Part shown: in pieces, positions 1-56,343 of the stretch | Numbering within the stretch: the stretch's first letter is position 1 | Layout: each line of letters starts with the position of its first letter | IMG/VR virus record: IMGVR_UViG_3300029448_000046 | Location: 1-56,343 of that record | Length of the DNA stretch: 56,343 nt | Reading direction: 5' to 3' (one strand) | Origin: a virus | Lineage: Duplodnaviria > Caudoviricetes | Made by a program: the position numbers and the translations under genes | Notes under the pieces: generated by a model | The model's input: the letters and a program-made list of their open reading frames with translations, nothing else | Databases searched by the model: none | Told to the model about the DNA's origin: nothing

Positions 1-2
1 TT

Positions 3-119
3 AACGCAACCATTGATGGCACTGAAATGTCAGTACCACTTGACCCAGCCAATCGCCACTACGCAGAAATCATGCGTCAGGTAGACGCTGGCGATTTGAC
101 TATAGCCGATGCTGAGTGA
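3..119 (+). CDS. 3' end of small tail-associated protein (partial)
   Basis: Hand translation of frame 3: NATIDGTEMSVPLDPANRHYAEIMRQVDAGDLTIADAE*, resembling the 'PLDPAN.DY' small proteins of marine phage tail clusters. Confidence 0.7.
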   Translation, partial: NATIDGTEMSVPLDPANRHYAEIMRQVDAGDLTIADAE

Positions 120-531
120 GTCCCCTCTTTCCTTCAACCAGATTGGTGACGCTGGCATTATTGTTGACACGCCAACATCAACTCAAACATTCTCTTTCAC
201 CCAGACATCTATCCTGTCTAAGTTCTACATTGGCGTTTCAAGTCAGTCTTTTGCATTTACAAAAACATCCAGCGGTCTTCGTGGTAAAATTGGCACGTCT
301 AGTCAAAGCTTTAATTTAACTCAAAGTTCTATTGGTAGTAGAATACAGCAACAATCACCGACATTGGAATGGGGCTTTACGCGGACCACTCAGGGCGACA
401 GGCTTTGGGAGATTTTTTCTAAAGGTGGCTCAAGTGAAAGTTGGTCTTCTTTAAATGTCACTTCATCTGAGGAAGTTTGGTCAGACTTAAATACATCATC
501 GACCAGCGAGAACTGGACTAAGCTTAGATAG
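109..531 (+). CDS. putative virion/tail protein, Ser/Thr-rich
   Basis: 140-aa ORF overlapping the upstream stop; repeated SQSF.FT(Q/K)(T/S)S units; tail cluster context. Confidence 0.6.
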   Translation: MLSESPLSFNQIGDAGIIVDTPTSTQTFSFTQTSILSKFYIGVSSQSFAFTKTSSGLRGKIGTSSQSFNLTQSSIGSRIQQQSPTLEWGFTRTTQGDRLWEIFSKGGSSESWSSLNVTSSEEVWSDLNTSSTSENWTKLR

Positions 532-577
532 GTCAGCACCACCACATACGCATATGTTATGTTAACTAAAGATTACT

Positions 578-603
578 AACCCTGCTTCTAGCGGGGTTTT
601 TTT
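578..603 (+). terminator. intrinsic terminator-like hairpin
   Basis: AACCCTGC-TTCTA-GCGGGGTT followed by a T run. Confidence 0.7.
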
Positions 604-614
604 ACGAGGTATCA

Positions 615-1865
615 ATGGCAAGTACTTACTCAACTAACACAGGTATTGAACTTCAGGGTTCAGGCGAAAACGCTAATACTTGGGGTGATATTACAAACAC
701 AAACTTTACAATAATTGACCGCGCTCTAAATGGTGTTGGAGCCATTACACTATCTGGAACCACGCATACATTAACAACAAGTGATGGCTCGTTGTCTGAT
801 GGCCAGTATGCTGTTCTGGTTTTTGGTGGCTCTCCATCTGGGACGAATACGGTGACAATCTCACCAAACGACCAAGATAAACTTTATCACATACAGAACT
901 CCACGAACCAATCTATTATCCTAAAGCAAGGAAGCGGAGCAACTATTACAGTTGCCGCAGGTCTGAAGAAGATTGTTTATGCGGACGGTGCTGGGTCTGG
1001 TGCGGCTGTTGTTGACCTTACATCAAATCTTGATTTAGGCGACATCACTGCAACAAGCCTAGATATAAGCGGTTCAGTGGACATTGACGGAACTCTGGAA
1101 ACAGACGCATTGTCAATTGCAAGCACGACAGTCACAGCTACAGCCGCTGAATTAAACAAACTGGATGCATGTACAGCAACAACTGCTGAATTAAACTACC
1201 TTGACCTGACAACTTTGGGAACAAGTGAAGCCAGTAAGGTTGTGTCTGCTGACGCAAGTGGAGACATAACAATAGCTGGAGCCAGCTATAATGCAGTTTG
1301 GGACAAGTCAGCAAATGCTCTTGAGTTTGCAGACAATGCAAAGGCCGTGTTTGGAACTGGCTCAGACATGGAGTTGTCTCACGACGCTTCTCACTCTTAC
1401 ATCAAAAATACCACTGGAAGTTTGAAAATCCAGACAGGACAGCTTGATGTTTTAGGTGGGAGTGATGGTGGAGAAACAATGGCGACGTTTGTCGATAATG
1501 GTGCTGTGTCTCTCTACTATGACAATTCTGTTCGGTTGGCAACCACAAGCGCAGGTGCATCTTTGACGGGAGCGTTTACTGCGTCAGGAGACATCACCGC
1601 TTTCTCTGACGAAAGGTTAAAGACAAATATAAAAACAATCCCAGCCGCCCTTTCAACGGTCCAGAAAATGAGGGGTGTTACATTCACAAAGGACAACATG
1701 AATTCATCTGGCGTTATAGCTCAAGAGCTTGAGAAGGTTGCGCCAGAACTCGTTCACAGTAATGAGATTTATAAATCTGTAGCCTACGGAAACTTGGTGG
1801 GATATCTGATTGAAGCTGTCAAGGAGCTGTCTGAAAAAGTCGAGGCTTTAGAACATGGCATTTGA
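615..1865 (+). CDS. tail fibre with C-terminal intramolecular chaperone (peptidase S74-like)
   Basis: N-terminal 'MASTYS..GENANTWGDITN.N' anchor; C-terminal SDERLKTNI...GVIAQELEKVAPELV...LIEAVKELS; SD GAGG. Confidence 0.85.
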   Translation: MASTYSTNTGIELQGSGENANTWGDITNTNFTIIDRALNGVGAITLSGTTHTLTTSDGSLSDGQYAVLVFGGSPSGTNTVTISPNDQDKLYHIQNSTNQSIILKQGSGATITVAAGLKKIVYADGAGSGAAVVDLTSNLDLGDITATSLDISGSVDIDGTLETDALSIASTTVTATAAELNKLDACTATTAELNYLDLTTLGTSEASKVVSADASGDITIAGASYNAVWDKSANALEFADNAKAVFGTGSDMELSHDASHSYIKNTTGSLKIQTGQLDVLGGSDGGETMATFVDNGAVSLYYDNSVRLATTSAGASLTGAFTASGDITAFSDERLKTNIKTIPAALSTVQKMRGVTFTKDNMNSSGVIAQELEKVAPELVHSNEIYKSVAYGNLVGYLIEAVKELSEKVEALEHGI

Positions 1866-2565
1866 GTCTGGTGCAATTTCGTTTTCCGCCCTTCAAACAT
1901 TTTTTGGTGGGAGTAATCCAATATCGATAAGTGAATATTATCGTGGGGGTGATAATGTTCCCAGCACCAAAACAGAAATCACGACATATAATTCTGGAAC
2001 ATTAGGCAGTAATTTTGGAAGTGGAAGACCTCAAGACCAGAATAGTTGGTTCGCTGGCACGTCAGCTACTTTTCCCGGCGGCACTGCCACTGGCGGCGGA
2101 CAAGTTTGGGTGATTATAGGTTCAGATTTTAGTACTCCATTTAGTAATCTACCCGCAGTGGGGACCGTTGGCAGTAATGTAAGTGTGTCAGGCGGAAGCT
2201 CATCTACAACAGGTTCAACCGAGGCAAAGGTGTGGAGGCAGGATAGTGCCAACCACCGAAGGATTGTTATTATTAATCAGCTAAACAACCCGACAGACGT
2301 AACTTCATTTTCTATGACAAGCAGTGATGTCACATGGACATTTTCCTACGTTGGAACAGACTTTGGTCAAATCATAGCCCCCAATACAATAAGTCCAGAT
2401 GGTGGCACTATATCTATTGGCTCTGGCTCCGGTGGATATAATAACTGGGGGGGCAGAAGCTTTTCATACTCGAAGGCAACTTCATCAACAGCAGATGGTA
2501 ACACAGGTGTTCCGGCCTCTGGAGAGGTTCAGTTAAGTGATTATCGAAATGCGGACGCAGGGTAG
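1855..2565 (+). CDS. tail fibre-associated protein
   Basis: SGAISFS.LQ.FFGG.NPISISEYYRGG start and VPASGEVQLSDY end typical of fibre-tip partners; Gly/Ser-rich variable middle. Confidence 0.7.
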   Translation: MAFESGAISFSALQTFFGGSNPISISEYYRGGDNVPSTKTEITTYNSGTLGSNFGSGRPQDQNSWFAGTSATFPGGTATGGGQVWVIIGSDFSTPFSNLPAVGTVGSNVSVSGGSSSTTGSTEAKVWRQDSANHRRIVIINQLNNPTDVTSFSMTSSDVTWTFSYVGTDFGQIIAPNTISPDGGTISIGSGSGGYNNWGGRSFSYSKATSSTADGNTGVPASGEVQLSDYRNADAG

Positions 2566-2574
2566 GAAATCAAA

Positions 2575-4347
2575 GTGGCACTTGCAACTTTAAAATTCGC
2601 TTCAGGTGTTGTTAAAGACGACAGCTCTTACAGTTCAGAAGGACGCTGGGTTGACAGCGACAAGATACGGTTTTGGCAAGGTAAGCCAGAAAAGCTAAAG
2701 GGCTGGCAGAAGATAAACAACACAGCATTCAACGGTGTTTGCAGAGGATTAATTCAATGGCGCGATAATTCGGACAATGCACTAATCGCTCTTGGAACTC
2801 ATACACATTTATACATTTTAAAGGGCGGTGTATTAACTGACATTACACCAGTTCGAGAAGCAGGAAATCTAGTCAATAAATTTACATGCACTAATGGCTC
2901 CCCGACAATAACGGTAGCTGATAACGCTCATGGAATGGAGACTGGGACAAGAATAATTTTAGGTTCTGCAAGTTTTAATGGTGTAACTATTGCCGCTGAC
3001 TCAGAGTTTACAATCACTGATACTGGGTCTAACAGCTTCACGTTCACTGCCCCCGTCAACGCAACTTCGGACGGGTCGAGTGTCGGGGGAACGGTTGCAT
3101 ACAAATACCTACTAAATCCAGGTGACCAAAGTTCTGTATTTGACTTCGGCTGGGGGACTGGAGTTTGGGACAGCTCTGGTACTTGGAACACCCCTTCATC
3201 TGGAGATGGCATAGAGGTTGATGCTAGGACTTGGCAGTTTGATACATTTGGTGAGGACTTAATTGCGGCGGTTAAGGGTCAACCACTTATTCAGTGGGAT
3301 GCCTCGGCTGGTGTTGCAACGCGAGCTGTGTTTATAAACGACACAACTACCTCAGATAGCGCGTGTCCAAACACAGTGACTGGAGTTGTGTCTTCTAGTC
3401 CCGACCGACATCTTGTTGCGCTTGGTGCTGATGACCCCATGACAGTTCAATTTGCATCTCAAGAAACTACGAATACATGGACGGCGGCGGCAACAAACAC
3501 TGCTGGTTCGCAGAAGCTGACAGGTGGCTCCAAAATTATTGGTGCAAAAAGAACCCGTGGACAGATTTTGATTTGGACTGACACAACACTTCATTCGATG
3601 ACATTTAGAGGTCCACCTTATACTTTTGGATTTAGAGAACTGGCAACTGGTTCTGGACTTGTTGGTCCTAACGCAGTCGTTGAGGTCGGTGGCGTCGTTT
3701 ACTGGATGGGTATCAATCAGTTCTTTCGATTTGATGGTTCAGTGAAACCTTTGATAGGGCCTGTATCAAACCATGTCTTTTCAAATTTCAATACAGTTCA
3801 GTCAGAAAAAGTGGTGGCTGGGCTTAACAAAGAACACAGCGAGATATTTTTCTTTTATCCATCTTCATCATCCACGGAGAATAATCAGTATGCCAAGTAT
3901 AATTTTCGCGAGAACGTGTGGGACATCGGAACGATGGACAGGACGGCTTGGACCGACGCATCTACCTTCCCGAACAACATCGGAGCTTCATCCAGCGGAT
4001 ATTTATATAATCACGAAATTGGTGAAAATGATGACGGTGCGCCTATGTTATCTTTTATTACAAGCGCGGACATGGATATTGGAGATGGTCAAGAGGTAAT
4101 GTTTATTGACCGAGCGTTGCCTGACTTAACTGTCACAGGCGAAGCAAACATTACATTTAAAACCAGAAAAGATGCGATGGGTTCGTTTACAGAGAAAGGA
4201 CCATTTGAAGTGACGCCGACTACCTCAAAGATAAATCCCCGTGTTCGAGGCCGTCAGCTAGCTATAAAGGTTTCCTCAAATACATCTAACGCCGCTTGGC
4301 GGCTCGGTAACACAAGGGTTGATATGAAGAAAGATGGTGAGAGATGA
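2575..4347 (+). CDS. tail nozzle / DNA stabilisation protein (P22 gp10 / T7 gp12-like)
   Basis: 590 aa, beta-propeller-like with 'W.DSDKIRF..GKPEK..GW' start and 'WRLG..R.D...DG.R' end; precedes the internal virion genes. Confidence 0.7.
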   Translation: MALATLKFASGVVKDDSSYSSEGRWVDSDKIRFWQGKPEKLKGWQKINNTAFNGVCRGLIQWRDNSDNALIALGTHTHLYILKGGVLTDITPVREAGNLVNKFTCTNGSPTITVADNAHGMETGTRIILGSASFNGVTIAADSEFTITDTGSNSFTFTAPVNATSDGSSVGGTVAYKYLLNPGDQSSVFDFGWGTGVWDSSGTWNTPSSGDGIEVDARTWQFDTFGEDLIAAVKGQPLIQWDASAGVATRAVFINDTTTSDSACPNTVTGVVSSSPDRHLVALGADDPMTVQFASQETTNTWTAAATNTAGSQKLTGGSKIIGAKRTRGQILIWTDTTLHSMTFRGPPYTFGFRELATGSGLVGPNAVVEVGGVVYWMGINQFFRFDGSVKPLIGPVSNHVFSNFNTVQSEKVVAGLNKEHSEIFFFYPSSSSTENNQYAKYNFRENVWDIGTMDRTAWTDASTFPNNIGASSSGYLYNHEIGENDDGAPMLSFITSADMDIGDGQEVMFIDRALPDLTVTGEANITFKTRKDAMGSFTEKGPFEVTPTTSKINPRVRGRQLAIKVSSNTSNAAWRLGNTRVDMKKDGER

Positions 4348-4604
4348 GCGCACCCATTCGGCCAACCCTTCCTAGACCACAAGGTGATATGGAAGAGTGG
4401 GCTTCTCTTTTGGTAGACGAGCTTGAAAATGAATTTGAGAGAATTAGTCAGGCCGCAAATACCGCTGACCCTAATGATAGCTTTGCGCCGACAAACTTTA
4501 CTCAGACTAAAGCCTTAAACGCTGGCACAGCAAACACTGCCACCGTAGCCAATGTATTGGCGACGTTGATTGAAGCCCTCAGAAACAAAGGATTGTTAGC
4601 GTAA
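4344..4604 (+). CDS. small virion protein
   Basis: ATGA overlap; C-terminal 'VLATLIEALRNKGLL'. Confidence 0.6.
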   Translation: MSAPIRPTLPRPQGDMEEWASLLVDELENEFERISQAANTADPNDSFAPTNFTQTKALNAGTANTATVANVLATLIEALRNKGLLA

Positions 4605-5728
4605 TGTGTGTAAGAAATTCAGAGCCTACTAATATGAGAATGGGTGGACCTTCTGACATTATGACAGTGGAGGAGTTTTACGGTGGACCTAGCGATAGCG
4701 ACAATAATCAAAGTGACAACAACACTAACACTAGTAACCAAAACGATATTCCAAACTATCAGTCTAGACCCCCAGCCGCTACTGACGACATGGGTAGCTA
4801 TGACGCAATTTATGGGCGAGGTGATGTCCCTGAAATAATGAACACCTTTGATGAAAGGAACAGGTCTGAATCTAGCCATCCAAATCACGTCCCAAACGCA
4901 CAGAGGGGAATACAAAACTATAACAGATTTATGGATAACAGAGTTAATTCTGTAGGTGCAAAAATTAGTAGGGGCATCAGGGGCATAGGGTCAATGGGGC
5001 CAATGAGCTTGTTTTTTGGTGGTGATAAAAGAAAAGAAGACTCAGTGTCTAGAAGCCAAGATTTGGTAAGTCAAATTATGAACTATAATGAAAGGGAACC
5101 GCAGTCTGTTTTACTAGGTGATGATGGACTTTCCTTTAAAATAACAACCCCTAACGGCGGCACTATCAACATTGGAAAGTCTGGTTTCTCATCGTACTCA
5201 GGTATGCCAGACCCTGACTACACTGGACCACTATCAAATTTAGTAAACCCGCCTGAACAAACAAATGAAGATAGTAACCCTGAAAGCACAAAAACTCCGC
5301 TAGACCCCTGCCCCGACGGTTTTGTGTTTAACAGTGAAACAAACTCCTGTGTTGAGGTTGAGTCTGACAGTGACACTATAGGTTCTTCATTTGTGAGAAA
5401 CACAGAACCCATGCCAACAGACCTTAGTCGATACGGTAGAGATAGCGGTGAGTATAGATTTTTTGATGAAATGCCGGGAATAATTAAAGCTAAAGATGGA
5501 ATACCGCGTGGAAGTCATGGTGAGGTTAAGGGGGTAGGTGGTCCTAAAGATGACCTCAACGGACCATTCATGCTTTCAACTAGTGAATATGTAATGCCAG
5601 CCGAGATGGTGCTGGATGAAGGTAACGGGAGTCACAAAAGAGGTATTGAAGCATTAGAAAAAAAACGCTTCGACGCACTAAGGAGATATCGTGACAGAGT
5701 TAAATCTGAGGAACGCGACAGAGCGTGA
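4604..5728 (+). CDS. putative internal virion protein
   Basis: TAATG coupling; CPDGFVFN..TNSC and G.V.G.GGPKDD...MLS..EYV.PA..V motifs seen in podovirus core proteins. Confidence 0.6.
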   Translation: MCVRNSEPTNMRMGGPSDIMTVEEFYGGPSDSDNNQSDNNTNTSNQNDIPNYQSRPPAATDDMGSYDAIYGRGDVPEIMNTFDERNRSESSHPNHVPNAQRGIQNYNRFMDNRVNSVGAKISRGIRGIGSMGPMSLFFGGDKRKEDSVSRSQDLVSQIMNYNEREPQSVLLGDDGLSFKITTPNGGTINIGKSGFSSYSGMPDPDYTGPLSNLVNPPEQTNEDSNPESTKTPLDPCPDGFVFNSETNSCVEVESDSDTIGSSFVRNTEPMPTDLSRYGRDSGEYRFFDEMPGIIKAKDGIPRGSHGEVKGVGGPKDDLNGPFMLSTSEYVMPAEMVLDEGNGSHKRGIEALEKKRFDALRRYRDRVKSEERDRA

Positions 5729-6152
5729 CGACCCGTTAATATTTAACCTATTGATAGACATGCACCAAGAAAGCGGCATGGGAAACCTCAACCCTGACAA
5801 GGTAAAAAAAGCAATCAGGCACTGTCGATTGCAAGGGTGTATAATAGTTGCAGATATTCAGGGAGTTCCAAAGGCTGTCTTGGGTTTGCGACCTGATAGG
5901 TTTTGGTGGTCTGACGATATAGCTCTCTTTGACCAGTTCACATACGTTGCACCAGAGGCACGCAAAACAAGGGCTATATTCCAAATGATTAATGCGGCGA
6001 AGAGGATGGCTATTGAAGCTGAGATACCTCTACTTATTGGTAATTTTGGCCCAGTCGATACGGAAACAAAATCAAGGCTTTATAAAAGAATGGGTAAAAG
6101 TCTTGGAACAACTGTAATAGCGGGAGACACAGGTAAGTTCTTGTGGAAATAA
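5691..6152 (+). CDS. GNAT-like acetyltransferase in the virion module
   Basis: 'LRNAT..D....F.LL..MH.E' start, 'YVAPEAR' motif A, 'RLYKRMG' motif B. Confidence 0.65.
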   Translation: MTELNLRNATERDDPLIFNLLIDMHQESGMGNLNPDKVKKAIRHCRLQGCIIVADIQGVPKAVLGLRPDRFWWSDDIALFDQFTYVAPEARKTRAIFQMINAAKRMAIEAEIPLLIGNFGPVDTETKSRLYKRMGKSLGTTVIAGDTGKFLWK

Positions 6153-6155
6153 AAT

Positions 6156-7154
6156 ATGGGTTCATTTTGTAAAACAGGAAGTTCGACTTCCACACAAACT
6201 ACTGAGATACCGGACTATATCAAGAAACCTTTGACGGAAAACTTAGATGTAGCGGCAGACCTAGTCAAACAGCCTTATCAGGCATACGAAGGTATTCGTA
6301 TCGAGGACTTTACACCTGAACAGCTTGCGGCATTTGAGCAAATCAAGTCAATGCAAGGTACGGGTCAAGATGATATTGCCGAAGCAATGGCAGGTATAAA
6401 GGGGCTTTCTCCAAGCTCGCCATCAACAGTTACGTCCAAAACTTTTGATTCAGCCGCCGCCAGTCAGTACATGAATCCCTACACTACGAATGTCATGGAT
6501 AAAGCTCGCGAGCGTATGCTTGAGACAGATGAAATTATGGGGCAAAAGAGAGCCGCAAATCAGTTAGCCGCCGGAGCGTTTGGAGATAACTCCCGACGCT
6601 TCATAGAAAACTCTGAAGCTAAGTCTAACCTTGCTGACAGAATTGGAGACATGGAAGCAAAGCAGTTGGCGGCGGCATACAACAATGCACAAAAAGCCTA
6701 CGGTGTCGATGCTGGTATGGATATGAAAGCACAGCAACTAAACCAAGCATCTGGCCTTGCGGCTGACAAATTAAATACCGCGCAAGGATTGGGTGTAGCA
6801 CAGGGAATTGCGGGTCTTGTTGGTGCTGGTCAAGGTCTTAATTATGACCAGACAAATGCGCTTATGCAGGTTGGCGCGGCTGGTCAGCAGATGGGTCAGG
6901 CTGGTTTAGACTTAGCCTATGGAGACTTCCAAAACCAACAGCAATATCCATACGAGCAAGTTGGTTTCATGGCAAACCTATTGCAGGGTGCGCCGATGGG
7001 TAGCGTGACAACTGCAACCAGACCCACGGCTTCACCATTTCAATCAATGGCTGGTTTGGGTCTAGCTGGACTTGGTCTCTACGGACAGATGGGCGGCTTT
7101 AGTCCATATGGATTTGGAAATATTAACCCGCAGACTGGAGCGGCATACACATGA
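6156..7154 (+). CDS. internal virion / ejection protein
   Basis: Ala/Gln/Gly-rich, YMNPY and AGAFG..R motifs, hydrophobic GL-rich C-terminus. Confidence 0.75.
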   Translation: MGSFCKTGSSTSTQTTEIPDYIKKPLTENLDVAADLVKQPYQAYEGIRIEDFTPEQLAAFEQIKSMQGTGQDDIAEAMAGIKGLSPSSPSTVTSKTFDSAAASQYMNPYTTNVMDKARERMLETDEIMGQKRAANQLAAGAFGDNSRRFIENSEAKSNLADRIGDMEAKQLAAAYNNAQKAYGVDAGMDMKAQQLNQASGLAADKLNTAQGLGVAQGIAGLVGAGQGLNYDQTNALMQVGAAGQQMGQAGLDLAYGDFQNQQQYPYEQVGFMANLLQGAPMGSVTTATRPTASPFQSMAGLGLAGLGLYGQMGGFSPYGFGNINPQTGAAYT

Positions 7155-9505
7155 TAAATCCAGCACAATACAACAGAGTATTAAGTCAGGCTACAGACGA
7201 GCAGTTAATGAACATGCTTAGACGACCTGACAAAATACCATCACAGTTTATCGTTGCTGAAATCAACCGCCGACAGTCCATGAGACAAGCTTCAAAAGCT
7301 CAACAGGCTGGTATGGCAGAGCAAATGGCAACAAATCCACAGCCTCAAATGGCGCAGTTGCCTGAAGCAATGCAATCCCCATCACAAATTAAACCAACAG
7401 GTTTGTTCAGAGGAGGCCCGTCCAGAGTCCCGACTATGACGCTTGGCGAAAGAAATATGAACCCCTTAAACATAAGACCTAATGACCAGTTTTTTGGTAG
7501 CACAGGTCAAAACCAAGGTTACGCAACCTTTGTGGCTCCGCTAGCTGGTCTTCGTGCTGGTTCTGTCTTGTTGGACACGTATGCAAACGAGTATGGAATT
7601 GATAATGTTGACTCTTTGATAGATAGGTTTGCACCAGCGGGAGATAATGCATCAGACTCAAGAACAAATTACAAAAGCTTTGTAGCTGATGCACTAGGTG
7701 TAGGCGTCAATGACAATATCGACCTAACAGACGACGCGACCAAGGCGACGGTTCTTGATGCTCAGATTAAATTTGAAAACAACGGAAAGAATAACTACTC
7801 ATCTTTGATACCTCAAGCAATCAAGCTTTCAAAAGACAAAACTAATAATCCGTTTAAAAATAATAACAGCGGTATTACTAATGCATCCTTTTCTTCTCCG
7901 TTTGCATCCCCCGGAGTAAGCGCGGCCAACCAAACTTCAAATATTATGCAGACAATAGATAATCTGTTTGCATCTGGTGACCGAGCCAGTCTTGAAAAGC
8001 TAGCAACTGACAAATCTGTGCCGTCAACGCATGGAACAGCGGCACAAATGTACGCTCGCAGGAAGCTTGGGCAGTTGACTGTGCAGTCAAACAACCCTAC
8101 TAAGCCGCCGCCGACAGATGATGACAACACTGACACCTCCGCTATTGCCGCACTTCGTAGTCAGGTTCGCCGCGACATGGATACAAACAGGTCCAGACTC
8201 AGCACTCCGATGGGTGGTGGGACAGATGACATGGGTTCGGCAGATGCTATTTATGGTAAAATGGGAGAGCCTAAAGATAAAAGTATTTTCAAAGCCATAC
8301 GAAATCAAATAGATGTTGACCGGAGTGGTGGTATAGAAAGGTTAGCAGATAAAAAAACAACTAGACCATCAACTCCATACACTGGCGGTGATGACAACCC
8401 TGAAGATAGTTTTTTACTTGGGACAGAAGCCCAGTCTAGTACGACGCCATACGCTGACCTAAAAAGAGATTTAAAGAAATTTTTTGGGGGAAATGTAGGG
8501 GATATGCCGCCTGTAAAAGCTAGTATTGACGACTATAAGTTAAACCAGCCCAGACCAGCCGACACAAGCCCCGAAAAATTATTTTCTCAAACACGTTCAA
8601 AACCAAATAAAGCCGCCATAACCACTGCTGATAGACAGTTGCTTGAAAGAGAAGTGCCGAATGATGAAATAGCAAATACTATTGTGAAGGAAACAAACTC
8701 ATCTGGAACGTCCGCTAAAACATCATTTAACAAGATAGCAAACAATCTCAAAGCAAGTGCTACAAGCAACAGCGAGATAAGTGCGCTTAATTATAATCAG
8801 ATTATGGATTTGCCACTTATAAAAAATATGGGCGAGGCAAACCAAGCTATCGTTGATGAGTATAATAAAGGAACTGCTGACCTAGTTGAAAAACGTAAAG
8901 ACCTAATGTCACTTCTGGACTCGCAACGCCGAACTCCACAGAACATGATGTTTAAATCTTTGATAGACTTTGGACTAGAGCTTGCGGCATCGCCGGAGAC
9001 TAACTTCCTGACGGCAGTTGCAAAAGCGGGACAAAAAGGAATTTCATCTTTTGATAATTTAGCAACGCAAGACAAGAAGCAATTGTTCCAAAAATACAAA
9101 ATGGCATACGACATAGCTAGCGATGAAATGGGCCATAAGATGAAGGGTCGAGAGTTAGCGACTAAACTAAATAGTCAACTACTTACTGTTGCAGACACAC
9201 TGTCAAACATTGGATACCGAAGCCAAATGGGGCAAGCGGCAGTGGCAAGGGCAACGAACGTAAAGCAACCAAACTTTAACACTCTTATTGCGGCGGACAT
9301 GAAGCAGTACGAACCACAGTTAGAACAAGCGGCAATGGATGAACAGGCAAGAAAAGACCTTGCGCGTGAGCTTGGCTTAAAGCCCGACGCGACGATGGAA
9401 ATGATACGGTCTAAAATTTTCAATAATTCCACAAACAGAGTGCGGTCAGGGATGGGCGGTACAGTGTATAGCACTGACGAGCTAATCAATACGGCAGGGA
9501 TGTAA
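7151..9505 (+). CDS. internal virion protein with putative muralytic domain
   Basis: RNMNPLNIR...GYATF....AGLRA...LL..Y...IDRFAP..DN...Y resembles the RNNNPGNIR lysozyme-like virion domain. Confidence 0.7.
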   Translation: MINPAQYNRVLSQATDEQLMNMLRRPDKIPSQFIVAEINRRQSMRQASKAQQAGMAEQMATNPQPQMAQLPEAMQSPSQIKPTGLFRGGPSRVPTMTLGERNMNPLNIRPNDQFFGSTGQNQGYATFVAPLAGLRAGSVLLDTYANEYGIDNVDSLIDRFAPAGDNASDSRTNYKSFVADALGVGVNDNIDLTDDATKATVLDAQIKFENNGKNNYSSLIPQAIKLSKDKTNNPFKNNNSGITNASFSSPFASPGVSAANQTSNIMQTIDNLFASGDRASLEKLATDKSVPSTHGTAAQMYARRKLGQLTVQSNNPTKPPPTDDDNTDTSAIAALRSQVRRDMDTNRSRLSTPMGGGTDDMGSADAIYGKMGEPKDKSIFKAIRNQIDVDRSGGIERLADKKTTRPSTPYTGGDDNPEDSFLLGTEAQSSTTPYADLKRDLKKFFGGNVGDMPPVKASIDDYKLNQPRPADTSPEKLFSQTRSKPNKAAITTADRQLLEREVPNDEIANTIVKETNSSGTSAKTSFNKIANNLKASATSNSEISALNYNQIMDLPLIKNMGEANQAIVDEYNKGTADLVEKRKDLMSLLDSQRRTPQNMMFKSLIDFGLELAASPETNFLTAVAKAGQKGISSFDNLATQDKKQLFQKYKMAYDIASDEMGHKMKGRELATKLNSQLLTVADTLSNIGYRSQMGQAAVARATNVKQPNFNTLIAADMKQYEPQLEQAAMDEQARKDLARELGLKPDATMEMIRSKIFNNSTNRVRSGMGGTVYSTDELINTAGM

Positions 9506-9508
9506 CAA

Positions 9509-12500
9509 ATGCCTCAAATGCTTTTCCCAGATGGTCGTATTTATGATACGGGTAATATGTCTGAACAAGATATACAAACCGCTTACGACAATATTCAGAA
9601 ACGGTTTGCTCCAGTTGCACCTCCAGAACCAGAGCAAGGAACGCTATCGCGAGCAGGTGATTTACTTGAACTTGGGACGCGAAATGTAGCGGCAAAAGGC
9701 GCAAGGGGTATTGCACAGATTGCCGACATGTCATTCGATGACAGGTTCGACAACGCAGAAGATTACCTAGAATCATTTGCTCAAGGCCAAGACAATGAAG
9801 CGTCTAAAATACGTGGAATAAAGCCACTTCAAGAGGCCGAAGGTATTGGAGATGTCTTCTCATCAGGAGCTTCATACCTAGTACAGTCAATTCCTGAGAT
9901 GGCTCCTATTTTTGTTGGAATGAAAGCAGGTGCTATTGCTGGCTCACCCTTCGGTCCTATTGGTGCAACGGTTGGTGCAGGGATAGGTTTGGCAATTGGT
10001 GCTTCCTTACCATTTTTGGGTGAGAACACAGAGCAATTCAAGAAGACCCAGAACCGTGCGCCAGACAAGGATGAAGCTTTAAACCTTTTAGGAACTTCGA
10101 TTATTCAGGGTGGACTAAATGCTCTGATATTTAAGCTCATACCTTTTAAGGGTAGCCCTAAGATTACTACTAACATGATTAAGAAAGGTCTGGCGGGTAC
10201 TGGCCTTGAGGGTTCGACTGAATTTGCACAGGAACTAGGTACGATTCTTGCGGCCAACAATTTTGACACATCTGTATTGAGTGACCCAGATGTTGTTTAC
10301 AGATTAAAGGAATCTCTTTTAGCTGGCGGGTTTGTGGGTGGCGCGATTGGTGTTGGAACATCACCATTTACAACCGAAGCCGCCCCACCTGCACCGCAGG
10401 TTCGGCGAGATGCTGAATTGGAACAAGCGGCGACAGACTTTAAGGATGGTCAACCACAACCCCCTGCACAACCAGCGCAGTTAACCGATGAAACGGTTGT
10501 TGTCCCACGACTTACGTCTCAGGAATCCCCCGAACCCGATAGTCGTGTTGAGGATGTTGTAACTGTTCGTGACGGAGTTCCAACGGCTGAACAACGCATA
10601 ATGACTGGTCAACAGGAGCCTTTCCTTGTAGGTCAGGCAGACGCAACTCTAGATGCCAATGAACAAGCACAGCAAACCAACTCTGAAATGGTCATGCAGA
10701 TTGCGCGTGAGGCTCTTGATGCTGGACTTGACCCACTTGAAGCTCTTGGTTCAGCAGAGACAACCAGAAGAATAGAAGATGCCCTTGAAGGTGAACTTGA
10801 GCAGGATGTTGCTCTGGGTCAAACGCCAGTTGCACAAGAAAAGCAGAATTTATCTCGGCTGAAGAACAAGGAGCTTATAGAGTGGGCTGAACAGAACGTC
10901 AATACAGATGAGATAATTGGAAACATAGTTAAATCACAGCTATCTGTCACAGTTAAAGCACAGCAAATTCGCAAGCGTCTCGCGGACCTGAATGTAAGAA
11001 GCACTACCGCGTTAGAACAAGGTCAACAGGTAGGCAAACCCATACTGCGTAAAGACTCTGATGTTGACCCAGAGGGACGGATAACAAGAACAACAACAGA
11101 AGGCACTGTCTCTGACGTAGACCCCTCTGGTCAAGCCAGAATGGGCAGAAGAACTGACACCGCCGAGGGTCTTCGGATTCGCGATGAGGTCGGCCCTGTT
11201 GTAACCCCTGCCCTTCGTGAGGCTTTGCGAATGAGAGGTGGCGAGGCATCTATAAGAACAGGTGATAACCAGTCAACACAGGATTCCAGCACTACCCCGG
11301 TAACATCGCAAACCTTAAAGTATGAGGGAGCATTAAACTATCTAACTGGTAGACTTCAGATGCTTGAGAAGTCCGGTTCACAAGGAAAGAAACTTGCAAG
11401 AGCTGTAAAGCGTCAGGTCATGGATGACACATCCATGAATGCTAATGACGTTGTGGCTGGTTTCTTGGCGGCTGACGCAGTTGTCAACACACTAGGTGGT
11501 AAGGGACCAAAGGGTGGGGTTGAGTTAACTTTTCTCAAAACATTGACCAATGAAAAGGGCAATGAACTGCACGGTGAGAAGTCTTATTCCGATAATGCAA
11601 AGGGTAGAACACAAGCTGTAATGAGACTGGCCTTGGGTAGCACAGACGCACAAGGCAACTATGTTCAGGACAGTGCTTACAGAATTGCCGAGACGGCAAA
11701 TCACGAAGCTTTTCACTTCCTTCAAGACTTCTTCGTTGAACACAGCCCGTCTGACGCAAAGCTTCTAAGAAGCGTTTATAAGCTCAAGGATGGGAAGGTT
11801 AATTACAAAGCCCTTCCATCTACAGTCAGAAATCTTTGGAAGAAATACGCACCAAACCAGCATCAGCAAGCTCTTAACGGTTCACTTGATATCATGTCAA
11901 AGCCATCAGAGTTTCAGGCTATGACATATGAGTTTTATCAGAGAGCTAAATCAACAGGCGATGCCAGCCCACTTGCTGGTGCATTTGGAAAGTACTTTGA
12001 CTTTATATCTGGGTTTCTTCCCAGACTTGCAAACTCTGTAAGGGGCATGGGCTTCCAAACCGTAGAAGATTTGTATACTCGCACATCAGAGGGGACGACA
12101 GGAAGAAACCTAGATGGAAAAACTCTAACGCCTCGTCAATCACTGACTGAAGAGTCATCAAGAATTGATACGAAGCTTTCTAATGACATCACAAAATTAT
12201 TAAAAGAACCGGATGCAGAGCAATCCATTCGTAATGACTCAAAAAAATACATGAGTGATGTTCAAATTATCGACAATGATAGTGATGAAAATATAGCCAG
12301 CATTACAACGATTAACCTGAAAACAGTACTTAAAAAAAGTAGACCACTAAACTTTAATTACTTTACTGAAGAGACTCAGGAAAGTGTAGTGGTCGATTTC
12401 TTTGAGAGGGTTTTTAGAGGCGAGATTGAGTTTGACCCGACCGGACTACAGTATGATGACTTTGGTGAAACAATGGAAACGGAGTTTGAGTATGCCAAGG

Positions 12501-15500
12501 CTGGAAGAAGAGGCTCACCCCGCGAGGCGGCAGAGTATTTTGTAGGACAATTTGACAAAGGTAACTACAGAGTCATGCGCGATGCTGTGACTGGCCTAGA
12601 AGTAGTGTCATTTAGCTATCCAATTGAGAACGAGCAGGAACCGTCTGTCAGTTATCTTCTATATCCAGACGGAAGATTATCACCCCCTCACTTTGACGAA
12701 AACAGTATGACTCCTTATCGGCTTGAAAATGAATTATTTAACTTCTTCACTCCTGAATTTACATCAAATAAAATAGCTGGACTTCGTTCTTATGCACAAA
12801 AAAAGGACCCATATTTTCTTGGGTTCGAGAATGAAGAGCAACTAAAAGGGCGAACCGATGTTTGGGACATTGGATTTTCAGTTGATGGTTTATACGAAAC
12901 AACAAATGAAAGTGATGCTCGAACTGCGCTTGAGACATTCGCCCGTGCGACTGCATCATTTAGAGTTATCTTGGATGAGATAATCAACAGAGGTCTTAAA
13001 GTAGACGCTATAATTTTTGCAGGAACTGACTCAAAAAAACATTCAATTTATAAAAGCATGGTAAGAAACAAAGGATTTATGTCACTGTTTCCAGAGTTAG
13101 GAAGTGCGGTGGATGTGAGAGGCCCTAACAGGGCGACGGTTTTACCAACTAAATTTCAGAAACCCACACAGGGTGAGTTGTTTAGCGAAGAGTCTATTAG
13201 AATAGACCGTGTTCAAGACATTTCAAACATAGCTCTATCTCAAGAAAACGATGCAGTTTCTAACAGGTTTAATTTAGATGAGGGAATGCGAAGGTTGTCT
13301 TCAATAGACATCCTATACAACAAAACATTTAACCCTGAGTTACCTGAGAAGGACAAAGCTGTCGGTAGAGATGGGAAAAAAAGAGACGCTGGAAGAAACA
13401 TTGCAGAGGCCGCTCGAATGTTACATAACCGCGCCCTTGAAATATTAAACGAACCAATTACTTCAAGCAATCCAGAGACTGACGAAATGATAGCTCGCGT
13501 GATGGCGGCTGAGATTGTTGCGGCAAGAGAAAACAACCCAGATACAAGCGCGGCTGACTGGTACACTAGGAGTGTGGACGCGGCAATAGCGGAGGTGTCA
13601 AAGCTATATCCAGAAATATCTAGCGACCCTGAACACAGGTCAGCATTTTCACTTGCTCTTGCAATAACAAGTCAAGGGATTGTTGTTGACCGAAATTCAA
13701 AGCTGGGACTTGGAGCGTATGAGTTCTGGAGAAATAATGGACGCTTCCCAGAATTTGGCGAAGGCAAGTCATCCCCCGCAATATTGAAAAACTTCCGTAA
13801 CGCTAATGTTGTCATGGATGTGTTTAAAAACTCCAGAGTAAATGTTCCATTTCATGAGTTTCTTTCACAGCAATTTACTGTGAAGGAACTAAAGCAAAAG
13901 TTAGAGGACTTTGGAGTTAAGGTTGGCAAGGGTGGTGTTGGTCTGAGTGGAGAAGGTGTCAATACGGAAGTCTATGGCTCATATATGTTTGGTCCAAAAA
14001 TTGGCCAAGGCTTTTATCAGAATTTAACAGGTAACTATGACCCAATAACAATTGACCTATGGTTCATGCGTAGTTGGGGGCGCATGACAGGAACACTGGT
14101 TGGTAACGAAAATGCATTCCAAAATAACCTTAATGATTTACGTATATCAATGCGTAACGAGGGTCTTGAATATGATGAGGAGCTATTTGGAACAGATGAG
14201 CAATATACATTTGATAAAATATCTGAGGCCAACAATATAGGTGAAGAATTTTACACGGCAAACAAGGAGGCTATTGACAACAAGGAATTACAAAAATCCC
14301 CGATGATGAAATCGGCGGCGGCGGCTTTGGTAAACGGTGTAAAACCAATAGACACGCCGCGTGGTGGCCCTCAAAGGAAGTGGATTAGGTCGGTTGTCAA
14401 ACGCGCTCAATCAATTCTTGAAGGGCAAGGACAGAGCCTTACAAGCGCGGACATGCAAGCCATCCTCTGGTATCCAGAGAAAGACCTTTACTCAAAGCTT
14501 ACCACTGGTCAGCAGGAGACAAGACTTAATCAAAGCTACGAAGATGCATTCAAGGAGATTGTAAATGAAACAGGGCTACGCACCTTGGACGGAAGAGGCA
14601 GAGGAGCCAACGATGTTCGGGAAACTATCGAAGCAGGAGATGCAAAAAGCCGCAGAAGCACTCCTAGAACTACATCTGGAAAAGAAGAATCAATCCGCTT
14701 CTCAACAGCAGACTACAGAACAACAGATGGAATGAAGGCTACGCTAGCAGACCCAACTGTACAGGGTATTGCTGGCAAGACTTATAGCTTTATTCGTAGG
14801 TTTGCTTCCCAGGAGGGCCGTAAAAATTTAAGAGAATCTTTTGTTAACGAGTTCGTACATGGTTTAGCTCCGTTGGCTAGACGTGAGCTGGAGTTAAACT
14901 ACAGAGAAACAGGAGATAGACGTTACAAGCCCTTCGCGCAAGGCGCATTCAAAATTACTGAGCTTGCTCAACAGATGTCTGGCCGTATGCAGATGTTTAA
15001 CGAGATTGGTGCGCCAAAGTTAAATGAGGATGGGTCGGTAGGAATAGTAGAGGGAACACAGGGACTGAAAAAAATATTTGAACCAATTGGTCAGGGTGAA
15101 AAATATGCAAAGTTTCAGATGTTTGTTTATGCTCAACGCGCACAAAGATTGAAGTCCGAGGGTAGGGAAAACCTTATGACCGACGCCCAGATTGCAGAAG
15201 GGTTGCAGTACGGCGTAGAAAACCCAGAGTTTCAGCAGGTCTTTAATCAATATAAGTCATTCAACGAAAGTGTCATGCAGTTTTTAAAGGATACTGGTTC
15301 TGTCGATGAAGAAACAAAGCAAAGGCTAATTGGTACGGCTGATTACGTTCCATTTTATCGTATCATTGAAGAAGAGCAGTACACTGAAGGTCTGTTTGGT
15401 CAGGTCAGGCGCGGAAACGAAAACGCTCAGAACTCTACATCTGCATTCGATAATCCAGATGCTAGAATTAAGGATGTCCTTCGCAAACTGAAGGGTGGGG

Positions 15501-17368
15501 AGGAAAAGATTGGTGACCTCTACCAAAATGTTTTTGCTAACACGCAAGCGATTGTTTCTGCTGGACTCAGAAACGTAGCAACTCAAAGAACTGTAAAACT
15601 TGTCGAGGATTTGGCCGCTGATGGATTCTATGACGAGGCAGTAAAGCCAAAAAGGATTTCAAAATCAGATGCTGTAAACAACAACAATCATTTCACACTG
15701 AGAGAAGATGGGAAGTCAGTGTATTTTGATGTTGGTTCTGACGCAGAACTCCTAACAGCAATGCGTACATTTACTCCTGTACAAATGCAGGGGTTCTTAA
15801 AAACCATGCAGAACATTGGGCGTTTTTTCCGTAACGCAATAACCATCACGCCAAGTTTTATGGAAGCGAACCTCATACGAGGTGACATGGCTGGAGTGGT
15901 GACAGTTGATGCACCTCTTAGACCAATGATTGACACAGTCATCGGTCTTAAAAACGCACTGACAGATGCAGACACAATATTAGAAATGAAAACAATTGGC
16001 GGCTTCGGCGGATACACATTTGGCGAAAGCTCTACAGATTTTGCTAAAAAAATGAAGCGTTTTTATCGGAGGCATGAAGGATACACTATTGTTGATACGC
16101 CACAGAAACTGACCGACATGTTTTTGAACTCGCTAGACAGGGTTAATAACCTTGGAGAAGCAACAGAGCTAGCGACAAGAGAAGCTATCTACAGACGTAT
16201 GACTGAGGCAGGTTCAGACAAAGGCGATGCGGCTTACGAAGCTCTTAACCTTATAAACTATTCGCGGCGTGGTAATCCCAACGGTGCGGCGTCACAAACC
16301 TTGGCTATGCTTTTGCCACTAGTTCCGTTCTTGAATGCAAGAATACAGGGTCTGTATAGAACCGGAACTGCGTTTAAAGGTGAGGCAAACGCCAAGCGAA
16401 CTGCACTTAAAGGTATGGCCTTGATGGGCTTGTCACTTGGATTGTATTCCCTGTCATCCAAAGAGGACGACTGGGACAAAGAGCCGTTACACAGAAAGCT
16501 AAATTATTACATCATATATTCTGATGATAAGAAGTTTTTAATACCAAAGCCATTTGAAATTGGGGCTATCTTCAGCACTATGCCAGAGGTCTTTTTGGAT
16601 GGCATCAGAAAGAAAGACGGCGAGTATGTTGCCGAGGCTGTGACACAGGTCTTCCTCAATAATCTTAGCTTCAATCCTATACCCCAAGCTATCAAACCAA
16701 TTATTGAAGTAGCAACTAACCAAGACTTTTTCAGAGGTCGTGAGATTGAAAGTCTTGGTGTCAGAGGTTTGCCCACTGAGATGCGGAGTTACAGTACAAC
16801 ATCTGAGTTCGCCAAAATGATTGGCAACATCACTGGGTCGCTTGGCATTAGTCCTATTGAAGCAGAAAAACTGATTTCAGGATACACTGGCTCAATGGGT
16901 AGCCTGTTTCTTGCTGGAACTGACTCAATACTTGGAATGACAGGGCAAGTTCCAACACGTCCAGCAGGTGTATTTGGCGACAGCATAACAGCCAAAGCGG
17001 CTGGTGCATTAGGCATAACTAGATTTGTTAAGGATAGGCCAGCCGACCCAAGCAACCAGTATCTTTCAGACTTCTACGAGTTGAAGAGAGAGGCCGATGA
17101 GGTTGTGCGCGGCATCAACCGCCTCCGCGAGGAAGGTAACTTTGAAGACGCAATGGAAATGCGGAAAGAGAACCGCAGTCTCATAGCTGTCAGGAAACAA
17201 TTGAATGTAAAATATCGGCAGTTAAATGAATTAAACGATAAAATACAGGGAGTGAAAAGAAGTGGTTCAACGCCCGAAGAAAAGAAAAGGCGGGTTGACC
17301 TATTGATAAAGAGACGTAACTCGATTGTTAGAGATATGTCTAGGCTAAAGGCCAGAATACGAGGATAA
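9509..17368 (+). CDS. large polyvalent internal virion protein with zincin HExxH and C-terminal LPD38-like domain
   Basis: 2619 aa; HEAFH; DYVPFYR; IPKPFEIG...KPIIEVATNQDFFRGREI...ISP..AEKLISGYTG. Confidence 0.8.
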   Translation: MPQMLFPDGRIYDTGNMSEQDIQTAYDNIQKRFAPVAPPEPEQGTLSRAGDLLELGTRNVAAKGARGIAQIADMSFDDRFDNAEDYLESFAQGQDNEASKIRGIKPLQEAEGIGDVFSSGASYLVQSIPEMAPIFVGMKAGAIAGSPFGPIGATVGAGIGLAIGASLPFLGENTEQFKKTQNRAPDKDEALNLLGTSIIQGGLNALIFKLIPFKGSPKITTNMIKKGLAGTGLEGSTEFAQELGTILAANNFDTSVLSDPDVVYRLKESLLAGGFVGGAIGVGTSPFTTEAAPPAPQVRRDAELEQAATDFKDGQPQPPAQPAQLTDETVVVPRLTSQESPEPDSRVEDVVTVRDGVPTAEQRIMTGQQEPFLVGQADATLDANEQAQQTNSEMVMQIAREALDAGLDPLEALGSAETTRRIEDALEGELEQDVALGQTPVAQEKQNLSRLKNKELIEWAEQNVNTDEIIGNIVKSQLSVTVKAQQIRKRLADLNVRSTTALEQGQQVGKPILRKDSDVDPEGRITRTTTEGTVSDVDPSGQARMGRRTDTAEGLRIRDEVGPVVTPALREALRMRGGEASIRTGDNQSTQDSSTTPVTSQTLKYEGALNYLTGRLQMLEKSGSQGKKLARAVKRQVMDDTSMNANDVVAGFLAADAVVNTLGGKGPKGGVELTFLKTLTNEKGNELHGEKSYSDNAKGRTQAVMRLALGSTDAQGNYVQDSAYRIAETANHEAFHFLQDFFVEHSPSDAKLLRSVYKLKDGKVNYKALPSTVRNLWKKYAPNQHQQALNGSLDIMSKPSEFQAMTYEFYQRAKSTGDASPLAGAFGKYFDFISGFLPRLANSVRGMGFQTVEDLYTRTSEGTTGRNLDGKTLTPRQSLTEESSRIDTKLSNDITKLLKEPDAEQSIRNDSKKYMSDVQIIDNDSDENIASITTINLKTVLKKSRPLNFNYFTEETQESVVVDFFERVFRGEIEFDPTGLQYDDFGETMETEFEYAKAGRRGSPREAAEYFVGQFDKGNYRVMRDAVTGLEVVSFSYPIENEQEPSVSYLLYPDGRLSPPHFDENSMTPYRLENELFNFFTPEFTSNKIAGLRSYAQKKDPYFLGFENEEQLKGRTDVWDIGFSVDGLYETTNESDARTALETFARATASFRVILDEIINRGLKVDAIIFAGTDSKKHSIYKSMVRNKGFMSLFPELGSAVDVRGPNRATVLPTKFQKPTQGELFSEESIRIDRVQDISNIALSQENDAVSNRFNLDEGMRRLSSIDILYNKTFNPELPEKDKAVGRDGKKRDAGRNIAEAARMLHNRALEILNEPITSSNPETDEMIARVMAAEIVAARENNPDTSAADWYTRSVDAAIAEVSKLYPEISSDPEHRSAFSLALAITSQGIVVDRNSKLGLGAYEFWRNNGRFPEFGEGKSSPAILKNFRNANVVMDVFKNSRVNVPFHEFLSQQFTVKELKQKLEDFGVKVGKGGVGLSGEGVNTEVYGSYMFGPKIGQGFYQNLTGNYDPITIDLWFMRSWGRMTGTLVGNENAFQNNLNDLRISMRNEGLEYDEELFGTDEQYTFDKISEANNIGEEFYTANKEAIDNKELQKSPMMKSAAAALVNGVKPIDTPRGGPQRKWIRSVVKRAQSILEGQGQSLTSADMQAILWYPEKDLYSKLTTGQQETRLNQSYEDAFKEIVNETGLRTLDGRGRGANDVRETIEAGDAKSRRSTPRTTSGKEESIRFSTADYRTTDGMKATLADPTVQGIAGKTYSFIRRFASQEGRKNLRESFVNEFVHGLAPLARRELELNYRETGDRRYKPFAQGAFKITELAQQMSGRMQMFNEIGAPKLNEDGSVGIVEGTQGLKKIFEPIGQGEKYAKFQMFVYAQRAQRLKSEGRENLMTDAQIAEGLQYGVENPEFQQVFNQYKSFNESVMQFLKDTGSVDEETKQRLIGTADYVPFYRIIEEEQYTEGLFGQVRRGNENAQNSTSAFDNPDARIKDVLRKLKGGEEKIGDLYQNVFANTQAIVSAGLRNVATQRTVKLVEDLAADGFYDEAVKPKRISKSDAVNNNNHFTLREDGKSVYFDVGSDAELLTAMRTFTPVQMQGFLKTMQNIGRFFRNAITITPSFMEANLIRGDMAGVVTVDAPLRPMIDTVIGLKNALTDADTILEMKTIGGFGGYTFGESSTDFAKKMKRFYRRHEGYTIVDTPQKLTDMFLNSLDRVNNLGEATELATREAIYRRMTEAGSDKGDAAYEALNLINYSRRGNPNGAASQTLAMLLPLVPFLNARIQGLYRTGTAFKGEANAKRTALKGMALMGLSLGLYSLSSKEDDWDKEPLHRKLNYYIIYSDDKKFLIPKPFEIGAIFSTMPEVFLDGIRKKDGEYVAEAVTQVFLNNLSFNPIPQAIKPIIEVATNQDFFRGREIESLGVRGLPTEMRSYSTTSEFAKMIGNITGSLGISPIEAEKLISGYTGSMGSLFLAGTDSILGMTGQVPTRPAGVFGDSITAKAAGALGITRFVKDRPADPSNQYLSDFYELKREADEVVRGINRLREEGNFEDAMEMRKENRSLIAVRKQLNVKYRQLNELNDKIQGVKRSGSTPEEKKRRVDLLIKRRNSIVRDMSRLKARIRG

Positions 17369-17372
17369 ATTT

Positions 17373-17576
17373 GTGTACTTTGCTATTGTTTTAATGTGTG
17401 GAATTTCATTCGGACAACCTTCATGCATTGAAGCCCACGACAATTATGGACCATACAAAACTTTGGAAGAGTGTCAGGCAAGAACAAAGGTTATGGAGCG
17501 AGATATATACATGATGGCTCCTGATACAAAGTTGACACAACAGAAATGCACAAAGGCAGATATCTCAGCAACATGA
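17373..17576 (+). CDS. small Cys-containing exported protein
   Basis: Hydrophobic N-terminus, GPY.TLEEC..R motif. Confidence 0.55.
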   Translation: MYFAIVLMCGISFGQPSCIEAHDNYGPYKTLEECQARTKVMERDIYMMAPDTKLTQQKCTKADISAT

Positions 17577-17950
17577 TATGGATGTCACTTATAAGCCCAG
17601 TTGCTAAACTTGCAGGTAGTTTTATTGAACAACAAACAACAAAGCAGAAAGCCAAAGCAACTCTTGCTCAAACTGAGGCTGATGCAAAGAGTGAGATTTT
17701 AAAATCAGCGGCACAGCATGATTCCAAATGGGAATTAATAATGGCCGAGTCCACAAGGTCCAGCATCAAAGATGAAATAATAACTATAGCTGTTCTTGCT
17801 CCAGCGGCGATGGCTTGGATAGACCCTGAACTTGCAAAGCGTGGCTTCGATGTGATTGCTGAATTACCAAGTTGGTATACGAATATTTTGTACATAACAA
17901 TCTTAGCTGGCCTTGGTTTAAAGGGGCTTGATAGGTTCAAGCGGAAATAA
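17573..17950 (+). CDS. putative holin
   Basis: ATGA-coupled start MIWMS; coiled segment then two hydrophobic segments and a basic tail (SSIKDE..., LP.WY); upstream of the endolysin. Confidence 0.6.
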   Translation: MIWMSLISPVAKLAGSFIEQQTTKQKAKATLAQTEADAKSEILKSAAQHDSKWELIMAESTRSSIKDEIITIAVLAPAAMAWIDPELAKRGFDVIAELPSWYTNILYITILAGLGLKGLDRFKRK

Positions 17951-18003
17951 AAAAATGTGGTGCATGAGTGACCATACTACGGAAGAACAAGCGAGGATAA
18001 ATC

Positions 18004-18207
18004 GTGGCCGAATTAACAATGGAGCGGTTCCTAAAGTGGAAAATACTTCCAAGGCTGATGATGCTGATGTTGTCGATATCAGCGTGGAGAGTAGTCGAGT
18101 GGTTCATGCTTCTTCCAGACCCGACGACACAGCAGTCGGCACTGGTGTCTGTAGTCACGGGGGCCATGACAGGTGCGTTTGCGGTGTGGCTATCACATGA
18201 GCAATAG
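18004..18207 (+). CDS. two-TM membrane protein (holin/antiholin-like)
   Basis: WKILPRLMML...WFM.LPDPT.QQSALVSVV; abuts the endolysin. Confidence 0.6.
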   Translation: MAELTMERFLKWKILPRLMMLMLSISAWRVVEWFMLLPDPTTQQSALVSVVTGAMTGAFAVWLSHEQ

Positions 18208-18663
18208 GTGGCGATGATGGATATTGATTTACTCAGAGAAGAACTTGCTGTTGCAGAGGGACTAAAGCATGAGATTTATTTATGCTCAATGTCCCATAAA
18301 ACTTTTGGAATTGGCCACTTAATTACAAAGTCAGACCCAGAGTATGGACAAGAGGTTGGTGAAAAGGTTTCACCTGAACGAGTCAAGGAAGCTTTCTCTC
18401 ATGATATAGTTGTTTGTCTTGAGGATTGCCGAGCAGTGTTTGAAGACTTTGATATGATGCCAGAGACGGCTCAGAGATGCTTTGCTAATATGATTTTTCA
18501 ATTAGGCAGACCAACTTTCTTAAAGTTCAAGCGCAGTATAGAGCTGGCAAAACTTTCGCGTTGGAAAGAATGCAGTAAAGAAATCCTAGATAGTAGATGG
18601 GCAAAGCAAACACCAAATCGGGCGCAAAGAATTAGCGAAAGACTTGCTACTATTGAGAGTTAG
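18208..18663 (+). CDS. endolysin, T4-type lysozyme (GH24)
   Basis: EGL...Y.CS..H.TFGIGH; NMIFQLG; E.LDSRWAKQTPNRA.R. Confidence 0.9.
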   Translation: MAMMDIDLLREELAVAEGLKHEIYLCSMSHKTFGIGHLITKSDPEYGQEVGEKVSPERVKEAFSHDIVVCLEDCRAVFEDFDMMPETAQRCFANMIFQLGRPTFLKFKRSIELAKLSRWKECSKEILDSRWAKQTPNRAQRISERLATIES

Positions 18664-18878
18664 GTTTCGTACTTTAAAAGATTTACATCTATCGAATTCA
18701 AATACATTTTAGGCAACTGAAAAGTTGAGCCAACCCTATGTTCCGAAACAAGAAATAAATCTATTATATTTTTTCTTTGTTCGACGACGATGTAAGCCTC
18801 AATTTCTGAACCCTCAATATTAATCTTAACTGCGTGATTGTCCCGTACCGATTCTATCTTCATAGCTAATAACTCCAA
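18660..18878 (-). CDS. hypothetical protein
   Basis: 72-aa AT-rich ORF between the endolysin and attP. Confidence 0.35.
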   Translation of the reverse strand: MELLAMKIESVRDNHAVKINIEGSEIEAYIVVEQRKNIIDLFLVSEHRVGSTFQLPKMYLNSIDVNLLKYET

Positions 18879-18879
18879 G

Positions 18880-19050
18880 AGTTGTCCAAAAGTTGTCCAT
18901 ACGCTTGTAAGCTATTGATATTATTATATATGTTTGGCATCCCGTATGGGTGGTAAAATAATAAAAATCAATAGGTTAATGACTGTATGGACAACTTCTT
19001 TGTATCAGGTTGTGTCAGGTTGTGTCTAGTTGTTTCAACCTTGGACAAGT
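18880..19050. mobile_element. attP: putative attP site (tRNA 3'-end core, IHF sites, arm repeats)
   Basis: Minus-strand CCCATACGGGATGCCA at 18935-18950; WATCAANNNNTTR matches at 18908-18920 (-) and 18966-18978 (+); GTTGTCCA and GGTTGTGTC repeats; abuts the integrase 3' end. Confidence 0.75.
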
Positions 19051-20099
19051 AATTTGTTGTTTGTTTGAGATATAATGTTAGAGCCAACCTCACTTGACTT
19101 AGTCATAAACTCTGGCTGAAATCTCGCGTAATGATTTTGAGTTGTTGCAGTATTTGTGTGACCCAAATAGTTTGATATCTCCAAAATAGGTACACCATTC
19201 TTAGCCATCTGCACGGCACATGTGTGTCTCAAGCAGTGTGGATTAACATCTTTTAAGCCTGATTTTTTTACAGCCTTTTGAAAATGTGTATAGATTGTTT
19301 TGATTGGTTTGCCATCTTTCTCAACCAAAAAACCACTAGAGCTTTTGGACACAGCCTCTTTAAGTATCGGCTTTAGTGCGCTAGGCATTCTAATAATAGA
19401 GCGAGGCTTGTGCTTGCCCTCTATGCTGGGGTTGTTGAAGTTAATTATGTTGTCAGAAAAGTTGATGTTGGACTCAGTCAACTGAAGTATAGCTTCGCTT
19501 CGTGCGGCTGTCGCTAGAGCTATAGTTGTCCATACCTGCACAAACCATTCATCACAACTTTCCAAAAGAACTTTTATTTCTGAAAGCGTGAGGAACCTGT
19601 CCCTCACTCCAGACTTCACAAGTTTCATTTTGAAGGGGGTCCACTCAATCAACTCTTCTTCATGACAGAAATTAAGAGCCGCATTCAAAACGCCCAGTTC
19701 GCGTGAAGCTGACTGAGGTAAGACTGGTCTGCTTCTTATATAATTTCTAACATCCTGCTTACAGAAACTAGAAATTTTTCTGTTACCAAAATAGTTTGTC
19801 AGTTGTTTAACAATTGAATAGTGACGAGTCATATTTCGCTTAGTCGTTTTTCTGGATATAAGTTCTTTAGTATATTCCTGAAGAACTTCTGACAGAGTGC
19901 TAATTAAGTCTAAGTCAAACTCATCTGATTGTCCTGTAACCCAACCACTGAAGACCTGCTTTGCTTTCTCTTCATCCTCTTGGCCAGTAGAATACCTTCT
20001 TGGTACAACGACCCACTGTCCACCTCGGTGGACTTTTTCTGTCCAGTATATCTCCCAGTGTCTTCTGTCTCCGCGAGGCTCTTTAAGTTTGTATTCCAT
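19035..20099 (-). CDS. int: tyrosine integrase
   Basis: Catalytic R (AARSEA), HCLRH, LGH and Y (HYARF); probable start MEYKLK behind AGGAG. Confidence 0.92.
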   Translation of the reverse strand: MEYKLKEPRGDRRHWEIYWTEKVHRGGQWVVVPRRYSTGQEDEEKAKQVFSGWVTGQSDEFDLDLISTLSEVLQEYTKELISRKTTKRNMTRHYSIVKQLTNYFGNRKISSFCKQDVRNYIRSRPVLPQSASRELGVLNAALNFCHEEELIEWTPFKMKLVKSGVRDRFLTLSEIKVLLESCDEWFVQVWTTIALATAARSEAILQLTESNINFSDNIINFNNPSIEGKHKPRSIIRMPSALKPILKEAVSKSSSGFLVEKDGKPIKTIYTHFQKAVKKSGLKDVNPHCLRHTCAVQMAKNGVPILEISNYLGHTNTATTQNHYARFQPEFMTKSSEVGSNIISQTNNKLLVQG

Positions 20100-20257
20100 T
20101 TCATATCTCCTTCCTCTTGAGAAAGGATAGAAGATAACAGTATTCTTACAGACCGTCCACATTTTATAGACTTGATTGTATTATTCTTGACCATTCTTAC
20201 AACAGTTGAGCGAGATACTTGCAGAATATCTTGTGTTTGTCTCACTGTAACGTACAT
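19910..20257 (-). CDS. xis: excisionase (HTH_17-like)
   Basis: YVTVRQTQDILQVSRSTVVRMVKNNTIKSIKCGRSVRI winged HTH directly upstream of int. Confidence 0.8.
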   Translation of the reverse strand: MYVTVRQTQDILQVSRSTVVRMVKNNTIKSIKCGRSVRILLSSILSQEEGDMKWNTNLKSLAETEDTGRYTGQKKSTEVDSGSLYQEGILLAKRMKRKQSRSSVVGLQDNQMSLT

Positions 20258-20322
20258 ATTATCTATTAACCACTCTTGTATTGACTACTATATACATATT
20301 TATAACTCAATAATCCCTGGAA

Positions 20323-20793
20323 CTAACGTATCCAAACCCTAAAGTTCTTAACAAGGTTATCCATCTTCTGGCGTAAAGCCTCGGCATCTGAATTACCCAG
20401 TTCGCTTCTACTTTTAATACGGAGCTTGGCCTTCAAAGCATTAGCCGCTTCGGCTTCATGTTCAGCCAACCCCCAATCATAAAACCCCTCGTCCTGTGCG
20501 AGAGCTTCCATGTACCTTTGAAAGTTAACATCCTTACAAAGCATAACTGCTCTCTGAATATATTTTTTGTTTGGGTTATCACCCACCTCTGGTTCAGGGT
20601 TGTCGTAGTCCATAGCCTTTAAACCAATAGCCAGTGGCAGACCTGTTGGCGCGAACACCAGCCAGTCAGCCTGACCGAACTCATGAACGGTTAGTGTGAG
20701 TTGCCAAAGTCCATCAGTCGTCTGTCTGATTGCGTGTTTCTTGGCTTCAAACCCAGATACCTCGGTGAAGGCTGTTCGTGGTGTCGGTTTCAT
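20323..20793 (-). CDS. hypothetical protein
   Basis: 156-aa coupled ORF; AVMLC.D..FQRY, L.I.SRSEL. Confidence 0.65.
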   Translation of the reverse strand: MKPTPRTAFTEVSGFEAKKHAIRQTTDGLWQLTLTVHEFGQADWLVFAPTGLPLAIGLKAMDYDNPEPEVGDNPNKKYIQRAVMLCKDVNFQRYMEALAQDEGFYDWGLAEHEAEAANALKAKLRIKSRSELGNSDAEALRQKMDNLVKNFRVWIR

Positions 20794-20981
20794 TCAAGCT
20801 CCTCATAATATACAGAACGATAAGCCTCTCTAATTAGTTGAGCTACAGACGTGTATTTGTTCTCACGCTTGGAGACATCGTGTGCCACCTTGGTAAGCAC
20901 TTCCCAATCTCTTCGGGGCATTAATAAATTATATGTTTTGTTCTTCGACAGTTTTTTAAAACCAGTCATATTGAACTCCAT
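20790..20981 (-). CDS. small DNA-binding protein (RHH-like)
   Basis: TYNLLMP..DW..L...A......SVAQLIREA pattern. Confidence 0.5.
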   Translation of the reverse strand: MEFNMTGFKKLSKNKTYNLLMPRRDWEVLTKVAHDVSKRENKYTSVAQLIREAYRSVYYEELE

Positions 20982-21256
20982 ATTTCTTCAGCCGCCGCCA
21001 GTGCATCAATCCCTGCAAACGCCCAGTAAAGACGCTCTCCTTCTTGCGTGACGTGTAATTCGTGATGACAAGTTCCACAGAGCGGAACGGTATACTGGTC
21101 TCCAACCTTCTGACCAAAACCACGATGCTCAGAAAACTGAATATGATGAGCGTGATTTGGTGCAGGAGAACCGCACACTAGACATGGCAGTTTCCTAACC
21201 TTGTCTAGGTGCTTTCGAGAACGAATTTTTTTTTCCTTAAAACGGGATATCGTCAT
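20966..21256 (-). CDS. DUF968-like zinc/HNH-like protein
   Basis: RSRKHL..VR.LPCLVCG....AHH....G.GQK..D..TVPLC..CH.ELH; start placed at MTISRF. Confidence 0.75.
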   Translation of the reverse strand: MTISRFKEKKIRSRKHLDKVRKLPCLVCGSPAPNHAHHIQFSEHRGFGQKVGDQYTVPLCGTCHHELHVTQEGERLYWAFAGIDALAAAEEIWSSI

Positions 21257-21596
21257 CCAGTTTGTCTTCCTTGGGTGCATCTGAGGACTTGTCTGATGCT
21301 GACTTTGGTGGAAGCACAACCGCATTTACTCGCACGTTGAGGTTCATGTACTTTGCATCTTTGAGTGTAGCCTTTAACTCACCACTGACTGTAACCAAAC
21401 CACCCTTGGAGAGAGTTACTTTGCTTGGGTCCTTTAAATACCAATAGCACTGAAACCAATTGGTGTGTGATTGGTTGTCACCCTTTGGGTCATATTGATT
21501 TTGAGCAACCTTAAATGCGACAGTGTTATCTCCTACCACCTTCGCATCTTCCACTAAGTAACCAGCAAAGGTTATACTATTTAATTGATTAGCCAT
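21237..21596 (-). CDS. ssb: single-stranded DNA-binding protein
   Basis: N.ITFAG.L..D, TNWF, KG..VTVSGEL and acidic tail DDDIPF. Confidence 0.85.
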   Translation of the reverse strand: MANQLNSITFAGYLVEDAKVVGDNTVAFKVAQNQYDPKGDNQSHTNWFQCYWYLKDPSKVTLSKGGLVTVSGELKATLKDAKYMNLNVRVNAVVLPPKSASDKSSDAPKEDKLDDDIPF

Positions 21597-22269
21597 TTGA
21601 ATTCTCCTCATATTCAGCCTGAGTTGGTAGTTTTGATGTGTAGTCTTTCCATAGTTTCTCTAAGTCTGAGTGTAGCTCACTGTTATTAGACTGAAGATGC
21701 TCAAAGAAACTAGATTTTTCTATGATGTAGTCCGTGACCTCTTCCTTAAATCTTTTTTGTGATAGCTCATTTTGAAACTTCATAACTAATTCTCGTAATT
21801 TAGCACCGCCTTTAAACTGCAATTTAACTACGTTGCCAGACTGAACAGCAAACTCAACTTCCTCAAGAGTTGCCATCTCTCCGCCGTGGATACCAAGATT
21901 GGCTAGCATTCTGCCGACGGATGATGTCTCAGAATTTTCTACCGCACTAGTTTGATTGATACGGTTGGACGTTCTGTCCTCTTCACTGGTTCCAGTTGAT
22001 TTTACGTTCTTCATCTGGACTATCTCTTGGCCATCCTCATTAATAATGACATCAATTTCCTCTGCCAAATATGCCCTAGTGATAACCTTATCATCATGTG
22101 TCTCAACACGGGTGAAGACTGAAGCATATTCTACAATGTCTTCAGCAGAAATTTCTCTTCGGAACAACTCAGTACGCAACGAAACAGAACTGTAATCATT
22201 CTTACCAATCCTAATTTTATTGTCAGCATTTTTCAGAAGCCTCTGGATATCAGATATTTTATTTGTCAT
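21589..22269 (-). CDS. putative single-strand annealing recombinase
   Basis: TG.SEE....INQTSAVENSETSSVGRMLANLG; lies between the exonuclease and SSB. Confidence 0.55.
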   Translation of the reverse strand: MTNKISDIQRLLKNADNKIRIGKNDYSSVSLRTELFRREISAEDIVEYASVFTRVETHDDKVITRAYLAEEIDVIINEDGQEIVQMKNVKSTGTSEEDRTSNRINQTSAVENSETSSVGRMLANLGIHGGEMATLEEVEFAVQSGNVVKLQFKGGAKLRELVMKFQNELSQKRFKEEVTDYIIEKSSFFEHLQSNNSELHSDLEKLWKDYTSKLPTQAEYEENSNG

Positions 22270-23116
22270 CTGTCAAAACCTCTTTCGTAAATTGTTCAGA
22301 TTGATACTGGTCACAGAAGGGCGCGACATCACAAAATCTAGTGCATCTAATTGGCTCGGCCTCTCTCTTTTGAATAAAGACTGGTGTCTTTGTGGTGTGT
22401 GCCAATGCTTCATCCATTGTTGAATAGAGACGTAAAGTTTTCTTTGTCTTCTCAGAGACAACTGCGAACTTTGCTGGTCGCATCCACCTGTCTTCGTCGG
22501 TGCATAGAGGGATTGATTCTGACAGGTGTAACTGCAATCGCTCATTGACATAATCCTCTGCCTCATTTTCTAACCATAGCGGCAAGGAAAACACTGGGAA
22601 CATTGTGTCAGGGTAATCACCACCAACTTTAATGTCAGACCAGTCTCGTAAAACGCCACTTATATAAAGATTTTTTGGTGTCATATCGTTTGCGCGTAAG
22701 AGAAACGCATATATGTTGAGTTGTTTTTCAAACTCTTTCATATCAGTCTGAGCTTTATAAGCTGTCATAAGCTTATAATCCCAGATGTTCCACCCACCCT
22801 CGACAGGCTCAAGCGCATCAGGCGAACCCGATATAACTTTATCACCTACCCGTGCGTATAATCGTTTCTCAGTAACCCAATGGGGTGGTGAGTTCTGCTC
22901 CATAAGCAGATGCCAAGCCTCTCCAAGTTTGGCATAACCTCTTTTAAGCGGGTCAACTTTAATTTTTTTTCCATGCTCTTTGTACAGTCTGGATATTCTT
23001 GGAGAGTCCTTTAATCTGGTAGCTGATACATCTGTAGGTATTGCACCAGAGTTGTAACCATCTTTATTAAGATAGGACTTCAAAGAGTCTGGCAGAATTT
23101 CTTTAGCTAATTTCAT
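22259..23116 (-). CDS. PD-(D/E)XK exonuclease (Cas4/RecB-like)
   Basis: G.AWH, E.RL, SGSPD, DYK, QLNIYA, C-terminal C...C..FC....FC. Confidence 0.85.
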   Translation of the reverse strand: MKLAKEILPDSLKSYLNKDGYNSGAIPTDVSATRLKDSPRISRLYKEHGKKIKVDPLKRGYAKLGEAWHLLMEQNSPPHWVTEKRLYARVGDKVISGSPDALEPVEGGWNIWDYKLMTAYKAQTDMKEFEKQLNIYAFLLRANDMTPKNLYISGVLRDWSDIKVGGDYPDTMFPVFSLPLWLENEAEDYVNERLQLHLSESIPLCTDEDRWMRPAKFAVVSEKTKKTLRLYSTMDEALAHTTKTPVFIQKREAEPIRCTRFCDVAPFCDQYQSEQFTKEVLTDDK

Positions 23117-23122
23117 ATAGCT

Positions 23123-23150
23123 AATCTAATACAATTAAATACAATGTCAA
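23123..23150 (-). promoter_or_regulatory. sigma70-like promoter of the recombination operon
   Basis: TTGACA-N16-TAGATT, 6 nt upstream of the ATG. Confidence 0.6.
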
Positions 23151-23169
23151 GATTTTAGAGGTAGAATAC

Positions 23170-23841
23170 TCAGAAATCTGCACTTAATCTAATTAGCTTA
23201 CCTTCTACTGTAAATTCTTCTTGAGACAACTCTTCAACATCTTTCATCAAAACATCCTTGGCGACTAGGAATTTTTCAGAGCCAAGCTTCCTGTCTAGCC
23301 ACCTATAGTAATTTCTACCTGAAGATTGAATTGCGTATATACTTTTCTTTTTAAACTCAGTCTTCTCCCACCACGCAAAAACATTTACACCAATAAGCGC
23401 ATCGCACTCTGTGTCCATTACACGGCTAATCCAATCAACATTAATATATTTTGTAAAATCCTTATATAAAACAATATGATTTTGGGGATTTTTAGTTTCA
23501 TGATAGTGAGCTTGTACAGCACCCTCGTTGTGGTCATAAACTCCAACCTCAGTATATTTATCAGGTACAAAAATTGATGGTGTCGGTGAGGCACATTCAG
23601 ATAAACCAAAGAGATAGTTTAAATTAACATTAAATTTCTCAGCTATATCACGCAGTAGTAAAAGGTCTGGATGAGTCGGTCCTGCTATAACATGGTTAAA
23701 TGTTCTAGCATCCATGCCAAGCATGTCTGCCGCCTTGGATTGCGTAAGGTCTCTCTCAATTAAAAGCTTACGCAGTGCCTCTCTAAAAGGCGCGTAATCT
23801 CGTTTAACTCTAGTTACTTTTGTAGGTTTTAATCTGGCCAT
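23170..23841 (-). CDS. XRE-family HTH repressor (CI-like)
   Basis: LRKLL.ERDLTQSKAADMLGMD..TF...IAEKFNVNLNYLFG; S24-like C-terminal layout ending VEGKLI. Confidence 0.75.
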   Translation of the reverse strand: MARLKPTKVTRVKRDYAPFREALRKLLIERDLTQSKAADMLGMDARTFNHVIAGPTHPDLLLLRDIAEKFNVNLNYLFGLSECASPTPSIFVPDKYTEVGVYDHNEGAVQAHYHETKNPQNHIVLYKDFTKYINVDWISRVMDTECDALIGVNVFAWWEKTEFKKKSIYAIQSSGRNYYRWLDRKLGSEKFLVAKDVLMKDVEELSQEEFTVEGKLIRLSADF

Positions 23842-23905
23842 ATAATTTCTCCCTTAAAAATTACATATTTCAGAGTGGGGTTTTCACTATAGGTCAAAAA
23901 ATTTC

Positions 23906-24343
23906 ATGACACAACGCGAACGAATCAAGAACATGCAAGTTTTTAAGTCTAAAACTGTCCGAAAAGAGCCTGAATTACTAATTCAAAGTAATATAATTCA
24001 GATGCTGAAGGAAAATTTAAAACATAATGTGCTTATGACAGCCTTCCCTGCTGGTGGCGGTGGCAGGGTAAGAGGTGCTAAACTAAAAAGGGCTGGCCTT
24101 CAATCTGGTTGGCCTGACATTCAGCTTATACATGAAGGACGTTACTACGGTCTAGAAGTAAAGACCAGCACAGGCCGATTATCTCCAGCGCAGAAAATCA
24201 TACATCAAAAACTAACTGATAGTGGCTGTCTTGTTGCAGTCGTTAAGTCAGTTACTGACGCACAGGAGAAAATAGTTGAGTGGGGCATCTCTAGAAGGTA
24301 TAAAAAGAATGTGGAGAGCGACAATATTACAGGCGTTACTTGA
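23906..24343 (+). CDS. VRR-NUC domain nuclease
   Basis: E..IQ..I, G...GWPDI, LEVK...GRLSPAQ. Confidence 0.85.
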   Translation: MTQRERIKNMQVFKSKTVRKEPELLIQSNIIQMLKENLKHNVLMTAFPAGGGGRVRGAKLKRAGLQSGWPDIQLIHEGRYYGLEVKTSTGRLSPAQKIIHQKLTDSGCLVAVVKSVTDAQEKIVEWGISRRYKKNVESDNITGVT

Positions 24344-24641
24344 TGCTTGTAACTTAGGTCGTTCACTCAATCCCAGTTGGCCAGAATGGAAACATGAAAA
24401 GGTTAGATGCGAAGCAACAGATTGGTTGCTTGGTGATAGCCAAGACTTTGCCGAAGTTTGCGAAGCCGCTGACATACAGAAAGAATATATAGCCAAGTTC
24501 GCCTTGAGAATATCCAAAGGTGACAACAAGGCAAAACAATTACTAATTGAATGGCGAGATACATTCGCTAAACAAGGAAGGAAGATAAAGAATGGCGTGG
24601 AAGTCGAACTCGAACCCGATGTTTCGGACGAAATTTTCTGA
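24276..24641 (+). CDS. hypothetical protein
   Basis: MWRATILQALLDA...A.DWL...DF.EVCE.A pattern of conserved phage proteins. Confidence 0.65.
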   Translation: MSGASLEGIKRMWRATILQALLDACNLGRSLNPSWPEWKHEKVRCEATDWLLGDSQDFAEVCEAADIQKEYIAKFALRISKGDNKAKQLLIEWRDTFAKQGRKIKNGVEVELEPDVSDEIF

Positions 24642-26271
24642 AGATATTTTTAATAATAAGTACGCACATGAAGATGCAACAACATGGGCTGAGTTGTCAC
24701 GAACTTTGGTTGAGGATGTTTGTCGCGACTACATGCCTCAAGATGAGAAAGATGAACTTGTTGACCATCTCACAAACTTGAGATGGGTGGCAGGTGGCCG
24801 CTATCTTTATTATGCAGGTCGTAAGCGTAAGTTCTTTAACAACTGCTTTCTTTTACGCGCACAAGAAGATACCCGTGAGGACTGGGCTAACCTAAGTTGG
24901 AAGGCGGAAAGCTGTCTTATGACTGGCGGTGGAATAGGTATTGACTACTCAGTATACAGACCTGAAGGCTCGGCCCTCGGTGGAACTGGTGGAACTGCAT
25001 CTGGTTCTGTAACTAAGATGAAGATGATTAATGAAATCGGAAGGTCTGTAATGCAAGGCGGCTCACGTAGGTCTGCAATATATGCAAGCCTAAACTGGAA
25101 GCATGGAGACATAAATAGCTTTCTGGATGCCAAGAACTGGCACGAAATGCCAGTGGGTAAATCTGGCTACACACTGTATGATGCAAAGCAGGATGACTTT
25201 AACTTCCCTGCCCCACTCGACATGACAAATATCTCTGTCAATTATGACACAGAGTGGTTGATGAATTACTGGCAAACTGGTGATGTCGGAGATGTGTTTA
25301 GAAAGAATTGTAAACAAGCATTGAGCAGTGCAGAGCCAGGATTTTCCTTTAATTTTTTTGATAAAGAAAACGAAACTCTTCGCAACGCATGTACAGAAGT
25401 GACCAGCTCCGACTCAGATGACTTATGTAATCTTGCCAGCCTGAACTTCGCTCGTATTGATAGCTTAGACCAACTTCAATCACTGGTTTATCTGGTAACA
25501 AAGTTTCTTGTTTGTGGGACGATGGTTGCAGAACTCCCTTACGATGAAATTTATAGAACCCGTGAGAAAAATAGGCGTCTTGGTTTAGGGTTGATGGGTC
25601 TGCATGAATGGCTTATTGCACGTGGAAGTAAGTATGAAGTGACTGACGAACTTCATCGTTGGCTAAGAGTTTACAAGAGTGTGTCAGATGATACAGCAGA
25701 CAAGTTCTGTGATGAGTTATCTATTAGCCGCTCAGTAGCCAAACGTGCAGTCGCACCAACGGGAACGATAGGTATTATTGCTGGAACAACAACAGGAGTT
25801 GAGCCAATCTTTGCTGTCTCATATAAGCGCAGGTACTTAAAAGGAAGCAAGTGGCACTATCAATATGTGGTTGATGCGGCGGCTCAAGAAATGATTGATG
25901 TGTATGGAGCTGACCCGAATAAAATTGAATCGGCCATTGACCTAGCTGGTGACTACGAGCGAAGGATGAAGTTCCAGTTCGATGTCCAGTCTTACGTTGA
26001 CATGAGTATCTCAAGTACAATCAACCTACCTAGCTGGGGCAGTGAACTCAACAATGAGGATACCGCTGAAAAGTTTACTCAAACACTAGCTAAGTATGCT
26101 CATGGTCTGCGTGGTTTTACCGCTTACCCCGATGGCTGTCGAGGTGGTCAACCGCTTACATCAGTCGCGTATGCAGAGGCTGTAGAAAAACTTGGAACAG
26201 AGTTTGAGGAAGCTGTTGAGACACATGACATATGTGAAATCACTGCACACGGCGGTTCTTGTGGAGTGTAA
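24592..26271 (+). CDS. nrdJ: class II (adenosylcobalamin-dependent) ribonucleotide reductase
   Basis: NNCF, RNACTE, CNLAS, GLGLMGL, APTGTI and C-terminal C......SCG; no beta-subunit gene in the window. Confidence 0.88.
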   Translation: MAWKSNSNPMFRTKFSEDIFNNKYAHEDATTWAELSRTLVEDVCRDYMPQDEKDELVDHLTNLRWVAGGRYLYYAGRKRKFFNNCFLLRAQEDTREDWANLSWKAESCLMTGGGIGIDYSVYRPEGSALGGTGGTASGSVTKMKMINEIGRSVMQGGSRRSAIYASLNWKHGDINSFLDAKNWHEMPVGKSGYTLYDAKQDDFNFPAPLDMTNISVNYDTEWLMNYWQTGDVGDVFRKNCKQALSSAEPGFSFNFFDKENETLRNACTEVTSSDSDDLCNLASLNFARIDSLDQLQSLVYLVTKFLVCGTMVAELPYDEIYRTREKNRRLGLGLMGLHEWLIARGSKYEVTDELHRWLRVYKSVSDDTADKFCDELSISRSVAKRAVAPTGTIGIIAGTTTGVEPIFAVSYKRRYLKGSKWHYQYVVDAAAQEMIDVYGADPNKIESAIDLAGDYERRMKFQFDVQSYVDMSISSTINLPSWGSELNNEDTAEKFTQTLAKYAHGLRGFTAYPDGCRGGQPLTSVAYAEAVEKLGTEFEEAVETHDICEITAHGGSCGV

Positions 26272-26307
26272 CAGTCTAAAATTATTTATCTAACCTCTAA
26301 AATATGG

Positions 26308-26336
26308 TTGCAATAACTTATTTGTCTCATTAAAAA
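26308..26336 (+). promoter_or_regulatory. putative promoter of the replication genes
   Basis: TTGCAA-N17-TAAAAA, 6 nt before the ATG. Confidence 0.4.
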
Positions 26337-26342
26337 GAAATT

Positions 26343-27026
26343 ATGCGTGATGTAGGTTATATTAAAATGCATAGAGGATGGATGAAAAACCCTGTCTTCC
26401 GCTCATGTGAAGAGCGAGTTCTTTGGGTCACCATAATTGAGCGAGCCGCTTGGAAGGATACAAGTACAACAGTCAATGGTTGTATTGTGTCTGTACCTCG
26501 CGGCTCTTTTATTTGCTCAATGCGTACCATCTCTGATGTCCAAGTCTGGGATGCAAAGAGGGTGAGTCGCTTCCTAAACAGGTTAAAAAAGTGCCACATG
26601 ATTGACACAGAAACTGTCCAAGGACTGACACAGATAACAGTCTGTAATTATGAGAAATATAATCAACAGCCGCACACAAGTGACACAGATAGTGTCCAAG
26701 CAGTGACACATAAAGAAAGAATAAATAATAAAAAAGAAAATATAATACATGGATGGGATGAGTTTCACGCCGTCTACCCAAAGGGCAAGCATGACAACGG
26801 CAACCCCAGACGTTGGCCAAAGTCAGGCCGTGATAGTGCGATGAATGTTTTTAAGGCAACGAGCAAGAACACTTCAGTCGAACTCTTAATCAAAGCGGCA
26901 GGTAATTACGCACAAGTAAAGAGCGATGGGCTGTATGTTCTGAACCCAAAAAAGTTTTTATCACAAGATTACTGGAAGGATTTCTTGGAAGTGAAAAAGA
27001 AAATAGACAATTGGAATTACCAATGA
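26343..27026 (+). CDS. phage replication initiator / replisome organiser
   Basis: GYIKMHR, V.V.RGSF..S, ITVCNYEKY, F...YPK motifs; internal repeats. Confidence 0.8.
   Translation: MRDVGYIKMHRGWMKNPVFRSCEERVLWVTIIERAAWKDTSTTVNGCIVSVPRGSFICSMRTISDVQVWDAKRVSRFLNRLKKCHMIDTETVQGLTQITVCNYEKYNQQPHTSDTDSVQAVTHKERINNKKENIIHGWDEFHAVYPKGKHDNGNPRRWPKSGRDSAMNVFKATSKNTSVELLIKAAGNYAQVKSDGLYVLNPKKFLSQDYWKDFLEVKKKIDNWNYQ
26603..26747 (+). repeat. iteron array plus AT-rich tract (putative ori)
   Basis: TGACACA(G/T)A at 26603, 26626, 26681 and 26704, then an A-rich tract at 26711-26747. Confidence 0.7.
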
Positions 27027-27343
27027 CTGGTGTTGACGGGTTTCTAGACAGGAACAAGGCGTTTGGTACTGAGTTAGAGACAGTTTTAGGAAACACGTTT
27101 GGCGGGTGGCGTAGATGCAGGTGTCCGAAGTGTTCAGACAGTAGGAAAAACAAAGCGGACAGGTGTCTTGCAGTAAGGCATCCTGAAGAAGGAGATGTAT
27201 ATGTTATCTGCCACAATTGCGGCTGGCGGTCAGGATTTAATGGGGCTGACGGAAGAGGCTACAGCGTATCTAGAAACCAGAAGTCTGGACGCAGAGACAG
27301 TTTTAAATCTGGGGGTTTTCGCCTCAAAACACCATTCCTCTGA
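27023..27343 (+). CDS. stand-alone primase zinc-binding domain
   Basis: CPKCS.SRK.K.DRCLAV...CHNCGW.SG; ATGA overlap with the initiator stop. Confidence 0.7.
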   Translation: MTGVDGFLDRNKAFGTELETVLGNTFGGWRRCRCPKCSDSRKNKADRCLAVRHPEEGDVYVICHNCGWRSGFNGADGRGYSVSRNQKSGRRDSFKSGGFRLKTPFL

Positions 27344-28697
27344 GGTTATTGCTTTCCCTTATTTTAAAGATGGGAAGGTTGTTAATCATAAGTATCGCAA
27401 CTACAAGGCCACGGGCAACCAACCTAAATGGTTTCAAGACAAGGCTGGTCAGAAGATTGTGTTCAATCGGGCCGCTCTTGAGGATGAAACTCTTGCGTCT
27501 GAACCAGTTATTATTACCGAAGGTGAGTGGGACTGCTGTGTTTCTGTTCAGTGTGGTTTTGTTCGCTCCATATCTGTGCCAGATGGTGCGCCACAGAAAT
27601 CTATAGATGTTGAGCGCGATGGTATTTCAAACAAGTATAGTTATGTTCAGGATTTGCTACCTCTTCTAGAGAACTGCAAGGAAATAATCATAGCAACAGA
27701 CGGTGATACAAATGGTCAGGTTCTAAGGGATGACCTAGCGATACGACTTGGTAAGGCAAGGTGTAAGTTTGTTAATTATCCCAGAGACTGTAAGGATTTG
27801 AATGACGCTCTTGTAAAGTACGGCACTAAGGGTGTGACTGAAACTATAGCTCGCGCAAAATGGTTTCAGGTGGACGCTGTCTATAGCTTCTCTGACCTTC
27901 CACCCTTAGATGACAAGCCTGTTTACGAACTTAACATGCATTCATTTGATTATCATTTTAAGATAAGGAAGGGCGACTTCTCTGTCGTCACGGGCGTACC
28001 CTCTTCAGGTAAATCAACATTCCTTAATCATATGATGTGCAAGATGGCAAAGCATCACAACATGAGAGTGTGCTTCGCATCCTTTGAACAGATGCCCCAG
28101 ACTGACCACCTTCGAGCCTTACGCAAGTGGTACTTTGAATGTTATCTGAATCGTCCGGTCAGAAGAAACTGGGCAAATGAGGATGAAGCACTCAAGACAC
28201 AATGCAGTGATTGGATTGACCATCACTTCCGCGTTATACACCCAAGCTGGGAAGATACTGTTGATTTAAATTGGCTTGTGGAAAAGATGCAAGCGGCTGT
28301 CATACAAGAGAGTTGTGACATAATAGTCATCGACCCATTCAACGAGATGGAACACAACACATATGGTGAGAGCATGACCCTGTACATTGGGGCTTTCATT
28401 AAGACGTTAAAAAGATTTGCGGCAAAGTATAACGTGCATGTGTGTGTGGTTGCTCACCCTCGCAAGGTCAGCAAGGACAAGGATGGTAATATAGAGATAC
28501 CCACGCTCTACGACATAGAGCAGTCAGCCATGTGGTATAACAAGGCCGACCTTGGTTTGATTGTTCACCGTGAAAATGGAGTAACACGGGCGCGTGTAGC
28601 TAAGTCACGTTACGAAGATATGATTGGTAAAAGGGGTGAGGTTTTATTCACATTCAATGAGGAGACGGCACATTTCTACGAGTACGAAGAGGTCTAA
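27240..28697 (+). CDS. Twinkle/T7 gp4-like primase-helicase (TOPRIM + SF4 helicase)
   Basis: ITEGEWD, SVPDGA, ATDGD, KDLND, Walker A GVPSSGKS, IDP, VAHPRK. Confidence 0.9.
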   Translation: MGLTEEATAYLETRSLDAETVLNLGVFASKHHSSEVIAFPYFKDGKVVNHKYRNYKATGNQPKWFQDKAGQKIVFNRAALEDETLASEPVIITEGEWDCCVSVQCGFVRSISVPDGAPQKSIDVERDGISNKYSYVQDLLPLLENCKEIIIATDGDTNGQVLRDDLAIRLGKARCKFVNYPRDCKDLNDALVKYGTKGVTETIARAKWFQVDAVYSFSDLPPLDDKPVYELNMHSFDYHFKIRKGDFSVVTGVPSSGKSTFLNHMMCKMAKHHNMRVCFASFEQMPQTDHLRALRKWYFECYLNRPVRRNWANEDEALKTQCSDWIDHHFRVIHPSWEDTVDLNWLVEKMQAAVIQESCDIIVIDPFNEMEHNTYGESMTLYIGAFIKTLKRFAAKYNVHVCVVAHPRKVSKDKDGNIEIPTLYDIEQSAMWYNKADLGLIVHRENGVTRARVAKSRYEDMIGKRGEVLFTFNEETAHFYEYEEV

Positions 28698-29145
28698 GGA
28701 AAACGACAAGTCACCTGTTCGCATAGAGTGGGCTGATAAGAACACACCCCGTGTTCGACGTGTTGACCAACGTGTCATCGACAGGTATCTGCTGTCTGAA
28801 AAAATAAACACAACACAACACCAAGCCGCCAACTGGTATCTAGACTTAGCGGAGACAGCCCAGTCAACGCCTCACCTCACTAGTCAGATAGGTAAGATGA
28901 GGGTTGGAACAGGCAATCCTGTTATGTCAAATCGTCAGGCCGAAGCGCGTGTTGTTCTTAAAAAGATTGATGACATGGTGAGGTCTAAGACCAGTTCAAT
29001 ACACCTGTCATGTATGAGAAACGTGGTATGCTTTGACGAGTCAATGCGTGAACAGCAAAGGAAATACGGCGGCGGCTTGCGCTCAAATGGTATGACAATA
29101 CTAAGAGAGGCACTTGATTGTTTGTATTTACATGGCCACTTTTAG
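28657..29145 (+). CDS. DUF6456-like transcription regulator
   Basis: ID.YL....I...Q.QAA.W and VVCFDES.R......LREALD.L..H pattern; start uncertain. Confidence 0.55.
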   Translation: MRRRHISTSTKRSKENDKSPVRIEWADKNTPRVRRVDQRVIDRYLLSEKINTTQHQAANWYLDLAETAQSTPHLTSQIGKMRVGTGNPVMSNRQAEARVVLKKIDDMVRSKTSSIHLSCMRNVVCFDESMREQQRKYGGGLRSNGMTILREALDCLYLHGHF

Positions 29146-29246
29146 TTTGGACTTGAATTAATGGGCAGAAATGTTTAAATCAAGATGTGGCGGAACGATG
29201 TATTGCATCGATTTGTAAAGAGGTTTCTGCACCTCTTCTACTTGTG

Positions 29247-29270
29247 AGGGAGCGGACTGCACCGCTCCCT
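29247..29270. terminator. hairpin between convergent operons
   Basis: AGGGAGCGG-ACTGCA-CCGCTCCCT perfect 9-bp stem; no clear U tract. Confidence 0.5.
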
Positions 29271-29656
29271 TACAGCACCTCAAAGAACTCTTGGTCAATA
29301 CCGCATTCAAAATTGTGGTAAGAACAATAGCCTATAATTGCGTACATCATTTCTGGTGGTGCAAACTGTTCAATAATATTGACAACAATTTTTCCATCTA
29401 ACTCTTGTTCCAGTTCAAGCCACCACCAAGGAACACCTTCTCTTTTATCGTGTGGAATTCTTGCCCACTGCAAGGATGAATAATCCCAATAAAATTTATG
29501 ACCATTAATCTCTGTGTTGCCTTTAATTTTTGGGAATCTTTTCTGTCTTGGTGAAAGTGTACTGTATTCACCAGCTACAGAGGATATAAAACTTAACGCT
29601 TGAAATAATTCAGAGTCACCAAAGTGTGCTTCGGGTAGTAACTTTTCTTTAATCAT
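29270..29656 (-). CDS. hypothetical protein
   Basis: 128-aa ORF with SD GGAG. Confidence 0.55.
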   Translation of the reverse strand: MIKEKLLPEAHFGDSELFQALSFISSVAGEYSTLSPRQKRFPKIKGNTEINGHKFYWDYSSLQWARIPHDKREGVPWWWLELEQELDGKIVVNIIEQFAPPEMMYAIIGYCSYHNFECGIDQEFFEVL

Positions 29657-29807
29657 TTTTAATCTCCACTAACTCAGCTTCTCCATAGAGAATGCATTCG
29701 TTGCAAGCACCAGCATCTTTTGCTCCTAGAACTTCAACATTAAGTTCGCACTCCTCACAACCATCGACAGGTTTGTAACCAACATTTGTTTTACTTATCT
29801 TTTCCAT
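29649..29807 (-). CDS. small CxxC-CxxC protein (not in ORF track)
   Basis: Hand translation MEKISKTNVGYKPVDGCEECELNVEVLGAKDAGACNECILYGEAELVEIKND*; fills the gap and overlaps both neighbours. Confidence 0.5.
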   Translation of the reverse strand: MEKISKTNVGYKPVDGCEECELNVEVLGAKDAGACNECILYGEAELVEIKND

Positions 29808-29992
29808 ACATCCATCCCCCTATAACAAAAATGCTCTAAGCCTTTTCGTTGTTCATCACTACTAAAAACTTCATCATCTGAGCCAGCAATACCCTCTTGC
29901 ATCACCCATTCAAACCACTGAACTTGTTGTTTGGGTACGTAGACTGTCATGCCACCGTTCTTTAAATAAACCTGTGTTAATGTTTTAACCAT
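29795..29992 (-). CDS. hypothetical protein
   Basis: TAATG coupling, SD GGAGG. Confidence 0.55.
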   Translation of the reverse strand: MVKTLTQVYLKNGGMTVYVPKQQVQWFEWVMQEGIAGSDDEVFSSDEQRKGLEHFCYRGMDVWKR

Positions 29993-30186
29993 TACTTAAC
30001 CTCCCTGTAAACACCACCGATTGTGTTGTCATCTTCATCTTTCATTGAAGTTTCGCCTTGGCCAATGACTTCATCAGCATCAAAGTTGTAGCGGTCTGCA
30101 AGCTGACGAAGTTCTCGCCTCCCATGAATAGAGGTACGTCCACCACCATCTTGAAACCACATAGTGAACCATTCTTTTCTAGACAT
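29992..30186 (-). CDS. hypothetical protein
   Basis: Start MSRKEW behind GGAGGAG. Confidence 0.55.
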   Translation of the reverse strand: MSRKEWFTMWFQDGGGRTSIHGRRELRQLADRYNFDADEVIGQGETSMKDEDDNTIGGVYREVK

Positions 30187-30352
30187 CACCAATCTCCTCC
30201 ACTGTAATCTCTGCGTCATAGTCACCATCATACTCTTTCCAATGGTCACAGTCTAATTTCCTCGCAAGACAGGCCGCTTGGTCAGCATCAGTAGCCTCAA
30301 CAGTGGCAACGCTGGACACTGAATAGCTTCGGGTTATTTCATATTTTGGCAT
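30179..30352 (-). CDS. small protein (not in ORF track)
   Basis: Hand translation MPKYEITRSYSVSSVATVEATDADQAACLARKLDCDHWKEYDGDYDAEITVEEIGDV*; SD CAGGAG. Confidence 0.6.
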   Translation of the reverse strand: MPKYEITRSYSVSSVATVEATDADQAACLARKLDCDHWKEYDGDYDAEITVEEIGDV

Positions 30353-30521
30353 CACTATTCTCCTGTGAACTAGTTATTATGAATAGTTTGTATCCTGCGA
30401 GTTTCCCCAGGAACACAAACCCAAAAGAAAAGGCGACTACTTGAGCCGCCCTCTCTTTAAATCTTTGAGCGCACACACCGCGCAGTAAAGAATCCCACCG
30501 TAATAGACAAAGCCTAAGTCA

Positions 30522-30800
30522 TTACACTTTGTGCATCTCAGGTCTTGTTCCTCGCGCTCTTCTTTTGTAGTCACGTTGATACACGCGCATCTTGTCCTTG
30601 TTTTTTTCTCGCCATTCGGATTGATACTTTCGTAGTCGAATGTTTTTCTTGTGGTGGTTTTTGTATTCGCCAAGACAGATGAAAAGTTTGTATGCGTCTT
30701 TGAGCATATCATTGGACACATCTCCTTTGAATTTATCCAAGTCAACAGAGCCGTACCTTTTGCGGAACTCACCCCTCAGTTTAATGTATTTATTTTTCAT
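30522..30800 (-). CDS. basic hypothetical protein
   Basis: 92 aa, SD GAGG, K/R-rich C-terminus. Confidence 0.5.
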   Translation of the reverse strand: MKNKYIKLRGEFRKRYGSVDLDKFKGDVSNDMLKDAYKLFICLGEYKNHHKKNIRLRKYQSEWREKNKDKMRVYQRDYKRRARGTRPEMHKV

Positions 30801-30869
30801 TTCATTCCTCGTTAAAAAACCCTCCCCTTTTCAAGAGAGAGCTTAACATTTTTTAGAGATGGAGTGAAG

Positions 30870-31520
30870 TCAGCCAACCGCATATCTGGAGCAAAACTCA
30901 TGCATACCGTCTACGGCGTTACGTTCTATAACATCATCGAATTCGGGGTGTCCTGTAGGACGGGGGTTTATCTCAACCACTTTCGCACCACTTTTCTTGG
31001 CTAGGTATAGCATAGAGCTATCTCCACCAATTGACAGGGATGAACCAACTACAACAAAAAGGTCTGCGGATTTTATTGCGGCTAGCATACATAGCCTACG
31101 TTTGGTTTCGTCACCATACAGGACAACGTCAGGCATAACCCAGTTAACATTTTTTCCCCGACAATCGACCGTAAACTTTCGACCAGCTTTGAACATACTC
31201 CCATGAACTTTTATAGGGTCTTTAGTTCCGGCAAGCTCATGAAGATTGTCTACGTTACTAGTAATAACCTTAACTGAAGATGATTTCTCCAAGTTTGCTA
31301 TGTCATAGTGTGCCTGATTAGGTTTGAAATCAGAGTACAAGGCCATGTCTTTTGCGGTACGCCAGAATTCCATAAACATCTCGAAGTTCTTGTCCCAACC
31401 GTTTACAGTAGAGACTGTTTCGACATCATAAATATCCCAAAGACCAGCCTTATTATCTCGAAAGGTTGGGATACCGCTTTGACTAGATATACCTGCACCT
31501 GTGTAAAATGTTATGTTCAT
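30870..31520 (-). CDS. Sir2/CobB-family NAD-dependent deacylase
   Basis: TGAGIS..SGIPTFRD, PN.AH, ITSNVDNLHE.AG, HGS, PDVVLYG, VVGSSL, EINP. Confidence 0.9.
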   Translation of the reverse strand: MNITFYTGAGISSQSGIPTFRDNKAGLWDIYDVETVSTVNGWDKNFEMFMEFWRTAKDMALYSDFKPNQAHYDIANLEKSSSVKVITSNVDNLHELAGTKDPIKVHGSMFKAGRKFTVDCRGKNVNWVMPDVVLYGDETKRRLCMLAAIKSADLFVVVGSSLSIGGDSSMLYLAKKSGAKVVEINPRPTGHPEFDDVIERNAVDGMHEFCSRYAVG

Positions 31521-31522
31521 CT

Positions 31523-31744
31523 TTAGTTTTTTCCCTTCGAGGTTTGAGTGTCGGTCACATCATATGTGGTTGAGTCACCACTGCTTTCCGACTGTGCTTT
31601 AAGTTCCTTATTTAGATTTAAATATTGTTGTGTTGAAATGTTATAGGCGTGGTCTTTTTCTGTAAAGGCGTAAACAATCATCTGCCTGTAGAAAAAATCT
31701 TTCCAGCCCTCATGCATTTTTCTTTCTGCTTTCTTGCACATCAT
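31523..31744 (-). CDS. hypothetical protein
   Basis: SD AAGGAG. Confidence 0.5.
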   Translation of the reverse strand: MMCKKAERKMHEGWKDFFYRQMIVYAFTEKDHAYNISTQQYLNLNKELKAQSESSGDSTTYDVTDTQTSKGKN

Positions 31745-31755
31745 GAGCTGTCTCC

Positions 31756-32574
31756 TTAATCAAATGCTGATAGTAATTCTTCAGTGAATTCGCTTGAAGC
31801 TTTTCGCTTTACGACGGACTCAATGTACATCCTTGAGCGACATGTCTTCATTGTGTCAACGTGTCTACCAATATATCCCTCTTCTAAATCCCAGCTAGAA
31901 GATTTGACGGAGCGTTTGTACCAGCTAGCCTTGAAGCCATCTACATCACCAAAGTTTCCAATATACTTTGCTGTCTTTATGATTTTATTTTCGACAACGA
32001 AAGCTCCCAGCAACTCAACTTGTTTGAACCAGTTGTACGGGACATCCAGTCTCAATTCATGTGAGCTTCCATCTAAATACATTTCGATTTTTTTGTATTC
32101 GGGACTCTTTAATCCGAAGTCTACTTTATAATCTGGAGTGGTATTAGAAAAACATCTCCCGTGTAGGTTAAAAACAGCTTGGCGGTTTCTTTCTAAAGAC
32201 CTTTGCCATATTGAAGCTATCCCCATTGGCGTATTCTTTTTGGCTAAAATCTTTCTGTATTTTTTAATCTGTCTTATAGAAGAGACGTATTCATCACATA
32301 AATTATTTGCATAACCATTGATTTGAAAGTCATTTACGTCCGGTGCAAAGTCTTGGGTGAAATTATGTTCACCGAATTCAGCAGATATTTTTTGGATTTT
32401 GTGCATGAAAAAATTAGATGACATACCAGTCTTAGTTAAGCTCTCTCTCGAAAACTTATTCGCATGTTGGTTTATCACATAGGTTACTGCATCAAATTTA
32501 ATGTCATCACAGTATCTAGAAATGGGTGATAAAGTTTTAACAGCATTAAAATATGCTAAAGATTTCTTGCTCAT
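31756..32574 (-). CDS. hypothetical protein
   Basis: 272-aa ORF, SD GAGG, AT-rich. Confidence 0.6.
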   Translation of the reverse strand: MSKKSLAYFNAVKTLSPISRYCDDIKFDAVTYVINQHANKFSRESLTKTGMSSNFFMHKIQKISAEFGEHNFTQDFAPDVNDFQINGYANNLCDEYVSSIRQIKKYRKILAKKNTPMGIASIWQRSLERNRQAVFNLHGRCFSNTTPDYKVDFGLKSPEYKKIEMYLDGSSHELRLDVPYNWFKQVELLGAFVVENKIIKTAKYIGNFGDVDGFKASWYKRSVKSSSWDLEEGYIGRHVDTMKTCRSRMYIESVVKRKASSEFTEELLSAFD

Positions 32575-32585
32575 GTTTTTCCTCT

Positions 32586-33827
32586 TTAATTTTGAAGGTT
32601 GATTTCAAGAACTTCACCAAACAGGTGACTGTGATAGTCAGTTGTGACCCCCCAATACACGGGGTATTCAGGTTGTGTGGGTGCTGGACAGTAACCATCA
32701 GTCAAGTAAACCAATGCTTGTGGACGAATATCATTCTGTTCAACCCAGTCAAAGACTGGCTGAAACCTAGTGCCGCCGCGCCCATGAATTCGATTTATCT
32801 TAAATGGTTGACCAATCTCAAATACATCGACGTGATTGACACGACTGTCGCATTGAACGACGTGAAGCTTTGAAGGTTGAAGCTCTTCACAAATGCTCTC
32901 TATCTCACCTAAGAACTGTTGTATTTCCTCAGATGAAACTGACCCCGAAGTATCAATGCCAACAACAATCTCACCGACATTCTCACGATGATAGTCTGGA
33001 ATAAATGAGCGGTACTCAGACAGCAGGTGATGAAACTTTTTGTGAGGGCGAGTATAGGTGTGGTCTACAATCACCAATGACTGCATCATTTGCCGAAGCA
33101 CAGAACGCCAATCAACGGTTGGCTTTTTGTATGTATCGATAAGCTCATCAGCAGAACCAAATGCCTTACCTCTAGACTTGGCCGTCTGATGTGCTTGCTC
33201 AACCATTATTTCAACTTCACGTTCCATCTGACCAGCTTCAGATTGAGTCTTGACTGGTGCATCTGTAACCTGCCCGTGGCCTCCAGTCGCTCCGCCATCA
33301 CCTTCCGCGTTACCCTCACCTTCCGCGTTACCCTCACCTTCCGCGTTACCTTCACCGTCACCCTCACCTGAACCCGTCCCAGAACCAGAGCCTTTTTCTA
33401 ATAGATGATTGTATATATCTATGGTTGACCATCCGCGAAACTTTGAGTCGATAAGACCGTTTTCAGGGAGCTTCATACAGGAAACTCCACGGCGACTTAT
33501 CTCTGCTTCAATTGCATCCTCTATTAGAAGGTTGATGAAATAATCACCTGCTATATTCCAAAGCTTTGGGTCACGTTGACCCCTCAATAAATGATGCTTG
33601 GAATAAACATGCATCACCTCATGAACAGCCAGACCAACCATCTCTTGCTTATCAAGACCCCTGACAAAGTCAGGGTTAAACTTGATGTACACACCATTCG
33701 TACATGCGGTTGGGATTGTATCATCAACTTCCCAACTTAACTTTGACGCACCAGCCCCGAAGAACGGCTGATGTGCTAGTGTTACAACCTTACATCGGTC
33801 TATTATTTTTTGAATATCATCTGTCAT
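32586..33827 (-). CDS. DUF2201-like metallopeptidase + vWA domain protein
   Basis: TACTNG, HEVMH, WNIAGD..IN; MIDAS DTSGS, GRGGT.F, LTDG. Confidence 0.88.
   Translation of the reverse strand: MTDDIQKIIDRCKVVTLAHQPFFGAGASKLSWEVDDTIPTACTNGVYIKFNPDFVRGLDKQEMVGLAVHEVMHVYSKHHLLRGQRDPKLWNIAGDYFINLLIEDAIEAEISRRGVSCMKLPENGLIDSKFRGWSTIDIYNHLLEKGSGSGTGSGEGDGEGNAEGEGNAEGEGNAEGDGGATGGHGQVTDAPVKTQSEAGQMEREVEIMVEQAHQTAKSRGKAFGSADELIDTYKKPTVDWRSVLRQMMQSLVIVDHTYTRPHKKFHHLLSEYRSFIPDYHRENVGEIVVGIDTSGSVSSEEIQQFLGEIESICEELQPSKLHVVQCDSRVNHVDVFEIGQPFKINRIHGRGGTRFQPVFDWVEQNDIRPQALVYLTDGYCPAPTQPEYPVYWGVTTDYHSHLFGEVLEINLQN
33298..33350. repeat. 18-bp tandem repeat x3 encoding GNAEGE linker
   Basis: TCACCTTCCGCGTTACCC repeated three times in frame. 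Confidence 0.9.
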
Positions 33828-33836
33828 TGAAGCCCC

Positions 33837-34922
33837 CTATGAACTGGCAATGTTTTTAAGTTCGACATTTAATTTGATGAATTGTGCATTCTTACCAAGC
33901 TTGGCGTCACGCGCACTGATATCAGTCAGTAAGAGCAGTTGAAATTCTCTGCCAAGCCGCCGCGCATACCGGATAACATTATCCATATTGGTTGGGTTAG
34001 CCATACGGGCTAACGTACTCACCATTGCGTAGAGCGTGCATGGGTCACTTGGCACATCAACCGCATCTGGGTTTGTCTCAATCATCTTAACATTTGGAAG
34101 TGACCTGAAGACACGCAGGAAACCAGTGAACTCAATCGCAAACCCTCGACCACAACAACCCTCGACAAGCGCATGTTCAATAGCTTGTGATGGCTTTTGT
34201 TTCATAATATTTGACAGCATCGAAATGCTTCGAGGTGTTGGGAAAGCTGTCATGTCAGGGCTGAAGTCATGAAGCTGGTCTGCTTTGAACCGGACAAACG
34301 CCACAAGTTCAGGCAAAATATCATTAGCAACAGCATGAGCCGTCCAGTCCTCAACATCCACAATCAATTCGACGTGTGCAAAGCGGTTGCGAAGTGGTGC
34401 TGGCATGGTATTTGTCACACCCCTGTCGCTGACCCTGTTTCCAGCCGCCATAATCCGACAACCCTTGGGTAACTCATAATCTCCAAGCTTACGGTCAAGC
34501 ACAAGCTGGTAAGCCATACCCTGAACAATCGGCGACGCGGAATTGATTTCATCAAAGTTGATAAGCACTTTTGCGTCGGGATTGGTTGGTAGTAGATTGT
34601 CACGTAGCCACATAACAAATCCTCTTTTCTCAGAGGGGGTAGCCTCTGGAATACCGTCCAAGTTCTGCTCACCAGAAGGTTGACCATCAATGAAGCATGG
34701 CACGGGTAAACCCTTCAGGTCAGATGGGTCATATATAGACAGGCGAATGTCAGCCATACTGTCAAAGCCAATCTCTTGTACAAGTTGTGCAGTACCTTCA
34801 GATTTGCCGATACCTGCCGCACCCCACGTCATGAGGGGGACGTTTGCTTTTAAACATGTTTTTGCAAATAGCTTCCAGTCACTCATTCTCAAAGTCGAAA
34901 TATTCATTTCAGATTTCTGCAT
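33837..34922 (-). CDS. MoxR-like AAA+ ATPase
   Basis: GAAGIGKS, DL.GLP, FDEIN, AAGNR..D, PLRNRF, FPTPRS. Confidence 0.9.
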   Translation of the reverse strand: MQKSEMNISTLRMSDWKLFAKTCLKANVPLMTWGAAGIGKSEGTAQLVQEIGFDSMADIRLSIYDPSDLKGLPVPCFIDGQPSGEQNLDGIPEATPSEKRGFVMWLRDNLLPTNPDAKVLINFDEINSASPIVQGMAYQLVLDRKLGDYELPKGCRIMAAGNRVSDRGVTNTMPAPLRNRFAHVELIVDVEDWTAHAVANDILPELVAFVRFKADQLHDFSPDMTAFPTPRSISMLSNIMKQKPSQAIEHALVEGCCGRGFAIEFTGFLRVFRSLPNVKMIETNPDAVDVPSDPCTLYAMVSTLARMANPTNMDNVIRYARRLGREFQLLLLTDISARDAKLGKNAQFIKLNVELKNIASS

Positions 34923-34931
34923 TTCAATCTC

Positions 34932-35195
34932 CTACTGGTTAATTCTAAAGGGTATTATGGTTGCTGTAATTTTCTGGCTTGCGGTGAACTCAACGCCAGC
35001 CTCAATCATTTCCTCAAACGTGCTTTTCTGCATCACCACACGTTTAAAAAATTCCCAAGCGAGGGGCTGAAGCCCACGCTTTTCGCATATTATTTTATGT
35101 TCATCCCAAGCCCGTTTCCGGTTTGTGAACCATTCGGTATCGTTACCTTTCATACGTATGCACTCCTCAATATCTAAAGTTTTCTGACAGGTCAT
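34932..35195 (-). CDS. hypothetical protein
   Basis: ATGA-coupled 87-aa ORF. Confidence 0.55.
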   Translation of the reverse strand: MTCQKTLDIEECIRMKGNDTEWFTNRKRAWDEHKIICEKRGLQPLAWEFFKRVVMQKSTFEEMIEAGVEFTASQKITATIIPFRINQ

Positions 35196-36091
35196 TCTGC
35201 GGCCAGCCCATAAACGCCCTGCATAGTATCTAATATTGACTGTGCATCGTCAGCAACAGACTTACGCAGGTTGTCATTAGACCGCAGGTCTTCACAGTCA
35301 TAGACCGCTATTTTCTCGCTCACCAGTTGACATGCGTTGTCCAAGTCAGCATCGCCCGTCAAATTTAAACGGGGTAAAACATCACACAAATCACGCACGT
35401 TTTGTATAAGCGTGTCTCGAAACGCACCTTCAGCCTTAACCTCACCATCGGCAGGTTTGTAATTTCTAAGCTTGTCCTCGACGTGAACTACAGCCTTGGT
35501 CAATCTTGACCACAGTTCTGTAACAGCATCATCAATCCTCGACTGCATCTGACGATTGGCGGTCTCTATGAGCTGTTGTTCCATTTCAACTGACCCAAGC
35601 ATATTATCAAATGCGTTATTATCGGCTAGTGGTTCATAACTCAGGTCAAATTGAAAGCGCGTCCAAAGCTCATTAACGCTTGGATAGTCATAGATATTGA
35701 ACATTTCACCAAGCCGCAATGACTGACGGTCACGCATTACCTCGAATTCATCAATGAACTCACTGACCAATGAGGTAAACATTTGTTGATGCCCTTGTAA
35801 CAGTTCTGAATGTCGTTCAAAATTAGTCACTGGCAAAAGTGAAACGCCCGTAGTAAATGGTAACGTCTGTGCATTATTTGCATGACGCGCCGCGCTCGAA
35901 ACTTGTTTAATTTCTTTCAGCAACTGACTACCACCCATAAGTGATTTGACGAACTTGCCAGCGTTGTTGTCGGCATTTTTTTGCATGCATGTTTCCAGCG
36001 TTGCAGACTTGTCAACCTTCTGACCGCCCCACTGTCGAATTCCCAGTTTTACAAGAACTGCTGATTTTTGAATGTTTGATATATGTGTCAT
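35192..36091 (-). CDS. conserved phage early protein (DUF3150-like)
   Basis: AVLV.L.I.QW.G.K.D, LGEMFN..DYP, FRDTLI.N...L...LP.LNLT.D; SD ACAGGAG. Confidence 0.7.
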   Translation of the reverse strand: MTHISNIQKSAVLVKLGIRQWGGQKVDKSATLETCMQKNADNNAGKFVKSLMGGSQLLKEIKQVSSAARHANNAQTLPFTTGVSLLPVTNFERHSELLQGHQQMFTSLVSEFIDEFEVMRDRQSLRLGEMFNIYDYPSVNELWTRFQFDLSYEPLADNNAFDNMLGSVEMEQQLIETANRQMQSRIDDAVTELWSRLTKAVVHVEDKLRNYKPADGEVKAEGAFRDTLIQNVRDLCDVLPRLNLTGDADLDNACQLVSEKIAVYDCEDLRSNDNLRKSVADDAQSILDTMQGVYGLAAE

Positions 36092-36167
36092 GAAAATCTC
36101 CTGTTATGACTAGTGTACACAAATTTTAGACTGTCGCAAGACGCAAAGCGTCTAGGCAAACCACTTA

Positions 36168-36461
36168 TTAGTCATTACGCTTATTATATGTGATAACCGT
36201 ATAACGCTTACCTTCTTTGACCAGTCGTGCTTGATACTTATGCATTACTGGCCTCGAAATGCTCCCTTTCCGCTCTAACATTGGAAGCCAGTTCTGAGCG
36301 GCTCGAACCCCTGCCCTCAACTCTCTATCGTCATAATTCGGCAACGACTTTCTAAGCTTTCCGAATGTGTCGTTTCCTGCCTTTATCTGACCGATAATCT
36401 CAAGTGCTATTCTGTCTTTGAATGCACCAGTTAATTTTCGTTTAACGCTTGTAATTTGCAT
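36168..36461 (-). CDS. hypothetical protein
   Basis: 97 aa, SD GGAAGGG. Confidence 0.55.
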   Translation of the reverse strand: MQITSVKRKLTGAFKDRIALEIIGQIKAGNDTFGKLRKSLPNYDDRELRAGVRAAQNWLPMLERKGSISRPVMHKYQARLVKEGKRYTVITYNKRND

Positions 36462-36627
36462 ATCCCTTCCTTTCGATTAACCATTTTTCCAATTTACTTA
36501 ATGTTGAATAAGCAAACAAAAGCGCACTGATAAACACACATACAGTCAATGCGCCTTCATCATTTAAATTAACTAAAATCATAAACAATACGCTGGTCAG
36601 CGCACCTTCTTTGATAATTTCAAACAT
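36442..36627 (-). CDS. small membrane protein
   Basis: Two hydrophobic segments, each preceded by EGALT. Confidence 0.5.
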   Translation of the reverse strand: MFEIIKEGALTSVLFMILVNLNDEGALTVCVFISALLFAYSTLSKLEKWLIERKGYANYKR

Positions 36628-36641
36628 GATATTTCCTTTCT

Positions 36642-37019
36642 CTATGCGGCCACGTTGCAGTTCCAGTTTTCAATTCCATCAAGTTCTTCCAATCTAAAAA
36701 CATCGTCGGAACGGATGTAATATTTGAACCCGTTTTTTACGATGACAGGCCAGAAATTGTGTTGTGAAAATCTATAGTTCCTGCCAAGTAACTCTAGGAT
36801 TGAATTTAATCTGTCACGGGTTGTTCGCGTGTTGTATCCGCAAAGTGACATAGTGATGTCCATGCCGCCGCCGCGACGGGCGATTAAATTGCCATGCAAA
36901 AACATTCTGTAAATGTTGTTTTCTTCTGTTTTGTATTCGACTTTTACAACAGTGTTTACAGAACAGCTTTTGTAGCCTTCACAAAACGCGAGAGCCATTT
37001 TTTCTGATAAATTTCTCAT
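36642..37019 (-). CDS. hypothetical early protein
   Basis: Start MRNLS behind AAAGGA; LHGNLIA...G..TRTTRDRLN...Q.NF motif of conserved phage proteins. Confidence 0.65.
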   Translation of the reverse strand: MRNLSEKMALAFCEGYKSCSVNTVVKVEYKTEENNIYRMFLHGNLIARRGGGMDITMSLCGYNTRTTRDRLNSILELLGRNYRFSQHNFWPVIVKNGFKYYIRSDDVFRLEELDGIENWNCNVAA

Positions 37020-37029
37020 TTTGAAAGTT

Positions 37030-37895
37030 CCTTTTTCAAGTTCCGAAGCGGTGATGTGTTCACCGCCTAGGCAGTCCACCAGACTAGCTAGGCAGTGACA
37101 GGACAATGTTGCCCTGCCACCTGAAACTTTTTACTTTCCACCTGACATCCCTGTCATGCGCCGCACTGGCAACGAATGATAGAACTGTCAGGGCTGATGC
37201 AGTCCGGCAAACCGTGTCACTTGTTCCACGGATGCGGGAAGCTTGGTGAAATAGGGCATTCAGCAAAGCCCGCCGCCGAAGCGACAACCTGTCATGGTCA
37301 GTGGCAAGGGGGGCGAAGCCCAATTCAAATTCCAAACGTACAACCTCTTATTGCACGTCCAACATCAAAGCCCGTTTTGGGGGTCTCGACTGCATAGCAT
37401 CCTGTTTGTGGGGTATGGTAGCCCTGCCCATTTTCGGGGGTCTTAATCAGTATTGAAAGCGTTCTATGTGGGGGTTGATTACCCTGCCAAGTTGGGGGTC
37501 TGTGAAGGGTAACTGAAAGGTTCGGTATGTAGAAGTCCTACACCTGACAGTCGCCGGACAATTGACCGTTTCCAACGGGTCTAACGCACACCTGATAATG
37601 TACCGTTTCCGGTGGGTCTAATGCACAATCAGCGCGATTAACCAGTTCCAAGGGGTCTGGATGATGTTGCTTGCGTATAGCGTGTTAGTCTTTTTAACGA
37701 TGAGAAAAAGCGAACCGAAGCACCACAATGCCATCCGGTGGAGTATCGGGGGGCTGGAATTGACCGCCAGTGCAGTCATTAGGCCAGCCCTGTCCGACTG
37801 CCTTCCGGTCAGCAGGGTGATGGGTCACGGGTTGTAAGTCCGTGTCGGTATGAACAATAAGAAAAAGCGCACCACAATAGAGAGTGGCAATAGTC
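37030..37895. ncRNA. candidate large structured RNA / leader
   Basis: No credible CDS; many hairpins, long-range complementary segments and repeated GGGTCT units; strand unresolved. Confidence 0.45.
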
Positions 37896-37901
37896 CAGTC
37901 T

Positions 37902-37930
37902 AATATATGTTGTACAATCTCTGAAACAAG
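37902..37930 (-). promoter_or_regulatory. putative leftward early promoter
   Basis: CTTGTT-N17-TATATT on the minus strand. Confidence 0.35.
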
Positions 37931-38038
37931 TAGTCAGGTCAAATAAGTTTTGGACAAAGGACAAGCCTTGTCCAAGGCGTGGAAATGTCGGTGCTTAACT
38001 GTAGGGGGGTGGTACAATAGCTAAGAGAGGTCAAAGAT

Positions 38039-38524
38039 ATGGCAAGTAAGAAACACACAACACAGTCGGGACTGACAGATAAACAGGAAACCTTTTGTCA
38101 GGCTTATACGGTAGGTGACCAAAAGGGCAACGCATCTGCGAGTTACAGAACCGCCTACGCTTGTGACCGGATGAAACCCGCCAGCATTCGAGCGGAAGCA
38201 TGTCGGCTGTTGGATAACCCTAACGTTTCCCAACGCATAAACGCTCTAAACACCCAAATAGCGCATCAGAACCGCTTGCAACGGGTCTCGCTAAGACAGA
38301 AAGTCACAGAGGGACTGTTACTAGAAGCATCAGCGGCTGAAAGCCCTGCGGCACGGGTCAGGGCGTGGGAATTGATTGGGAAACTCGACGGCGTCGATGC
38401 CTTCGGTGCTGAAAAGGTCGAGACAACTACTACTGTTTCGAGCCAACAGGCCGAAACTGAACTGCAACAGGCTGTTGCGGCGGCCTTGCAGGATGACAGT
38501 GTTGTCCAGCTCTTCAGTAAGTAA
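38039..38524 (+). CDS. terS: terminase small subunit
   Basis: LTDKQETFCQAY....NAS.SYR.AY.......EACRLL.NP.V..RI; A.ELIGK. Confidence 0.85.
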   Translation: MASKKHTTQSGLTDKQETFCQAYTVGDQKGNASASYRTAYACDRMKPASIRAEACRLLDNPNVSQRINALNTQIAHQNRLQRVSLRQKVTEGLLLEASAAESPAARVRAWELIGKLDGVDAFGAEKVETTTTVSSQQAETELQQAVAAALQDDSVVQLFSK

Positions 38525-38815
38525 CTGATATCGTTTGTTTTCTGTCCCATTCTCTATGGAATTCAACGGCTTGACGCCCATGCCCGAAAATCAAAAGAAA
38601 CAGGGGTGTACCTTCTCAGGTTTTGCCCGGCTGACCCAAGACCCCCTACCCCCCTGCACGCACACGCACGCACATACATGTATACATAGGACTACACACG
38701 AATAATTTACCCAAAATCCCAGCATTCGCCCCCTTCTACATAAGTGTCGGGTCTTAAATTAGAGAAAAAAGCCAAGGAATCCTACCCCTGTACAAATTAT
38801 ATACAGGTTTTTGAG

Positions 38816-38844
38816 TTGACTACCTCTAATACTGGCTATATAGT
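38816..38844 (+). promoter_or_regulatory. sigma70-like promoter
   Basis: TTGACT-N17-TATAGT. Confidence 0.7.
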
Positions 38845-38932
38845 TTTAATTGCGAGTCATTTATCGCAACGCTGAGAGAGGGGTCGCTCTTTAAGTCAAT
38901 CCTTCCTCCCTTACCGCTTGGAGGGCGACCCT

Positions 38933-39139
38933 ATGCCTAGGTTAATCTGGGAAGATGCTGATGGTGAGATAGATTTTGACGAGTCGCGTATGTCTGATTG
39001 GTTCGTCATGGCGACTCAGAACCTGATTGAGTACGATATTCCCGAAGATGAAGTTGCGTGGATGTTATTCCTGATGGGAGCTGAGACCGCTGTAAGGGGC
39101 AATGCGGGAGACAGCCCATATGGCGAGAAGGACTCGTAA
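38933..39139 (+). CDS. hypothetical protein
   Basis: SD GGAGGG before MPRLIW. Confidence 0.55.
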   Translation: MPRLIWEDADGEIDFDESRMSDWFVMATQNLIEYDIPEDEVAWMLFLMGAETAVRGNAGDSPYGEKDS

Positions 39140-39386
39140 AGATGTCACTAAAAGCACAAGCAAAAAAGAAATTGAGTGCAGTGGGTGCGGCCTTGTCTTC
39201 TTCGCAAGAGAAGAGAACTGGGTTGCCCTCGCAAGCGGGGACTTCGTCCACTACGGTGGAGAGTGGGAAGATAAATGCCACCGTGTTCTCAGGGAAAGGA
39301 ATGAGGCACGAAGAGTTCATGAAGCAACAGAGCCTGAAAGAAGGTACTGGGCTTCATATGAGCAAGGATGGCCAGAGCAATACTGA
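39120..39386 (+). CDS. hypothetical protein with CxxC..H..C
   Basis: ECSGCG...H....C; overlaps both neighbours. Confidence 0.45.
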   Translation: MARRTRKDVTKSTSKKEIECSGCGLVFFAREENWVALASGDFVHYGGEWEDKCHRVLRERNEARRVHEATEPERRYWASYEQGWPEQY

Positions 39387-39597
39387 TGATGTTAACTCTC
39401 CATCCCATTACAACCAGTCAGGGATAGAGTGCATAGACGCTATACGCGCGGCACTGGGACCAGAGGGTTTCAAATATTATTGTCAGGGAAACATTATAAA
39501 ATACATATGGCGTTACCGTTACAAAAACGGTGTTCAGGATTTGAAAAAGGACGAGTGGTACTTGAGGGAACTAATAAAGGCAACCGAAGAGGACTAA
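39358..39597 (+). CDS. DUF3310 (T7 gp1.7-like) protein
   Basis: D.VN.PSHY..GIECIDAI...GNIIKYIWRY..KNG..DLKK..WYL. Confidence 0.85.
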   Translation: MSKDGQSNTDDVNSPSHYNQSGIECIDAIRAALGPEGFKYYCQGNIIKYIWRYRYKNGVQDLKKDEWYLRELIKATEED

Positions 39598-39599
39598 GC

Positions 39600-39953
39600 T
39601 TGGAATACAACTCTAACTTTAGATATGACTTAAAGCGCGGCCAAGACGCTGAGAAGTGGCTAGGCGGATTACTAGAAGCAGATACTCTGGAAGTTAAAAG
39701 GGATTTTAAAGCCAGTAGAACAAAAAGAGTATTCGTCGAATATGAAAGCAGGGGTAAGCCGTCAGGTGTATCCACCAGTGAAGCTGACTACTGGGCGTTC
39801 ATTCTTGATGATGCGGTTATCATGTTGCCATTGCACAGACTAAAGCGTCTGGTTGATATTGCTATAGATGATAAACGGGTCGCCAACGGCGGCGATAAGA
39901 ATACGTCGAAGGGTGCATTGATAGATATCGATGACCTTACAAAGATTGACTGA
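39600..39953 (+). CDS. conserved phage protein, PD-(D/E)XK-like
   Basis: F..DL..G...E, EVK.D, FVEYESRGKPSG..TS.ADYW; TTG start assumed. Confidence 0.65.
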   Translation: MEYNSNFRYDLKRGQDAEKWLGGLLEADTLEVKRDFKASRTKRVFVEYESRGKPSGVSTSEADYWAFILDDAVIMLPLHRLKRLVDIAIDDKRVANGGDKNTSKGALIDIDDLTKID

Positions 39954-40100
39954 ATTGATTTCAAGAATTGAACGAAGGTGGTCAGAGCGAAAGAGAAACA
40001 TCAGGTATCAGAAGTTTCTCAGGCGTAGGATTTTATTTAACAGTCTGTTTAAGTGGATGAACACTAGGCCAGCAAAAACAATATACCCGGAGAAAAAGTA

Positions 40101-40427
40101 ATGGACTTTCAAAACTACCAGTCAAAGGCCAGAACAACGGCTGTATACCCGTCTGAATATAGGATTATATACACGACCCTCGGATTGTGTGGAGAGGCGG
40201 GAGAGATTTCTGAAAAGGTAAAAAAGGTTATTAGAGACAAGGGTGGTGTGTTCACCGAAGAAGACCGCGCTGAAATCTCCAAAGAGTTAGGCGATGTGCT
40301 TTGGTATCTGTCTCAACTTGCCGCTGACTTGGATATACGTCTTGAGCAGGTAGCAGAAGATAATCTTGAAAAGCTTTTCTCCAGACAGAGTCGCGGCAAA
40401 ATCAGTGGGTCTGGAGACAACCGTTAG
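40101..40427 (+). CDS. MazG-like NTP pyrophosphohydrolase
   Basis: LGL.GEAGE..EKVKK, KELGDVLWY, N..KL..R..RG...GSGDNR. Confidence 0.9.
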   Translation: MDFQNYQSKARTTAVYPSEYRIIYTTLGLCGEAGEISEKVKKVIRDKGGVFTEEDRAEISKELGDVLWYLSQLAADLDIRLEQVAEDNLEKLFSRQSRGKISGSGDNR

Positions 40428-40477
40428 CAATCAAAGTAAATAGGCGGTGTGCCACTTCCTAGTGGTATTTTGTAACT

Positions 40478-41989
40478 ATGGAAGCGTCTGCTCAAGAACT
40501 CCTCAAAAATCTAGACAAGCTACCGCCTGAACATTACGAGGCGGTAACTGTTGCGCTTGCAAAATGGCATGAGGCTAAAAGAATAGATAAGTCTAAGGAC
40601 AGCTTCCTAGACTTTGTTAAGGTTGTGTGGCCAGCATTTATCGAAGGTCCACACCATAGAATAATGGCTGAGAAGTTTCAAAAGGTAGCCAGCGGCGAGT
40701 TGAAGCGTATCATCATCAATATCGCTCCTCGACACGGTAAGTCTGAACTTACCTCTTGGCTACTACCAGCTTGGATGCTTGGGAAAGACCCTAGTAAGAA
40801 AATCATTGCCGCAACGCACACGGCAGATTTCTCTGTAAGGTTTGGTCGAAAGGTTCGTAACCTCATCGACTCCGAGTCATTCAAGGGGGTATTCCCAAAC
40901 ATCTCTCTCAGGGCTGACTCAAAGGCCGCTGGTAGATGGGATGTTTCAGGCGGCGGAGAATACTTCGCTGTCGGTGTTGGCGGTGCAATGACTGGGCGTG
41001 GTGCAGACCTGCTTATCATTGACGACCCTCACTCAGAGACTGCTGGTATTAGTCCGTCTCTTGATTACTTTGATGGTGTTTATGAATGGTATGCATCTGG
41101 TCCGAGACAGCGTCTCCAGCCGGGCGGTGCAATCATAATCGTCATGACCCGCTGGCATCAGTTAGACCTGACGGGTCAGATACTCCAGTCATCAGAAGAC
41201 AGGAAGGGTTCCGACAAATGGGAAGTGATTGAGCTTCCTGCTATGTACGAAAACGGCGAACCTCTTTGGCCAGACTTCTGGAGCAAGGAGGAGCTAGACG
41301 CTCTGAAGGCGGAGCTTCCCATTTCAAAGTGGGAGGCCCAGTACCAGCAACAGCCCACCTCTGAAGAGGGTGCGCTTATCAAGAGAGAGTACTGGAGAGA
41401 GTGGCGAGCCGATAACCCACCCCAATGTGATTACATAATTCAGTCAGTAGATACAGCGCATACCAAGAACGCGAGGTCTGACTACTCCGCAATAACAACA
41501 TGGGGTGTATTCCAACATCCAAATGATGACGGACAAGTTACAGCCAACATCATTCTTCTCGACGCAGTTAACGAAAAACTTGAGTTCCCTGAATTAAAGA
41601 ACAGGGCTTTGGAGCTTTATTATTCTTATGAACCAGACGGATATCTTATTGAAGCAAAGGCGGCGGGTTTACCGCTTATACAAGAACTGCGAGCGAGCGG
41701 TATTCCTGTCATGGATTACACTCCGAGTCGCGGCCAAGATAAATTATCGCGGGTTAATGCTATCACTGACATCTTTGCTAACGGCATTGTTTGGTATCCT
41801 AAAACACGATGGGCTGAAGAAGTGGTTGAGCAATGCGCGTCGTTCCCTCAAGGAGCGCATGATGACCTTGTTGACTGCACGACCTTGGCGTTGATGCGTT
41901 TTAGACAAGGCGGGTTTATCAGTCTTGATAATGATTACGGCGATGAGAGTGACGAGTGGTTACCTCGGCGCAAAGAGCCTTACTACTAG
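40478..41989 (+). CDS. terL: terminase large subunit
   Basis: PRHGKSE, G.GADLLIIDDP, MTRWH..DL, YQQ.P, DTA, FP.GAHDDLVD. Confidence 0.95.
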   Translation: MEASAQELLKNLDKLPPEHYEAVTVALAKWHEAKRIDKSKDSFLDFVKVVWPAFIEGPHHRIMAEKFQKVASGELKRIIINIAPRHGKSELTSWLLPAWMLGKDPSKKIIAATHTADFSVRFGRKVRNLIDSESFKGVFPNISLRADSKAAGRWDVSGGGEYFAVGVGGAMTGRGADLLIIDDPHSETAGISPSLDYFDGVYEWYASGPRQRLQPGGAIIIVMTRWHQLDLTGQILQSSEDRKGSDKWEVIELPAMYENGEPLWPDFWSKEELDALKAELPISKWEAQYQQQPTSEEGALIKREYWREWRADNPPQCDYIIQSVDTAHTKNARSDYSAITTWGVFQHPNDDGQVTANIILLDAVNEKLEFPELKNRALELYYSYEPDGYLIEAKAAGLPLIQELRASGIPVMDYTPSRGQDKLSRVNAITDIFANGIVWYPKTRWAEEVVEQCASFPQGAHDDLVDCTTLALMRFRQGGFISLDNDYGDESDEWLPRRKEPYY

Positions 41990-41998
41990 GGAGAAACA

Positions 41999-43072
41999 AT
42001 GCCGCCAAAAAACCACAAGAGCTGGGTGAAAGAGCCAAACATAGAATACGTTAACTCTCTTATCTACTCAGACCAAGGCTTGTACGAGCAGGAGATAGAG
42101 AAGATATTTTCTAAGGTCTGGGTTCCCTGCTTTCACAAAAGCGAACTACCAAAGGCTGGTAACTTCAGAACTGGTCAGATAGCAGGACAAAACATTCTTG
42201 CTTACAACACTGGCAGGGAGATAGTTGCTTATCGGAACTACAGTGTGAATGAACCTAGTGGTACGTTTGCGGCTCATATCGTAACCTCAGAGCCAAAGCT
42301 ACATTGCGAAGTAAAGCATGGCGGCATGGTCTGGGTCACCTTAGACCCCAATCCCTCCCAGAGTGTAGAAGAGTGGACAGGTGGTGCTTTTGATTGCATT
42401 GCAAAAGCGATTGATACCGAAGAGCTAGAGGTATTTCACTATCACAAGGCTATCATTGATACCAATTACAAGCTTTGGCACGATACCAATAGCGAGTTCT
42501 ATCATGACTTCATGCACTATCATAACCGCGTAACTGGCTTCAACGACGCCTATTTCGCACGTAAGAACATTCCATTCGACAATGGGCATGTGAATGTCAG
42601 TAGCTTCACAGTTCAGTATGAAGAGTATGAAGGCTTTGAAGATAGAGGTGAGCTGTCATTCCCTAACCTGCCGCCCAACCAGTGGTACATGGTTGACCTG
42701 TTTCCGGGTTATAACTTCAACCTGAGAGGTAGTGCCTATCGCAGTGATAGTATCACGCCTCTTGGTCCAAACAAGGTGATGATTGAGTTTCGTGGTTACG
42801 GACTAAAGAGTGACAGCCCAGAAGACCGTGCCACACGCATCGAACATCATAATTCTATATGGGGACCTTTCGGCAGAAACCTCCATGAAGATTTGATTGG
42901 TGTCTCAGGACAAGGCACAACCATGCGTCCCAACACAGAGCCTCGTAACATTCTTCATGGTCGCCATGAAGGTGGAACAATCCATGATGAGGTTGGAATG
43001 AGGCACTACTACGCTGAGTGGTCAAAGTGGATTGGCGTTCCGGCAAACAACCCCCTACAGGAAACGGCATAA
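41999..43072 (+). CDS. msmA: methanesulfonate monooxygenase alpha subunit-like protein lacking Rieske ligands
   Basis: Ring-hydroxylase start IY.D...Y..E..KIF...W...H.SELP; NYKLWHDTNSEFYHDFMH and WGPFGRNLHED match my recollection of MsmA; no CxH...CxxH. Confidence 0.75.
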   Translation: MPPKNHKSWVKEPNIEYVNSLIYSDQGLYEQEIEKIFSKVWVPCFHKSELPKAGNFRTGQIAGQNILAYNTGREIVAYRNYSVNEPSGTFAAHIVTSEPKLHCEVKHGGMVWVTLDPNPSQSVEEWTGGAFDCIAKAIDTEELEVFHYHKAIIDTNYKLWHDTNSEFYHDFMHYHNRVTGFNDAYFARKNIPFDNGHVNVSSFTVQYEEYEGFEDRGELSFPNLPPNQWYMVDLFPGYNFNLRGSAYRSDSITPLGPNKVMIEFRGYGLKSDSPEDRATRIEHHNSIWGPFGRNLHEDLIGVSGQGTTMRPNTEPRNILHGRHEGGTIHDEVGMRHYYAEWSKWIGVPANNPLQETA

Positions 43073-43091
43073 ATAGCCAAAGGTTTTAGAG

Positions 43092-45443
43092 ATGGTAGAA
43101 GAACTAAACATTGAGGAAGACTCTTTAAGCATTGGTGTGGTCAACCCCGAAGCCATTATCATTGGTGAAGATGATGGAAGTGTTGTGATTGATTTTGACC
43201 CAGAGTCATCTGAAGACAAGATTGAGTTTGGCGCAAACCTTGCGGAACACATTGACGAGTCCGAGCTTTCTATACTTTCTTCAGACCTAATTGCATCATA
43301 TGACGACGACAAAGCTTCTCGGTCGGACTGGGAAGACACCTATATTGATGGCTTGGATTTGCTTGGTGTTAAGATTGAGGACAGGTCAACCCCGTTTCAG
43401 GGTGCAACTGGTGTCTCTCATCCCATACTCAGTGAAGCTGTAATAAGATTTGTATCTCAGGCAATGATGGAGATATTCCCATCCAATGGACCAGTAAGAA
43501 CAACCGTCATTGGGGAGAAAACCCTAGAGAGAGACCAACAAGCAATCAGAGTTAGAGACTACATGAACTATCTCCTGACCGAGGAGATAGAGGAATACAG
43601 GCCGTCAACAGAACAATTACTATTCAAGACTGCCCTCTCCGGCTCTGGCTTCAGGAAAGTATACAAGGATGAAACTCATAATCGTCCCGACAGTATATTT
43701 GTTCCAGCCGAAGACTTTGTAATTAGTTATGAGACTACAGACCTGAAGTCATCACCCCGATATACGCATGTGATGCGAAAGAGTGACAACTTTGTAAGAC
43801 GTATGCAAATTAACGGGTTCTATCGTGACGTCAACTTAGGAGACCCTTCTAATGAAGGAAGCGACATCCAAACAAAATACAACGAACTTACCGGAGTCAC
43901 GGAAGTCTCAGACACAGATGTCAGAACCCTGCTCGAAATGTTCGTCGAGCTTGACCTCGAAGGATTTGAACACACTGGACAAGACGGAGAACCTACAGGA
44001 CTCAGCCTCCCCTACGTCGTCACCATCGACCAAACCAGTGACACCATTCTATCAATACGCCGTAATTACAAAGAGGATGACCCACTAACAGAGCCAACCC
44101 AACACTTTGTACATTACAAGTTTCAGCCCGGTCTTGGATTTTATGGTTTCGGTTTGATACACCTTATTGGCTCAATAGCTAAATCATCCACATCAATTCT
44201 TAGACAGCTAATAGATGCAGGTACACTAGCCAACCTTCCAGCAGGATTTAAAGCCAGAGGTCTAAGAATTAAGGGTGATGACAGACCAATAGAACCCGGA
44301 GAGTTCCGCGATATTGATTTGCCAGGTGGGGCTATAAGAGACAACATTCTACCCTTACCATTCAAGGAGCCTTCTCCAACACTTGCCCAATTGATGGGTG
44401 TTCTGGTTGATGAGGGCAGACGCATAGCATCTATTGCCGATATGAATATAGGTGAGGGAAATCAGGAAGCTCCTGTAGGAACAACCATAGCCCTTATTGA
44501 ACGCTCAATGAAGGTTATGTCAGCCGTACATGCTAGACTTCATAATAGTTTAAAGCGTGAGTTTAAGCTGTTAACAGAGATTATTAGGGATACTTTACCT
44601 GAGTATCCTTACGATGTTGGGGAAGATTCATTAATTGCAAGGTCAGACTTTGACGACCGAGTCGATATCATTCCTGTTTCTGACCCCAACGCAACCTCGT
44701 TTGCCCAACGGATTATGCAACAACAGGCCGCGCTACAAACATCGGCGCAAGCACCACAGTTATATGACCTGAGAAAACTCCACCGAGCGTTTCTCCACAC
44801 TGTTGGTGTAGACGGGGTTGACGAAATCATACCAGACCCAACTGACGTTCCGGCGTTTGACCCAGTGTCAGAGAACGCACGCCTCATGTCTGGTGCGGCT
44901 GTCAAGGTTTATGCCTACCAAGACCATGACAGTCACATATCCGCGCATATGTCACTGATGCAAGACCCAAGTATGCAACAGAACCCTATGGCTAAAATGA
45001 TACAGCAATCTGTTTCATCTCATATATCCGAACATATGGCGCACAAGTACCGCAACGAAGCTCAAGAGCTTATGTCTGAAGAACTTCCACCACTCAATCC
45101 AGAAGCTGAGAACGGATTGTCGGAGGAAGAAGAGTCACGCATTTCAGCCCAAGCTTCTCAAGCGGCGGCACAGATAACTGGCAAGGCACAGCAACAAGCT
45201 GTTCTTGAGAAACAAATGGCGGCGGCACAAGACCCTGTCATGCAACAGCAACAAGCCGAGTTACAGGTTAAACAGGCAAAGGTTCAGCAAGAAGCACAAG
45301 AGGCGCAGATGGATGCACAGGTCGAAATGCAGAAAGCACAAATGAGAACACAGCTTGAAAGAGAACGCCTAGCACAACAGAGGGAGATAGCTGAGATGAA
45401 AGCGCAGATAGAACTCATCAAAGCTGGGATGAAAACTAACTAG
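43092..45443 (+). CDS. portal protein
   Basis: D..SR.DW, HP.L.EA...F, YMNY, GSGF.KVY, GFYGFGL, QL.DAGTL.N.P.G; Gln-rich barrel tail. Confidence 0.9.
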   Translation: MVEELNIEEDSLSIGVVNPEAIIIGEDDGSVVIDFDPESSEDKIEFGANLAEHIDESELSILSSDLIASYDDDKASRSDWEDTYIDGLDLLGVKIEDRSTPFQGATGVSHPILSEAVIRFVSQAMMEIFPSNGPVRTTVIGEKTLERDQQAIRVRDYMNYLLTEEIEEYRPSTEQLLFKTALSGSGFRKVYKDETHNRPDSIFVPAEDFVISYETTDLKSSPRYTHVMRKSDNFVRRMQINGFYRDVNLGDPSNEGSDIQTKYNELTGVTEVSDTDVRTLLEMFVELDLEGFEHTGQDGEPTGLSLPYVVTIDQTSDTILSIRRNYKEDDPLTEPTQHFVHYKFQPGLGFYGFGLIHLIGSIAKSSTSILRQLIDAGTLANLPAGFKARGLRIKGDDRPIEPGEFRDIDLPGGAIRDNILPLPFKEPSPTLAQLMGVLVDEGRRIASIADMNIGEGNQEAPVGTTIALIERSMKVMSAVHARLHNSLKREFKLLTEIIRDTLPEYPYDVGEDSLIARSDFDDRVDIIPVSDPNATSFAQRIMQQQAALQTSAQAPQLYDLRKLHRAFLHTVGVDGVDEIIPDPTDVPAFDPVSENARLMSGAAVKVYAYQDHDSHISAHMSLMQDPSMQQNPMAKMIQQSVSSHISEHMAHKYRNEAQELMSEELPPLNPEAENGLSEEEESRISAQASQAAAQITGKAQQQAVLEKQMAAAQDPVMQQQQAELQVKQAKVQQEAQEAQMDAQVEMQKAQMRTQLERERLAQQREIAEMKAQIELIKAGMKTN

Positions 45444-45489
45444 GCGGTGACCACTTTCCCCATGATATACATACAATAAGGAGTCTTAC

Positions 45490-45693
45490 ATGAGCGACCC
45501 AGTTGTTCATGCGTTTGCGGACACTGTCCGTAAAACCATTCGCACATACATGAACGAGCTAACAGATAATGTTGCTCTAGGTTCTGCAAAATCATTTGAG
45601 GAATATCAGAGAACGGTTGGACAAATCGAAGGATTGGCAATCGCAGAGAGAGAACTTCTGAACCTCATTTCATCTTCCGACGAGGAAGACTAA
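45490..45693 (+). CDS. small head-module protein
   Basis: EEYQ..VG.IEGL motif; SD AAGGAG. Confidence 0.7.
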   Translation: MSDPVVHAFADTVRKTIRTYMNELTDNVALGSAKSFEEYQRTVGQIEGLAIAERELLNLISSSDEED

Positions 45694-45739
45694 CGGCGTT
45701 AGCTTGACCGCACAATTCAAAAGCTAAACAGGAGAAAAT

Positions 45740-46117
45740 ATGTCATCCGTATATAGTACGGGTGCGGTTGTCATTCCAGACAACCCGCCAAAGCCTATGG
45801 GCTATCACGTTTTAATTGTGATGCCAAAAGTTGAAGAGCAAACAAAAGGCGGAGTCATACTTCCGGGTGAAGTTAAGAACCGCGAAGACGTTGCTTCGAT
45901 AGTTGGAAAAGTGGTCTCAGTTGGAGATACCGCATACCCCGAAACAGATACACGATTTGCCGCTGGACCTTGGTGTCGAGAAGGCGATTGGGTGATGGTT
46001 TCAAAGTATGCTGGACACCGATTTGAGTATGACCGCGTCGAGATGCGTATCCTTAATGATGACGCAGTGCTTGCGGTTGTAGACGACCCAACCAAGATTT
46101 CGAGGGCAACAGGATGA
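45740..46117 (+). CDS. groES: GroES-like co-chaperonin
   Basis: P.GY.VLI, TKGGVILP, G.VV.VG, GD.V...KYAG, ILNDD.VLAVV. Confidence 0.85.
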   Translation: MSSVYSTGAVVIPDNPPKPMGYHVLIVMPKVEEQTKGGVILPGEVKNREDVASIVGKVVSVGDTAYPETDTRFAAGPWCREGDWVMVSKYAGHRFEYDRVEMRILNDDAVLAVVDDPTKISRATG

Positions 46118-46962
46118 ACGAAGAAGACTTAAAAGATGATGTTGAGCTTGAGGTTCAGGTTGAGGAAGAAGTCCCTCAAGAAGAGCCAAAGCCAGAAACA
46201 GAAGAGGTATCTGGTTTAGAAGAACAAACCAAGAAACCTTCAAAGTTCCAAAAGCGTATAGACGACTTAACACATAAACAGAGAGAAGCTGAACGCCAGC
46301 GTGATGAATATTACAAGGTAGCTCAGAAGATTATGGAAGAGAACAACTCTCTTCGTAGGACTGCTCAAGAGTTCTCATCAACATCTGTTAATGAAATGGA
46401 AGCCCGAATCAATACTGACTTGGACTCAGCTAAAGCTGACTTCAGGAAAGCATATGAAGACGGTGATGCTGACAAGATTACTGAAGCGCAAGACAAGATG
46501 ATTAAGGCGTCTCAGCAAACTAGCAAGCTAGAGTCTATGCGTACAAGAGCGGCCTCAGACAATTATGCTGAGAGGGAGCCAGTAACTCCGCCGCCAGATA
46601 CAAAAGCAGTTGAATGGGCTAGCCGTAATCAGTGGTTTAACAGAGACATGATTATGACTAATGCGGCTTACGCGGTTCATGACGAGGCTATAAGCCAAGG
46701 AATATCTCTAGGTAGTGACAACTACTATGAGGTAATCGACCAGCGTATGCGTGAAGAGTTCCCACAAAAGTTTAAGGAAGAGGTCGAGGACGCTCCTCCT
46801 CCAGCCCGAAAGGGTAACGCAACCTCCGTGGTTACGCCGGGCGGCAATGAAACTGGCCGTTCAAAGAAAGTCCGACTATCACCTTCACAGGTGGCCGTAG
46901 CAAATCGTTTGGGTGTTCCTCTTGAGGAATATGCAAAGCAGTTTGTTGCGCTTGAAAATTAG
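46114..46962 (+). CDS. capsid scaffolding protein
   Basis: Acidic N-terminus, QKRIDDLT coiled coil, WA..N.WF, LS.SQVAVA.RLGVPLEEYAK. Confidence 0.75.
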   Translation: MNEEDLKDDVELEVQVEEEVPQEEPKPETEEVSGLEEQTKKPSKFQKRIDDLTHKQREAERQRDEYYKVAQKIMEENNSLRRTAQEFSSTSVNEMEARINTDLDSAKADFRKAYEDGDADKITEAQDKMIKASQQTSKLESMRTRAASDNYAEREPVTPPPDTKAVEWASRNQWFNRDMIMTNAAYAVHDEAISQGISLGSDNYYEVIDQRMREEFPQKFKEEVEDAPPPARKGNATSVVTPGGNETGRSKKVRLSPSQVAVANRLGVPLEEYAKQFVALEN

Positions 46963-46970
46963 GAGACGTT

Positions 46971-47438
46971 ATGTCTGATACAGCAAAAGCTAATCGTTCG
47001 CCCCGCTCAATTGAGAAGCGTGAGCAGGAGCAACGCCCCCAAACTTGGTCACCACCAAACCTAATACCCGACCCCTTACCCAGAGATGGTTTTACTTTTA
47101 AGTGGGTTCGCGTCTCGACTATGGGTCAGGACGACCCGATGAACTATTCCAAGAAACTCAGAGAAGGATGGGAAGCCGTTCCTCTTGAGGAGTGTCCTGA
47201 AATGGAACACCTTGTGCTTGACCCAAATCCAAGGTTCAAGGGCAACGTCGAGGTAGGTGGATTGCTTCTATGTAGGATGCCCGAAGGCATGGCCGCGCAA
47301 CGCAATGAATATTATGCGAACCAAAGTAGGAACGCTATCGAATCCGTTGACAACGCTCTGATGCGGGAATCCAACCCAAGGATGCCGATTAACGCTCCAC
47401 AGCGTGATAGTCGTGTGACCTTTGGGAAAGGCTCTTAA
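46971..47438 (+). CDS. conserved head-module protein
   Basis: W.PP..., FKWVR, LREGWE.V, VGGLLLC.MP. Confidence 0.7.
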   Translation: MSDTAKANRSPRSIEKREQEQRPQTWSPPNLIPDPLPRDGFTFKWVRVSTMGQDDPMNYSKKLREGWEAVPLEECPEMEHLVLDPNPRFKGNVEVGGLLLCRMPEGMAAQRNEYYANQSRNAIESVDNALMRESNPRMPINAPQRDSRVTFGKGS

Positions 47439-47482
47439 CAATCCTGTTGGGGGCAATTTTATTCTCTTAGGGAGAAACCAAA

Positions 47483-48079
47483 ATGGCGACTACTTCAGCC
47501 CCTCGCGGTCTGAAGCCAATTGGTCTTCTAGGGGGATTGCCATTTGCTGGCTCGACTCAATCCATCTTAATTAAGTCAGGCTATTCAACAGCAATCTTCA
47601 ACGGAGACGTAGTTGGCTACGGAAATGTTGCATCTTCAACGGACGATGGATACCTCGTCCGTGAGACAGCGGCAAGTGAAGTTAACCCGATTGGTGTATT
47701 TATGGGATGTTCTTACACAGACCCTAACACCAGCCAGTTAACTTTCTCACAATATTATCCGGGTTCAATAACAGCAGACGACATTCGTGCCGTTGTAGCT
47801 ATTAACCCATTCACCCTTTACGAAGTCCAAGCGGACGGAGCAGTTGCACAAACAAGCTTGGGTATGACCCTTGACCTTGTTCAAACAGCATCTGGTTCTA
47901 CTGCGACTGGTAACTCCGGTCTTCAGGCAGACGCATCAACCGCATCGGTTGGTGGCGAATTGTTCAAGATTGTAGACTTTGTAAATCGTTCAGGCTCTTC
48001 AGTTGGTGATACATACACAGACCTAGTCGTTATGTTGTCACATGCTGAGAATGCCCTGCTCGTTGACCCAATAACATAA
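47483..48079 (+). CDS. capsid decoration / minor capsid protein
   Basis: P.GLKP, IF.GD.V, GVF.GC.YTDP; immediately upstream of the major capsid gene. Confidence 0.7.
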   Translation: MATTSAPRGLKPIGLLGGLPFAGSTQSILIKSGYSTAIFNGDVVGYGNVASSTDDGYLVRETAASEVNPIGVFMGCSYTDPNTSQLTFSQYYPGSITADDIRAVVAINPFTLYEVQADGAVAQTSLGMTLDLVQTASGSTATGNSGLQADASTASVGGELFKIVDFVNRSGSSVGDTYTDLVVMLSHAENALLVDPIT

Positions 48080-48091
48080 GGAGGTTGTGAA

Positions 48092-48997
48092 ATGGCTATT
48101 GCACGCGCACAGCTAATGAAGGAACTCCTGCCGGGTCTAAACGCGCTTTTCGGCATGGAGTACGCACGTTATCCAGAAGAATGGAAATCTTGTTTTGAGG
48201 TTGAAAACTCAGACCGTTCTTTTGAAGAGGAAACTAAACTGTCAGGGTTTGGCCAAGCACCAGTAAAGCAAGAAGGTGCGGCTATTACCTATGACGATGC
48301 ACAAGAGGCGTATACCTCACGGTATACCCACGAAACAATGGCTATGGGCTTCTCAATAACAGAAGAAGCTGTCGAAGATAATCTTTATGATAGTCTTTCG
48401 GCTCGCTATACCAAGTCACTGGCCCGTGCATTCCAGCATACAAAAGAGGTTAAGGGTGCAGACCTGTTCAACTCTGGCTTCACTGGTCAGGTTGGCGGCG
48501 ATGGTGTGTCCCTGTTCAATACTTCACACCCACTTGTTAACGGTGCTGTAAACGCTAACCGTCCCGCAAGTGCTGTGGATTTGAATGAGACATCTCTTGA
48601 GGCGGCGATTATCGGTATCGGCAAATGGACGGATGAGCGTGGTCTAAAGATTGCATCTCGTCCAACTAAGTTGCTTATTCCTTCCGACCTTCAATTCGTG
48701 GCAGAACGTCTGATGGCTACCGACATGCGTGTTGGTACATCTGACAACGACATCAATGCACTGAAGTCTACAAGTGCAGTGTCTGGCGGTTACATGGTTA
48801 ACCACTATTTCACTGACGTGGATGCTTGGTTCCTCGGAACTGACATTCCAAATGGCTTCAAGCATTTTGTTCGTGTGCCAATGAAGACAAGCATGGAAGG
48901 TGATTTCGAGACAGGCAATGTACGGTACAAAGGCCGCGAGCGTTACAGCTTCGGTTACTCTGACCCACTAGCCTACTACGGCTCACCGGGTGTTTAA
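48092..48997 (+). CDS. major capsid protein
   Basis: MAI.RAQL.KEL.PGLNALFG.EY...RERYSFG.SDP; followed by a terminator. Confidence 0.9.
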   Translation: MAIARAQLMKELLPGLNALFGMEYARYPEEWKSCFEVENSDRSFEEETKLSGFGQAPVKQEGAAITYDDAQEAYTSRYTHETMAMGFSITEEAVEDNLYDSLSARYTKSLARAFQHTKEVKGADLFNSGFTGQVGGDGVSLFNTSHPLVNGAVNANRPASAVDLNETSLEAAIIGIGKWTDERGLKIASRPTKLLIPSDLQFVAERLMATDMRVGTSDNDINALKSTSAVSGGYMVNHYFTDVDAWFLGTDIPNGFKHFVRVPMKTSMEGDFETGNVRYKGRERYSFGYSDPLAYYGSPGV

Positions 48998-49015
48998 CAC
49001 CAATAATTAAATAAC

Positions 49016-49047
49016 AAGGGGCGGCTTTCGGGTCGCCTCTTTTTTTT
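49016..49047 (+). terminator. intrinsic terminator after the capsid gene
   Basis: AAGGGGCGGCT-TTCG-GGTCGCCTCTT plus T run. Confidence 0.85.
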
Positions 49048-49095
49048 GAACCTTGACAGGCTTTGCCTGACACTTGCCAAGACAAGGAGTTCCTC

Positions 49096-49941
49096 ATGGC
49101 AAACAGTACTTTTAGCGGAGCAGTCCGCTCAGAAAACGGCTTTACCAAAGTCACAAAAGACGCCACAACAGGCGTTATCACAGACGACTCAACCTATTCA
49201 ACAGCCGCAACCGTAAGCGGTATGACCACCACCACAGGTGGCCTTAACGGTATGACAGCCGCAAGCTGGTATAATCAAGGTGTTGGAACCACAATGTTGG
49301 GAATGAACCCACAGTGGAACCAGAACTTTGGCCGTTGTGGTGATGATGGCGCAGTTGCAAATGTTGATGATGTTCTCACAGCACCAACCACAGCACTGAA
49401 GCTTGCTCTTGCGCTTGAAGGTGTAGCAAATCAAACTGCTGTACCAACTGCCGCTCAAGCATCTGCTATCTTTGGTGGCACAGGTGTAATCGGAACAGAC
49501 TTTACCATTGCGGCAGGTGCGACACAGATTGCGGCAAACCAGTCTATTGTTCGTTATAATGGCGACGTTGGCTCAACCCTCGCGCTCACAGCCTCAACCA
49601 CAGACCTAGCATCAGACACACACAAAAGTCTCATCATCTTCAATGACAATGTGTTTACTGCTTCACAGGCTCTGACACTGCAAGTTCATACAAATAACGA
49701 ACTTGATGCGTCATCATTTGAGGCATTCGTTACAGGTGCAGGAAATGGTGTTCTTGAGCGAGAGGCAACAACTACTGATGGACACGCTAAGATTATTCTT
49801 ACCGCATCAGGAGCTGACACAACAATACTCGCTGGTTCTTACATCTATTTTGAAGCCGCCGCTGACACTGACAGCATGGTGGTTAAAATGATGATACGGA
49901 CAACTGGTGGCACAATCGCAGTCACATCGGCAAATAACTAA
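49096..49941 (+). CDS. virion structural protein
   Basis: MANSTFSGAVRSENGF start behind AAGGAG; Ala/Thr-rich. Confidence 0.75.
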   Translation: MANSTFSGAVRSENGFTKVTKDATTGVITDDSTYSTAATVSGMTTTTGGLNGMTAASWYNQGVGTTMLGMNPQWNQNFGRCGDDGAVANVDDVLTAPTTALKLALALEGVANQTAVPTAAQASAIFGGTGVIGTDFTIAAGATQIAANQSIVRYNGDVGSTLALTASTTDLASDTHKSLIIFNDNVFTASQALTLQVHTNNELDASSFEAFVTGAGNGVLEREATTTDGHAKIILTASGADTTILAGSYIYFEAAADTDSMVVKMMIRTTGGTIAVTSANN

Positions 49942-49987
49942 TCGTGGTGGGGGCTAACTGCCCCCATCCCTTATAGGGAGATTAAAT

Positions 49988-50608
49988 ATGAGTCGTTCTG
50001 ACGTAAAAGTATCATTCATAAATGACGAAGTCGCGGCTGACCCAAACGGTATATCTGAGTCTGCTCAAGTTGGGAACAACGCCGCTGTAGTAATTGGCGG
50101 TGCTTTAGCTGACGGCGGTGCAGTATCACTTGCTGGTTCTGCTAGAAAGCTAGTTGTCACATCTGGCGGAAACGATAGTAGCAAATCATTTACAATAGTA
50201 GGCACAGATATAAACGGCTCCGCTCTGACAGAGTCCTTGACTGGTGCTAACGCTGATACAGCGACAACATCTAATTACTTTAAGACAATTGCCAGCATAA
50301 CAGCAGTGGGTAATCCCGCTGGAACAGTTGTAGCTGGAACAAGCGGTTCTGCGGCAGATGTTGTTTTTGCTGGGCGTTCACGCCTGAAGGGCTACTCAAT
50401 AGTTTCTGGCGGTACTGCTGGTGTAATTGAGTTCTTTAACGGTGACCCCAATGGCACAGGTTCAGCCGTATTCAAGGCTAGAACCATTGGAACAGACAAC
50501 ACAACAGTTGATAACACTATACCAGAGCAAGGCATCCTGTTTGAGGATGGTCTTTATATTGTTTATACAATTGGAACCATCGACATGATGAACTTCTTCT
50601 ATGCCTAG
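49988..50608 (+). CDS. virion structural protein
   Basis: SDVK start, IP.QGILF.DG.Y end. Confidence 0.7.
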   Translation: MSRSDVKVSFINDEVAADPNGISESAQVGNNAAVVIGGALADGGAVSLAGSARKLVVTSGGNDSSKSFTIVGTDINGSALTESLTGANADTATTSNYFKTIASITAVGNPAGTVVAGTSGSAADVVFAGRSRLKGYSIVSGGTAGVIEFFNGDPNGTGSAVFKARTIGTDNTTVDNTIPEQGILFEDGLYIVYTIGTIDMMNFFYA

Positions 50609-50894
50609 AAAGAAGGACAACCCGATAAAGACTTCAGTTAAGTCGGGTAACTTCAGAAAAACAAAAGCTGGTGCAGGTATGACGGCCAAAGGCGTGGCCG
50701 CATATCGTCGTAAAAACCCCGGAAGCAAACTCAAGACAGCCGTAACGGGGAATCCAGCCAAGGGTAGCAAGGATGCTAATCGTAGAAAATCTTTCTGCGC
50801 TCGTTCTGCTGGTCAGATGAAAAAATTTCCAAAGGCGGCAAAGAACCCAAACTCTCGTTTACGGCAAGCTCGCAAGAGATGGAAGTGTAGATAA
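50601..50894 (+). CDS. basic protein (DUF6321-like)
   Basis: GMT.KG..AY...NPGS.LK, RRKSFCARS.G, RW.C. Confidence 0.75.
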   Translation: MPRKKDNPIKTSVKSGNFRKTKAGAGMTAKGVAAYRRKNPGSKLKTAVTGNPAKGSKDANRRKSFCARSAGQMKKFPKAAKNPNSRLRQARKRWKCR

Positions 50895-51094
50895 TGGCAG
50901 AAGCAGTTGAGGTAACTCTGGCGAGATTAGAAGAGCGCATAAGTCAGCTATCAGAAGAAGTTAGACACGTTCATGAGGAGGTGTCTGACTTGAAGGCTAC
51001 GGCGAATAGATGGAAGGGCGCATTCTGGGTAATTATTGCGCTGGGTGGTGTAGCGGGAACCTTTTCAAACTTACTAATAGGATGGATGAAATGA
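50894..51094 (+). CDS. coiled-coil + TM protein
   Basis: LARLEERI...NRWKGAFW plus hydrophobic tail. Confidence 0.65.
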   Translation: MAEAVEVTLARLEERISQLSEEVRHVHEEVSDLKATANRWKGAFWVIIALGGVAGTFSNLLIGWMK

Positions 51095-51258
51095 CTATGA
51101 ATAGAGCAAACATGAACAATCAAATGACAAAGCCACCAATGAAAAAGAAAAAGCCATACGGTATGATGTATGGCGGCAAGGTTAAGGGCATGAAGCATGG
51201 TGGTTCATGCAGAGGAATGGGAGCGGCCACAAAGGGTGGTAAATATAAGCTTTCCTAA
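51091..51258 (+). CDS. small basic Gly/Met-rich protein
   Basis: ATGA coupling; RG.GAA.KG motif. Confidence 0.6.
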   Translation: MTMNRANMNNQMTKPPMKKKKPYGMMYGGKVKGMKHGGSCRGMGAATKGGKYKLS

Positions 51259-51273
51259 ACATTACTTACCGTA

Positions 51274-51501
51274 ATGGAACACGTATTTATTCTCCTAGTT
51301 TACCTTGGGACGGGTGAATACAGATATCTTGCCAGCGGCGATTTATATTTTAGAAGTGCGATTGAGTGCAACCACTTCGCAAAACTCTCAGCAAAGCGTT
51401 ACGGAAACTACAGCTACTCTGACTTCATTGACCCGAAGGACCGAGTGACAAGCTACTGTGTACCAAAATTTATTAAAAAGGGGTCTGTTAAGGTATACTA
51501 A
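51274..51501 (+). CDS. small exported protein
   Basis: FILLVYLG...YF.S..EC..FA...YCVP. Confidence 0.6.
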   Translation: MEHVFILLVYLGTGEYRYLASGDLYFRSAIECNHFAKLSAKRYGNYSYSDFIDPKDRVTSYCVPKFIKKGSVKVY

Positions 51502-51520
51502 GTGGAGGCTAAGTAATTGA

Positions 51521-51979
51521 ATGATTGACCCTATTTCTGCAATATCGCTGTGTTCCAGCGCGGCAGGTGCAATTAGCTCCGCTATAAAAGCTGGTCGCGA
51601 TTTGTCGTCTTTGTCGGGTCCTATTTCAAAGTACGCAATGGCTGAAGCATCCTTAAATTTTGGTGCAACAAGAAAAAAGAACAGCATCTTCTCAAGGATG
51701 ACAGGAGCTGAACAGGCTGGGATAGATGAGTTCTTTCGCAAGGAGGAGCTTGATAATCTAAGAGATGAGCTACGTCAGATATTTTTGTACTTCGGCAAAC
51801 CCGGACAATGGGAAAGGTTGCAAGCAGAAATAGCTAGGCAGAGGACCATGCAGAAAGAAGAGCTGGAAGCCCGTGCTAAACGTAAAGACGCTATTATTTT
51901 GTGGACCGTAGGCCCCACCATTGTTGCTGGCGGTATAGCCTTATTAACATACTTGGTTATTTTTCTGAAAGGATTGTAA
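51521..51979 (+). CDS. membrane-anchored hypothetical protein
   Basis: MIDPISA start, C-terminal TM, SD GGAGG. Confidence 0.65.
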   Translation: MIDPISAISLCSSAAGAISSAIKAGRDLSSLSGPISKYAMAEASLNFGATRKKNSIFSRMTGAEQAGIDEFFRKEELDNLRDELRQIFLYFGKPGQWERLQAEIARQRTMQKEELEARAKRKDAIILWTVGPTIVAGGIALLTYLVIFLKGL

Positions 51980-52371
51980 TGACCGTTGCAAAGAAACGCG
52001 ACCCCAAAAAGTGGGCGGCGGCAAAGGCAAGAGCCAAAGCCAAGATGGGTGGAAAGCACTCTGCTCGCGCCATGCAGTTAGCTACCAAATACTATAAGGC
52101 TAGTGGTGGAAAATACAGTGGTTCTAAGAAGTCTTCAAACAAATTATCCAAGTGGTCAAAACAAGATTGGGGAACGAAGAGTGGTAAGAACAGCACAGTT
52201 GGTCCAAAGGCAACGGGTGAGCGGTATCTCCCAAAGAAGGCGATTAAATCTCTTACATCAATGGAGTACTCCGCAACATCAAAAGCTAAAAGAAAAGGAA
52301 CTAAAGCTGGAAAGCAATTTGTCAAACAGCCCAAAAGAATAGCTAAGAAGACGGCAAAGTTTCGCAAATAG
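51979..52371 (+). CDS. basic protein (DUF5872-like)
   Basis: SAR.MQLA...YK..GG.Y, L.KW.KQDW.TK, ERYLP..A. Confidence 0.75.
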   Translation: MTVAKKRDPKKWAAAKARAKAKMGGKHSARAMQLATKYYKASGGKYSGSKKSSNKLSKWSKQDWGTKSGKNSTVGPKATGERYLPKKAIKSLTSMEYSATSKAKRKGTKAGKQFVKQPKRIAKKTAKFRK

Positions 52372-52508
52372 TTGTGTTATCGACGCCTTAAAAAGGCACA
52401 TAGAAAGCACAAGACTAGCAAGGTTTCAGAACAAGGAAGAATAACAAAAGTCGAGCGTCATCGTGAACGCAAACAGGAACAAGATTATGTCTTGGAGAGT
52501 ATGAAAGA

Positions 52509-53192
52509 ATGGCTACAAGCGGAACAGCTACGTTCAATCTGGACATTGTTGAAATAATAGAAGAGGCATATGAGCGCGCTGGTCTAGGCAGACCGTTTTC
52601 AGGTGCTGATTTTAGAACAGCGAGAAGAAGCTTAAATCTTCTAGGTCAAGACTTTGCAAACAGGGGAATAAATCTTTGGACTGTTGAGGATGTTTCTTTA
52701 ACGCTTACTGCTGGAACATCTGTGTACACCCTTCCCTCCGATACTGTTAGTATTCTAGACCACACAATTCGTACAGGCACAGGAACAGGACAGTCTGACT
52801 TAGCTATAACCAGAATGTCTTTGGGAGAGTACGCAGGTATATCATCTAAGAATTCAACCGGACGGCCCACTAAAATATATGTTGAGCGGTTGAGAGATGC
52901 TCCTCAAATTACATTGTGGCCAGTACCTGACGCATCAGATACTTACACTTTGGTTTATTATAGAATAAGAAGAATAGAGGATACTGCGAATGGGTCAGTC
53001 ACTCAGTATGATGCCCCGACTCGGTTTCTTCCTGCTATAATCTCAGGTCTATCTTATCAGATTGCTTTGAAGAATCCCCCAGTATCTGACCGTATTCCAC
53101 TTCTTAAATCTATATTTGATGAAGATTTCAATTTAGCGGCAACCGAAGACAGGGACCGCTCTGATTTTAAAATAATTCCAGCGGTCAGTTAA
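52509..53192 (+). CDS. head-tail adaptor protein
   Basis: MATSGT..F.LD...IIEEAYER.G, ARRSLN, NRG.NLW, GRP, LWPVPD. Confidence 0.75.
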   Translation: MATSGTATFNLDIVEIIEEAYERAGLGRPFSGADFRTARRSLNLLGQDFANRGINLWTVEDVSLTLTAGTSVYTLPSDTVSILDHTIRTGTGTGQSDLAITRMSLGEYAGISSKNSTGRPTKIYVERLRDAPQITLWPVPDASDTYTLVYYRIRRIEDTANGSVTQYDAPTRFLPAIISGLSYQIALKNPPVSDRIPLLKSIFDEDFNLAATEDRDRSDFKIIPAVS

Positions 53193-53540
53193 ATGTCACG
53201 CTATTCCTCTGGAAAGAAAGCTTTAGCTGTATGTGATAGGTGTGGTCAGAGATATCCATACAACGACATCAAGCCACAGATTGAAAATAAAAGACCGAAT
53301 GGAATGAGGGTCTGTCCTCCATGTATGGATGATGACCATCCACAATTACAGCTTGGTAAGAAGAGAGTATTTGACCCTCAGTCACTAAGAGACCCACGTC
53401 CAGAGGTTTCTGAGAAGGACAGTCACATAATAGCGTTTGCTAATAGGTTCCCTCATACGGCTGGGGAAAACACGTTTTCAGATACAACTATTATAAACGA
53501 GTTTAAATTTAGCCTGACAGTAGAAGGTGAGGTTGTATAA
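53193..53540 (+). CDS. conserved CxxC protein
   Basis: CDRCG..Y, VC..C.D..HPQL, DPQ.L..PRP. Confidence 0.7.
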   Translation: MSRYSSGKKALAVCDRCGQRYPYNDIKPQIENKRPNGMRVCPPCMDDDHPQLQLGKKRVFDPQSLRDPRPEVSEKDSHIIAFANRFPHTAGENTFSDTTIINEFKFSLTVEGEVV

Positions 53541-54164
53541 ATGAACTACTCAACACTAGTTCAAAACATAAAAGATTTTATGGAAGATGATGGTACGGAG
53601 TTCTCTAACGAGATTGACACGTTTATAGACCTGACCGAGCTGAAGCTATCTCGCGAACTACGCATACCAGCTTTTCGGCAACGCCAAACATCTGCCCTCA
53701 CACAAGACGACCCCTTCCTAACTATGCCATCCGATATGGTTTCACTTGAAAACCTGCAAGTCATTCCCAGCGCGGCGACACGCGCCCTTCTTCTTCTACG
53801 TTCTGACGAGTTCTTAATGGAGTATTGGCCAGACAGAACAGCCACAGGAACACCAACTTATTATTCCTACTTTGATGATAACACTATTTATGTAGCACCT
53901 ACCCCATCATCAAATATGAATGTTGAGATTTCCTATCGTAGAAGACTGCCAGCCCTCTCCTCTTCCAACACAACAAACTGGCTTACAGATAATGCCAGCG
54001 ATGCGCTTCTATACGGTTCTCTAGTAGAGGCATGTAACTTTAACAGGAACTATACATTGCAGGAAAGATATCTAGCCCTGTACACGAATGCCGTGTCATC
54101 GGTAAACGAGGAGCAGGTCACCCGTAATTCAATAGACAATTTTTATCAAAAGAGCGAGGGCTAA
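53541..54164 (+). CDS. adaptor / tail tubular protein
   Basis: MNY..L...I, G.P.YY, VAPTP, TNWL..NA..ALLYGSL.EA. Confidence 0.75.
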   Translation: MNYSTLVQNIKDFMEDDGTEFSNEIDTFIDLTELKLSRELRIPAFRQRQTSALTQDDPFLTMPSDMVSLENLQVIPSAATRALLLLRSDEFLMEYWPDRTATGTPTYYSYFDDNTIYVAPTPSSNMNVEISYRRRLPALSSSNTTNWLTDNASDALLYGSLVEACNFNRNYTLQERYLALYTNAVSSVNEEQVTRNSIDNFYQKSEG

Positions 54165-54167
54165 AAG

Positions 54168-54608
54168 ATGGCAACAGCTAATGCCGCAACAACATATCTT
54201 GAGGCAAAAGTCTTGGACTTTATCTTCAAAAACAATTCAACCTCATTTGCCACACCTGGAAACTCAATCTATGTAGGTTTGGCAACCGCTGTAAGTGATG
54301 CAGAAGCAGGTTCTCTCACTGAGGTTACCTCAAGTCAGGACAGTAACTATGCGCGTCAACAAGTACAGGCATCAGCATGGACACATGTTAGTTCATCTAC
54401 TGATGCACAAACTGTTAAAAACTCTGCAAACATAGAATTCCCTGCTAGCAGTGGGGGAGCGACATATACAATAACGCACTGTTTCATTGCAGACCATGCA
54501 TCAGCAGGTAATATATTATTTATAGGTGCTTTGGACGATTCAAAAACAATAGAATCCGCAGATATATTCCGCATCAATGCAACCAACCTAACAATAGAAT
54601 TGAAGTAA
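54168..54608 (+). CDS. tail-associated structural protein
   Basis: YLE..VLD, YVGL.TA, YARQ, N.A.IEFP, GN.LF.GAL. Confidence 0.7.
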   Translation: MATANAATTYLEAKVLDFIFKNNSTSFATPGNSIYVGLATAVSDAEAGSLTEVTSSQDSNYARQQVQASAWTHVSSSTDAQTVKNSANIEFPASSGGATYTITHCFIADHASAGNILFIGALDDSKTIESADIFRINATNLTIELK

Positions 54609-54609
54609 T

Positions 54610-55794
54610 ATGGCTTTAGTTCTAAAGGACAGAGTCAAGGAAACAACCGCAACGACTGGGACAGGAACCTATACTCTCGCAGGTGCAGTTACAGGTTCAG
54701 AAACCTTTGGCTCGGTAGGCAATAGCAACACAACTTATTACTGTTGTACAGATGGCTCTGACTTTGAAATTGGGGTCGGAACATATACTAGCTCTGGAAC
54801 AACATTGGCCAGAACTAGCATACTTCAATCAAGCAACAGCGACAACGCTGTTAGCTGGGGCGCGGGAACCAAAACTATATTCTGCACACTTCCAGCAGAA
54901 AAGATGAAGTTTCTTGATGCTAGCAATGTTCTTGATGTTGGCTCTACAGCCATCACAACAACAGGTGTCGTGACCGCTGGTGGTATAACATTAGGCAACG
55001 CTGTCCTTGTAGAGGCTGAACTCGAAATGCTTGACGGCATTACTGCCGGAACTGTCGCGGCCAGTAAAGCAGTAGTTGTTGACGCAGACAAAGATATTAG
55101 CGGTGGCCGAAACCTGACTATTTCCGGTGAACTAGATGCCGCAACTCTAGACATTAGCGGCGACGCCGACATCGACGGTACATTGGAAGCGGACGCAATA
55201 ACAATCAACGGTACTGCTATATCTAGTGTTCTAAGCCCCGTAGCTGGTTCCTCATCTATTGTCACTACAGGCGCACTAAATTCTGGGAGCATTACTTCTG
55301 GCTTTGGCGCGATTGATAATGGTTCAAGTAACATAACGACAACAGGCGTCGGGTCATTCGCGTCATTAGACGTAAGTGGCAACATAGACGTAGATGGAAC
55401 TGCAAATCTTGATGTTGTTGATATCGATGGTGCTGTCGATATGGCGAGTACTTTGGCAGTAACTGGCAACCTTACATTAGGCGCACATCTTATAATGCCC
55501 GATGTTACGTCAACCAAGATATTGGTTGCTGACGGGACTAGCTTTCAAGAGGTTGCTGTTTCCGGTGACGTGACAATAGCCAATACAGGTGCGGTAACGA
55601 TTGCCGCCAATGCTGTTGAAGGCACAATGCTTAACAACAACACCATATCAGCTCAGACCGCCCTCACATCCGGTCTAGCCACAGACGACGAACTGTTAGT
55701 CAGCGATGCGGGAACTCTGAAACGAATGGACGTAAGTGTGCTGACAGCATTAACAGATGACAACGCGACCGCACTGGCGATTGCCTTAGGCTGA
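54610..55794 (+). CDS. tail fibre-like protein
   Basis: MALVLKDRVKET..TTGTGT start, LDISG..DIDG repeats, ALAIALG end. Confidence 0.75.
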   Translation: MALVLKDRVKETTATTGTGTYTLAGAVTGSETFGSVGNSNTTYYCCTDGSDFEIGVGTYTSSGTTLARTSILQSSNSDNAVSWGAGTKTIFCTLPAEKMKFLDASNVLDVGSTAITTTGVVTAGGITLGNAVLVEAELEMLDGITAGTVAASKAVVVDADKDISGGRNLTISGELDAATLDISGDADIDGTLEADAITINGTAISSVLSPVAGSSSIVTTGALNSGSITSGFGAIDNGSSNITTTGVGSFASLDVSGNIDVDGTANLDVVDIDGAVDMASTLAVTGNLTLGAHLIMPDVTSTKILVADGTSFQEVAVSGDVTIANTGAVTIAANAVEGTMLNNNTISAQTALTSGLATDDELLVSDAGTLKRMDVSVLTALTDDNATALAIALG

Positions 55795-55807
55795 TTAGGA
55801 GAAACTA

Positions 55808-56164
55808 ATGGCAAACACATTTAAACTTATAACACGGGACGTTGCCCCAGCAAGTTCTGGGACACCAGAGACCTTGTATACTGTTCAGTCAGGTAGCAGA
55901 ATTGTAATACTTGGACTTACACTGGCTAACGTACACACATCACAGGTAACAGCATCAGTTACGTTAGTAAGTACAACTACCCAGACAAGCCAAACACAAA
56001 ACACGACAGCACATCTTTGTAAGGATATCCCACTACCCGTCGGCAGTAGTTTTGAGTTGATGGCGGGTAACAAAATCATAGCAAATGTCGGAGACATAGT
56101 AAAAATAGATGCAAGTGTTTCCGACAAAGTTTCCGTGACCATGAGTTATATGGAGATAACCTAA
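55808..56164 (+). CDS. tail-associated protein
   Basis: MANTFK...LYTV...GL.LAN...SYMEIT. Confidence 0.7.
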   Translation: MANTFKLITRDVAPASSGTPETLYTVQSGSRIVILGLTLANVHTSQVTASVTLVSTTTQTSQTQNTTAHLCKDIPLPVGSSFELMAGNKIIANVGDIVKIDASVSDKVSVTMSYMEIT

Positions 56165-56343
56165 TGCCATACATTGGTCAAAGAACAACAGAACACTTTG
56201 CTAGTACAACTGCTGTTCAGCGTTTCAATGGTGACGGAAGTGACACAACATTTACATTAAGCACAGCAGTATCTTCTGTGCAAGATGTGCTGGTGTCAGT
56301 TGATGGTGTTGTACAAGACACTGCCGCCTACACTATTCCTGAT
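56164..56343 (+). CDS. tail protein, 5' part (truncated by window end)
   Basis: Hand translation MPYIGQRTTEHFASTTAVQRFNGDGSDTTFTLSTAVSSVQDVLVSVDGVVQD... Confidence 0.75.
   Translation, partial: MPYIGQRTTEHFASTTAVQRFNGDGSDTTFTLSTAVSSVQDVLVSVDGVVQDTAAYTIPD

Follow-up and report, generated by a model that had tools for sequence, protein, structure and literature searches.

A predicted structured leader RNA of about 850 nucleotides with boxA-like motifs in a temperate phage

The longest gene-free stretch in the phage DNA analysed here (56,343 nt in all, hereafter the window) raises the question of what it encodes, and from which strand. When open reading frames (ORFs) of at least 90 aa are mapped across the window, the longest uncovered stretch is 37107–38038 (932 nt), followed by 29657–30436 (780 nt), and the true gap from start codon to start codon runs from 37020 to 38038. 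A preliminary description of this DNA had called the region the largest gene-free stretch, GC-richer than its flanks, and both statements hold: GC content is 0.475–0.545 inside the region versus 0.33–0.45 to its left and 0.42–0.455 to its right. The interval 37020–38038 is non-coding. None of its 10 internal ORFs (40–83 aa) is intact across six relatives, where they are broken by stops, covered in part, or less identical at the amino-acid than at the nucleotide level. The region adjoins the phage packaging genes.

The locus has few recognizable relatives. At the gathering thresholds of Rfam 15, whose families include GOLLD, ROOL, OLE and HEARO as well as introns, ribozymes and riboswitches, the whole window gave no match, and at E ≤ 10 the interval 36500–38500 gave six matches of 14–20 bits, all lying outside 37020–38038 and far below threshold, while positions 4700–5900 of relative L102 gave five noise matches only. 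This agrees with the earlier statement that the region belongs to no known family, and the RNA family appears to be absent from RNA databases. A blastn search of 36900–38100 against 50,697 phage records returned nothing, and no description of this RNA was found in the literature. Searches for relatives with the terS or the left-gene protein gave two and one loci only; a terL search gave 80 loci, with the element present in L005, L007, L008, L010 and L011 alone. Scans with 15-mers found no family member among the matches listed from metagenome contigs (at least 117 stretches) and one, L318, among those listed from genome contigs (at least 120 stretches), and a covariance model of the 5′ domain (R1) added no member from 79 other sources comprising 692,819 bases. 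In the nearest isolates, 023Pt_psg01 and DSL-LC04, the annotated regions are organised differently and are uninformative. The family as we define it holds at least 15 records in about six lineages, a narrow distribution.

To which strand does the structure belong? The preliminary description had read G-U-type pairs as favouring the plus strand. This is contradicted by several measures. Folding energy lies well below that of shuffled sequences on the minus strand (z = −2.82, 0 of 60 shuffles as low; z = −2.65 with 20 shuffles) and not on the plus strand (z = −0.27, 24 of 60 shuffles as low; z = 0.00 with 20), so the comparison with shuffles that had been proposed for both strands comes out in favour of the minus strand and against the plus. 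RNAalifold gives −191.4 kcal/mol for the minus versus −170.2 for the plus strand. Of the cells in the 136 pairs common to both strand predictions, 34 are G·U on the minus strand and 11 are A·C. Across 13 sequences CUUCGG occurs 41 times on the minus strand versus once on the plus, and UUCG 81 versus 18 times. As the folding z, the UUCG loops, the G·U and A·C counts and a promoter candidate (Table 1) all agree, we regard the strand as resolved, with a structured RNA predicted to be read from the minus strand.

The fold itself was assessed by covariation. In the 10-sequence alignment A3, the 189 consensus pairs are 96.8% paired, compared with 84.6 ± 0.5% after shuffling and 39–46% in slid controls, and 76 pairs carry double changes, compared with 43.7 ± 3.4 (shuffled) and 16–22 (slid); on all five measures the observed values were reached by 0 of 500 shuffles. 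The A3 consensus structure was scored on the very alignment that served to derive it. Relative L396, which was left out of the derivation, keeps 148 of its 164 scorable pairs. With about six lineages in the family, compensatory events are limited in number and do not count as independent. Taken as a whole, covariation shows a predicted multi-domain fold with many compensatory changes, and argues for one large structured RNA of about 847 nt, whose inferred start lies near 37895 and whose last hairpin is at 37049; the distance from this start to the AUG at 37019 is 876 nt. Its predicted architecture consists of a 5′ domain, a 310-nt central domain, and a 3′ domain with hairpins and a pseudoknot, together with a kissing-loop pair 600 nt apart (Table 1).

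Much of this had been anticipated. The preliminary description saw a region tiled with stems and a candidate large structured phage RNA; covariation and the minus-strand fold support the latter, and six of the eight stems that it named fall within the covariation-supported fold. Borne out by covariation are 37049–37065, 37066–37092, CCGTG/CACGG at 37212–37231, the long stem at 37737–37806 and the stem at 37827–37843. A sixth, 37311–37321, is retained in the window and in L004, shows compensation in L105 and L007, and has an insertion in its place in the others. The remaining two pairings gave way to different ones: for TGACAGG (37096) with CCTGTCA (37150) covariation backs separate hairpins at 37094–37121 and 37141–37192, and for GCGG...CCGC (37234–37273) it backs 37254–37271 and 37199–37242.

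Table 1. Features of the predicted minus-strand RNA and its surroundings (positions in the window)
Feature	Position	Strand	Remarks
Sigma-70-like promoter candidate	37902..37929	−	−35 TTGTTT 37929–37924, 16-nt spacer, −10 TATATT 37907–37902
P1, 5′-terminal small hairpin	37872..37887	−	A3 columns 197–200 with 223–226; double changes in 2/4 pairs
boxA-like motif 1	37857..37869	−	CGCU-N-UUU then GACA or CUUA; predicted single-stranded, just 3′ of P1
Hairpin P2	37827..37843	−	Double changes in 3/4 pairs; 100% of cells paired
Long three-part hairpin, 5′ domain	37737..37806	−	Helices 4–6: 24 pairs, 12 with double changes
boxA-like motif 2	37700..37712	−	GCU-N-UUUCUCAU; directly before central domain
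Central domain	37360..37669	−	310 nt; closing helix 37669–37653 with 37373–37360 around three-rung ladder
Three 38-nt units	AGACCC at 37658–37653, 37619–37614, 37582–37577	−	Repeat search
Three 57-nt units	37501–37496, 37443–37438, 37386–37381	−	Repeat search; pair nested with 38-nt units
Hairpin after central domain	37335..37359	−	Helix 26: double changes in 6/8 pairs
Conserved A/U-rich linker	37320–37334	−	After hairpin 37335–37359
3′ domain	37049..37301	−	Helices 28–36 of A3 consensus
3′-domain hairpins	37272–37285 (UUCG loop), 37254–37271, 37199–37242	−	A3 helices
3′-domain hairpins, continued	37141–37192, 37094–37121, 37066–37092, 37049–37065	−	A3 helices
Pseudoknot	37260–37264 with 37193–37197	−	Covarying variants
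First leftward-operon gene	36642..37019	−	125 aa, Kyano_Gp96 / phrog_554; outside conserved RNA

The presumed 5′ end follows from the promoter candidate. A minus-strand promoter had been suggested at 37902–37930; its elements are indeed present, but they match the consensus at 8 of 12 positions only and were not flagged by the consensus scan. A comparable −35/−10 pair stands at the same alignment position in five of six lineages, and we infer a transcription start at about 37895. Structure begins within about 10 nt of this point. The loop of P2 is UUCG or UCCG in several relatives, and the long hairpin that follows has a wholly different stem sequence in L004 with its pairing retained. In L115, 25 nt of the 5′ domain are deleted immediately before the second boxA-like motif, and L115 evidently persists. 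Two U-runs near the 5′ end were considered as intrinsic terminators and set aside, as the gap from hairpin to U-run is 4–6 nt and the runs are interrupted.

A structure that starts so close to the promoter invites comparison with HK022 put, to which the preliminary description had likened the region in function. The put element consists of two adjacent hairpins, about 70 nt in total, lies just downstream of a promoter and is sufficient in cis. Here too a structured RNA stands at the start of a phage operon with hairpins following the promoter, and a long untranslated leader needs protection from termination, as would suit a put-like or other polymerase-binding antiterminator RNA that works without Nus factors. 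However, the RNA described here is more than ten times larger, with three domains and tertiary contacts, and a conserved multi-domain fold of about 850 nt with long-range helices, pseudoknot and kissing loops goes far beyond what such a role needs; nor did the Rfam searches reveal similarity to any curated family. The functional likeness to put is not supported, and we judge an antiterminator of this kind to be quite improbable.

The 3′ domain takes part in tertiary contacts. The hairpin that separates it from the central domain was flagged as terminator-like in the scan, but its tail is not U-rich. The predicted pseudoknot covaries as GCUGA:UCAGC, GCCGC:GCGGC and GCCGA:UCGGC. The apical loop of the long 5′-domain hairpin at 37766–37773 (GCACUGGC) and that of hairpin 37141–37192 at 37163–37170 (GCCAGUGC) are the two kissing partners, which vary together as CACUGG:CCAGUG, CUCUGG:CCAGAG and CUAUGG:CCAUAG and are 95.2% paired, compared with 23–39% in slid controls. 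This covarying loop–loop complementarity shows a predicted tie between the 5′ and 3′ domains, 600 nt apart, and the contact could be made within one molecule or between molecules. The same inverted 8-mer was also considered as transposon-like ends, which kissing loops explain better.

The central domain is built from repeats. Two complementary sets of three units pair in nested order (r6 with r1, r5 with r2, r4 with r3), and in alignment A5 the 76 central-domain pairs are 96.3% paired, compared with 85.2% after shuffling and 34–52% in slid controls, with double changes in 28. The closing helix exists in five complementary versions among relatives, and the rung helices covary, for example as UUGG:CCAA, CUGG:CCAG and CCGG:CCGG, to which our reading of L004 would add CGGG:CCCG. 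Covariation thus shows a predicted three-rung ladder made from the two repeat sets and closed by a long-range helix. To our knowledge, such a ladder from two complementary sets of three repeats is familiar from no other RNA. Other readings of the repeats found less support. Tandem Repeats Finder reported no array, and the sequence between repeats is maintained from lineage to lineage and lies in covarying helices, which speaks against a CRISPR-like array or solitary repeats; the inner bases of the GGGTCT repeats had seemed uncompensated, as for DNA iterons, until compensation was found with the distant partner repeat; and each 38-nt unit can be folded as a local hairpin, but this is not the covarying alternative.

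Could the region act as DNA rather than RNA? Terminase (pac/cos) repeats, replication iterons or operators might lie beside terS, with the hairpins incidental. Six direct repeats ending GGGTCT are found immediately upstream of terS, and GGGGTCT occurs 11 times in the window versus 4.0 expected, four of the copies being in this region. The copies of the inverted 8-mer lie 600 bp apart, and a DNA site for a single protein, present twice in inverted orientation, could account equally well for the kissing complementarity. Against this, the variable repeat bases change together with their distant partners so that pairing is kept, including G·U pairs that would be A·C on the other strand; the folding energy and UUCG loops are strand-asymmetric; and the repeat spacings of 37, 39, about 80, 57 and 58 nt are out of helical phase. 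A DNA element is in our view very improbable.

Two mutually complementary repeat sets in one leader also bring to mind RNA-based immunity, as with the CI RNA of satellite phage P4 and the c4 RNA of P1. A processed piece would pair with the complementary repeats in nascent leaders and so keep transcription from entering the operon. An integrase (19035–20162) and a repressor-like gene (23170–23841) are present in this temperate phage, and short U-runs follow hairpins near the 5′ end. These runs are, however, short and interrupted, the repeats belong to a domain with a closing helix of its own, and covariation specific to single lineages matches a strictly nested order of pairing within one molecule. 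We consider an immunity or attenuation leader improbable.

How the RNA ends bears on whether it is a leader or a product in its own right. The ribosome-binding site of the first gene lies 20–30 nt past the last hairpin, and in every lineage a ribosome-binding site and start codon follow within 20–30 nt of it; no U-tract terminator was found between the last hairpin and the next gene in any lineage. With no terminator before the next gene, the RNA would therefore be made as a 5′ leader, which supports the earlier proposal of a leader for the leftward operon. The operon encodes a Kyano_Gp96-like protein, an AAA ATPase, a DUF2201 metallopeptidase/VWA protein and Sir2. These are accessory genes, and replication genes lie elsewhere on the plus strand; the earlier label “early operon” is not supported. 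We thus predict an untranslated 5′ leader of a leftward accessory-gene operon. In other lineages a different, unannotated gene is found at the same distance downstream, and a PHROG search of 10 downstream proteins of relatives assigned a family to one. Three runs labelled RNA-Seq were the only matches among sequencing runs, and weak ones, with shares of 0.04–0.10 of the sampled words found in them. They contain contigs of 168–256 nt only, all three inside 37101–37574, with strand not readable and two of the runs possibly DNA; parts of the stretch without cover are uninformative. The contigs give a weak hint of expression.

Some of the same observations would suit a free-standing ornate non-coding RNA acting in trans, processed into a particle, self-assembling multimer or protein sponge, with the downstream genes riding on read-through. 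GOLLD and ROOL, which occur in phages or prophages and often near tRNA islands, offer the model: they form RNA-only homo-oligomeric cages whose purpose is still unknown. The size, pseudoknot and long-range loop–loop pairing of the RNA described here are typical of compact folded RNAs. Lineages with different genes downstream still keep the RNA, modular swapping of the central domain is seen in L011, L370 and L005, and the short RNA-library contigs fall on the RNA and not on flanking genes. According to PMC12286853, GOLLD and ROOL are likewise phage-encoded, several hundred to more than 800 nt long and elaborately folded with covariation support, share a pseudoknot and loop–loop pairing with no protein partner known, and such ornate phage RNAs homo-oligomerise via kissing loops. 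The RNA described here nevertheless matches neither Rfam model, has a repeat-built ladder core and a very narrow distribution (at least 15 records), and sits as a 5′ leader directly before a gene. It shows neither a visible terminator nor a defined 3′ end, the next gene with its ribosome-binding site is never more than 30 nt away, and, unlike for GOLLD and ROOL, no tRNA genes are nearby (ARAGORN finds no tRNA or tmRNA gene in the whole 56,343-nt window). A free-standing RNA is, on balance, possible rather than probable.

What, then, would allow so long an untranslated leader to be made? Two boxA-like motifs offer a plausible answer. The core of motif 1, CGCU.UUU, is shared by all 13 aligned sequences and begins 2–5 nt past P1 in all lineages; motif 2 follows 157–158 nt after motif 1, each motif lying just after a hairpin, and reads (C/G)GCU.UUU in 11 of 13 sequences, with L010 and L115 deviant (CCCUGUUU). 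Pattern and model searches found the two motifs again, on the same strand, in the distant relative L012, whose leader cannot otherwise be aligned, and model R1, run on L012 with filters off, matched the boxA-like motif only. Motif 1 of L102, L008, L011, L396 and L370, CGCUAUUUGACA, agrees with E. coli UGCUCUUUAACA at 9 of 12 positions and that of the window, CGCUUUUUCUUA, at 7 of 12, with the proviso that the E. coli consensus may not be that of the host. The likeness to boxA is partial: position 5, a C in the consensus, is occupied by A, G or U in all 13 sequences.

The arrangement of the motifs also has parallels. Ribosomal RNA operons carry a leader and a spacer boxA, with long-range stems around structured RNA. 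The second motif before the next large domain resembles this pair, and long-range stems enclosing structured RNA are common to both. More generally, boxA/Nus leaders (rRNA operons, lambdoid nut sites, the suhB leader) have a U-rich single-stranded motif after a small hairpin at the 5′ end of a long untranslated transcript, as is predicted for the RNA described here; it differs in that position 5 is never C, the tail is GACA or CUYA, and the RNA behind the motif is not ribosomal. The boxA consensus is given as UGCUCUUUAACA for E. coli and AUGAUCUUUGAAA for B. subtilis (PMC13753749, PMC5725501), and a small 5′ hairpin directly precedes the B. subtilis boxA, the same hairpin-then-motif order as here (PMC13753749). 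Compared with GYTCTTTAANA (PMC5725501), the boxA-like sequence matches at 8 of 10 specified positions, though this consensus too may not be the host's. Taken together, an antitermination component of the boxA/Nus type is plausible.

We give about even chances to a minus-strand structured leader RNA with Nus/boxA-type protection from Rho, assisted long-range folding and a scaffold as its product. Nus factors are recruited by boxA in ribosomal RNA operons, and here the two boxA-like single-stranded motifs would recruit host NusB/NusE and other Nus factors to the polymerase. The Nus complex would stop Rho from terminating the long, C-rich, untranslated transcript and would keep the 5′ strand near the polymerase, allowing it to pair with partners 300–600 nt away. 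The folded RNA might then be the functional product and serve as a scaffold, with three quasi-symmetric rungs to which a dimeric protein or other copies of the RNA would bind, and cleavage in the long-range stem may free it from the mRNA. A more far-reaching version, which we offer tentatively, would make it a new class among the giant ornate phage RNAs, produced in the manner of rRNA. Here boxA-loaded Nus factors would confer Rho resistance and chaperone pairing over 300–600 nt to yield a compact or self-assembling particle, whose rungs and kissing loops would be docking sites for a dimeric protein of host or phage or for other copies of the RNA, and which would be excised at the long-range stem.

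A large collection of candidate structured RNAs from IMG/VR, the DNAVirus_N set, comprises 8,495 motifs of 29–151 nt (PMC10690425). That set was mined by covariation from the same kind of viral contigs, and none of the motifs described there is a unit of about 850 nt (PMC10690425); single hairpins of the present RNA may be among them.

Outside ribosomes, introns and RNase P, very few natural RNAs are known that exceed 500 nt and have elaborate conserved folds. The predicted RNA, unrelated to GOLLD and ROOL, would join the very few giant ornate RNAs known from phages. It would also make a tractable structural target, given its clear domain borders, repeat-built ladder, pseudoknot and covarying 600-nt contact, and relatives in which the central domain has been swapped as a module provide natural variants to compare. 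If the boxA reading is true, this would be a case of a phage producing a long structured RNA other than rRNA with the help of Nus factors, and a test case for long-range RNA pairing during transcription.

A large RNA fold, multi-domain and strand-specific, occupies a 5′-leader position at approximately 37049-37895 of the window and includes tertiary contacts. No ORF-free stretch of the window is longer than the surrounding gap from start codon to start codon (37020-38038), which is also richer in GC than its flanks, as the preliminary description had said; none of its ten internal ORFs (40-83 aa) is conserved in the six relatives checked. The RNA is read from the minus strand, to which all lines of evidence point, although that description had left the strand open and thought that G-U pairs favored the plus strand. 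Folding was better than that of dinucleotide shuffles on the minus strand (z = -2.82, 0 of 60 shuffles as low) and not on the plus strand (z = -0.27, 24 of 60), and the minus-strand consensus fold energy was better by 21 kcal/mol. In the 136 pairs common to the predictions for the two strands, 34 minus-strand cells are G.U and 11 are A.C. Many hairpin caps are UUCG closed by C-G, and over 13 aligned sequences CUUCGG occurs 41 times on the minus strand and once on the plus strand. The suspected minus-strand promoter is also present, as a leftward-facing -35/-10 pair that five of six lineages share at one position of the alignment. Because it is a weak match that the promoter scan missed, we infer, rather than assign, a start near 37895.

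Features of the RNA region and of the phage genome around it
Feature	Position	Strand	Remarks
Integrase	19035-20162	minus	
Repressor-like gene	23170-23841	minus	
Ribonucleotide reductase, DnaD-like loader, primase-helicase	24592-28697	plus	
Leftward operon			Kyano_Gp96-like, two small unknowns, 299-aa unknown, AAA ATPase, DUF2201 metallopeptidase/VWA protein, Sir2
3′-domain hairpins	between 37049 and 37301	minus	
Pseudoknot	loop 37260-37264 with 37193-37197	minus	
Kissing loops	37766-37773 with 37163-37170		apex of long 5′ hairpin with apex of 37141-37192 hairpin; 600 nt apart
Hairpin after central domain, then conserved A/U-rich linker	37335-37359	minus	
Central domain	37360-37669	minus	consensus fold, covariation
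Second motif copy	37700-37712	minus	
70-nt three-part hairpin	37737-37806	minus	5′ domain
Hairpin	37827-37843	minus	5′ domain
Conserved single-stranded motif	37857-37869	minus	
Small hairpin	37872-37887	minus	5′ domain
terS	38039-38524		
terL	40478-41989		

Relatives were gathered via terL (80 loci), via the left gene and via two invariant words scanned across the viral collection, and blastn and nhmmer were run over all 424 collected loci. The whole element is present in at least 11 further records (loci L004, L105, L007, L102, L100, L318, L008, L010, L085, L115 and L396), four of which were fetched a second time as L107, L099, L091 and L094. At least three records (L011, L370 and the truncated L005) match in the 5′ and 3′ parts and have a different, shorter centre. 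L085, whose last 900 nt are identical to L010, was omitted from alignments, and L005 was used for the 5′ domain only. The terS genes of the carriers are 70-87% identical to one another. These counts, which include scans of metagenome and genome contigs, set a minimum for the size of the family. Searching 79 other sources with a covariance model built on the 5′ domain added no member, and judged by sequence the family is narrow. The carrier contig L318 (genome_contigs PBGS01000050.1, 17.6 kb) is binned into a MAG labelled Methanobacteriota archaeon; its bacterial-type ribosome-binding sites, sigma-70-like promoter and nearest isolates suggest a binning artefact, not an archaeal host.

RNAalifold gave 189 consensus pairs on A3, a ten-sequence minus-strand alignment. 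In this alignment, from which the scored structure was itself derived, 96.8% of cells are standard-paired, compared with 84.6 ± 0.5% when partners were shuffled and 39-46% when slid by 1-3 columns. Both sides have changed in 76 pairs (43.7 ± 3.4 shuffled, 16-22 slid), and none of 500 shuffles of A3 was as high as observed on any of five measures. As a check, the structure was transferred to the later-found L396, where 148 of 164 scorable pairs form. The family is small and offers few independent compensatory events. Six of the eight stems originally named fall within the supported fold, and two do not. In the 5′ domain, the stem of the three-part hairpin has an entirely different sequence in L004 and retains its pairing. 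A natural deletion variant, L115:2525-2661, is missing ~25 nt of this domain directly before the second boxA-like motif when compared with its near-twin L010.

The central domain is closed by a helix whose partners lie 300 nt apart and which occurs in five complementary versions. Its six direct repeats form two complementary sets: three units of 38 nt lie 5′ and pair, in nested order, with three of 57 nt that lie 3′. Each resulting rung consists of a GACCC:GGGC helix, a 4-bp helix that varies in step and a GGUC:GACC helix, separated by A-rich asymmetric loops. The 4-bp helix occurs as UUGG:CCAA, CUGG:CCAG and CCGG:CCGG, and as CGGG:CCCG in L004, read by eye. The register of the middle rung differs by one column between lineages, and its covariation, seen by eye (L102 ACGGG:CCCGU, L396 GUCGG:CCGAC), was excluded from the counts. 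Across 11 sequences (10 distinct rows), 76 central-domain pairs were 96.3% paired, compared with 85.2% shuffled, with 28 double-change pairs against 17.4. In L011, L370 and L005 the whole domain has been replaced as one unit, and L370 is a mix of parts resembling different lineages; the RNA therefore evolves by module swapping. By eye, the swapped centres (L011:2977-3213, L370:931-1187 and that of L005) retain one outer AGACCC rung and carry a new apex.

The pseudoknot of the 3′ domain is maintained via two compensatory versions, in L010/L115 and in L396. At the kissing loops, seven of the eight pairs hold in 13/13 sequences, with in-step switches at two positions (A-U in 8 and U-A in 5; C-G in 12 and A-U in 1), and slid controls are paired only 23-39%. 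Since the pair-count measures, with only two variable positions, are not above shuffles, we regard this contact as well supported but not proven. As DNA, the same complementarity could represent two inverted copies of one site.

The window, at 56,343 nt a complete viral record (completeness estimate 91%), is a temperate tailed phage whose terL-nearest named isolates (52-57% identity) are a seawater phage, a lake phage with a gammaproteobacterial host and two Pelagibacter phages. Its RNA region sits between divergent units, with terS and late genes rightward and the operon leftward; this operon carries accessory genes and is therefore not an early replication operon, contrary to the label "early" first given to it. 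All lineages have a ribosome-binding site and a start codon within 20-30 nt of the last hairpin, with no U-tract terminator between that hairpin and the gene, which argues that the RNA is made as a 5′ leader. The downstream gene, mostly without annotation, varies by lineage, so the RNA is conserved independently of the gene it leads. A search of sequencing runs found three with weak matches and one short contig each (168, 219 and 256 nt), all inside 37101-37574; the left gene (420 nt) and terS, searched likewise, gave no contig in these three runs. An oligo-dT transcriptomic library labelled marine metagenome accounts for one of them, and the other two are labelled RNA-Seq and may contain DNA; as the contigs show neither strand nor ends, they are a hint of transcription, no more.

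Several other stretches of the genome deserve mention. A near-perfect palindrome (GGACAAG C CTTGTCC, preceded by the direct repeat GGACAA) at 37950-37975, between the two divergent promoters, resembled a minus-strand terminator in the scan; in relatives another hairpin takes its place, and it may serve as an operator or as a terminator in both directions. The 780-nt stretch 29657-30436, second in length among those lacking an ORF of ≥90 aa, lies at the distal end of the leftward operon that the RNA leads and has no Rfam match at gathering thresholds. A single 2,619-aa ORF (9509-17368) lies within the structural module. In a sister group, the unrelated contigs L002 and L003 both start inside terS (query residues 75-78), which may reflect a packaging end there.

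Two copies of the single-stranded motif (CGCU-N-UUU, then GACA or CUYA) lie 157-158 nt apart, each just 3′ of a hairpin. In five sequences the first copy matches the E. coli boxA consensus (PMC13753749) at 9/12 positions; the window's own copies match more poorly (7/12), and the consensus C at position 5 is never present. A gammaproteobacterial consensus is given in PMC5725501, and the B. subtilis boxA described in PMC13753749 lies directly after a small 5′ hairpin. We consider it possible, though rather doubtful, that the motif is a boxA. Gene-free leaders of ~0.8-1 kb also lie upstream of terS on the minus strand of L012:2794-3790 and L013:1848-2663 (terL 79% and 74% identical). The L012 leader is AT-rich and otherwise not alignable; the motif is the sole part our model recognises, in two copies on the same strand with similar spacing. 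Between them lies a 7-mer with an exact complement ~150 nt before the gene start (estimated chance anywhere in 1 kb roughly 0.06), in the layout of the window's kissing loops and another sequence version. L013 has two related motif copies by eye. The class may thus be wider than sequence searches show.

No Rfam family was found in the region at E ≤ 10 or in the whole window at gathering thresholds, in agreement with the first impression, nor in one relative's element. The annotated phage record collection contained no record resembling the region, and full-text literature searches found no description of this RNA. GOLLD and ROOL, as described in PMC12286853, come nearest in size, phage origin and ornateness, whereas the window RNA fails their model tests, is without their tRNA neighbourhood and is built differently. 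The motifs described in the text of an IMG/VR structured-RNA survey (PMC10690425) span 29-151 nt only, and single hairpins of our RNA may be among them. As Rfam, these comparisons and the literature give no match, we file it as a candidate new RNA class, with a small family, few independent compensatory events and a putative transcript.

An 850-nt untranslated, C-rich transcript would be a natural Rho target. In rRNA operons, Nus factors protect the transcript and aid long-range partner finding. Here, Nus factors would be recruited by a putative boxA-type signal, present at the start and repeated ahead of the central domain, and would shield the transcript and promote pairing between partners separated by 300-600 nt. 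The three quasi-symmetric rungs may serve as a series of docking sites, either for a dimeric protein or for further copies of the RNA, and RNase III could plausibly cut the long-range stem and so release the centre.
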